Of a stretch of 39,860 bases of DNA, positions 1 through 39,860 are shown in pieces. The translations under genes and the position numbers were made by a program. The notes below the pieces were generated by a model that searched no databases, had not been told where the DNA came from, and saw only the letters and a program-made list of their open reading frames with translations. Origin of the DNA: Bacteriovoracia bacterium. GTDB lineage: Bacteria; Bdellovibrionota; Bacteriovoracia; Bacteriovoracales; Bacteriovoracaceae. Where the stretch lies: the NCBI GenBank assembly GCA_046570105.1, contig JBKHVI010000023.1, positions 1 through 39,860 of the forward strand. The letters are read 5' to 3'. Each line of letters opens with the position of its first letter. Position 1 is the stretch's first letter.

Positions 1-288
1 AAGAGGAAACGATAGGGCGAAAATTGTAGCCGTTAGGATTTCCACGAGAAAATACTGAAAATTTATTTTTCCATGGCAAGTTGAGCATTTTCCACGAAGA
101 ATGATCCAGCTAAAAATTGGGATATTGTGCCACCAAGGAATTTTAGCTGAACAAAGCGGACAATGGGAGCGCTCAAGCGCGAGATCTTTTCCTAATGGCA
201 AGCGATAGATTACAACATTCAAAAAACTCCCAATAAGAGCACCAAAAATCCCGGCATAGATTCGATATAATTCGTTCAAGCTAAGCAT
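1..288 (-). CDS. pilD: Prepilin peptidase (A24 family), N-terminal part; runs off the window
   Basis: Not in the ORF track. Manual translation from ATG at 288: MLSLNELYRIYAGIFGALIGSFLNVVIYRLP...RSHCPLCSAKIPWWHNIPIFSWIILRGKCSTC, with the GSFLNV motif and two CxxC zinc motifs. Directly follows the stop of the ABC permease. Confidence 0.95.
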   Translation of the reverse strand, partial: MLSLNELYRIYAGIFGALIGSFLNVVIYRLPLGKDLALERSHCPLCSAKIPWWHNIPIFSWIILRGKCSTCHGKINFQYFLVEILTATIFALSFPL

Positions 289-1068
289 TTACTCAAAATC
301 CTTTCGCTCGATTAGCCAACATGACAAGACTAACAGAGCGGCACCATAGAGCAGCCCGTATATCAATGTTTTGGTAAGATACCCGTCCGGAAGCTCGGTT
401 TGGTAAAGAACTAGGTCTTTTAAATTAAAACGATGAAAACCTGGCAGAACCCAATCATAGAATTTAACTGCGGTTTTTAACCAAGGGATATCCTGTACGA
501 ACTTAATACTCATGGTTTCTGAAACGGCATGACCAGCTGCTAAAATGACTAAACCAAAAATTAAAGTAATAGCACGATTAGCGACTAATGAGAGAACCAC
601 CACAAGTAGTAACAAAATCACTACTTCTATAAAGGTAAGCCCAATAGCGGCCCACTCTACAAAACCTAAATTTCCACCAACAAGATTTATCACCACTAAA
701 ATACTGGCCGCAATTAGGCAAAAATTTAGGGCCAGAAATCCAATGACTCCAAAAATTTTACCAACAAGAAACACTGACCTTTTTACTGGTCGAGAAATAA
801 TTAAATAAATCGTTCGTGATTCTTCTTCCGATTTTATGAGTGGTATACCTGCAAAAAAACTCAAGCCATATCCCGACAAGGCCAAGAAGGCTAAGCCCAA
901 ATCCAGAGCAACTCGAGCCGGTACCCCAAAGGTAAATTCAGCAGCAGCTAATGTTAAGGCAGCTAAACCCAAAGCCAAAACAACAACATTCCAAAGGATT
1001 TTACTTCGGATCAATTCTTGAAACGTATAACGAGCAATGATGACACTTTTAAAAAATTGCTGACTCAA
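289..1068 (-). CDS. pilI: ABC-2 type permease, PilI-like
   Basis: About 6 TM segments; E..SRTIYLIISRPVKR..FLVGK motif; lies between the ABC ATPase and pilD as in the Myxococcus pilGHID arrangement. Confidence 0.8.
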   Translation of the reverse strand: MSQQFFKSVIIARYTFQELIRSKILWNVVVLALGLAALTLAAAEFTFGVPARVALDLGLAFLALSGYGLSFFAGIPLIKSEEESRTIYLIISRPVKRSVFLVGKIFGVIGFLALNFCLIAASILVVINLVGGNLGFVEWAAIGLTFIEVVILLLLVVVLSLVANRAITLIFGLVILAAGHAVSETMSIKFVQDIPWLKTAVKFYDWVLPGFHRFNLKDLVLYQTELPDGYLTKTLIYGLLYGAALLVLSCWLIERKDFE

Positions 1069-1069
1069 A

Positions 1070-1978
1070 TTAACTCCGAATCTGGTAAAAAATTTCTTCC
1101 AGTGAAGGACGCACTTGTTTTAATCCTTGGATTGAAACTCCTTGGGTCACCAGCTCTTTTAAAAGATTGTCTTTGTTTGATGAGGTTACTTCCCATCGCA
1201 TTAAATCGACATTAAGTTGCTCACGATTCAGTAGAGGCGTTGCAACCTTGTATTCTCCAGAAGGCATGGTAAGCCAATATGACTGGCGAAGGTTATCTGC
1301 CAAAAGCCGATCCACCGAACCATCATAAATCAACTTACCTAAACGTAAGAAGACAACTCGATCGCAAATTTCTTCAACATCTGGGACGATGTGACTGCTA
1401 AAGAAAACTGTTTTCCCTGACTTACGAAGCTCATGCATGATGTCTTTCATCTCCAAGCGACCTATCGGATCTAATCCTGATAAAGGCTCGTCGAGAATGA
1501 CAAGATCAGGTCTATGGAGAATGGTCACCATAAATCCCAGACGCTGAAGCATACCTTTGGAATATGTTCTCAGTGGACGATTGAGTGCATGATCTATATG
1601 AAACTTAGGTGCTTGTTGATTAATTTCTTCTTTGGCCTGCTTACGACTCAGACCTGACAGCTCTCCCATAAAACTAGCAAATTCAAAGCCCGTCAGATGG
1701 GGATAAAAATAGGGTCTTTCTGGTAAATAGCCAATTTTCTCAAACCGAATCGCACCTTGTGGTGTTTTTAGGTTGGGAGTAAATTCAACGCACCCTTTGT
1801 CAGCACGAATAAAATCCAAAATAATTTTGATAGATGTCGTTTTCCCAGCACCATTGGCCCCCAAGAAACCAACCATCGATCCTTCTGGCACACTGAATGA
1901 GACATCATCTAATGCGACAAACGGCGACTTTAACAAATCGCTACGAAAAACTTTGGTGACGCCTCTTACTTCTAGCAT
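1070..1978 (-). CDS. pilH: ABC transporter ATP-binding protein, PilH-like
   Basis: Walker A GANGAGKTT, signature YSKGM, Walker B LVILDEP, H-loop SSH; pil locus context. Confidence 0.85.
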   Translation of the reverse strand: MLEVRGVTKVFRSDLLKSPFVALDDVSFSVPEGSMVGFLGANGAGKTTSIKIILDFIRADKGCVEFTPNLKTPQGAIRFEKIGYLPERPYFYPHLTGFEFASFMGELSGLSRKQAKEEINQQAPKFHIDHALNRPLRTYSKGMLQRLGFMVTILHRPDLVILDEPLSGLDPIGRLEMKDIMHELRKSGKTVFFSSHIVPDVEEICDRVVFLRLGKLIYDGSVDRLLADNLRQSYWLTMPSGEYKVATPLLNREQLNVDLMRWEVTSSNKDNLLKELVTQGVSIQGLKQVRPSLEEIFYQIRS

Positions 1979-1996
1979 AATCTAGATTATGCTAGA
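1971..1996. repeat. Perfect 26-bp palindrome TCTAGCATAATCTAGATTATGCTAGA
   Basis: The sequence equals its own reverse complement. It overlaps the pilH start codon in the 36-bp divergent gap. Confidence 0.95.
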
Positions 1997-2014
1997 TCAT
2001 CAGAAGGAATTGCA

Positions 2015-2812
2015 ATGCACTCCCGCAGCATTCTCGCACTATCTGCGCTAATACTTTTCTCAGCCTCTATTTGGTGGGGGCATGATCTTAGACGACCAAA
2101 GATTCGAACTGATAAACAAACTGAGATGGTCACTTTCCAATCTGACATTATTCGAATTTTCTCTTTTGGGATGAAAAGAGCGGTCGCTGATCTCATTTGG
2201 GTACAAACCCTTACCGAAAGTGATCTCGAACACTACCGAGCAAAAGATCTGAACTCATGGCTCTATCTCCGATTTCTCACAATCCTCTCAATCGATCCCA
2301 AGTTTTACGAAAATTACCGCTATGGGGGTCAGTATTTGATGATCGTTAAAGACGATCTATTGGGCGCAGATGACATTATGAAACGTGGGGTTAAGATTTA
2401 CCCAGATGATTACTACCTCAATTGGCAACTCGGCTTTCTACATGCCATCGAACTCAATGACCCCCCAGGAAGTTTTCCCTATTTTGATCGCATCAAAGAC
2501 CATCCCCTTCGCCCGCGCTTCTTTGATTCGTTCTATACTAAAATTGTTGCGCAAAAATTTGGACTTGAAGAAGCTTATGAAGTGGCCCTTGAACTCTGGA
2601 AAAACACTCACGATAATCCAAGCAGCAAAAGAAGATTATCCATTTATGTGTACTCACTAAAAGCACTCATCGACCTAGACTGCCTCAATCGAAAATTAGC
2701 AAACTGTGATACTTTAGATTTTGAAAAGAACCCTTACTTGAGAAATGCTGATGGCAGTTGGCGTGCTCATAGCCCTGTACTCCCCATCAAGCTTCATCCA
2801 AATAGAAAATAA
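2015..2812 (+). CDS. PilG-like membrane-anchored TPR-like protein
   Basis: N-terminal hydrophobic anchor, SFG....ADLIW motif, helical TPR-like segments (LSIDPKFYENY, GVKIYPDDYYL); SD AAGGA upstream; sits between pilA and pilH. Confidence 0.65.
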   Translation: MHSRSILALSALILFSASIWWGHDLRRPKIRTDKQTEMVTFQSDIIRIFSFGMKRAVADLIWVQTLTESDLEHYRAKDLNSWLYLRFLTILSIDPKFYENYRYGGQYLMIVKDDLLGADDIMKRGVKIYPDDYYLNWQLGFLHAIELNDPPGSFPYFDRIKDHPLRPRFFDSFYTKIVAQKFGLEEAYEVALELWKNTHDNPSSKRRLSIYVYSLKALIDLDCLNRKLANCDTLDFEKNPYLRNADGSWRAHSPVLPIKLHPNRK

Positions 2813-2838
2813 AAAAGGGGCCCGAAAGCCCCTTTTTT
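2811..2838. terminator. Bidirectional intrinsic terminator between the pilG-like gene and pilA
   Basis: AAAAAAGGGGC-CCGAAA-GCCCCTTTTTT, with U-tracts on both strands, between convergent stop codons. Confidence 0.9.
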
Positions 2839-2849
2839 ATACGAAAATT

Positions 2850-3491
2850 TTAGAAACCGCTGGAACGTTGAAAGAGTCTCTTACGATGATCAATTGTGAA
2901 AGCTGAAGCACTTTTTACACCCGCATCGAAAGCAGCAAAGTCACTATCGATAATACCCAGAGCACCAATTTGGAATTCTGTTTCAACAACACAGGTTTCA
3001 CGACGAAGTAATCCACACGGAGTGCCGTTATCTGCAGTTGAGAAGTATGTCGCCAAGTTGGCCACCGTTACGGCTGCTTTTGAACCACTTTTCTTAGCTG
3101 CACTAAAGCGACCAGCACCTAGAGCACTATCAACAGCAGTTGTCGCTGGACACTCTGTACCGTCCACACCGTTAGTGGTAGCGATCGTATGAGTCGCAGC
3201 CGCTGGGCTAACAGTAAAACCCGTAGCGTAGAAACGTTGTTGTGATTCGTTAGATGGGTTGTAGCCCATATACTTTAGACATGAGTGGTAAGTATCGTAG
3301 TCTGAATAAAACGACTGAAGCGCAGTATAGGCTGCTGACAACTGAAGTTTTGCTTCAGATGACTTCGACTTTGCTTGGTATTTTTTAAAGTTAGGAACTG
3401 CCACAGCAGAGAGAACACCGATAATGGCCACCACGACCATCAGCTCAACCAGGGTAAACCCTTCTTGAGCGCTTTTAAAAAAACGTCTCAT
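2850..3491 (-). CDS. pilA: Type IVa major pilin
   Basis: Class III signal MRRFFKSAQEG|FTLVELMVVVAIIGVLSAVAVPNF with E5; strong SD GGAGG; own terminator; four Cys in the globular domain. Confidence 0.9.
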   Translation of the reverse strand: MRRFFKSAQEGFTLVELMVVVAIIGVLSAVAVPNFKKYQAKSKSSEAKLQLSAAYTALQSFYSDYDTYHSCLKYMGYNPSNESQQRFYATGFTVSPAAATHTIATTNGVDGTECPATTAVDSALGAGRFSAAKKSGSKAAVTVANLATYFSTADNGTPCGLLRRETCVVETEFQIGALGIIDSDFAAFDAGVKSASAFTIDHRKRLFQRSSGF

Positions 3492-3757
3492 ACTTCCTCC
3501 AAAATTCAGTCATCAAGAGACTGAGTCTGTTACGAATCCATTTAATGGATCCGGAATTTTCAAAAGTCTTTTTCATAATATCCCAGCATGAAGAGCCGTC
3601 GAAATAATCCAAAAACCTCATCCAATAGAACTATTTTAAACTAAAACTAATAAAATAGAGCAAAATCACTCATTTTCAATAGTTTTAATCACTTATCAAA
3701 TCACCCTTAAAAGCCCCTAATAATACACAATCAAAAACGTCTACAATAGCAGGCACT

Positions 3758-5017
3758 CTAGTCTCCAATATCAGCTGGATTAGGGGCTGCTGTATCATCC
3801 TCGGCACCACCGGCCGACATGAAGATTGGCAAGTACATCGCCACCAAGACCATCGCAACCATACCGCCCAAGACAACTAGGATCATAGGCTCAATCAGCT
3901 TGGTGATATTATCGACAACCTCTTCCACTTCTTCTTCGAAGACGTTGGCAACCTTAAGCAACATGGCATCTAAGTTACCCGTCGCCTCACCGACTTTCAT
4001 CATCTGGGTGACGAGTTCAGGAAAATAGCGAATACGCGACAGAGGCTCGGTTATCGATTTACCCTCTGTTACGGCTCGCCTCACGATCATAAGGTCTCGA
4101 GCGATTTGTTGATTATCTAAAGTTTCAATACAAATATCGAGAGCATCAATAATTGGCACACCAGCTGAGAGCATGGTCGACAGAGTACGGGTAAAAGATC
4201 CAAGATTGGCCTTAATGATCAGTTCACCAAAAAGTGGCATTCTCATCAAAAATCTATCCCAAGCTAATTTGCCATTTTTCGTTCGGATAAAATTAATAAA
4301 AATCATGAAACCAGCGATGATGACTGGAATCATTAAGAGTGTATAGTTGGCAAAGAAATCAGAAAGATCCATCACAAACTGAGTAATGGCGGGAATCTGC
4401 TGACCTGATTCTAGAAGAATCCCTACGAACTGTGGCACAACGAACGTCATCAAGCCCCAGAGAACCACGACACCGACCACGATAACGATGGTGGGATAAG
4501 TAAGAGCACCCTTCACTTTCTTTTTGAGTTTGTCCTGCTTTTCTAAGAACTCGGCCAGTTTAACCAAGATCGTATCCAAGATACCAGCCGCTTCGCCTGC
4601 TCGAACTAAGTTGCAATACAATTTATCAAATGACTTCGTACCCATAAGTGCATCATAGAGCGACTTACCTGATTCAACCTGGCTCGCAACGTTCTTAATG
4701 GTCTTCTTGAAGAAAAGGTTCTTTTCTTGCTTATACAAAATTTCCAAGCACTCCATAATAGGAACACCGGCGTTCACCAGAATTGAAAATTGGCGAGTAA
4801 AACGCATGAGCTCTATCAGTCCAAAGGGCTTTGAAATTCCTTTATCAACCATCCATTGACCAAGATCAATTTCAAGTGCAGAAGGTTCAATTATTTTCGT
4901 AGGGCGGATACCTTGACGGCGTAAATTACGGCGGGCTTCCTTAAGGGTCTCAGCATCTATGACACCCTCAAGTTTCTTTCCGTCGTCTTTAAAGCCTACG
5001 TATTTGTATTTACCCAT
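3758..5017 (-). CDS. pilC: Type IV pilus platform protein (T2SS F family)
   Basis: Two GspF repeats (FTRQFSILVNAGVPI; FTRTLSTMLSAGVPI), GEAAG/GEATG, terminal AMYLPIF. Confidence 0.95.
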   Translation of the reverse strand: MGKYKYVGFKDDGKKLEGVIDAETLKEARRNLRRQGIRPTKIIEPSALEIDLGQWMVDKGISKPFGLIELMRFTRQFSILVNAGVPIMECLEILYKQEKNLFFKKTIKNVASQVESGKSLYDALMGTKSFDKLYCNLVRAGEAAGILDTILVKLAEFLEKQDKLKKKVKGALTYPTIVIVVGVVVLWGLMTFVVPQFVGILLESGQQIPAITQFVMDLSDFFANYTLLMIPVIIAGFMIFINFIRTKNGKLAWDRFLMRMPLFGELIIKANLGSFTRTLSTMLSAGVPIIDALDICIETLDNQQIARDLMIVRRAVTEGKSITEPLSRIRYFPELVTQMMKVGEATGNLDAMLLKVANVFEEEVEEVVDNITKLIEPMILVVLGGMVAMVLVAMYLPIFMSAGGAEDDTAAPNPADIGD

Positions 5018-5029
5018 CTAAACTTGTCC

Positions 5030-6178
5030 CTATGGCTTTTTCTTGCTCGCAGTGTTGTTACCAATACCCAGCATACGAGTAAGTTCTTCAGGATTATTAG
5101 AGTACGAAATGGCTGACTCAGAGGTAATAATGCCACCATCAAGTAAGCGCTTAAGGCCCTGGTTCATCGTTGTCATACCAGACTCTTCTTGCCCGATCTG
5201 CATTTGAGAATAGATTTGATGAATCTTATCTTCACGAATCAAGTTTCGAATTGCCGGAGTAATTCGCAAAATCTCTTGTACAGCGACACGGCCTTTCGGA
5301 ATCTTTGGAAGAAGTTGTTGTGCAATAACGCCTTGAAGAACGAAAGACAAAAGTGTTCGTATTTGTGACTGCTGATCACTTGAGAAAACGTTAACAATAC
5401 GGTTAATGGTTTGGACTGTAGAGTTTGTATGGAGTGTACCAAATACTAAGTGACCCGTTTCTGCAATGGTAAGCGCGGCTTCAATCGTTTCAACGTCTCG
5501 CAGCTCACCCACCAGCACGATATCTGGATCTTGACGAAGAAGGGACTTAAGACCTTTGCCAAACGTAAGTGTATCAGCACCAACTTCACGTTGGTTAACT
5601 AGTGACATCTTATGTTGATGCACAAACTCGACTGGATCTTCCAATGTAATGATATGGCCAGGAATCGATGAGTTAAGTCGGTCAATGAGTGCTGCCAATG
5701 TCGTAGACTTACCTGAACCTGTTGGCCCCGTCACAAGCACAAGACCACTTGAAACGTTAACAATATCGAGCAAAACCTTTGGCAAACCAAGAGCATCAAA
5801 ATCCGGAATCAAGCTTGGAATTTGACGGAAAACAGCCGCAACCGCACTTTTCGAATAGAACACGTTCGCACGAAAACGAGCAAGGCCCTTCACACCAAAA
5901 GAAAAATCGAGTTCTAGGTTTTTCTCTAATTCAGCTTTTTGTTTTTCCGTCAGAATTTGATAAATAAGGCGTTTCGTATCATCTGGAGAGAGAGCACCCA
6001 CTTTTACACGAACGATATCACCGTTGACTCGCATACCTGGAGCCGTACCCACGGTAATATGTAAGTCAGATGCACCTGATTCAACCATCACCTTAAATAG
6101 CTGCTGAATCTGTAGCGCCGCAACTGCAGGATCATCTGCTTTAGTCATGGTCGAAGTTGAGTTCTGCTTAGTAGACAT
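5030..6178 (-). CDS. pilT: Type IV pilus retraction ATPase
   Basis: ASDLH, Walker A GPTGSGKST, EDPVE, LRQDPD, GHLVFGTLH and the PilT-specific AIRNLIRE motif. Confidence 0.96.
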   Translation of the reverse strand: MSTKQNSTSTMTKADDPAVAALQIQQLFKVMVESGASDLHITVGTAPGMRVNGDIVRVKVGALSPDDTKRLIYQILTEKQKAELEKNLELDFSFGVKGLARFRANVFYSKSAVAAVFRQIPSLIPDFDALGLPKVLLDIVNVSSGLVLVTGPTGSGKSTTLAALIDRLNSSIPGHIITLEDPVEFVHQHKMSLVNQREVGADTLTFGKGLKSLLRQDPDIVLVGELRDVETIEAALTIAETGHLVFGTLHTNSTVQTINRIVNVFSSDQQSQIRTLLSFVLQGVIAQQLLPKIPKGRVAVQEILRITPAIRNLIREDKIHQIYSQMQIGQEESGMTTMNQGLKRLLDGGIITSESAISYSNNPEELTRMLGIGNNTASKKKP

Positions 6179-6190
6179 CTGTCCCCCAGT

Positions 6191-7861
6191 TTACATATTA
6201 TCTGATGCTGAGTTTGCTAATGCTTCTTCTAATGTCGTTAGACCTTGAGCAACTTTTGTCAAAGCACACATGCGTAACGTCTTCATACCATCGCGTATCG
6301 CTTGTTTCTTAATATCATCAGTCGAAGCATGTTTAATAATTAGTTCCCTGATTTTAGGAGTCATGGCTAAGACTTCATAAATAGCAACTCGCCCCTTGTA
6401 ACCTGTATTGTTACAAGTCTCACAACCGCGACCTTGGTATACTTTGATTTTTTCTGCTGAAGCAGGAGCAAATCCACAGGCAATTAATTCGTCTATTGTA
6501 GTTTTTCTTTCTTCACGACAATTAATACAAATTTTTCGACAAAGACGTTGAGCAACAACAACGTTAAGTGCAGCCACAACCAAGAAAGGCTCAATGCCCA
6601 TGTTCAACAAGCGTGTCACCGTTGCCGGTGCGTCGTTCGTATGAAGTGTTGATAAAACCAAGTGACCAGTCAGTGCTGCTTCAACAGCAATTTCACCGAC
6701 CTCTAGATCTCGAATCTCACCGACCATGATAATATCCGGATCTTGTCTCAAAAATGCCTTAAGCGATGAGGCAAATGTAAGCCCAATATCTTTTTTTACG
6801 TTTACCTGATTTACCCCTTCTAGGTTAAATTCAACAGGATCTTCAGCTGTAGAGATATTGTTATCCGGAGTGTTCAATTCTGCTAAGGCTGAATATAGAG
6901 TCGTTGTTTTACCGGAACCAGTTGGGCCAGTAACCAAGCACATTCCGTAGGGACGCATGATCCCTTCTTTAAAGACATCAATCTGCTTTTGCTCAAACCC
7001 AAGCTTAGTCATGTCAAGTTGAAGGTTGGTAGAGTCAAGCAGTCGAAGTACCACTTTTTCACCAAATAGTGTTGGCAGAGAAGACACACGGTAATCAATT
7101 GGCTTACCACCAATGAGTAGCTTAATACGACCATCTTGTGGCTTACGTTTTTCAGAGATATCCATCTGAGACATAATCTTTAGACGAGAAACAACTGCGG
7201 CCATCATACTTTTTGGCGGTGCTGCTGCCTCAACAAGTGAACCATCAATTCTAAACCTTATGCGAAAGTTTTTTTCATAAGGTTCCACATGAATATCAGA
7301 GGCTTTTTTTATAAATGCTTCTGCCAACATTCTGTTAACGAATGTCACAACATCATCGCCAATATCCTCGGCTTTAATATTTTCATCGCCCGCAGTCGCG
7401 CCTGTAACCTCAACGATATTACCAATTAGATCGTCAACGGAGTCTTGAATATTCGCGAATAGCTTTCTCCACGAAGACAGGTTGGTGAGAATAAACTCAA
7501 CTTGTTTCTTGAAAATATCTGATAGCTCTTTTGCTGCCTCGGCCGGAATCGTTGGATCAAATGTCGCCAGAGTAACTTTCGATACTGTTTTCTGTATCGG
7601 TATGGCCCGATATTTAACGACATAGCGCTTCTTAAGAGTGGTTATCGTTTCTGGTGGAACTTTTGCATTCCTTAGATCGATAAATGTCATCGAATATTTT
7701 TCTGAAACAATTTTAGCAAATTTGTTTTCATCAAAATACGGCATTCTCAGAAGCTCAAACTCTGATACTTCATCCTCTTTCCCGGAGGAAAGTCGGCGCA
7801 ATTCCTTAAGAGTTGCCATACCAGTATTGGTGACAACTTCGATGAATTCCTTGCGGATCAT
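6191..7861 (-). CDS. pilB: Type IV pilus assembly ATPase
   Basis: ASDIHVEP, PQDGR, GPTGSGKTT, LRQDPD, tetracysteine motif (CINC...CETC), GYKGR. Confidence 0.95.
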   Translation of the reverse strand: MIRKEFIEVVTNTGMATLKELRRLSSGKEDEVSEFELLRMPYFDENKFAKIVSEKYSMTFIDLRNAKVPPETITTLKKRYVVKYRAIPIQKTVSKVTLATFDPTIPAEAAKELSDIFKKQVEFILTNLSSWRKLFANIQDSVDDLIGNIVEVTGATAGDENIKAEDIGDDVVTFVNRMLAEAFIKKASDIHVEPYEKNFRIRFRIDGSLVEAAAPPKSMMAAVVSRLKIMSQMDISEKRKPQDGRIKLLIGGKPIDYRVSSLPTLFGEKVVLRLLDSTNLQLDMTKLGFEQKQIDVFKEGIMRPYGMCLVTGPTGSGKTTTLYSALAELNTPDNNISTAEDPVEFNLEGVNQVNVKKDIGLTFASSLKAFLRQDPDIIMVGEIRDLEVGEIAVEAALTGHLVLSTLHTNDAPATVTRLLNMGIEPFLVVAALNVVVAQRLCRKICINCREERKTTIDELIACGFAPASAEKIKVYQGRGCETCNNTGYKGRVAIYEVLAMTPKIRELIIKHASTDDIKKQAIRDGMKTLRMCALTKVAQGLTTLEEALANSASDNM

Positions 7862-7906
7862 ATTTTGCCCTTAAACTTCACTTCTACTTACACTTATATT
7901 CTAAAC

Positions 7907-7933
7907 CTTTCGGCTATTTAGTGAGTGAAGTTA
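7907..7933 (-). promoter_or_regulatory. Candidate sigma-28 (FliA) promoter for pilB-pilT-pilC
   Basis: Minus strand reads TAAC-N15-GCCGAAAG versus consensus TAAA-N15-GCCGATAA, about 45 nt before the pilB ATG. Confidence 0.55.
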
Positions 7934-7943
7934 AATATGATTC

Positions 7944-8630
7944 TTATAATTTCCAGAATTTAACCGCGTGCTGTGCTTGGGTTTCTAGAAGTTCACTTCC
8001 ATCCACATAGCTCCAGCTCTGCCCAACAGCGGCCGCTTTATTAGCTTCGTGAGCGTAGTTCAAATCCCAAAAAACCCATGTGGCATCGAGCTTATTTTGA
8101 AATATGAATTCTCGGGCGCAGGTGTTTACGAGTATCTTTTTTGGATGGTTTTTATATTTCTCAACCATATCTAACTGATTTAGTTCGTCGCCCAATTTTC
8201 TTGAATGTGCACTAAAGCTCTCACCCATTTCAGTCAGTATTGTGCATACAACTTTTGCCATACTGCCGTCCCCTAGGATCACCCAAGCATCGCCACTATG
8301 CTTTTTTTTCATCATTGGAATGATTTGTTGAAGCGCAGTCGCATCAGTATTTGTTGCCTCAGGAATGCCATTTACGAATCGAATACAATTAACAGCAGAC
8401 CACCTCTTAGCTTCATCTATTGCATACTTAAAATAATTTACTTTCCATGGAGCCGTTATATTCACACCTTGGTAGGTATTTGCTAAAAAATCTATCGTTG
8501 GCAAATTTGTAGATTCATTGACGTCGATAAGTTCATATTGGATGCTTGGAGAGATGAGACGACGATAAATTTCCGGCGAGCGCGAGTGAGCAATATTTTT
8601 TCCAATTAAAGCAAGCTTAGGATAAGACAT
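7944..8630 (-). CDS. aroE: Shikimate dehydrogenase (compact)
   Basis: LIG..IAHSRSP, NITAPWK, AVNC, NTD, ILGDG, VNT, DLNY, DGSELLETQA. Start set at ATG 8630 (MSYPKLALIG), overlapping the ribF stop. Confidence 0.85.
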   Translation of the reverse strand: MSYPKLALIGKNIAHSRSPEIYRRLISPSIQYELIDVNESTNLPTIDFLANTYQGVNITAPWKVNYFKYAIDEAKRWSAVNCIRFVNGIPEATNTDATALQQIIPMMKKKHSGDAWVILGDGSMAKVVCTILTEMGESFSAHSRKLGDELNQLDMVEKYKNHPKKILVNTCAREFIFQNKLDATWVFWDLNYAHEANKAAAVGQSWSYVDGSELLETQAQHAVKFWKL

Positions 8631-9549
8631 AGTCTTTTCCGCGCTGAATATCTTTTTTAATTTGTTCAATTAAGTCGTTAACAGTTGAGAACTTCTTTTC
8701 TGCTCTTAAGCGTTCAAGAAATCTTACTTCCAAAGTTTCACCATAGAGATCTTCCTCGAAATCAATAAGATGAGTTTCAATTGTTAACTTCTTATCATCT
8801 TTAAAAGTTGGGTTATGACCGATGTTGGTCACGGATCTATATGTCATTTTTTTTGTCGAAGTTTCTGTGACATATACTCCACCGGCCGGATGAATAATAT
8901 CATTATCAATTTGTAGATTCGCAGTTGGTACACCAATTCTCTTACCTCTACCTTCACCTTTCACAACTATCCCTTCAATTGAGAACGGGCGGCCGAGTAG
9001 TTCCCGCGCTTTGAGCATGTCTCCTGCTGATAAGGCATTTCGTATTAAAGTAGAAGAAACTTTTTGATTAGCGGCAGAAAAGACACCGCACTCCTCAACA
9101 ATTATCCCTTTCCCAGCACAATGCTTTTTTACAATATCTGCATCGCCTTGCTTGTTCGCGCCAAAAGCAAAATCCCAACCGAGATATATCCCTTTCAAAG
9201 CAGGATAAATAAGGATGTATTTATCAAGAAATTCTGTAGCACTTAAAGTACTAAAATCTCTATTAAATGGTAGTTCAATCAAAAAATCTATACCCAGATC
9301 GGATAGCCAAGTGCGCCTTTGTTCATAACTACTTAATAGGAATCCCTCTGTATGATTTTGTAGTATCTTTCGAGGATGCGGTATGAATGTAACAATACCT
9401 AGTACTTGATTAGCGTCTGTGGTTTTTTTTCTAAGCTCTGCTATTAGTTGCTGGTGACCAAGGTGCACTCCATCAAAGTTCCCAAAAGTTATGGCAAGAG
9501 AAGGAGATCCATGATGAATTAAGTCCGCAAGACTTTCAAGAATCTGCAT
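8617..9549 (-). CDS. ribF: Bifunctional riboflavin kinase/FAD synthetase
   Basis: GNFDGVHLGH, DFAFG, VSSTLIR, GRGKRIGVPTAN, NIGHNPTF, ETHL. Confidence 0.96.
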   Translation of the reverse strand: MQILESLADLIHHGSPSLAITFGNFDGVHLGHQQLIAELRKKTTDANQVLGIVTFIPHPRKILQNHTEGFLLSSYEQRRTWLSDLGIDFLIELPFNRDFSTLSATEFLDKYILIYPALKGIYLGWDFAFGANKQGDADIVKKHCAGKGIIVEECGVFSAANQKVSSTLIRNALSAGDMLKARELLGRPFSIEGIVVKGEGRGKRIGVPTANLQIDNDIIHPAGGVYVTETSTKKMTYRSVTNIGHNPTFKDDKKLTIETHLIDFEEDLYGETLEVRFLERLRAEKKFSTVNDLIEQIKKDIQRGKDYVLS

Positions 9550-11200
9550 ACTTTCTCCTGATTTCTTTCTTTAATTCACGAGCGTATTTTCCTTCTAGCT
9601 TTAACTCTTGCACTCCACTTTGTTTACCATATTCTTGACGCATTAGTTTTTGTACAAGATCTAAATAATAAGCTTTCGTTTGTGTACTTAAATGAGAGGC
9701 TTGAATTATTTTTTCCAAGTTATCACTTTCGCCTTGAGCAAGGTGATAAAAGACTTTGAGTAATGACGAATTTGATACTTGCTGGTTCTGCATCACCTTA
9801 ATTTCTTGAACCCATGACTCGTTTGATTTTAAGTTTGGAACGAGTTCTTTTCCCTTCCATGAAACAACAAGAACGATTACTACGGCTAACAAGCTCCACC
9901 AAAAGCTCATTTGAGACCACCAGGCAACAGATTGTAACTCAACAGGTGGATCCGTATTTTTCTTTATATCCGCAACTTCTTGCTTTTCGTTTTTTTGGTC
10001 TTTAGTTGTTGCGATTGTTGGATTGGCAATTCCCGCAACCTTAAGAGAGGGTATTTCCTGCTTAAATGTTTCATAACGATTAGTTTCGGGATCAAAATAA
10101 CTTAACTCAAAGGGAACACTTTTCACTTCACCTGGTGCTTTCCCAAGGTAAGTATATTCAAACGTCTTAATTGCATTCTCGCCACCGACTAAACCTAAAT
10201 CTGACTTTGCATCAAATCTCTCTAATTGGGGAACGTCCCAAAGAGGAGGGGCCTCCATATTCTCAAGATTCCCCGTTCCACTTACTGTTAACTTCGCCTC
10301 AAGGGGTTCGTTTACAAGCAAGTTAGACCTTCCCACCTTGAGTTCAACTTTATGCTTACCAACCAACCCCCTAAAGGATGCAGGTCTACCTACCAAAGGC
10401 AGAGGCTTAACAACTACCTTTACGGGAGCGCTGGAGATTGTACGTGTTTTTAAATCGCGCATTCCAGACCCGAATGCAAAACTTAAATTCCCAAACGGAT
10501 CACTTGTATATGTCGTACTGATGTCCATGGGGTCAACAATGAGTGTTCCTGATTTTTCTGGATATAGTCTCGCTGTATAAATCTGTGATCGCCTAAAGAG
10601 CTCACCATTCACCGAAACACGTTGTGGATTTTCGCTCTCATTTAAGTAGCGTTTCATAAATCCATCTAGCTTTGGATATTTTTTTATATCGAATGATTGC
10701 AAAGTAACTTTTGTATATATGAAATATCTTACTGTTACTCCTTCACCCTCATAGACTTCTTTTTTGGGAACATCCGCTTCCAAGAAAACGACTGTCGGCT
10801 CTTTTCTAGCCTCCAATACATCAATCCCAACCGTAGGCTCTCGAATCGTTTTTCCATCAATCTTAACCACCACATCACGAAGTGATATTCTGCCAACTCT
10901 ATCTGCCCTGGCCTCATAAACGATCAACAATTCACGCTGTGTGGTTAAAGTTCCATTTTGATATATCGTTTTAGTAGAAAGACCCTGAACATGCTTACCC
11001 AGAACATCAAAACCATCGGGCTTAAATGTAATACTTGGCTCGGATGATCCCTTGGTTTGGCACTTGAAAATAATTTGAAAGACTTCGCCTTTTACCGGAT
11101 CCCTTGGGCTAGTCTCAACAACTACGTCATCCTGTCCAAACGCAGAGGACATCATGAATAATAAAGTAATCAAAAGGCAGATGAGATTTCTCATTACCAA
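9536..11200 (-). CDS. BatD family protein
   Basis: Signal peptide, repeated beta-rich Ig-like domains (VYEGE.V.VRY, PL...P..F.G.VG, SGTGNL, YFDPE...Y), C-terminal TM; last gene of the Bat cluster. Start may be 11194. Confidence 0.8.
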   Translation of the reverse strand: MVMRNLICLLITLLFMMSSAFGQDDVVVETSPRDPVKGEVFQIIFKCQTKGSSEPSITFKPDGFDVLGKHVQGLSTKTIYQNGTLTTQRELLIVYEARADRVGRISLRDVVVKIDGKTIREPTVGIDVLEARKEPTVVFLEADVPKKEVYEGEGVTVRYFIYTKVTLQSFDIKKYPKLDGFMKRYLNESENPQRVSVNGELFRRSQIYTARLYPEKSGTLIVDPMDISTTYTSDPFGNLSFAFGSGMRDLKTRTISSAPVKVVVKPLPLVGRPASFRGLVGKHKVELKVGRSNLLVNEPLEAKLTVSGTGNLENMEAPPLWDVPQLERFDAKSDLGLVGGENAIKTFEYTYLGKAPGEVKSVPFELSYFDPETNRYETFKQEIPSLKVAGIANPTIATTKDQKNEKQEVADIKKNTDPPVELQSVAWWSQMSFWWSLLAVVIVLVVSWKGKELVPNLKSNESWVQEIKVMQNQQVSNSSLLKVFYHLAQGESDNLEKIIQASHLSTQTKAYYLDLVQKLMRQEYGKQSGVQELKLEGKYARELKKEIRRKYADS

Positions 11201-12957
11201 TCCTTTTTCTTTGCACCAGTTCTTTTCTGAGTCGAAGTATCGAGCAATTTGAGCTGTAACTTTCTATCATCTTGCTTTAACTGCTCAAGCAGTGGTGAGG
11301 CCTTCGCTCGCTTTTTCTTTTCGTCTCCGCCTTCTGGCTCACCCGGTTCCTGCTGCTCTTTTTTCTCTTCGTTATCCTGTGGACTATCGCTTTTTTCTTC
11401 ACCTTGATCTGTTTTGTCTTTGTCTTTGTTTTTTGGATCAAACGGGTTTTTATTTTCTTTGTTATCCTCACCTTTTCCCTCAGATCCCTCTTTACTCTGA
11501 TCTTTGGATTGTCCACCTTCACCTTTACCACTACTTCCAGAATTCTTTTGTTCTTGATTTTTATCTTTGTCCTGATCTTTGTCTTTGTTTTCGCCACTCT
11601 TTTTGTCTTGTTGCGGAGGAACGAGTGCGCGACGAATGTTCTGTTTCATTTTCTCTACTATCTCAGGTGACAACTCACCACGCTTAGCCAAATCATCAAG
11701 CTTTCCATATTTATCCAAGGCCCCTGGTATTTTTCCAACCTCTAGCTCCGAAGTGGCCCAATTAAAATAGGACTCTTCATTCTCTTTTAAATTTTCACCT
11801 TCCAGATTTTCTTGATAAAGCTTTTGGGCTAAATCGTGTTCTTTGATCTTGATCAATTGGTCAGCTAGATTAATTTTTTCTTGTTGATCGAGTTCACCGG
11901 CCTTTAATTGACTGATTCTTTTCAAGATTTCAGGTGGTATTTCCTTTTTTTCTTCAGCAAATCCTATTCCACTAATAAGTAGTATTGAGAGTGCGAAGGG
12001 CCTAAAGAATCTTAAACCAAACGCTAGACCCATTAAAATTAGTCCAGGAATTGCCCAGCGCTCCATCGCAACAGGCCTAATCACATTCTCGCCTTCCTTG
12101 CTTTCAGCCTTTTTTGAATTTAAGAAGTTAAGTATTTGGTCCGTCGGGAGGTCATAACTTTGAGCAAAGAAATATGTCGCATTTTTTTGATCTTTTACTG
12201 CATTCTTAAAAAAATCTTCATTAAGCTTAGAAATAACATTCACCCCCAAGCTCCGCTTAACACCGTAATACATCCCCGAGTTATCTCTCATGGGAACTGT
12301 TCCACCATCCTTAGTACCAATTGCAACTAGCGCCAAATTTATCCCATCTGGCACCTTGAAGGCTTCTGTGTCTGCATTATCTTCACCGTCAGTGATAACA
12401 ACAATATTTCCAATAACCGTTTTGTCTTTTACATCAAAATATCTTACGGCTTCTTCGATTGCTATTCCGATAGATGTGCCTGCGTTCATATTTCGAAGCT
12501 GTTTTACGCTATCAATCCTGGCATCAAGCAGATCTATGTCAGTGGTAAATGGAACTAGCTTTTTAGTAATATCTGCAAAAACCATTACGCTAACATGGTG
12601 GCCCACTGCTTTTCGTACAAAGTGTTTTGCTACAAGAACGGCTTTTTCTAAACGATTTGGTCTTACATCTTCAACCAACATTGATGTGGATGTATCTATA
12701 AGTAAAATTGTCTTTTCTTGACGTACCTTTCCCTTGATCTTAATTTCTTTTTCTCTAGGATCAAGGGCGACAATCATCACCAAAACTATACCAAGCACCA
12801 AGGCTATACTAGAAAGCTTGTTAATTATTGATCTTTCAAAGAACCAATAATGCTTTACCCATTTAAAAAAACCACTTTCGAGCCAAATATATATTACAAC
12901 TACTGCAATAATAGACGTAATAACCCATGGTAAGTTGTCTAATTGTATGAAGTTCAT
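11194..12957 (-). CDS. BatB/BatC-like fusion: VWA + TM + TPR + charged low-complexity linker
   Basis: MIDAS DTSTS/T/ITDGE, EDVRPNRL, TPR-like helices (ESYFNWA), Q/K/D/E-rich tail ending KKDW as in BatC. Confidence 0.8.
   Translation of the reverse strand: MNFIQLDNLPWVITSIIAVVVIYIWLESGFFKWVKHYWFFERSIINKLSSIALVLGIVLVMIVALDPREKEIKIKGKVRQEKTILLIDTSTSMLVEDVRPNRLEKAVLVAKHFVRKAVGHHVSVMVFADITKKLVPFTTDIDLLDARIDSVKQLRNMNAGTSIGIAIEEAVRYFDVKDKTVIGNIVVITDGEDNADTEAFKVPDGINLALVAIGTKDGGTVPMRDNSGMYYGVKRSLGVNVISKLNEDFFKNAVKDQKNATYFFAQSYDLPTDQILNFLNSKKAESKEGENVIRPVAMERWAIPGLILMGLAFGLRFFRPFALSILLISGIGFAEEKKEIPPEILKRISQLKAGELDQQEKINLADQLIKIKEHDLAQKLYQENLEGENLKENEESYFNWATSELEVGKIPGALDKYGKLDDLAKRGELSPEIVEKMKQNIRRALVPPQQDKKSGENKDKDQDKDKNQEQKNSGSSGKGEGGQSKDQSKEGSEGKGEDNKENKNPFDPKNKDKDKTDQGEEKSDSPQDNEEKKEQQEPGEPEGGDEKKKRAKASPLLEQLKQDDRKLQLKLLDTSTQKRTGAKKKDW
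11300..11615 (-). repeat. Low-complexity coding stretch (KDKD/QDK/EG repeats)
   Basis: Protein reads QDKKSGENKDKDQDKDKNQEQK...NKDKDKTDQGEEK; imperfect ctttgt repeats on the + strand. Confidence 0.75.
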
Positions 12958-13931
12958 ATTGCTTCTCTCAATAGAAGTCTTCTTAGGAACTCTGCCAAAA
13001 GAAATAGCGCTAAGCCTGTCACAAAGAACGAGTAGTAGTGTTCTTCATATATCACTTGGTTTTCAACTTTAATTTCTGTTCGCTCAAGAGTATCGATGTC
13101 TGCAAAAACTCGACTCAATGCTTCCTCATCAGTCGCAGGATAAAATTTTCCACCTGTAAGCGTTGAAATCTCTTTGAGCGTTTTGTAATCAATCGATCCG
13201 CCAGGAATTAATTGATACTGAGTTCCAAACACTGATTTACCAACAGGTATTTTAGCATCATCCTGGCTGCCCACACCTATTGTATAAACTTTGATATTTT
13301 GTTTTTTTGCTTCTTCGGCTGCTTGTAGTGGAGTCATGTTGCCTACGTTTGCAACACCATCCGTCAGCAAAACAATTACTTTGTTTTTCGTATCTGAGTC
13401 TGCTGCACGCGCCACACCTAGTGCTAAGCCATCCCCTAGATTAGTGCCACTACCGAGATACCCAATATCGATATCAGCTATTACTTTGTCTAAGAGCCCT
13501 GGGTCAGTAGATAGTGGCAACAAGGTAAAAACTTTCTCGGAAAAAATGATTAGTCCTACTCGGTCGGTTACACGCTTTTTAGCAAAATCCCTTAATTGTG
13601 TTTTCGTTACTTCTAGACGATTGGGCTTCAGGTCTTCTGCAAGCATAGATCGAGACACATCTACGACAAGAATTATATCAATTACATCCTTACTGGCCGG
13701 GCTATAGGTGTTTGCGGTTCGTGGCTGAGTTAATGAATAACTTAGATAGCCCCAACCAATGAGTCCCACAATAAAAAGAACAATTTTAAGAATGGGTTGC
13801 CATGCACGACGACGGCCTCTTTGAAATCCTAAGCCTAACATTTGCTGGTGAAATAATTTCCAATAGTCTACAGACCAGAGGATGGCAACAAATGCACCTA
13901 ACAAGAAAAGCCATGGTGCTTTATACTCCAT
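12954..13931 (-). CDS. BatA family VWA protein
   Basis: N-terminal double TM, MIDAS DVSRS/GTNLG/LLTDG, EDLKPNRL, IKVYTIGVG, C-terminal TM. Start set at ATG 13931 (MEYKAPW). Confidence 0.88.
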   Translation of the reverse strand: MEYKAPWLFLLGAFVAILWSVDYWKLFHQQMLGLGFQRGRRRAWQPILKIVLFIVGLIGWGYLSYSLTQPRTANTYSPASKDVIDIILVVDVSRSMLAEDLKPNRLEVTKTQLRDFAKKRVTDRVGLIIFSEKVFTLLPLSTDPGLLDKVIADIDIGYLGSGTNLGDGLALGVARAADSDTKNKVIVLLTDGVANVGNMTPLQAAEEAKKQNIKVYTIGVGSQDDAKIPVGKSVFGTQYQLIPGGSIDYKTLKEISTLTGGKFYPATDEEALSRVFADIDTLERTEIKVENQVIYEEHYYSFFVTGLALFLLAEFLRRLLLREAI

Positions 13932-14697
13932 GTTTCTCCTCATCTAATGCAGTTAAAAGCTTACTTTTCGCTACACTTAATTGTGCTAACTCACTTTCAT
14001 TTACATGGGGCTTAAATTGGTAACGATTAAGTTCATCATAAAAAGCACGTAAATTGGATTCATGACCCGCAAAAACTTGCTTCAATTCGTCTCTTTTTAT
14101 CCACAACAAAGCAAATTCTTGGATATTTTGAGCACGAAGAATCTCCTCTCTAAGCTGAATCTTTTTATTCTTTTCAGCTAGGGCCAATCTTTTTGCCTTC
14201 AGTACAATATAAACGAGTCTTCCAAGTACTGAGCTCACAAATATCAAAATTAACAGCGTAAGTGGCCAATTCTTAATCCACCAAGACCGACTAAAAAGAG
14301 GTACATCTTCATAGCTGAATTCTTTAGGAGTCGCTTCCGGACTTGGATTCCAGAGCCAACCTTTGAATTGAAACTGAACAGATCCTTGATCACTGGAATA
14401 GCTGTAGACTTTATCAGGTGAAAAATTTTTTCCAAATACGATTTTCCCACGAAGGCCCCATCCTTCTTTGTTCTTAGTCCACGGCCCTAGTGAATATATA
14501 TAGAACGAATCAGCATCACCAAGAAGTTGTATCGACTTGGGAGTGTAGTTTACGATGACATTTTCATCTCTTGTTTGAATGAGGGTATCTGCAACTTCTC
14601 CAGGCTTAACAGTGGTAGCTTGCTCTACTGGATGCACTTCGAATTGGGCAAATGAGATTCTTGAAATGAAAACCAATAAAAAGAATAACGATTTCAT
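13921..14697 (-). CDS. Bat-cluster membrane protein (signal peptide + one TM)
   Basis: Signal peptide, periplasmic beta domain, TM at about aa 145-166; occupies the usual slot between DUF58 and batA. Confidence 0.6.
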   Translation of the reverse strand: MKSLFFLLVFISRISFAQFEVHPVEQATTVKPGEVADTLIQTRDENVIVNYTPKSIQLLGDADSFYIYSLGPWTKNKEGWGLRGKIVFGKNFSPDKVYSYSSDQGSVQFQFKGWLWNPSPEATPKEFSYEDVPLFSRSWWIKNWPLTLLILIFVSSVLGRLVYIVLKAKRLALAEKNKKIQLREEILRAQNIQEFALLWIKRDELKQVFAGHESNLRAFYDELNRYQFKPHVNESELAQLSVAKSKLLTALDEEKHGV

Positions 14698-15518
14698 TTC
14701 AGTCTCCGGAGAAACTGCTCAAGATATCTTTCATCACTGCTAATCATAGGAAAACGCCTAAGGGCCAATTCTATTTCTCTGGGTTTACTCAACCCCGCTG
14801 TTTTCCCCAGAGCAACCGAGAATGTATATTTTAGGGGTTCAGTATCTAGCGGAGATAACAATCTCATTCCGTGAAATTTGGCATCTTGCGACAGCTGATG
14901 AAATTCTTTTGAGCGCGCCACATTGGCCATATCCCCAAGATAAACGACTTCTTTTTTGCGAGAAAGTTGTTTCTTGAGTTCATGAACAACAGTATTTGGA
15001 TCGTTCTCTTTCAACTCAAACTGTTTCTGGAGATTCACCTTTCCACCTGGCATTAGAAGATTCATTTTTTCAAGCCAGGAAATGAATAGAATAAGACCTT
15101 CCCTCCCTTTTTTGTTCGGAAGTTCATACTTGTTACCATTTTGTAACATTACGATTCGAACCAAATCATGTGTTTCTTGAGCCAGAAGATATAAGAGAGC
15201 ACAAACTTCAAAAGCCATCTGCAGCTTTGTTACACCTGCCGAACCATAGAAACAGGAAGGACTTAAATCGATAAACACACAGATCTCAACGTTTCGGTCT
15301 TCTTCGAATGTCTTTAGATATATATGGGTAGAGCGTGCAGAAACCTTCCAATCAATAAATCTTACATCATCACCATGGGTATAAATTTGGTGATCACGGA
15401 ATTGTAGCCCTGCCCCCTTGAAACGCGAGCGCATGGCCCCAGCCGCAATACTATTCGCATTACGGAATACGGCATGCTGAACTGATGCTACAACTCTTTC
15501 AATTTCTTTGATATCCAT
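14694..15518 (-). CDS. DUF58 family protein (MoxR-associated)
   Basis: SRFKGAGLQF, Y.HGDDVRFIDWKVSAR, KTFEEDR, IDLSPS. Confidence 0.92.
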   Translation of the reverse strand: MDIKEIERVVASVQHAVFRNANSIAAGAMRSRFKGAGLQFRDHQIYTHGDDVRFIDWKVSARSTHIYLKTFEEDRNVEICVFIDLSPSCFYGSAGVTKLQMAFEVCALLYLLAQETHDLVRIVMLQNGNKYELPNKKGREGLILFISWLEKMNLLMPGGKVNLQKQFELKENDPNTVVHELKKQLSRKKEVVYLGDMANVARSKEFHQLSQDAKFHGMRLLSPLDTEPLKYTFSVALGKTAGLSKPREIELALRRFPMISSDERYLEQFLRRLK

Positions 15519-15522
15519 TCAA

Positions 15523-16464
15523 TTAAAGTGCTGAGAGAGCAATCTCCTTAACCAGTTGACGTGTATTTACTTTATCTAATACTGCTTCATAACTTGGAAT
15601 TACACGATGAGCGAGAACAGCTGGCACAACAGAAAGTACATGCTCAGGGGTCACAAAATCCTTACCATCCATAAACGCTCTAAACTTTGCCAATTTATAT
15701 AACCAAATACTTGCTCGCGGCGAAGCTCCTGCCAACAGTATACCCTCGCGTTTTTTGTCAAACCAACGCGTTCCAGGACGTGTCGCATGCACCATACGAA
15801 CAATAACATCTTTGATTTTTTCATCTGCATATATTTTTTCGACTTCAGCTTTAACATTCGCAAAATCTTGTTGATGCAAGACTGGCTTCAGGTCGAGATA
15901 CTCGTGCTTCAAACTTAAAATTGATTTTTCTGCTTCATAGTCCGGATACTCCACATGAACTTTCATCATAAAGCGATCTAGCTGCGCTTCCGGCAAGTTA
16001 TATGTACCCTCTTGTTCAATTGGGTTCTGTGTAGCCAGAACAACGAAAGGTGTGGGTAGACGGTGCGTTTTATCACCAATCGTAACTTGTTTTTCGGCCA
16101 TAGCTTCAAGTAACGCAGATTGAACTTTGGCCGGTGAGCGATTAATTTCATCCGCCAAGACGATCTGCGAAAAGATCGGACCAAACTTTGTCGAGAACTC
16201 TTGCTTTGCCTGATTGTAAATCAGCGTACCGATCAGGTCTGAAGGAAGTAAGTCTGGGGTAAATTGAACTCTTTGGAATTGAAGATCGCAAAGCCTACTC
16301 ATCACTGAAACGCTCATGGTTTTACCAAGACCTGGCATACCTTCAATCAAAATATGACCTTCACAAACCAGTGCAGCCAAGATGGCTTCAAGCATATCAT
16401 CTTGTCCGTATACGACAGATTTCGCTTCTTTTAAGATTTTGTGCATTTTTTCAAGATTCGACAT
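15523..16464 (-). CDS. moxR: MoxR family AAA+ ATPase
   Basis: GHILIEGMPGLGKT, RVQFTPDLLPSD, LADEINR, ATQNPIEQEGTY.LPEAQLDRF, GASPR. Confidence 0.95.
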   Translation of the reverse strand: MSNLEKMHKILKEAKSVVYGQDDMLEAILAALVCEGHILIEGMPGLGKTMSVSVMSRLCDLQFQRVQFTPDLLPSDLIGTLIYNQAKQEFSTKFGPIFSQIVLADEINRSPAKVQSALLEAMAEKQVTIGDKTHRLPTPFVVLATQNPIEQEGTYNLPEAQLDRFMMKVHVEYPDYEAEKSILSLKHEYLDLKPVLHQQDFANVKAEVEKIYADEKIKDVIVRMVHATRPGTRWFDKKREGILLAGASPRASIWLYKLAKFRAFMDGKDFVTPEHVLSVVPAVLAHRVIPSYEAVLDKVNTRQLVKEIALSAL

Positions 16465-16467
16465 TTC

Positions 16468-17664
16468 TTACTCCACTCGTACAAGAACATATTTAATATA
16501 GTTTGCTTTATCATTTAGAGTTCTGACAGGGTGATCCCATCCTTGCATTCCTTGTTCCAAAATTTGAATTGCCCGGCCTTCTTGGCGAGCAGCAATTTGA
16601 ATTGTTTCAAGAAAGGCAGAATAGTCGACATAATGTGTGCAAGAAGCAAAGGCAATGAGCGAATTTTTGTTTGTGATTTTAAGAACTTTCTTATGTAACT
16701 TTTTGTAGCCCTCAATCGCTGCCGCTGTATCCTTTGGCGACTTAGCAAAAGCTGGCGGATCACTCACAATTACATCAAACATTTTCTTCGCTTTGATTGA
16801 ATCATCGAGCCAATCAAAAACATCCTTGCGCTCAAAGAAACCGCGCTCATTAAACAAATTGAGCGCTAGATGCGTGCTCACCATTTCGTTTAAAGGAGCT
16901 TGATCTACAAACCAAACTTCCTTTACTCCCGCCCTGAGAGCGTGAAGGCCCCACGCTCCGCCGTAGCAAAAAAGATCCAGACCTTTTTCTTTTGCGCCTG
17001 TCCATCTTTTCACAGCATTTTCGAATTTCGATCTGTTTTCCCTGTGATCATAGTACCAGCCGTTTTTTTGTAAATTCTTTGCTGGGATTTTATACTTAAA
17101 TTGATTTTCTAATACAGAGAGGTGTTCAAATGGTAACTCTTCTCGATAGTGTGGCAATACTTCGCGACTGCGCTGTTGGGGATGATCAAGAAAGAAACAC
17201 TTCTTTTGAGTGAGTTTTTCTAATAGTTCGCGAATAGTTGTTCGCCATTTATCTATGCCAGCTGTATTCACCTGTATAAGGACTGTATCCTCATATGAAT
17301 CAACAATTAATCCGGGGAGGCCATCAGCCTCTCCAAAGAATAATCTTGATCCACCTTCATATCCTTGAAACATCGCTCTTTTATTGACTGCCATTTCAAT
17401 TTTTTCGCAAATAAATTTTTCAACTGTGTTTTCATCGGGTGGTGAGGTCAGTCTCGTTAGAACTTGCACTGCTGGATATTTGTCTTCTACTAAAGGATTA
17501 GCGAACCCCAGATAAATGCGCTTCTTTTCAACATCTTTAAGCAGAATCCACTCACCTGGTGGTAAGGCTTTGAGATGACCTTCTACTTCTGTTTTAAAAA
17601 GTGAACCACGATCAAATTGAATCTTGTCGATAGCTGCTTTTTTTAATTCTAGTGATTTAAACAT
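16468..17664 (-). CDS. RlmI/RlmK-like class I SAM-dependent rRNA methyltransferase
   Basis: GEADGLPGLIVD, QKNGWYYDHRENR, LDLFCYGG, DVIVSDPPAF, ASC. Confidence 0.85.
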   Translation of the reverse strand: MFKSLELKKAAIDKIQFDRGSLFKTEVEGHLKALPPGEWILLKDVEKKRIYLGFANPLVEDKYPAVQVLTRLTSPPDENTVEKFICEKIEMAVNKRAMFQGYEGGSRLFFGEADGLPGLIVDSYEDTVLIQVNTAGIDKWRTTIRELLEKLTQKKCFFLDHPQQRSREVLPHYREELPFEHLSVLENQFKYKIPAKNLQKNGWYYDHRENRSKFENAVKRWTGAKEKGLDLFCYGGAWGLHALRAGVKEVWFVDQAPLNEMVSTHLALNLFNERGFFERKDVFDWLDDSIKAKKMFDVIVSDPPAFAKSPKDTAAAIEGYKKLHKKVLKITNKNSLIAFASCTHYVDYSAFLETIQIAARQEGRAIQILEQGMQGWDHPVRTLNDKANYIKYVLVRVE

Positions 17665-17670
17665 TGCTAT

Positions 17671-18483
17671 CTAGTTTGCTCCTGCATGACCTAAGAACCA
17701 TTTCATTGCTTCGCTTTGATTTACTTTGTAGTTTTTAAAATAGACTACTTCCTCAACAGTTCTCTCGGCAGGACGAGACTGGCCTTTCTGGTTTAACTTT
17801 TGCTTTGTGATTGTTTTAACCAGTGCAGGTAGTCCAATACCAGACAAAACTTGCCACGATGTGATGCTCTCAGTTTCAATAATCTGTGGACCATGTTGAG
17901 ACTTCGTAGAAGTTTTTGTAACATGTGATCTTGGTTCGCTCCATGCTGACTTCAACCACTCAAAATTTGTTTCTTGTTCGCCAATTGGTTTTTTTGCCAA
18001 AATTTTACTTAATCTATTTTCGCCATCAAACACAAATTCAAACTCAGGAATCGCCTGCTGACCAGTTGGATCTGTCGCAATAACTGTCTTGGCTTTTTTT
18101 GAATCTGTTTTAAATTTGTACCCCTGAAATTTCTTTTCAAGCGGAATTGGAATGATGCTTTCTAATCGACTTAATGTTGCTGCCTTAAGTTCTTCTTTTA
18201 TTTCCCTGAATCCCTCTGGAAGTCCAATAATTTCAATGGCCACTCGCTCTGGTGAACTTGTCCAATAGAGACGGAAAGTTACTTCCTTGAGATGACCAAA
18301 TATCATTTGCTCGTTGAGTTGAGTGGTTACTTGAGGATTAACAATATCTACTACTAGATCCGTTAGCCCTTTTTGTTTTGGTGTGTAGGCTTTCTCTTCA
18401 GATGTTCGCAACAAAGTAGTTGCATCCTGTGCCACCACACCCAAACTAAGCATTAAAGAAAACAGCGTTAATACCACTTTCAT
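17671..18483 (-). CDS. Exported hypothetical protein (beta-rich)
   Basis: SD GAGGAG before ATG 18483; signal peptide MKVVLTLFSLMLSLGVVA|QD; no family recognised. Confidence 0.7.
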   Translation of the reverse strand: MKVVLTLFSLMLSLGVVAQDATTLLRTSEEKAYTPKQKGLTDLVVDIVNPQVTTQLNEQMIFGHLKEVTFRLYWTSSPERVAIEIIGLPEGFREIKEELKAATLSRLESIIPIPLEKKFQGYKFKTDSKKAKTVIATDPTGQQAIPEFEFVFDGENRLSKILAKKPIGEQETNFEWLKSAWSEPRSHVTKTSTKSQHGPQIIETESITSWQVLSGIGLPALVKTITKQKLNQKGQSRPAERTVEEVVYFKNYKVNQSEAMKWFLGHAGAN

Positions 18484-18493
18484 ACGTTTCTCC

Positions 18494-19786
18494 TCAGAGC
18501 AATTCACAGAGCAGTTTTTTCGACTTTTTGTATGTTACCATTCCTGCAGTTCCCGATACACCTCGAACGTTCTTTACTGCTGTGGAAATCACCTCTAATT
18601 CTGATGCGCTGATTCCCGATTGCTTTGCTATGAGAATTGCAGCTTCCTTCAGGTGGCCAGGTGTAGGAACTCCTGATTTTTCTAGTTTGATAATTGCGTG
18701 AGCGCTTGTTCCACTAGAAGCATGAACCCACCAATCATCTGCTTTTGCCCAGTTTTTTCGCATTTGATCATTTCCTTGCGCACTTAAACCTATGGCAATT
18801 TTATACTCATTAAACGAATGAACTTGATAATCACCTTGTTCTGATTTTTTTACTAATTTCTTTTCTACCTCATGCTGTTTCCAATTTGGCCCAATAACCG
18901 TTAGAAGATTTTCAGTTATTTCCGTATTTGTCTCAAGCCGTGTGAGCTCATTCTGGGCCTCCTGAAATCTATTCCTTTGTAGCTTTTCTGCTTCCCTCAA
19001 TCTCTTTATTTGTTCAAACAACCAACTTCTCTTCTGCCAAGGGCTAAGTGCTTTAGGAAATTTGTATTTGAGTTCAAAATGAACAAATTGTGTCTCATTT
19101 TCGTAATTAGTCGGATCATTTTTTTCAACAGTCTCTTGCATGGATTGCCAACGTTCAATTTTAACTAAGTCACCTGCAATCTTAGAGATTTTTGATTTAA
19201 GTGATTTGATTTTTTGCTTAGGTCGAGCTGTTCGTTTTGCTAAATTAAGTTCTTCTTCTAATAGGGTCTCAATTGAAACAACAGATTCGGAACTTACCCT
19301 GTCTTCAACTTTTCGACGTCCTACTTCATCAAATATCTCAAATGAAGCATCTCCCTCTTTGGAAGTTGACCAAGATGTAAACCAGGATTTAGCCTCACCA
19401 TTGTGTAGCGCAAAATAACAATGTCTTCCCACCCACGAAATATAAAGACTATGCACCACCCCGGCCTTCTGGGTTTCCAAAACAATACCTCGGTCAAGAG
19501 GATCCATTTTTATATTCAGTAAGAGAGAGCTTGAGAAATTTTTACGGCACCATTCTAGCCAACGATCTCTTTTTCTAAGAAATGATTGAGGTATTGATTC
19601 ACCTAACCATACTCCTTCACAACCTCCGCCTCGGCCTACATAAATCGAAATATTTTTTCCAGGAACCCTTACTTGAAAGCAAAGATAGCGTGAAGTGGAG
19701 AATATTTTTTGAATATGTCCCGGACGATTGATCGTCTGGGCAATCATCTCCACTTGCTGTTGGATTTGTGAATAGCGTGCTATCAT
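18494..19786 (-). CDS. NFACT family protein (RqcH/FbpA-like), shortened
   Basis: N-terminal IQKI...RK...LDRGIVLE...GRH (NFACT-N-like), central coiled coil, C-terminal NFACT-R (IAIGLSAQGND...DWWVHA...SAHAII...EAAILIA...VKNVR....GMVTY). Confidence 0.8.
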   Translation of the reverse strand: MIARYSQIQQQVEMIAQTINRPGHIQKIFSTSRYLCFQVRVPGKNISIYVGRGGGCEGVWLGESIPQSFLRKRDRWLEWCRKNFSSSLLLNIKMDPLDRGIVLETQKAGVVHSLYISWVGRHCYFALHNGEAKSWFTSWSTSKEGDASFEIFDEVGRRKVEDRVSSESVVSIETLLEEELNLAKRTARPKQKIKSLKSKISKIAGDLVKIERWQSMQETVEKNDPTNYENETQFVHFELKYKFPKALSPWQKRSWLFEQIKRLREAEKLQRNRFQEAQNELTRLETNTEITENLLTVIGPNWKQHEVEKKLVKKSEQGDYQVHSFNEYKIAIGLSAQGNDQMRKNWAKADDWWVHASSGTSAHAIIKLEKSGVPTPGHLKEAAILIAKQSGISASELEVISTAVKNVRGVSGTAGMVTYKKSKKLLCELL

Positions 19787-19795
19787 TTAGTTACC

Positions 19796-22162
19796 ATGAC
19801 TGTGATCAACCATGCCTCTTTTAAAATTCCAGAATGGCCTCAAGTGGTTGAGAAGATCACAGGCTACCTCTTCTTTGATTGTAACAAAGAACGATTAGCT
19901 GTGGATGACTTAGCTTGGTCAGCAAAATCAATTGAGCTCTCTTTTGATCGTTTGCAATTCTTTCAAGAATACTTAATTGATGAATATGCTCATACATTCT
20001 CTTCTCTTCTCAACCCACTTGATCCACAGGTTTCACTGCCTGATTTAGTAGGGCATGTTACCAAGGCAGGTTTTCTTGGGATTAGAGATCAAAATAGACT
20101 TATTCTTTCTTGGGAAGCAGCGTTGCATCTCGCCAAGGCCAGTTCAAGACATCATCTAAATCCCACCACTGGTATTCTTGGTCAGACACAAAAAACTGAC
20201 GTAACCAAGTTCCTTAAGGATTTTCGTCATCTCATTACAAAAGATGGAGAAATTGATTACAGCCGCCATCCCGAATTACAGATTTTAACATCACAACTCT
20301 ACGACCAAGAAGAAAGACTAAGGCGAATGGCCCAAGAACTTATTCGATCCGAAGAGTGGAAGTCTATTCTTCAATACGAAGGGTTTGATGTTCTCGATGA
20401 AAGATATGTTTTACCTGTTAGAACTGATTCTCACCGCACTGGTTTAGGTTTAATTATTTCGCGATCCGAATCAGGACACACTCTTTTTGTCGAGCCATAT
20501 GCCTGCCGAGACCTTTCTCAAAAGCGCCTAGAAACACTTTCCAAGATCAAAGAGATTACTTATCAAATTGAATCATCGTTTCATAAAAGATTGGTTGGTC
20601 TTGCTACCGAAGCAGCCGAAGCAGTAGAAGCTTTACTGCTATTCGATGAATATTTGGGAAAATCTAGATTCTGTCTCGCAATGGGGTTTTCGAGACCCAA
20701 AATACGAGACCGTGCGGGCTTTGCATTTCATGATCTCTTTCATCCATTAATAAAAAATCCTGTTAAGAATGACGTGTATATCGACAACACTCAAACAGCT
20801 CTCGTTATCTCAGGCCCCAATACTGGTGGCAAAACAGCTTTGTTGAAAGCGATAGCTCTTTCTTATCAACTTTACTTACGCGGACTTTTTGTACCCGCTC
20901 TCCATGCAGAACTTTATCCGTATCAAACACTGTTCTTTCTCGCCAATGATTTGCAAGACATTGGTATGGGATTAAGTTCATTTTCCGGTGAGGTTACAAC
21001 CTATTTGGCATTGTCTGAAAAGCTACAAGCACACAATCTCTTACTTATTGATGAGATCTTCAATTCAACAGCATCAGATGAAGCATCCGCTCTCGCACTT
21101 TCTATGATTGATAATTTTAATTTAAGAAAACAAACCCATTTTGTTCTTTCGACTCACCATCAACTCCTTAAGAACTTAGCAGGCGAAAGACCTACGGTTC
21201 TCTCTGGATCCATGGGCTTTGACGTCAGTGAAATGCGACCTAATTATCGCTTTTATCAAGGTGTACCAGGCCAATCAATGGCAATTGAAATTTTCGAGCG
21301 CTTAGCTGAAACAAATCCCTATGGAAAACTCATCGGTGAGGAAGCTCGGAGCCTTCTAGATAAAAAACAAGTGAACTATGAAAAACTAGTTCAACAGGTC
21401 GCTCAAAAAGGTCGTGAAATTGACGAACTTCTCCAAGCTAACAGGCTTAAAGAGCGAGATCTGATGAATCGCGAAAAATCTCTAGAGGGCCTTATGCGCT
21501 TACGAATGAATGACGAACTGACTCGTGCCAAAGAAAGGATAGATCAGATCACTAAAGATGCTATGGAAGTTTACGAACAAGCGAAGGCTGGCGAAATTCA
21601 AAGACCACGAAGAGCCGAAGACAAATTGAGCGATCTCAAAAGGCATCTCGACAAAGAATTTGGTGAAGCTCCCGCTTCAACAAACAATGAAGCAGATAAT
21701 CCAGCTGATTTATTGCCTGTGCATCAATTACGACCTGGAAATGTTTATTTCAACACTTTTTTGAAAAAGGAAGTGCAACTTCAAACGATTGATTGGAGAA
21801 AGCGCCAAGCAGTCGTAACGAAAGGTGCTCTAACCGTCAACGTACCGCTTAATACATTTAAAAAAGGGACTACCGTTGTAAATTCCTTTCAACAAATCCG
21901 CATAAGTGTAAGCAGAGAATCTGATCGCTCTTTCATACTTGATTGTCGCGGAATGAGACTCGAAGAATTTCAGCACGCAGTAGAGAAGGGTCTCGGTGAC
22001 TTGCTCTCCGGCGATACACCTGTTCTAAATGTTGTCCACGGTCATGGCGATGGTGTCCTAAAAGCTTGGCTTCGAGGACACATCGGTAAAAGTAAGGATT
22101 TTCGTTGGGACACGCCCGAAACGGGTAACGACGGTGAAACAGAAATTCGCCTTAGAGACTAG
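19796..22162 (+). CDS. mutS2: MutS2 family protein with C-terminal Smr domain
   Basis: RYVLPV, SESGHTLFVEP, HPLI, Walker A SGPNTGGKT, LSSFS, Walker B LLIDE, STH, GVPGQS, coiled coil, KOW-like region, Smr LDCRGM...VVHGHGDGVLK. Confidence 0.92.
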   Translation: MTVINHASFKIPEWPQVVEKITGYLFFDCNKERLAVDDLAWSAKSIELSFDRLQFFQEYLIDEYAHTFSSLLNPLDPQVSLPDLVGHVTKAGFLGIRDQNRLILSWEAALHLAKASSRHHLNPTTGILGQTQKTDVTKFLKDFRHLITKDGEIDYSRHPELQILTSQLYDQEERLRRMAQELIRSEEWKSILQYEGFDVLDERYVLPVRTDSHRTGLGLIISRSESGHTLFVEPYACRDLSQKRLETLSKIKEITYQIESSFHKRLVGLATEAAEAVEALLLFDEYLGKSRFCLAMGFSRPKIRDRAGFAFHDLFHPLIKNPVKNDVYIDNTQTALVISGPNTGGKTALLKAIALSYQLYLRGLFVPALHAELYPYQTLFFLANDLQDIGMGLSSFSGEVTTYLALSEKLQAHNLLLIDEIFNSTASDEASALALSMIDNFNLRKQTHFVLSTHHQLLKNLAGERPTVLSGSMGFDVSEMRPNYRFYQGVPGQSMAIEIFERLAETNPYGKLIGEEARSLLDKKQVNYEKLVQQVAQKGREIDELLQANRLKERDLMNREKSLEGLMRLRMNDELTRAKERIDQITKDAMEVYEQAKAGEIQRPRRAEDKLSDLKRHLDKEFGEAPASTNNEADNPADLLPVHQLRPGNVYFNTFLKKEVQLQTIDWRKRQAVVTKGALTVNVPLNTFKKGTTVVNSFQQIRISVSRESDRSFILDCRGMRLEEFQHAVEKGLGDLLSGDTPVLNVVHGHGDGVLKAWLRGHIGKSKDFRWDTPETGNDGETEIRLRD

Positions 22163-22944
22163 TCGATCAATTTTCCTATTCTCCACGGTCTAAATGCAAA
22201 CGCTTCTTGCTCATCTCCCCCCCAAGGCCATGGGAATGATAAAGAGAACCACGTAAGGATTGCTCTACCCTTAATATGACCAAAGGGAACAAATCCCCAC
22301 GAGCGAGAATCAGCAGAAAAATCTCGGTTATCACCCATCACAAAATAGTTATCCTTGGGAACTGTTACTTTGTAGTGGTTTGAATTAAAAATGTTATCAA
22401 GATCGATCTGAGTCACATGAGTGTGATCACCTGTCTTGGTCTCATAGAATTTAAAATTATAGCGCTTATACTTCTCATCCATATCTTCTTTCTGGGCTTT
22501 GCCATCGATCTCTTTCATCTCTAGAGGTTTGTCGTTGATATAGACCACTTTATCAATCACTTCGACTGTATCACCTGGAAGACCAACAACGCGCTTAATG
22601 TAATTTAGAGCTGGATCTTGCGGGTATTTAAATACCACAACATCGCCACGAGCAGGTTGTGATGGACCTGTTATATAAGTTGGGTCAGAGAACCAATCTG
22701 TAAATGGAACTTTAAATCCATAACTAAACTTATTAACGAGAATAAAATCGCCAATTAATAGAGTTGGGATCATCGATCCAGATGGAATCTTGAATGGTTC
22801 AAATAGAACTGAACGAAAAAGAAGAACGGAAAAAATAATGAATGTGAAAGACTTCGCTTCTTTTACAAATTTTTCTTTGCGAGAAAGTTTTGCAACTGCC
22901 GGAGTCTCTTCTGTTGGTGCCGGATTTACGTTCTGCTCTTCCAT
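22159..22944 (-). CDS. lepB: Signal peptidase I
   Basis: IPSGSMIPTL..GD (Ser), RGDVVVF, YIKRVVG (Lys), MGDNRDFSADSR. Start set at ATG 22944 with SD AAGGA. Confidence 0.95.
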   Translation of the reverse strand: MEEQNVNPAPTEETPAVAKLSRKEKFVKEAKSFTFIIFSVLLFRSVLFEPFKIPSGSMIPTLLIGDFILVNKFSYGFKVPFTDWFSDPTYITGPSQPARGDVVVFKYPQDPALNYIKRVVGLPGDTVEVIDKVVYINDKPLEMKEIDGKAQKEDMDEKYKRYNFKFYETKTGDHTHVTQIDLDNIFNSNHYKVTVPKDNYFVMGDNRDFSADSRSWGFVPFGHIKGRAILTWFSLSFPWPWGGDEQEAFAFRPWRIGKLID

Positions 22945-24191
22945 ATTTTCCTTCTCAGACTTGATGAGCGTTGTGATGTGCCCCAAATCATCTCTAAAAT
23001 TTCACGTGTTAATTGTGTTGATTTAACATACCACTTTTTCTTATTCACGATCATGACACAGAGGGATACTCCTCGGTCTTCGGGCTTATTTGGATTTCTG
23101 GCATAGGCCACAAACCAATCTCTTTTGCCGAAGGGCTCACCACCAGTGATCGAGCCTGTTTTGCCAGCAACCTCAATGTCACGCAACGATGATGGCAAAC
23201 GACGAAAGGCTCTTCGCGCTGTTCCTTCCAACACCGTAGCAATCATCATTTTGCGAAGATCTTCACTCGTTTCCGGAGCGATGACCATTTCTTGCTGTGG
23301 AGTTGGTTCCCAAATGACATTTTCATCTGAGTCTTCGACTCTCTTAAGTAGAATCGGTTTCTTCATAATCCCGCCATTCGCAATGACACTGGCAATCATG
23401 GCGCCATGAACTGGACTTATCATCGTACTTCGATTTAAACCTGAAGCCAGTTCAGCCAAATTATATTGATCAGCTGCCATAGGAAAGGTGGATTGTTCGG
23501 CTTGGGCAAACGGCACGATATCTTTATTGAAGCCAAACTTCTCTGCCATTTTCTTGAGGCCAGTTGGAGATAAGTTGTCTAATGCAGCCTTACCAAAAAT
23601 CACATTATTTGAACGCGCAAAAGCATGTTCAAAATCAGTTCGTCTCGACCAACGTCCGCCACTTTGCTTCAATTGATATTTGTAAAGAGTGGTAGAGCGA
23701 CCGGCAAATTGAAACTGTGTCTCATTTCCGACGTGTGTATTTTCTAAAAGATCTGCTGCAGTGACAATTTTAAAAATACTCGCTGCCGGATGGGTCGGTG
23801 CAAAAGTAGACAAACGATGGGGGCGAGTATCACCGCGGGCCATATCAAGTGCTGCTAAGACATGTCCATTGTTGTTATCAATCACTACAACAGAAGTGAA
23901 TTCGGGGCGATATTTACGTAAAATCTGTGCTACGGCTTCTTCCAATTCTGGGCGAACAGTATAACTGAGTTGGTAATCTTTCTTATCGATTTTTAACTTT
24001 GTGGGAAGGGTGCCAGTTTCATAGAAATTGCGATGAAATTCTTTTTTTAACAGCCCCACATCAAATGAAGCACCCATGAAAGGCAGTTTTTTAAGAAGGT
24101 CTAATGGGTTCGCCCCCGCCGCAAACGATAATCCGAACGTTGCAACGAGAAGTAGCGGCCATCCAATGATCCGCTTTCGTGATACTTTCAT
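22926..24191 (-). CDS. Penicillin-binding protein, transpeptidase domain only
   Basis: SxxK (SIFK), SxN (SNN), KTG (AGKTGS); N-terminal signal/anchor; no glycosyltransferase or full pedestal domain. Confidence 0.85.
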   Translation of the reverse strand: MKVSRKRIIGWPLLLVATFGLSFAAGANPLDLLKKLPFMGASFDVGLLKKEFHRNFYETGTLPTKLKIDKKDYQLSYTVRPELEEAVAQILRKYRPEFTSVVVIDNNNGHVLAALDMARGDTRPHRLSTFAPTHPAASIFKIVTAADLLENTHVGNETQFQFAGRSTTLYKYQLKQSGGRWSRRTDFEHAFARSNNVIFGKAALDNLSPTGLKKMAEKFGFNKDIVPFAQAEQSTFPMAADQYNLAELASGLNRSTMISPVHGAMIASVIANGGIMKKPILLKRVEDSDENVIWEPTPQQEMVIAPETSEDLRKMMIATVLEGTARRAFRRLPSSLRDIEVAGKTGSITGGEPFGKRDWFVAYARNPNKPEDRGVSLCVMIVNKKKWYVKSTQLTREILEMIWGTSQRSSSLRRKIWKSRT

Positions 24192-24200
24192 ACCTAGAGA

Positions 24201-24788
24201 TTATGCCTTGAAACCTTTCCCGATGACAAAAAATTCTTTCGACACAGAACGTGTCGATTTGGGACGAAGATACTGAAAATCCGCAAATTTATCTTTTTGG
24301 GCTTTCAAGAAAACCTGCGCATCATTGCTCTCGAAAACTTTTATTACAAAGTTTCCATTGGGCCTGAGTAATATTGGAAGCATACCAAAGACTGACTCAA
24401 TCAAATCGAGACTGCGAGCTTGATCTACTGTTTTAATTCCTGTGGTCTTTGGTGCCATATCAGACAAGACCACATCGAAAGGTCGCTCAACACCTAGGTC
24501 GGCTGGAGATTTAAGTTCGAAGATATCTTTCTCAAAAAGTACCAAATTTGGGAGCTGAAGTTTCTTATTCACCGGCTGAATATCAATTCCCACGACTTTA
24601 CCCGCAGAACCAACCTTGGGAGCAGTATACTGTGCCCATGAACCTGGAAAATAGCCTAAATCGACAACCAGATCGCCCTTTTTCAATATCTTAAAGCGCT
24701 GATCGATCTCCTCCAGCTTATAAACTGACCGGGCCAAGTAATTCTCATCCTTGGCTTTCTGATAATAATGATCTTTAACTTTAAACAT
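24201..24788 (-). CDS. rlmE: 23S rRNA Um2552 2'-O-methyltransferase (FtsJ family)
   Basis: DHYYQKAK..YLARSVYKL, VVDLG..PGSW, VLSDMAP, FVIKVF, STR..SKE (K-D-K-E tetrad). Start set at ATG 24788 (MFKVKDHY). Confidence 0.93.
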   Translation of the reverse strand: MFKVKDHYYQKAKDENYLARSVYKLEEIDQRFKILKKGDLVVDLGYFPGSWAQYTAPKVGSAGKVVGIDIQPVNKKLQLPNLVLFEKDIFELKSPADLGVERPFDVVLSDMAPKTTGIKTVDQARSLDLIESVFGMLPILLRPNGNFVIKVFESNDAQVFLKAQKDKFADFQYLRPKSTRSVSKEFFVIGKGFKA

Positions 24789-24839
24789 GGTCGGAACATG
24801 CCAGAGTGGGCCAAACTTTGGCAACCCTAGGAGTGAAAA

Positions 24840-25487
24840 GTGAAAAAACAGGATAAAGCGCCTGAAATCTATCGTCGCCTGACGAAGGCTTTTCCCGACG
24901 CTCACTGCGAATTAAATCACGAAACTCCCTTTCAGCTTCTGATTGCCACAATTCTCTCTGCTCAATGTACCGATGTAAGAGTCAATATGGTCACGCCGCT
25001 GCTTTTTAAGACCTATCCTACTCCTGAAAAATTAGCACTGGCAGACCAACTCTCGGTAGAAGAAATTATTCGCTCAACAGGTTTCTACAAGAATAAAGCA
25101 AAAAATATAATTGGCTGTGCTCAAGCTTTAGTTACTCATCACAAGGGACAGGTTCCTCAATCAATCGAAGAACTCGCGGCACTTCCGGGTGTGGGAAGGA
25201 AAACGGCCAATGTCGTACTGAGCAATTGCTTTGATATAAATGAAGGTGTTGTTGTCGATACGCACGTTAAAAGAATTAGCAATCTCTTGGGGCTCACCAA
25301 GGAAGAAACGCCTGAAAAAATCGAAGTCGATCTCATGAAACTTTTCCCTCAGAAAAATTGGGGAATGCTAAGCCATTTAATGATTTTTCTTGGGCGAAGA
25401 ACTTGTATTGCCAGACGTCCACAATGTGATCTTTGTGTATTACTAGATCTCTGCCCGTCTAAGTTAAAAAAGTCTCGCGCAAAATAG
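24840..25487 (+). CDS. nth: Endonuclease III
   Basis: LLIATILSAQCTD, HhH LPGVGRKTANV, VDTH, Fe-S motif C-X6-C-X2-C-X5-C; GTG start with SD AGGAG. Confidence 0.96.
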   Translation: MKKQDKAPEIYRRLTKAFPDAHCELNHETPFQLLIATILSAQCTDVRVNMVTPLLFKTYPTPEKLALADQLSVEEIIRSTGFYKNKAKNIIGCAQALVTHHKGQVPQSIEELAALPGVGRKTANVVLSNCFDINEGVVVDTHVKRISNLLGLTKEETPEKIEVDLMKLFPQKNWGMLSHLMIFLGRRTCIARRPQCDLCVLLDLCPSKLKKSRAK

Positions 25488-26187
25488 CACGCAATTCTGG
25501 TCGACACCAAATGAGAGGCGCAGAATATTTTTCTTGGCTTAAATCGGTTATAAGAGCGTCTGCACACCACATCTCTATTCCGCGCTGATGGCAGAGCATG
25601 GTTCCGGCAGCAATATCCCAAATATTTTTTGGCTTTAAACTCACGACAAAATCCGCAGCACCCGATGCCAACAGTGCAAGTTTAAATGCGATACTACCTC
25701 TTGCGATTAAATCGAACTCACCTTTTTTACTAGTAAAAAGATTTGCTTCCCACTCTGAGCGAGAGACTAATCCCAGTGGACGGCGATTAATCTTTTGTGG
25801 AATCCATGAAGCCTTGTCGTGTGACGAAAGTGAATAACCAGTAAAAGGATTTAGAATTAATGCATGACCATCAACTAGCTTAGGAGAACTCATAAAAGCT
25901 GCACTCACAGCACACTCTGCACGCCCAGCAACTAGCTCTCGAGTGCCGTCAATCGGATCTAAAATGAGAGCAGGGAATTGCAGCGAAGTGTGCTCTTCTT
26001 CAGAGTAGAAATGATATCCCTTGGCAGCGGAGTGTTGCTTGAAGAATTCAGATATCTTAGTGTCGATTTCAGTTATGAAAGTGTTGTCAGATTTTAACTT
26101 TGTTTCTGTGTAGTTAATGTCAGAAAGACTGTCACAAAAATGACGAAGCTCGCTTAAAAGCTGTTGGCCCAAGTAAGGTGCAAACAT
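25459..26187 (-). CDS. Inositol monophosphatase family (CysQ/SuhB-like)
   Basis: K.D....T..D, SEE, LDPIDGT, SRS, GSIAFKLA, IWDIAAG. Confidence 0.88.
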   Translation of the reverse strand: MFAPYLGQQLLSELRHFCDSLSDINYTETKLKSDNTFITEIDTKISEFFKQHSAAKGYHFYSEEEHTSLQFPALILDPIDGTRELVAGRAECAVSAAFMSSPKLVDGHALILNPFTGYSLSSHDKASWIPQKINRRPLGLVSRSEWEANLFTSKKGEFDLIARGSIAFKLALLASGAADFVVSLKPKNIWDIAAGTMLCHQRGIEMWCADALITDLSQEKYSAPLIWCRPELRAILRETFLT

Positions 26188-26379
26188 AATTCTGGCCCAA
26201 TATCCTCATAGATGGGGAAGATTTCCACAGAGTTCTCCCCCCATCATCGTTTCATGTTTAGAGGGCGAAGAGCCACAGGAACATCAAGAATTCTAAGGGT
26301 TTCAGTAAAATCTCTCTAGACACTCCGCGACTTAAAAAGCCATTTTAGAATGCTTGACAGAGAAACTTATCCCCAAAAT

Positions 26380-26655
26380 TCAGCCTTGTTGCTCTTGTAT
26401 GGCCAACATCTCCACCCAACCATCTTCTGCGATGGAAAGAGCGAAAACGCCTTCCTGCTCTGCCTTTTGACCATCTACCACATTCGTGACGAGCTTAACG
26501 CCGTAAGCGTCAACATACACAAAGGGCTCTGTAAGGTCTTCAGGGACAGTGTGGTGGGCAAGGGATTGATACGTGGACAGGAAATTAGCTACGACAAAGG
26601 CGGTAAGGGGGGCTTTAAACAACAGGTCCTCCTTGATCCGAAACATAGGGGACAT
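26380..26655 (-). CDS. Small acidic hypothetical protein (88-91 aa)
   Basis: Co-oriented with both neighbours; protein-like composition; preferred over the overlapping + strand ORF. Start is 26655 or 26646. Confidence 0.5.
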   Translation of the reverse strand: MSPMFRIKEDLLFKAPLTAFVVANFLSTYQSLAHHTVPEDLTEPFVYVDAYGVKLVTNVVDGQKAEQEGVFALSIAEDGWVEMLAIQEQQG

Positions 26656-26735
26656 TCAATTGTCCCGTTACTAAATTGTAACGTGAATTTTGAATTCGCC
26701 GCAAGGGCCAAGATGGCCCCACACAAATTTAACAA

Positions 26736-28268
26736 TTAGTTGTTGATTCCACTCGATTGAGCGGGTGTCTCTTTGAAAAACTTTGCCGCAATCCTTACCC
26801 GACCTTCAAAGTGTGAATCGAGCAGACAAATAAGAACGTACAAAACATAAATGAAATTTCTCTTAGAACGTAGACGAGAGATAACTTGAAAAATCCACTC
26901 AAGAGGCACCAGCGACAAGAATGCTAGTAGCCACATAATACCAAATCCGCGCAAAAGATTTTTATCGAGAGCAAGACCAACTACTACGATCACGAGCACA
27001 GCGACGATAAGATGTAACATTCTTACTCTATCGAGAGCAAAATCAGCGAAGCGTTTTCTAGTCGGTGGAGCGTAAGCAAAGATCAAAAGACCTGCCCCTA
27101 CTAACGCTAATGAGAAAAATGATTTTCTTTTGATAAGATTACCTACAAAAGCACTGAAACCAGAAACAGACCAGCCGTGACCAAATAGTTGTAAATCTAT
27201 ATGGTAAATGAAAACAAAAAAGCAGCCCACTAATCCCATCGCGGTATAGCGTAAGAACTGCTGTCGATACCAAGTTGTCTTATCACTCATTTGCCACAGC
27301 AAGAGCATGCACAAACCTAGAGGAAATAATGGGAAGAAATGATAATTAAGCAAGGTACCAAAATAGCATAGCAACCCATACATTAAGCCAGCTCGATAGG
27401 TCGCACTTTTTGCTGCCCACAATAGTCCCCAAATCCACAGCACAGGAAAACAAGTAAGGAGCATTCCAAAAGGATCTTTCATCAAAAGCAAAGACCAGGA
27501 CCATGTCGATACCAATCCAAACACTCCCAAAATCGACAGACGCCTTGAGAAGAAAAAGCGCAGGACTCCATAGAAACTCAAAAGATAAAAGACTGTTCCT
27601 GCCACATAGAAGTGAAGGCACCAGGCTATGTACATCAGATTAGGAAAACGTCTGAATGGAAAGTAGTTCAGTGACATGAAATTCCAGTACTGCTGCGATA
27701 CTTTCTCATCTGGATCAATCAAAATTTTTAACGAATCAATATTATCAAAATAAGGAAACGATGGAATGGAAACCATCACCATGAGTATGGTGAGGAAGAG
27801 GACTGTTTTTTCAAAATTATCTAGATAGCGATATTCGCCGAACTGAGTTGAAACTGATTCTTCGATGATTTTTCCGCGTGTGGGCCACGAGTAAAACAGG
27901 CCAAGTGAAACCCAAAAGCCCCAAAAGAAATGCTTAGTCCATTCATCTGGCAGCATTAGAACCAGATTGAAATACATGATGGTAAAAACAGAACCAACTA
28001 ACAATCGATAGACCACTCGATCAATTGACGAATTTGCTCGGAAATAGATCTTCAAGCGATGATCGATTTCTTTCCCCAGCAGGTACCATTGGCTAGCAAT
28101 GAAAACCATATAGAGAAGCATCAGGATGGCCTGAGAGAACAGATTCAACTCTAGGGTCTTTTGGATCCAAACCGGGATCAAAAGAAATGAGAAGTAGATA
28201 ACTATCCGATTAAAGAAGAACTTACTCTTTTCTACGAGAGCACTTGAGTTTTTTACTAAAGTTTCCAG
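26736..28268 (-). CDS. Polytopic inner-membrane protein (>10 TM), function unknown
   Basis: Many hydrophobic helices. The frame is open upstream of the track's TTG (28181) to 28280; proposed CTG start at 28268 with SD GGAG 6 nt upstream. Confidence 0.75.
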   Translation of the reverse strand: METLVKNSSALVEKSKFFFNRIVIYFSFLLIPVWIQKTLELNLFSQAILMLLYMVFIASQWYLLGKEIDHRLKIYFRANSSIDRVVYRLLVGSVFTIMYFNLVLMLPDEWTKHFFWGFWVSLGLFYSWPTRGKIIEESVSTQFGEYRYLDNFEKTVLFLTILMVMVSIPSFPYFDNIDSLKILIDPDEKVSQQYWNFMSLNYFPFRRFPNLMYIAWCLHFYVAGTVFYLLSFYGVLRFFFSRRLSILGVFGLVSTWSWSLLLMKDPFGMLLTCFPVLWIWGLLWAAKSATYRAGLMYGLLCYFGTLLNYHFFPLFPLGLCMLLLWQMSDKTTWYRQQFLRYTAMGLVGCFFVFIYHIDLQLFGHGWSVSGFSAFVGNLIKRKSFFSLALVGAGLLIFAYAPPTRKRFADFALDRVRMLHLIVAVLVIVVVGLALDKNLLRGFGIMWLLAFLSLVPLEWIFQVISRLRSKRNFIYVLYVLICLLDSHFEGRVRIAAKFFKETPAQSSGINN

Positions 28269-28283
28269 ACCAATCTCCGACTA
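28257..28283 (+). promoter_or_regulatory. Sigma-28 (FliA) promoter of the fliD operon
   Basis: TAAAGTTT-N11-TCCGACTA versus extended consensus TAAAGTTT-N11-GCCGATAA; upstream of fliD, a known late flagellar gene. Confidence 0.75.
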
Positions 28284-28336
28284 GAATAGTGGGATATCTA
28301 AGATAGAGACTCCCAACCCACGACCTGTCGAAATAC

Positions 28337-28376
28337 GGAGGCGGAGCAGTTCACCCGCCTCCCTATTTCTTTCTTT
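28337..28376 (+). terminator. Terminator-like hairpin inside the fliD leader
   Basis: GGAGGCGG-AGCAGTTCAC-CCGCCTCC followed by CTATTTCTTTCTTT. Confidence 0.55.
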
Positions 28377-28486
28377 GGGTAATGGTAGCCCAATTTCTGC
28401 CCACTTGCACACTGGGCTTGGTGCGATAAAATAATCATAGGGGCAGTATGCCCTTTTTCGTAACCCCACAGCATCAGGAGGATGAA

Positions 28487-29875
28487 TTGGGGATAGCGTT
28501 TGGCTCCATCAATTCAGGACTGCCTAAGGACATCGTTCAGCAAATTGTGAACGCTGAGAAAATTCCTATTCAGGCGATGGAAGCACGTAAAGCGAAAGTA
28601 CAAAACAAGCAAGCACTCGTAGGCCAACTCACCAAACTCGTCGAGGGTATGCGTGGGGAAATTCTAAAAAACAAAGGTGCTCGCTCACTACGTGAACTAA
28701 AAGTTCAAGGTGGCGGCGACCATGTGGCGATCACAGCGGATAAAAATATTGCTGAGCCTGGAAAATACCAACTAGAAGTACTGCAACTGGCACAAAAATC
28801 TTCTGCGATAACAAACGGTGTTGAAGACAAAGACAAAACTTACATTGGAGTCGGTTATCTACGTGCCGTTATGCCAGATGGCGAGGAAAAAGAAATTTAT
28901 ATTGATCAAGAAAACGCCACGCTCAGTGGTGTCGCTAAATTGATAAATGAACAATCTGACACCCTTGGTATGCGCGCCAATGTTGTTAATGATGGTTCAG
29001 GATCTGATGAGCCCTGGAAGATGGTTCTCTCCATGAGTGAGACAGGTGATGGTGCGAGAGCCGAATTTCCCTACTTGTATTTGGTTGATGGCGAAGTCGA
29101 TCTTCATCTTGAAGGCGAGCGGCCAGCTCAAGATGCCAAAGTTAAACTGGATGGATTTGAAATTGAAGTGCCGTCAAACAAAGTAACTGATCTCATTCCT
29201 GGCGTGACTATCGATCTCAAAAAAGCCAAGCCGGGTGAAGAAATTAGTTTTGAAATTACCGAAGATATCGAAGCGATCGGCGGCAAAGTTACATCGCTGG
29301 TTGATAACATCAATAACGTTTTAAAGTTCATTAAAGAACAAAACACCTTGAATGAAAAATCAGATACGTCGTCGACCCTTGGTGGTGACCTCACCCTCCA
29401 AACGATCGAATCTAGACTTCGCTCTACTATCTTTACGCCAATCATGACTGACAAAGGGCCCATGCGTATTGGTGATCTAGGCATCACCTATCAACGCGAA
29501 GGTTTATTGAAATTTGATCCAGCCAAGTTTGAGTCTGTTTTAGCTGGGGACTACAAGCGTGTCGCCCAAGTACTCAACGGGATGTATGGTCCTGAGGGTA
29601 AGACAGACGGATTTATTGATAAGCTAGAACAAACAACGATGCAGCTTTTATCCCAACCTTCTGGTGCACTTGTTACCAGAAGTCGTGGTCTTAAAAGTAA
29701 TATTGACCAAATTGATCGGCAAATTTCAACTCGCCAGCGCATGATTGATCAAAAAGAAGAGATCTTAAAAGCTAAATTCGCACGCTTAGAAGAAACCATC
29801 TCTAAGATTCGTGGGCAGGGTGCAGGACTTGCCGGGTTAGCCCAAGTAGGGAATCCAGTGCAACAATTAGGATGA
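28487..29875 (+). CDS. fliD: Flagellar filament cap protein
   Basis: TTG start after SD AGGAGG giving MGIAFGSINSGL..DIVQQIVNAE; G.YQLEVLQLAQ, AQDAKVKLDG, SN...DLIPGVTIDL, L.GD, LGI...G.L.FD, C-terminal coiled coil. Confidence 0.95.
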   Translation: MGIAFGSINSGLPKDIVQQIVNAEKIPIQAMEARKAKVQNKQALVGQLTKLVEGMRGEILKNKGARSLRELKVQGGGDHVAITADKNIAEPGKYQLEVLQLAQKSSAITNGVEDKDKTYIGVGYLRAVMPDGEEKEIYIDQENATLSGVAKLINEQSDTLGMRANVVNDGSGSDEPWKMVLSMSETGDGARAEFPYLYLVDGEVDLHLEGERPAQDAKVKLDGFEIEVPSNKVTDLIPGVTIDLKKAKPGEEISFEITEDIEAIGGKVTSLVDNINNVLKFIKEQNTLNEKSDTSSTLGGDLTLQTIESRLRSTIFTPIMTDKGPMRIGDLGITYQREGLLKFDPAKFESVLAGDYKRVAQVLNGMYGPEGKTDGFIDKLEQTTMQLLSQPSGALVTRSRGLKSNIDQIDRQISTRQRMIDQKEEILKAKFARLEETISKIRGQGAGLAGLAQVGNPVQQLG

Positions 29876-29915
29876 AGCTCTCCTTCTAATAGGGGCAGCA
29901 TATGAGGAGTATTGA

Positions 29916-30320
29916 ATGAGTTATGGTTTGGGGCAATACAAAAAAACATCTGTTGAAACTGCTAGCAGAGAGCAAATTCTTTTGATGTTGTATCAAGCAG
30001 CCATAAAAAACTGCAAAAAAGCCATTGAGGCAATTGAGCAGAAAAACGTCGCTAAAAAAGGCGAATACATTGGTAAAATGCAAGACATTATTGTTGAGCT
30101 CTCCAATAGTCTCGACTTTGAAGTTGGTGGAGATATCGCAAAAGAGCTTAACTCTCTTTACGATTACCTCATGTTCTCGAGCACACAAGCGAATATCAAA
30201 ATTGATAAGCAGCCACTAGAGGCTTGTTTGAAAGTTTTGAATACACTTTATGATGGCTGGACTGAAGCCATCAAAGGTCTCAAAGCTCAACCTACACAAG
30301 CGAAAGCCGCCAATGAGTGA
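29916..30320 (+). CDS. fliS: Flagellin export chaperone
   Basis: Y....VETAS.EQILLMLY, II.EL..SLD...GG.IA..L.SLYDY, L..GW; SD GAGGAG. Confidence 0.96.
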   Translation: MSYGLGQYKKTSVETASREQILLMLYQAAIKNCKKAIEAIEQKNVAKKGEYIGKMQDIIVELSNSLDFEVGGDIAKELNSLYDYLMFSSTQANIKIDKQPLEACLKVLNTLYDGWTEAIKGLKAQPTQAKAANE

Positions 30321-30633
30321 AAAAAAACTTGAAACAAGTCACCTGACTTGGAAGATCCTCCGTCTGACAGAGAAGGCCCTCACACTTCTTGAATCTAGTC
30401 GACTTGATGATGCTCTTGCCGTTGTAGATAACCGCGAACGCGCGATGAATCTGCTTGCAACCCGAGCAGACATTACAGAAGCCGACGCTGCTATCTTGGG
30501 TGAGGTTGATAAATTGAATCAACGTCTCTTGGAAAAGTTTATTGAAACACGTGAACAGCTTCAGCGCGACATTGCGACAACTCACAAGCAAGGCACTGCA
30601 CATCGCTCTTACCATTCCAATCAGGTCAAGTAA
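30313..30633 (+). CDS. FliT/FlgN-like helical flagellar chaperone
   Basis: 106-aa all-helical protein (LDDAL.VVDNRE) directly after fliS; ATG 30313 overlaps the fliS end. Confidence 0.55.
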   Translation: MSEKKLETSHLTWKILRLTEKALTLLESSRLDDALAVVDNRERAMNLLATRADITEADAAILGEVDKLNQRLLEKFIETREQLQRDIATTHKQGTAHRSYHSNQVK

Positions 30634-30710
30634 GTCGTTTATTTGACAGTCCGTTCTGGCAGTGAGCAAATAGGGGAGACCAAATTAAATCCTTAAGGAA
30701 GAGGATTTCC

Positions 30711-31322
30711 ATGGACTCCCCTAGTAATTTTTTAACTCTCACTGAAGCCAAAAGTAAGGAACTTGTTCCTGTCGTTCGTGGCGTACCTCTTCATTCTCTC
30801 CACAATCCCCGCAGAGAAGCCGAAGTATTCGCTAATAATCATTTGGCACATCTTTCAAAAACCGCCAACGTGCTCGTCCTAGGACTTGGATTTGGCTATC
30901 ATATTGAGGAGATGTCTAAGATTCTTCGTCTCAGACACAAAGATGGAAAAATTCTAGTTATTGAAGCTCACCAAGAACTAGTAAGACTTTGGCAATCTTA
31001 CCAAAAAAACACCTGTAAGGCCGAAGTCATAAGTGCCCTAAGCATTGATGAGTTATATGCCAACAAAGATGTTTGCAAATTTCTTTTAAAAAAGCCTGTT
31101 GTAATTATTCACCAGGCTTCATTTGAATCTGCCAAAAGCTTTTATCAGTCATTTCTTACTCGAAGAGCCTCTTCACATTTAAAAGATTTCAAGACCAGTA
31201 ACCCTGAATGGAACTTCTGGATTGATTCATTGGGGGAGCGCTCAGTGGAAGAAGCCAAGCATGATTCTTCCCCTCATGCAGCATGGCTCAGGGCCTACTG
31301 GGAGTTTAAGCATGCTGAATAA
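30711..31322 (+). CDS. Protein resembling the N-terminal domain of motility-associated factor (Maf)
   Basis: LHSLHNPRREAE...VLVLGLGFGYHI...ILVIE matches the N-terminal Rossmann-like region of Maf/DUF115 proteins; no DUF115 catalytic (G.GPSL) region follows. Confidence 0.65.
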   Translation: MDSPSNFLTLTEAKSKELVPVVRGVPLHSLHNPRREAEVFANNHLAHLSKTANVLVLGLGFGYHIEEMSKILRLRHKDGKILVIEAHQELVRLWQSYQKNTCKAEVISALSIDELYANKDVCKFLLKKPVVIIHQASFESAKSFYQSFLTRRASSHLKDFKTSNPEWNFWIDSLGERSVEEAKHDSSPHAAWLRAYWEFKHAE

Positions 31323-32589
31323 TACTAAGTACCTTCATGTGCTACTAAGTCCGACTTCTGTTGGTATTGCAGAAGGATTAGATGCTCATCAGTTGAAAAG
31401 AAAATTTCCCGGTGAGCATGTCGCTTTAGTCCGAGCTGACATGAGAGACGAAATCATTGCTTTGGATGTATTTCATCAAGTCCACGAAGTGGATATTGAG
31501 TTTATTCAACGAAGTGCTTTCTCGCCATTACTAGGGGATGCTACTTCTTTCAAAGTTATGTGGAATGCCCTGCAACCACTTGTACTAGAAAAATGGGCTC
31601 GGATCTTTAATCTTTCCGGTGAAAAACTAGAAACATCAGTGGCTTCGCTTTTTAATGGTACCGCCGTTATGGGTAGTCATCGTTTTGAGGGCACCACGCT
31701 CTGTCACGAGTCACCACTAAAACTAGCTTCGCTATTAAACCAGTGGGGAATGTCTCATTCCCTAATTGATCAATTACTTTACAGAAAAGCTTTGAATCAA
31801 ATTGATATCTCTATTGTCGAATCTTCCCTTAAAAAAGCTACCGAATACAAAGCTGCACAAGCTCGCGGTGACCTTAAGGGAATTTTAGTTGGCGTGAGTT
31901 TGCACGAAAACAATCCAGACGATCGGGCATCAATACAATTTATCGCTCAACTTTTCACCCTTATTGCTCTTGATGAAAACACACGTGAAACTCTCAAAAA
32001 CTATGGCCTAGCATGTATCGACTGGTCAGAAGTAAATCCTGACATGGAGCTATTACTCGACATGAACGTAACAGATTCCAGTCGAATTGCTACAAACTGG
32101 GATCGCACTCTTAATATCTCCGGCAAAGATCCTGATGAACTTACCGAGAGAATAGCTGAGATTATTCCAAGCAATTTCTCGAAATGGGCTTGCCTCTCAT
32201 TTCTTTTTGACTATCTTGGCTATCCCAAACTAGCACATGCTTCTGAGCAAATGATCACTCGCTACGATAAAAACTCACTCGCTCCGTTTCTTCACCAAGA
32301 CGTATTAGCGCTTAAAGGATTTGCCAAAATCCTTCTCGAGGGACTTAGAAGGCAAGGACTTACTAACAACAGTTTATTAGCAGACTACTGGTCACAGCAT
32401 CCTGGTACTCTGAGCTTCATTTGTGCGATTGAATTATCGCTTCAGCCTTCTCTTAAGCCTCTTTTTAGACATGACCAAGATGTTATGGCGATCAAAAATC
32501 GCCTGAGAACTCTCAACCATTTCTTCGAAAGAATGCATAAGGCGTGCACACTCGAAATGCCCACAACGGACTTGGCACTTACTTTATGA
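31312..32589 (+). CDS. Hypothetical protein, remote GT9 (GT-B) glycosyltransferase-like
   Basis: SD GGAG before ATG 31312; LKRKFPGEHVALV and W.RIFNLS resemble the GT9 N-domain; the resemblance is weak. Confidence 0.5.
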   Translation: MLNNTKYLHVLLSPTSVGIAEGLDAHQLKRKFPGEHVALVRADMRDEIIALDVFHQVHEVDIEFIQRSAFSPLLGDATSFKVMWNALQPLVLEKWARIFNLSGEKLETSVASLFNGTAVMGSHRFEGTTLCHESPLKLASLLNQWGMSHSLIDQLLYRKALNQIDISIVESSLKKATEYKAAQARGDLKGILVGVSLHENNPDDRASIQFIAQLFTLIALDENTRETLKNYGLACIDWSEVNPDMELLLDMNVTDSSRIATNWDRTLNISGKDPDELTERIAEIIPSNFSKWACLSFLFDYLGYPKLAHASEQMITRYDKNSLAPFLHQDVLALKGFAKILLEGLRRQGLTNNSLLADYWSQHPGTLSFICAIELSLQPSLKPLFRHDQDVMAIKNRLRTLNHFFERMHKACTLEMPTTDLALTL

Positions 32590-33920
32590 ATTTAAATACG
32601 CTCATTACATGTCCACCAGATACCAAGCTCTTTATAGACTTGTGTGCCAGTGCGTGTTTTGTTCGTGATCATCATCCTGACTTTTCTATTGATATTTACG
32701 TAACCAGCGAGGCGATACCTACCTGGTGGAGTTCACCGGGAAATTGGCTGAATGTTATTTTTGATCTAAAGAATGCTAAACCTCCTTATGCTCTAATAAT
32801 TCAGACAACCCCTGAACAGGCACTCGCTGAACAGCTATTGGCCCTTGATGCAGAAAACCGTGCCGGAGTTATTTCCCAGCCTAATTTACATATTCAGGGC
32901 CGATGGGCGCAAACTCTCATTGCAACTTTCGGCTGTACTCGCTTTTCTCCCTTCACACCATTTGATCTTTTTAACCATGTCTTACTCGGTAGAACTACTA
33001 TCGATTTTTCACCTCGAAATCAGAACCAAAAAGGTCTCTGGGTGATCGATCTTGATTCATTACCGCAAGAATCACGCACCTGGGGCGAGACAATAATTAG
33101 CCAAATTTCATTAACTCATCCAGGCCAAGTTCGAGATAAATTGCTTCCTTCTACCCGCCCTCAAGATATAGCCTGCTATATTGGAGGCCAAATCGCAGCC
33201 GCAAGTTGGTTTTCGTACTTTGGCAGTAAGTGTGCTCTTGTTTCACCCAAAACATGGGAAAGCAAGTTTGCTCCCGCTCATCCAAGTGCCTGGGTTCTTG
33301 ACCGCGACAACCTACCAGCGCACAAAATCTTATTTCAGATGATGCAAGGGAATGAAACTCGAGTAGGGAACCACTTCAGACACACGACTGAATTTCTTGG
33401 CGGACAACTACCTAGCTTCAATACTGATAAAGTTGATAGTAGTGAGCAAATTTTTGATCGCCTGAATTATGTTGTTATAAATTATCTAAATGATTTACTT
33501 GAAGTGGATATTCCTATTCCAGATATCACCTCTGAATGCTGTCTAAAGTTAAAAGGTACACAAGCAGTTTTTACAAAACTTATTCATCTCAATCAATTCG
33601 CAATTAAGTTTTTACAAGAATTCAATGAGAAGCATACTTCAGGCTTAGCTAAAGAATCCGATGTCATCGAATTAACAAATAAAATGGCTGAGATTGATGA
33701 AATAACCAACAAGACCATGGGCGTTTACCATGAAATGGATTTGTTGAAATTATGGATCCATTTCTCAAAAGCCGGTGCACAAGGTGAGAATGTTATCGAT
33801 ATCGCTAAAAGCCTCATTTTAATTTATTACGAAATTAACCAGGCCATGGAAGCCTACATCGAACTAACAGATTCGATTGTGCAGCAACATGGTCGCAACC
33901 TTGCGGATACTCGCCCATGA
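32586..33920 (+). CDS. Hypothetical protein, remote GT9-like N-terminus + helical C-terminal domain
   Basis: ATGA overlap with the upstream gene; VRDHHPDFSIDIYV, YALIIQT, W......FSPFTPFDLF; amphipathic helical C-terminus. Confidence 0.5.
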   Translation: MNLNTLITCPPDTKLFIDLCASACFVRDHHPDFSIDIYVTSEAIPTWWSSPGNWLNVIFDLKNAKPPYALIIQTTPEQALAEQLLALDAENRAGVISQPNLHIQGRWAQTLIATFGCTRFSPFTPFDLFNHVLLGRTTIDFSPRNQNQKGLWVIDLDSLPQESRTWGETIISQISLTHPGQVRDKLLPSTRPQDIACYIGGQIAAASWFSYFGSKCALVSPKTWESKFAPAHPSAWVLDRDNLPAHKILFQMMQGNETRVGNHFRHTTEFLGGQLPSFNTDKVDSSEQIFDRLNYVVINYLNDLLEVDIPIPDITSECCLKLKGTQAVFTKLIHLNQFAIKFLQEFNEKHTSGLAKESDVIELTNKMAEIDEITNKTMGVYHEMDLLKLWIHFSKAGAQGENVIDIAKSLILIYYEINQAMEAYIELTDSIVQQHGRNLADTRP

Positions 33921-34369
33921 AAACGACCGACGATTCTTTTCTTTCAGAAGAAGCAATGTCTCAAAAAGACATTCTTCAACTGATTTACAAAACACTTTCA
34001 GATTCTATTTATGAGCTGGGTTCCGAGATAGAACTTCTTAAATCTCATCTTCCAGCCAATATGCCCGAGGATAAACTAGTTATGTTGGTCGGCAATGTCC
34101 GCAAACTGGTAGTCTTTTTGAAGTATTCTAGCCAATACATGCGACAAACACTTGCTTCAGATGGCCTAAGAGAGGAAATCTTACGCATAAAGCTACACCT
34201 TCTTTCCGTGTTGAGGGCGCTATCAGACCAATTAAGACTAAATGATCGCAACGCAGTTCACGACTTGATCACTGAAGAGCTGCGAGATAATCTGACTCTG
34301 TGGAAAATCAACGTACTTCCGCTGCTGAGACCTCGCGTCTCCCCAACTATTGGGTCAGCAGCAATTTAA
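33917..34369 (+). CDS. Small helical hypothetical protein
   Basis: ATGA overlap; C-terminal D...VHDLITEELRDNLTLW resembles the 'D.leYEl...l..W' motif of small proteins in flagellin-modification loci (from recall). Confidence 0.6.
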   Translation: MKTTDDSFLSEEAMSQKDILQLIYKTLSDSIYELGSEIELLKSHLPANMPEDKLVMLVGNVRKLVVFLKYSSQYMRQTLASDGLREEILRIKLHLLSVLRALSDQLRLNDRNAVHDLITEELRDNLTLWKINVLPLLRPRVSPTIGSAAI

Positions 34370-35979
34370 GGACACAGTGGGAGGAGATCAACTCAGATCT
34401 CCCTCTTCCTCATCCAGACTCTGAAAGTGCACATTGGAAGATAGAGCAGATCGGTACTGATATCGTTCTGACTGACCGAAAAAAAACACAACTCAAGCTA
34501 CCTTGCACTAAATCTAATCTTGGTTTCTTCGCAAAAACATTAAGTGAAATGTTTTATGGTCCCGACTTCACAACTAATAGCTGGGAAAACCAGGCGTTGA
34601 TTGAACTTGCGGATCTGTCTCAGCCGCTATTTTTTGGCTCACTCATAGATGCAGATACTAAAAATTACTTATCAAAACTTTCATCCACTATCAGCCTCAA
34701 AAGTGGTCTAGATGGTTTTTTTGAACTTAGAAGATTTAAAGAGTTTAGAATTGGATTTTTACTTGTACACCAAAAGGGTGAAGCACAGGCTTGGCAAATT
34801 GGGGCCGGCGGCTCTCAAGATGGTCTTACTAGCTCAATTGATTTGGAAAAATTTAATTCGCTTTACCAGGCAGTAAAGAAATCAAAAAACGGTCAGTTCA
34901 CGACTCAACAACCTAAGTGGCAATGGCTGCCAGTTGGTGGTGTGTTTCTAGCCGAAACATTTTCATTTAGGCGCTTTAATGCCATCTGGGTGATCTCACG
35001 CCAAGAGTTTCTTCCTTGTTCAAATGAAGAGGTTCGCGAGTTTCGTTCATTCGCAAAACTTCTAGGTCTTTGGCTGGAAGGTTTAATTGAAGTAGAGTTT
35101 TCTGATCTTAGACTTGCGGAAATAATGTGGGCGCTCGAACATTGCCCCCTTCCACTGGCGTTACAAGATTCGCAAGGAAAAGCCATTTTTACTAACGCTG
35201 CATTCGTCAGTTCTGGCCCTCCGCCTGAATTATCATGGATTCCGATAGGAAAAAATTATGAACTTGGAATCGGCAAGCGCGAAGACTGGGACGCAACGAG
35301 AATAGATGTTTTGCATAGTCATAAAATTGCTCTTCTTGGTGATTTGTTCAATACCCTAAGGCACGAACTTTCTAATCCACTTTTCGGTCTAGGATTGGCC
35401 TGTGAATTGCTCCTGGGGACAGAATCCCCTGATGATGTTTCAATGGTGTTAAGTGAAATAAAAAAGAATATTCTTCGTTCACAACTTATTATTAGTAATC
35501 TCTCAAAGCTTTATTCTGAAGAACACACCACAAATTCGTGTGACCTAGGCCAGGCACTCGAAGAAACCCTCACTCTCGCTAAGTCCGAATTAAAAACTAT
35601 ACGAAAAATTTTACCTCCCAACATTTCCCTTGAAGGGATTATTGTTGAAGGTCGCCCTCTTCTCGTAGTCCAGATTCTTTTCAATTTGCTTATCAATAGC
35701 AGCCAAGCAATGCGTGAAAGCACACAGGCGCCAGAAATTAAAATCAAAGAGATCATTCAGGCCGATTCCGTCGATTTAATTATTAGCGATAATGGCCCGG
35801 GACTCCCTCCACTAATAAAAGAAAATCTGTTTCGCCCCTTCTATACGACAAAACAAAAAGGGCATGGGCTGGGCCTTGCACTTTCCAGAGATCTCGCCTT
35901 GAAAATCGGCGGGGATCTCAACTACATTGAAAGCCCTCTCGGGGCGACATTTCGCTTGCAGCTAAAACGAGTACTATGA
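34300..35979 (+). CDS. Soluble sensor histidine kinase
   Basis: H box RHELSNPL, N box QILFNLLINS, G1 DNGPG, F box LFRPFYTTK, G2 GHGLGL; no TM segments; start uncertain. Confidence 0.9.
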   Translation: MENQRTSAAETSRLPNYWVSSNLRTQWEEINSDLPLPHPDSESAHWKIEQIGTDIVLTDRKKTQLKLPCTKSNLGFFAKTLSEMFYGPDFTTNSWENQALIELADLSQPLFFGSLIDADTKNYLSKLSSTISLKSGLDGFFELRRFKEFRIGFLLVHQKGEAQAWQIGAGGSQDGLTSSIDLEKFNSLYQAVKKSKNGQFTTQQPKWQWLPVGGVFLAETFSFRRFNAIWVISRQEFLPCSNEEVREFRSFAKLLGLWLEGLIEVEFSDLRLAEIMWALEHCPLPLALQDSQGKAIFTNAAFVSSGPPPELSWIPIGKNYELGIGKREDWDATRIDVLHSHKIALLGDLFNTLRHELSNPLFGLGLACELLLGTESPDDVSMVLSEIKKNILRSQLIISNLSKLYSEEHTTNSCDLGQALEETLTLAKSELKTIRKILPPNISLEGIIVEGRPLLVVQILFNLLINSSQAMRESTQAPEIKIKEIIQADSVDLIISDNGPGLPPLIKENLFRPFYTTKQKGHGLGLALSRDLALKIGGDLNYIESPLGATFRLQLKRVL

Positions 35980-36341
35980 GTAAAATTCTAATAATTGAAG
36001 ATGAAATTTTGATTGCTCAATCACTTCGAAAGTTTTTGGAGAAGAAAGGTCACTCAGTAGAAACCACCGAATCTGGCCATGAGGCCATTAGTTTAATTGC
36101 TCAAAATGATTACGACCGAATAGTTTGTGACTTGATGCTTCAGGATATCTCAGGCTTCGATGTATTAGAAGAATCCAAGCGTCGCTACAGTATTGAGGAA
36201 ATGAGTAAGATATTTATAATTATGACTGCCTATAATTCTCCCCAAGTCCTAGAGAAAGCGCGAGAATATAAGTGCGAAATACTCAATAAACCATTCGAAG
36301 ACTTGCGCGCCGCAATGAGAAAAATTGAGGGAGGGGAGTAA
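35976..36341 (+). CDS. Single-domain response regulator (receiver)
   Basis: ILIIEDE, phosphoacceptor CDLMLQDISG, IMTA, KPF; ATGA overlap with the kinase. Confidence 0.93.
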   Translation: MSKILIIEDEILIAQSLRKFLEKKGHSVETTESGHEAISLIAQNDYDRIVCDLMLQDISGFDVLEESKRRYSIEEMSKIFIIMTAYNSPQVLEKAREYKCEILNKPFEDLRAAMRKIEGGE

Positions 36342-36343
36342 GA

Positions 36344-37234
36344 GTGTCGATCCAAAAAATAGGAATAGCTCTAAAGCCCAATACTCAATCGGACTTTTCC
36401 GCCATCTTACCCAACCTATGCCAGTGGGTTCAGAGAAGAAAAAAAGAAGTTTTTTTTCGTATAAGTGATCAAGAAAGAGTTCAAAAAATTCTGCACAAAA
36501 AAGAACTGAAAGTTAATTTTTTAGCCGATAAAGAATTTTTCTCACAACTAGATATGATCATTTCGTTAGGTGGTGATGGAACCCTTATTGGAGTTTGTCG
36601 CAAAATTTCATCCAAGATTCCCATACTCGGAATCAATCTCGGCCGACTAGGTTTCATTACACCATATAGTAAAAATGAATTCTTCGATCATCTACCATCT
36701 ATAATGGAAGGGAAATTTCGCTCAATTAAGCATCCGCTCTATCATGTGGAAGTTAGACGTAAGGGCAAGAAGATATTCCAACAACCATTCTTTAACGATG
36801 CCGTTATTGCTAAAAACGATATCGCTCGTATGATCCATCTCCGCGTCGAATCTTCTGATGAGCATATTTACAACCTGTCTGCGGACGGATTGATCGTTAG
36901 CTCTACAATGGGCTCAACTGCTTATTCTCTTGCTGCAGGGGGCCCCCTAGTTCATCCGGAAGTACCTGCCTTGATTCTTGCTCCCATATGCCCTCACTCT
37001 CTGACTTATCGTCCTCTCGTTATCCCAACAACATCACGGGTGACACTCAGACTTCAGCCACCTTACCACAGCGTCAACCTAACTCTTGATGGACAAGTCG
37101 TATTTCCAATTGAGGAACACGACGTAATTATGATCAACCACAAACCAGCCAAACGTGTTTCACTTATCAAAAATGACTCGCGCTCTTTTTATGAAACATT
37201 GAAAGAAAAATTCGTCCATGGCAGAAGATCGTAA
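36344..37234 (+). CDS. nadK: NAD kinase
   Basis: LGGDGT, GINLGRLGF, ND, ADGLIVSS..GSTAYSLAAGGP, PICPHSL, DGQ. Confidence 0.96.
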   Translation: MSIQKIGIALKPNTQSDFSAILPNLCQWVQRRKKEVFFRISDQERVQKILHKKELKVNFLADKEFFSQLDMIISLGGDGTLIGVCRKISSKIPILGINLGRLGFITPYSKNEFFDHLPSIMEGKFRSIKHPLYHVEVRRKGKKIFQQPFFNDAVIAKNDIARMIHLRVESSDEHIYNLSADGLIVSSTMGSTAYSLAAGGPLVHPEVPALILAPICPHSLTYRPLVIPTTSRVTLRLQPPYHSVNLTLDGQVVFPIEEHDVIMINHKPAKRVSLIKNDSRSFYETLKEKFVHGRRS

Positions 37235-37245
37235 TGGAGGCCACC

Positions 37246-38883
37246 ATGAAAAAACCAAGCCTAATACTTGAAACACTAAAGCTACAAAATTTTGCCACTT
37301 TTAAAACCCATGAGGTTCATTTTTCTGTTGGGTTGAATGCCATTATTGGAGAAACGGGATCTGGGAAGAGCTTGTTACTAGATGCTCTTCAATTGGTATT
37401 CGGCGGTCGTGCTGACAAAAAAGCTGTTCGACATGGCTGTGACTCAACTGTAGTTGAAGCAGTTATGAAGTTTAGTGATAACGAGATTACGCGAACTCTT
37501 GATGACATGGGTTTTCCTTGCGAAGAAGGTGAAGTCATTATTAAGCGAATGGTACGCAAAGATGGTACTAGCAAATGTTGGCTGAATAACATGACATGCA
37601 GCCTCGGCCAACTTGTGACGTTTTCTCGTCGGTATATCGATCTCGTTGGACAGTTTGAAAATCAAAAACTATTAAGCGATGGATATCAGCTTCGCCTATT
37701 AGATCAATTTGGCCAAACGACCAAAGAAGCCAAAGAGATGAAAGAACAACTCGAAATTTACCGAGCACTCCGTGAAGAAAGAGACCAGCTTGAGCGCTCA
37801 AAATCGGAACGAGAACAGCGTTTAGATTATCTCGACTTTCAAATTAATGAAATTGATTCGCTCGGCCCCGTCGATGGCGAAGAAGAGCAACTAATTGCCT
37901 TAAAAAATGACTTTCTTAATCACGAAAAGAAGCAGCTGCTTCATCACCAACTAAGTGAACTAATCGAGGGTGGTGAACAAAACGGCGGTCTTTCATCGCT
38001 CCTTCGTACTGGCAGAAGTTTATTTGCAAAAAATTCAGCTATGATTCCGGCACATTTCTCAGAAAAGTTCTCCGTGCTTGAATCTTCCTATGAGGAACTT
38101 GCCGCTTCATTTAGAGGGTTGAGCACCAAAGAACTTGATGCTGAAGAACTTCAGCAAGCGATTGATCGCCTCGATCTATATCAAAAGCTAAAGAGAAAGT
38201 TCGGTGGAACAGTTCTCGCCATTATCGAAACTCGCGCACAGTTTGATGCCGAAGCCTCACGATTACGTGAGATCGAAACTGATCTTAGTTCACTATTCAA
38301 AAAACTTCACCTGGCCGAACAAACGGTGCATCGTCTTGCTGATAAATTACACGAGAAACGAGCTGAAAAAGCTGTCGCTTTTTCCAAAGAACTCACTCGT
38401 TGTGTGCAAGAACTTAAAATGACGGGAGCTGAAATTCGCCTAGAGGTTGAGAGATCCAGCGAACTCACAGATGCAGGCTACACCAGACTTTCTTTCCTTG
38501 CGCAAACAAATCCAGGTGAAGGCTTTTTCAGAGTAAAAGAAATTGCTTCTGGTGGTGAACTTTCACGCATTCTATTGGCCCTACGCCAAATACTTGCTAC
38601 CCACGACTCAATTAGTATCTTCCTCTTTGATGAAATAGATACTGGGATGGGGGGGGAGACGGCACTTCACATTGGACGCAGCCTCAAGAAGGTATCGCTA
38701 AACTCACAGGTTGTTACCATTACTCACTTGCCTCAGATTTCTTCATTCGCGGACAAATTAATTGTCGTTTCAAAAACCACAACAGCTGATCAGGGTGAGG
38801 ACAGAACTGAATCTCGTGTGAAAGAGCTCGTGGCGGCGAAGGACATTCGCAAGGAAATAGAAAGAATGACGCCAATTAACTAG
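37246..38883 (+). CDS. recN: DNA repair protein RecN
   Basis: GETGSGKS, coiled coils, ASGGELSR, FDEIDTG, ITHLPQ; follows nadK. Start 37246 has SD GGAGG (alternative start 37234). Confidence 0.95.
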   Translation: MKKPSLILETLKLQNFATFKTHEVHFSVGLNAIIGETGSGKSLLLDALQLVFGGRADKKAVRHGCDSTVVEAVMKFSDNEITRTLDDMGFPCEEGEVIIKRMVRKDGTSKCWLNNMTCSLGQLVTFSRRYIDLVGQFENQKLLSDGYQLRLLDQFGQTTKEAKEMKEQLEIYRALREERDQLERSKSEREQRLDYLDFQINEIDSLGPVDGEEEQLIALKNDFLNHEKKQLLHHQLSELIEGGEQNGGLSSLLRTGRSLFAKNSAMIPAHFSEKFSVLESSYEELAASFRGLSTKELDAEELQQAIDRLDLYQKLKRKFGGTVLAIIETRAQFDAEASRLREIETDLSSLFKKLHLAEQTVHRLADKLHEKRAEKAVAFSKELTRCVQELKMTGAEIRLEVERSSELTDAGYTRLSFLAQTNPGEGFFRVKEIASGGELSRILLALRQILATHDSISIFLFDEIDTGMGGETALHIGRSLKKVSLNSQVVTITHLPQISSFADKLIVVSKTTTADQGEDRTESRVKELVAAKDIRKEIERMTPIN

Positions 38884-39770
38884 TGAGCTCTCGTTCTAAT
38901 AAGCTTGAGCTTTACTAATTCTTCATAGAGGAAGTCTGCTGCCAGACGCTGACCTCGGTCATTAAAATGTACTGGATCCCACCAGATACTAATGTCTTCA
39001 TTAACCTGAGAACTTCTCAAGTGGCTATATAGGTCGATTACAGGCAGAGAATTTTGCTTAATAAATTGATTCAGTTCTTTAATATAATCAGAAGTTTCAA
39101 CTAAGTTATTTGCTTCACTGATATATATAATCTTTGCATTATATTTTTTTGAAACCGCAGAAAACTCAGCTAGCACTCTTGTAAACGAATGGGTTGCCTG
39201 ATTGTAACCAAGGTTTACTAACACATGTGTCGGTTTAAACAAATCCACATTTTTGCTAAACATGGCAAGCATCTCTTCGGGGCTCAAAGCCGATTGTGAA
39301 ATATTAACTGAAACAGCTTCTTGGATTTTATTTATTCTCTCATGTAGTAATGAAAAAAATGTTTTTTCCAACTCACTGGCGCCGGCCCCAATAGTCTGAG
39401 ATGTCCCAACAAACATTAGGCGATTTACATTCATTTCAACAGGAGGAGTATTCTCCATATCGAGTTGCTTGTATTCCCTACAACCACTTTTCTTGTTGCA
39501 AAGAATTGGACCACCAATGATACGTGCCGCAGGATACTTTGAATTTGTAAAATTTCTTATCTCGCCCAATACATTTTCGGGATAAAATATTTTTGTCCGA
39601 TAATAATCTAAGCTCTCCCAGAACCCATTTTCTTTAACCGGCTTCAGGCTTCCTGTTAATGCCTCCACTTGTTGTACTGACATTATTTTCAGATCAATGA
39701 AATACAATGTTGAAACAAAGACTAAGGCTAAATATTTAAAGTAGATAAATGAGTTTAACGAAACACGCAT
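38880..39770 (-). CDS. SGNH/GDSL hydrolase-like membrane-anchored protein
   Basis: N-terminal TM; block I-like FVGTSQT, block III-like NLGYNQ, block V DPVHFN.RGQ; start uncertain. Confidence 0.7.
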   Translation of the reverse strand: MRVSLNSFIYFKYLALVFVSTLYFIDLKIMSVQQVEALTGSLKPVKENGFWESLDYYRTKIFYPENVLGEIRNFTNSKYPAARIIGGPILCNKKSGCREYKQLDMENTPPVEMNVNRLMFVGTSQTIGAGASELEKTFFSLLHERINKIQEAVSVNISQSALSPEEMLAMFSKNVDLFKPTHVLVNLGYNQATHSFTRVLAEFSAVSKKYNAKIIYISEANNLVETSDYIKELNQFIKQNSLPVIDLYSHLRSSQVNEDISIWWDPVHFNDRGQRLAADFLYEELVKLKLIRTRAH

Positions 39771-39860
39771 TAATAAAAGACAAGGTGGTGTAAGAAATCT
39801 TGTGTAAATTCTGATTTGGCCTAAGCATGGCCCTCTCCATAGAATTGGTTTGCTTCAACT

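Follow-up and report, generated by a model that had tools for sequence, protein, structure and literature searches.

The closest described systems are RqcH (YloA; 7AQC, 7AS8, 7OPE, 8S1U) and MutS2 (RqcU; 7QV3, 8QPP) of B. subtilis, whose genes we take to be unlinked in that bacterium. The phyletic co-occurrence of the two proteins was reportedly noted by Cerullo et al. in 2022. In a genome survey MutS2 is reported from 97% of the genomes with RqcH (PMC11633108), and the two proteins are described as acting in sequence (PMC11633108, PMC10897456). These reports concern the same two proteins and one pathway, albeit as co-occurrence within genomes and not as physical linkage. The words adjacent and synteny are missing from PMC11633108, and PMC10897456 contains none of the terms operon, neighborhood or genomic context. 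Burroughs and Aravind 2014 write that no conserved association emerged from the NFACT gene neighbourhoods of bacteria (PMC4075521). An earlier note on the DNA analyzed here had presented its source as a lineage without known RQC characterisation. The lineage is Bacteriovoracaceae, in the phylum Bdellovibrionota; the presence of the genes in this phylum had already been tabulated, and the tally was 5 of 6 genomes for rqcH and likewise for mutS2 (PMC11633108).

We analyzed a window of 39,860 nucleotides, i.e. the whole stretch of DNA under study, from a Bacteriovoracia bacterium (GCA_046570105.1, contig JBKHVI010000023.1). It contains mutS2 and the gene of a short rqcH homologue without the HhH domain in a head-to-head arrangement (Table 1). 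On balance we favor the view that the two genes constitute a linked ribosome-collision rescue module, with promoters predicted inside each other's first codons. MutS2 and RqcH are already known partners, and the locus would be a trimmed form of this known pathway. By analogy with B. subtilis, MutS2 would attach to collided ribosomes with its Smr and KOW regions, and its ATPase would drive the splitting of the leading ribosome; in the next step the 50S-peptidyl-tRNA complex would be bound by the short RqcH, which would probably append an Ala tail.

Table 1. Coordinates of the genes, protein domains and predicted promoter elements in the window.
Feature	Position	Strand	Basis or remark
Short RqcH/NFACT homologue, 430 aa (P0001)	18494..19786	-	Pfam NFACT-R_1, profile, AF2, Foldseek
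NFACT-R domain, aa 319-430	18497..18832	-	Structural alignment to CCDC25
Coiled coil with small beta hairpin (CC/M), aa 190-290	18917..19219	-	Model secondary structure
NFACT-N domain, aa 1-158	19313..19786	-	VIA-align to PavA N-terminal domain
Asp98-Arg99 (DR) of NFACT-N	19490..19495	-	Profile alignment puts DR on RqcH D97-R98 (LDRI)
Predicted extended -10 box for mutS2, TG-n-TATCAT	19778..19786	+	Antisense of NFACT codons 1-3
Spacer between the two start codons	19787..19795	no strand	9 nt, TTAGTTACC
mutS2, 788 aa (P0002)	19796..22162	+	TIGR01069, Pfam MutS_V and Smr, 7qv3_v
Extended -10 box (predicted) of the NFACT gene, TGT-TACAAT	19878..19886	-	Inside mutS2 codons 28-31
ATPase core	20813..21055	+	Alignment to B. 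subtilis MutS2; positions counted by hand on the translation
Walker A, aa 340-347 (P-loop)	20813..20836	+	Aligns to B. subtilis MutS2
Walker B, including D419-E420	21038..21055	+	Aligns to B. subtilis MutS2
Smr domain (aa 715-787); motifs D716-C-R718, H748-G-H-G751	21938..22156	+	Pfam Smr

The minus-strand gene encodes an RqcH/NFACT homologue, which consists of a DR-containing NFACT-N domain followed by a coiled coil and NFACT-R. Pfam NFACT-R_1 scores 32.8 bits (cut-off 29.8), and a family profile of the protein matches B. subtilis RqcH (7aqc) with an E of 3e-19. The AF2 model of the 430-aa protein has a pLDDT of 89, and the top Foldseek matches of this model are RqcH, NEMF and Rqc2; B. subtilis RqcH is the best match in both sequence and structure. 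Residues 2-158 of the model align with residues 2-167 of the PavA N-terminal domain (6pon_A; Z 14.6, rmsd 3.1 A, 148 aligned), and the same domain aligns with NEMF 3j92_u at Z 11.9. The model has helices at 191-228 and 249-286 and strands at 233-242, while residues 319-430 align with CCDC25 (7eoe_A; Z 13.2, rmsd 1.9 A). Common to this protein and B. subtilis RqcH are the NFACT-N fold, in which Asp-Arg occupies equivalent alignment columns, a coiled coil that carries a small hairpin in its middle, and NFACT-R, where the conserved Asn-Asp, Asp-x-Trp-x-His and His are present. Eight residues of NFACT-R (G333, N339, D340, R343, D351, W353, H355 and H363) are invariant among 17 family sequences.

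The protein is 430 aa long compared with 570 aa in RqcH, its coiled coil is shorter, and in the model a 31-aa helical linker (aa 159-189) sits where RqcH carries the HhH domain of ~115 residues. The absence of HhH is evident from two alignments: profile positions 124-174 cover RqcH residues 128-295, i.e. they are ~117 residues short, and from the 255-residue NFACT-N+HhH crystal chain 6pon_A only residues 2-167 align. The HhH domain, a tandem domain that sits between NFACT-N and the coiled coil in the canonical core of the family, is reported to help hold tRNA in RqcH, and the Asp-Arg motif (D97-R98 in B. subtilis) to be needed for the selection of tRNA-Ala (PMC8373112).

We also searched for the cofactors of the pathway. 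A small S4 protein (RqcP/Hsp15) was not found in the 88%-complete window genome or in five family genomes that are at least 99% complete. The Pfam S4 matches in the window genome were a TlyA-like protein, uS4 and three pseudouridine-synthase-like ORFs of 210-359 aa; in the five family genomes no S4 match had an open frame under 210 aa, and a divergent cofactor is possible. YlmH_RBD was detected neither in the window genome nor in four of these five family genomes (0 of 5), with a positive control in B. subtilis. Because neither RqcP nor YlmH was found as a partner, which is a further difference from B. subtilis, Ala-tailing is a step that we infer.

These data bear on the possibility that the short NFACT protein does not add Ala tails and only binds and marks the 50S-peptidyl-tRNA complex, e.g. 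by keeping the tRNA in place until Pth or ArfB releases it or by preventing the 30S subunit from rejoining. The missing HhH domain and the cofactor searches fit such a role. The same is true for the variation of the DR motif (among the 17 family sequences, 12 have DR, two have DK, one has YR and two have something else) and for the fast divergence of the protein: within the genus its identity is only ~57% compared with ~85% for MutS2. On the other hand NFACT-N, DR, the coiled coil and NFACT-R are all retained, and so are the invariant residues across the 17 sequences. A further lead comes from an ESM Atlas feature search, in which the nearest clusters were Campylobacterota NFACT proteins of ~440 aa (score 0.98); the likeness consists of similar length and this feature score. 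Campylobacterota are reported as mostly carrying an RqcH-RqcP pair (PMC11317155), and on this lead short forms may well be active; RqcP was not found in the genomes searched here. Taken together, we consider a non-tailing NFACT protein possible, if rather unlikely.

The plus-strand gene encodes a full-length MutS2 with Walker A/B and the Smr motifs DxR and HGxG. It scores 374.3 bits on TIGR01069, which is below the cut-off of 400, and the alignment covers positions 8-790 of the 790 in the model. Other MutS2 proteins from the same family (f1) mostly reach 406-456 and exceed the cut-off, and one (G020) scores 355. The protein matches B. subtilis MutS2 (7qv3_v) over residues 139-782 with an E of 9.5e-50, and Pfam detects MutS_V with 59 bits and Smr with 38.6 bits. 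Its length is nearly equal to that of B. subtilis MutS2 (785 aa), and both proteins have the MutS domain V ATPase, complete with Walker A/B, and the C-terminal Smr domain; a KOW-like segment is probably present too, and the N-terminal 130 residues are divergent. The Smr motifs, which are defined as HGxG and DxH/DxR in PMC10897456, align to DLR and HGxG of the B. subtilis protein with an identical spacing of 32 residues. Ahead of Smr, the KOW region of B. subtilis MutS2 is matched in the alignment by residues ~644-690. Pfam PF20297 (MutS2/Smr-associated SH3) was not detected in this MutS2 at E 0.01; it was detected in a relative from family f23.

Some MutS2 proteins were first described as suppressors of recombination that act via an Smr nuclease. 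It is conceivable that the present MutS2 also acts on DNA in this way and that its proximity to the NFACT gene is unrelated to ribosomes; the TIGR01069 model is indeed named endonuclease MutS2. However, the Smr motif is DxR and not the catalytic DxH. Furthermore, the Smr domain with HGxG and the segment aligning to the KOW region are the elements with which B. subtilis MutS2 binds collided ribosomes, and four families conserve the link with the NFACT gene. We consider this explanation improbable.

The two identities agree with the earlier note, which had called the genes RqcH/NFACT-like and mutS2; both hold by profile, structure and alignment matches. The note had further placed the two ATGs (19786 on the minus strand, 19796 on the plus strand) 9 nt apart, with no space for an intergenic promoter or SD. 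The ORF coordinates confirm the distance (start codons CAT at 19784-19786 and ATG at 19796-19798), and with a spacer of 9 nt the lack of space is upheld. On the minus strand a TAA stop lies immediately 5' of the NFACT ATG, at 0 nt; on the plus strand 19796 is the first start after a stop in the ORF listing. With these stops neither ORF can start further upstream.

The same note had raised the possibility that the true starts lie well inside the ORFs, in which case the real gap would be larger. The sequences offer some alternatives, namely an in-frame GTG at codons 3 and 21 of mutS2 and, in the NFACT gene, GTG/ATG at codons 12 and 14. Most relatives, however, have no alternative start nearby, and the N-termini of both proteins are conserved across genera up to Met1. 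The NFACT-N fold needs residues 2 onward, with residue 2 aligning to residue 2 of the solved domain, and residue 12 of MutS2 aligns with position 8 of TIGR01069. The conserved N-termini and these alignments argue against starts well inside the ORFs; a misassignment of one or both start codons is highly improbable.

The tightness of the junction may not be unusual as such. In a crude longest-ORF gene call of the window genome an apparent gap of at most 9 nt occurred in 54 of 445 divergent pairs, a figure that is inflated by over-long ORFs, and the median gap was near 100 nt; a rarity of tight divergent spacing is thus not demonstrated in this compact genome. What exceeds chance is the conservation of the tight junction in Bacteriovoracaceae: the gap between the starts is at most 9 nt in all 33 family junctions read, from 18 genera. 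In the genus of the window the spacer is 9 nt in nine loci and 8 nt in one. In 16 other genera it is absent and the starts share CATG, and in genus g33 the junction reads CATATG.

The earlier note had proposed a synteny survey of relatives, and the adjacency proved to be conserved. mutS2 is divergent from and adjacent to the NFACT gene in 19 of 20 loci. In a phylum sample of 151 genomes, 81 of which gave an NFACT match, the arrangement was judged by eye from coordinates. The divergent-adjacent pair was present in 19 of the 23 NFACT-positive genomes of the window's family, and linkage was found in three other families. Family f4 has the two genes in tandem, NFACT followed by mutS2, in 15 of 15 genomes (confirmed by ORFs in L045). 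A single divergent pair was found in each of families f23 and f24, with gaps of 19 nt and ~44 nt. NFACT and mutS2 are unlinked in 40 NFACT-positive genomes of the phylum, including nine of family f9, several of them single-contig. Neither gene was found in G170; genus g9 (G018, G153) and G050 keep the NFACT gene and have no MutS2-level match. In G018 the NFACT gene lies directly after signal peptidase I. Two sister genomes have cleanly lost mutS2 and retain the NFACT gene, which indicates that coupling is not obligatory. Since the loci are related, all these counts are not independent. The linkage of mutS2 and the NFACT gene is real and conserved, and in B. subtilis it is presumably missing.

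The surroundings are conserved as well. Across the family a syntenic block consists of PBP, signal peptidase I and mutS2, followed in divergent orientation by the NFACT gene, a secreted protein, an RlmI-like gene and MoxR. The RlmI-like methylase, which had been placed two genes downstream of the NFACT gene, is present at 16468..17664; it scores 178 bits on the NCBIfam model for the 23S m5C1962 methyltransferase, below the cut-off of that model. Since the secreted protein, of unassigned function, lies between it and the NFACT gene, nothing links this neighbor to rescue even though it is syntenic.

This block suggests another explanation: the adjacency could be inherited synteny in a compact genome, with the two genes expressed independently and the short gap or the shared CATG reflecting streamlining with no regulatory meaning. 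The pair may simply ride along with the whole block from PBP to MoxR, and both the crude gap statistics and the 40 genomes with unlinked genes are in accord with this. The same two neighbors occur, however, in three arrangements in four families (divergent overlapping, divergent with 19-44 nt, and tandem), which argues for selection on linkage. RqcH and MutS2 also act in one pathway elsewhere, and synonymous sites are constrained exactly in those parts of each gene that face the partner (see below). Mere inherited synteny is in our view unlikely; the head-to-head starts likely couple the expression of mutS2 and the NFACT gene.

With a gap that is 8-9 nt long or absent, the promoter elements of either gene necessarily overlap the reading frame of its partner. 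From its predicted extended -10 box mutS2 would be transcribed with a start near 19793, which would leave a leader of only ~3 nt and require SD-independent initiation. The motif GTGnTAtCAT is conserved within the genus at this box. For the NFACT gene the promoter scan gave a match at 19905..19878; here transcription would begin near 19871 and produce a leader of ~85 nt antisense to the mutS2 5' end. The -10 hexamer of this candidate remains TAnnnT in 8 of 9 genus sequences, even with a Cys to Ser exchange. In NFACT codons 1-10 the synonymous identity is 0.66, compared with ~0.35 in the remaining gene. In mutS2 codons 1-70 it is 0.48-0.67 versus 0.24-0.47 in 33 later windows of the gene, and all 7 first windows lie above all 33 later ones. 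The raised synonymous conservation and the conserved extended -10 boxes support the predicted promoters inside the coding sequence of the partner. The coupling through overlapping divergent or leaderless transcripts put forward in the earlier note would rest on these predicted promoters and on the constrained synonymous sites.

No SD-like core precedes either ATG; 44.5% of the crude gene starts in the genome have one. This is a likeness to leaderless bacterial mRNAs, in which the -10 box is positioned such that transcription begins at the A of the ATG. The window genome contains such a class: 137 of 1745 genes (7.85%) have TAnnnT at a distance of precisely 6 nt upstream of the ATG, compared with 0.6-2.3% at neighboring spacings and 0.9% at internal ATGs. 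The class is further characterized by a -35 TTG, G at -14 and a pyrimidine at -1, and just 11 of the 137 genes have an SD-like core. The pair in the window differs from this signature. For mutS2 the hexamer TATCAT lies at 9 nt and position -1 is C; for the NFACT gene no TAnnnT falls within 5-9 nt, just CATGGT at 6 nt, and position -1 is A.

In the CATG genera the NFACT hexamer lies at 7 nt, a spacing that is not enriched genome-wide in the window genome (G000) or in G013; as this hexamer coincides with the conserved NLL codons of MutS2, coding constraint could explain it. In a hand count of the 23 CATG/CATATG loci, which have overlapping or abutting starts, 12 loci from 9 of 17 genera had TAnnnT 7-8 nt upstream of the NFACT ATG, and 13 loci from 12 of 17 genera had it 6-8 nt upstream of the mutS2 ATG. 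Such -10-like hexamers upstream of both ATGs would give rise to mRNAs that are leaderless or have leaders of 1-2 nt. The exact spacing of 6 nt before mutS2 is present in 8 of these 23 relatives, and the genome-wide peak of TAnnnT at 6 nt recurs in a CATG-type relative of which 400 kb were sampled (17 of 246 genes).

The plus-strand gene of the divergent pair is identified by its domains and motifs as MutS2. Its product aligned with the TIGR01069 model over positions 8-790 with 374 bits (cut-off 400) and matched Pfam MutS_V and Smr. The best match among solved structures was MutS2 from B. subtilis (7qv3, E 9.5e-50, residues 139-782), and an alignment to this protein located both Walker motifs and the counterparts of the DLR and HGxG motifs in the Smr domain. 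Passages of PMC10897456 assign Smr motifs of this type in B. subtilis MutS2 to ribosome binding, not cleavage.

The product of the minus-strand gene was recognized from profile matches and its fold. The Pfam NFACT-R_1 match was slightly above the cut-off and there was no Pfam NFACT_N match. A profile from 17 family sequences aligned with B. subtilis RqcH across the coiled coil and NFACT-R (E 3e-19), and a weak N-terminal stretch of the profile placed D98-R99 of the short protein on D97-R98 of RqcH. The top Foldseek matches of its AlphaFold model (mean pLDDT 89) were RqcH, NEMF and Rqc2. In VIA-align, residues 2-158 of the model superimposed on the NFACT-N fold of 6pon (2-167, Z 14.6) and residues 319-430 on the NFACT-R fold of CCDC25 (Z 13.2). 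The RqcH core, as described in sections of PMC8373112 and PMC4075521, consists of NFACT-N, HhH, a coiled coil with M hairpin, and NFACT-R. Only 50 profile positions lie opposite RqcH residues 128-295, and the model contains a 31-residue helical linker at the place of the HhH domain. Because the HhH region is reduced to this linker relative to the published architecture, the minus-strand protein is an HhH-less variant of RqcH. By analogy, the trimmed protein may carry out Ala-tailing.

Some family members are already labeled in JGI as 'predicted RQC complex YloA/Tae2 family protein'. Of the 55 proteins retrieved by a search with the family profile, nearly all belong to the family itself, which makes the search uninformative on HhH-less forms elsewhere. 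The nearest clusters in an ESM Atlas feature search were NFACT proteins of ~440 aa from Campylobacterota; these neighbors, matched by features alone, are a lead to short NFACT forms outside this phylum.

We also searched for an S4 cofactor of the RqcP/YlmH type. The Pfam S4 matches in the window's genome (G000, 88% complete) were TlyA-like, uS4 and three pseudouridine-synthase-like ORFs. Five family genomes that are at least 99% complete gave no S4 match in open frames below 210 aa, and YlmH_RBD matched in none of five genomes (G000 and four of these relatives), while the control genomes were positive as expected. With these queries, RqcP/YlmH was not found in G000 and the searched relatives, which is as far as the result goes. 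The short RqcH can be seen as a natural 'deletion mutant', with HhH absent and RqcP/YlmH not found; it can accordingly serve to test directly which components tRNA recruitment and template-free elongation require.

The coordinates and the spacer that the earlier note reported for the pair are exact according to the ORF list and the junction, which reads CAT, TTAGTTACC, ATG. A TAA stop abuts the NFACT ATG on its upstream side (minus strand), and position 19796 is the first start codon following a stop on the plus strand; hence neither ORF can start further upstream. The rarity of the 9-nt gap was considered and dropped: in G000, 54 of 445 divergent pairs appear to lie 9 nt or less apart by longest-ORF gene calls, which are too noisy to support any such claim.

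Features of the divergent pair and of a related locus. Coordinates refer to the window unless a protein or another locus is named.
Feature	Position	Strand	Basis or remark
Short RqcH/NFACT gene	18494..19786	-	430 aa ORF
mutS2	19796..22162	+	788 aa ORF
Walker A loop of MutS2	aa 340-347	+	alignment to B. subtilis MutS2
Walker B of MutS2	D419-E420	+	alignment to B. subtilis MutS2
Smr-domain motifs of MutS2	D716-C-R718, H748-G-H-G751	+	alignment to B. subtilis DLR, HGxG
Predicted extended -10, mutS2	19778..19786	+	conserved GTGnTAtCAT, antisense of NFACT codons 1-3
Predicted extended -10, NFACT gene	19878..19886	-	TGT-TACAAT; genus DNA alignment and promoter scan
Genes between NFACT and mutS2	L044 (genome G116, family f21) 1972..3200		isochorismatase-domain gene and 205-aa gene

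The arrangement is conserved. Among 20 loci from 41 relatives, mutS2 was divergent from and adjacent to the NFACT gene in 19; the guess at the lineage was right, since the related contigs are Bacteriovoracaceae or Bacteriovoracia MAGs. We compared the junctions of 33 family loci, i.e. these 19 and 14 fetched additionally. The window's genus (10 loci) has a gap of 9 nt in nine cases and 8 nt in one. Another 21 loci from 16 other genera have the tetranucleotide CATG, which is common to both start codons, and in two loci of one genus the start codons abut (CATATG). Both proteins keep their N-terminus from Met1 onward, with 'MIxxY' in NFACT and 'MxLNLL' in MutS2 of the CATG genera. Both starts are therefore real, and the possibility that the true starts lie well inside the ORFs is not borne out.

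The proposed synteny survey was extended to 151 genomes of the phylum Bdellovibrionota. The NFACT profile matched 81 genomes, TIGR01069 scored above its cut-off in 83, and linkage was counted by comparing the coordinates in the two tables by eye. The window's own family contains 23 NFACT-positive genomes; 19 have the divergent pair, one has the two genes on separate contigs and three (G018, G153 and G050) have an intact NFACT gene with no MutS2-level match. A further genome of this family, G170, has neither gene. From the locus of G018 (L019, G018:C3:484063-488268) mutS2 is cleanly absent; its NFACT gene lies 5 nt after signal peptidase I, in the exact place of mutS2 in relatives. In family f4, NFACT and then mutS2 form a same-strand tandem in 15/15 NFACT-positive genomes (loci L045-L047 and 12 more; the gap is 15 nt in L045). 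Single divergent pairs, with gaps of 19 nt and about 44 nt, come from families f23 and f24, respectively, and the f24 NFACT gene is preceded by a Shine-Dalgarno (SD) sequence. In the f21 genome, NFACT is divergent from an isochorismatase-domain gene, a 205-aa gene with no Pfam match and mutS2, and the latter three appear to form an operon. The remaining 40 NFACT-positive genomes have the pair split between contigs or separated by at least 18 kb. Linkage thus holds in some families of the phylum, either divergent or in tandem, and is missing in these 40 genomes.

These results indicate that the NFACT-mutS2 pair is a real, conserved variant of a known system and not a new kind; both the gene identities and their linkage are well supported. 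Co-occurrence of RqcH and MutS2 and their order of action are already published, according to parts of PMC11633108 and PMC10897456, and a table in the former lists each gene in 5/6 Bdellovibrionota genomes. Word searches of these two papers found no mention of a physical linkage between rqcH and mutS2. Burroughs and Aravind 2014 (PMC4075521) state that they found no conserved association in bacterial NFACT neighborhoods. The literature searched, which did not include Cerullo et al. 2022, contains no report of a conserved physical linkage for bacterial NFACT genes. With its three linkage arrangements, the phylum supports the MutS2-to-RqcH pathway outside Firmicutes on independent genomic grounds.

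With starts 9 nt or less apart, it follows from geometry that every promoter element of either gene lies inside the coding sequence of its partner. Both ATGs lack an upstream SD-like core, a feature present at 777 of the 1745 longest-ORF gene starts in G000; the view that an intergenic SD or promoter has no room here was correct. Synonymous codons were compared in nine sequences of the genus, with L002, a locus nearly identical to the window, excluded. Synonymous identity was 0.48-0.67 in mutS2 codons 1-70 versus 0.24-0.47 in 33 later windows, and 0.66 in NFACT codons 1-10 versus about 0.35 over the remaining gene. The TACAAT box of the NFACT gene retains TAnnnT in 8/9 sequences, and does so also where the Cys codon that overlaps it is changed to Ser. 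From the conserved -10 boxes we infer a transcript structure with a predicted leader of ~3 nt for mutS2 and one of ~85 nt for NFACT, which would be antisense to the mutS2 5' end. A structured NFACT leader was rejected because the putative 85 nt fold no better than shuffled sequences (z -0.28). No Rfam family reached its gathering score anywhere in the window.

Judged from sequence signatures, G000 apparently holds a distinct class of leaderless genes. The -10-like hexamer TAnnnT is placed exactly 6 nt upstream of the ATG in 137/1745 genes (7.85%), as compared to 0.6-2.3% at neighboring spacings and 0.9% at 11237 internal ATGs. The 137 genes are marked by a -35 TTG, G at -14 and a pyrimidine at -1, and only 11 of them have an SD-like core. 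The same 6-nt peak is present in a 400-kb sample from a CATG-type relative (17/246 genes). In the window, TAnnnT is 9 nt before the mutS2 ATG and there is none for the NFACT gene; with these spacings the pair fails the leaderless test of its own genome. The suggestion that both genes have strictly leaderless mRNAs is accordingly rejected; what may stand is a near-leaderless mutS2 and possible leaderless transcripts in the CATG genera. In a hand count of the 23 CATG/CATATG loci, TAnnnT was 6-8 nt upstream of the mutS2 ATG in 13 (12/17 genera) and 7-8 nt upstream of the NFACT ATG in 12 (9/17 genera), numbers to be read with the caveats that the loci are related, that the NFACT hexamer falls on MutS2 codons that are themselves conserved and that 7 nt is not the genome-wide spacing. 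This pattern would fit transcripts that are leaderless or have a 1-2-nt leader. The CATG overlap, conserved over 16 genera of a lineage with a clear leaderless class, is a compact natural case in which to study back-to-back promoters within coding sequence. A literature search by titles and abstract openings found no paper on leaderless mRNAs in Bdellovibrio. A further gene of the window, 1070..1978 (-), misses the 6-nt class by one nt, with CATAAT 7 nt upstream of the ATG; the gap to its divergent neighbor is 36 nt.

A joint reading of these data, which we consider improbable, is that Bacteriovoracaceae have a minimal RQC in which MutS2 acts as the splitter and an HhH-less RqcH would tail or mark nascent chains without an S4 cofactor, the two being wired together through CATG as a palindromic 'double start'. 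Each -10 box would lie in the first codons of the partner, so that (near-)leaderless, mutually antisense transcripts would arise from a single RNA-polymerase site that both genes share and only one can use at a time. If true, this site would set the MutS2:RqcH ratio. Since it is 70S ribosomes that read leaderless mRNAs, the pair could be translatable when normal initiation is compromised.

Other genes nearby deserve brief mention. Directly downstream of the NFACT gene is a 278-aa ORF (17671..18507, -) with a signal-peptide-like N-terminus, no Pfam or NCBIfam match and a likely start at the ATG of codon 8; its position is kept across the family. The RlmI-like gene is followed in the same orientation by genes for a MoxR AAA ATPase, a DUF58 protein, an unannotated protein and a VWA protein (11194..16464, -), in a layout that resembles a Bat/MoxR-type operon. 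On the other side, an RlmE/FtsJ-like 23S rRNA methyltransferase gene (24201..24905, -) and a divergent ORF (24840..25487, +) show an apparent 66-nt 5' overlap in their longest-ORF versions; both begin at GTG, so their true starts are perhaps further in.
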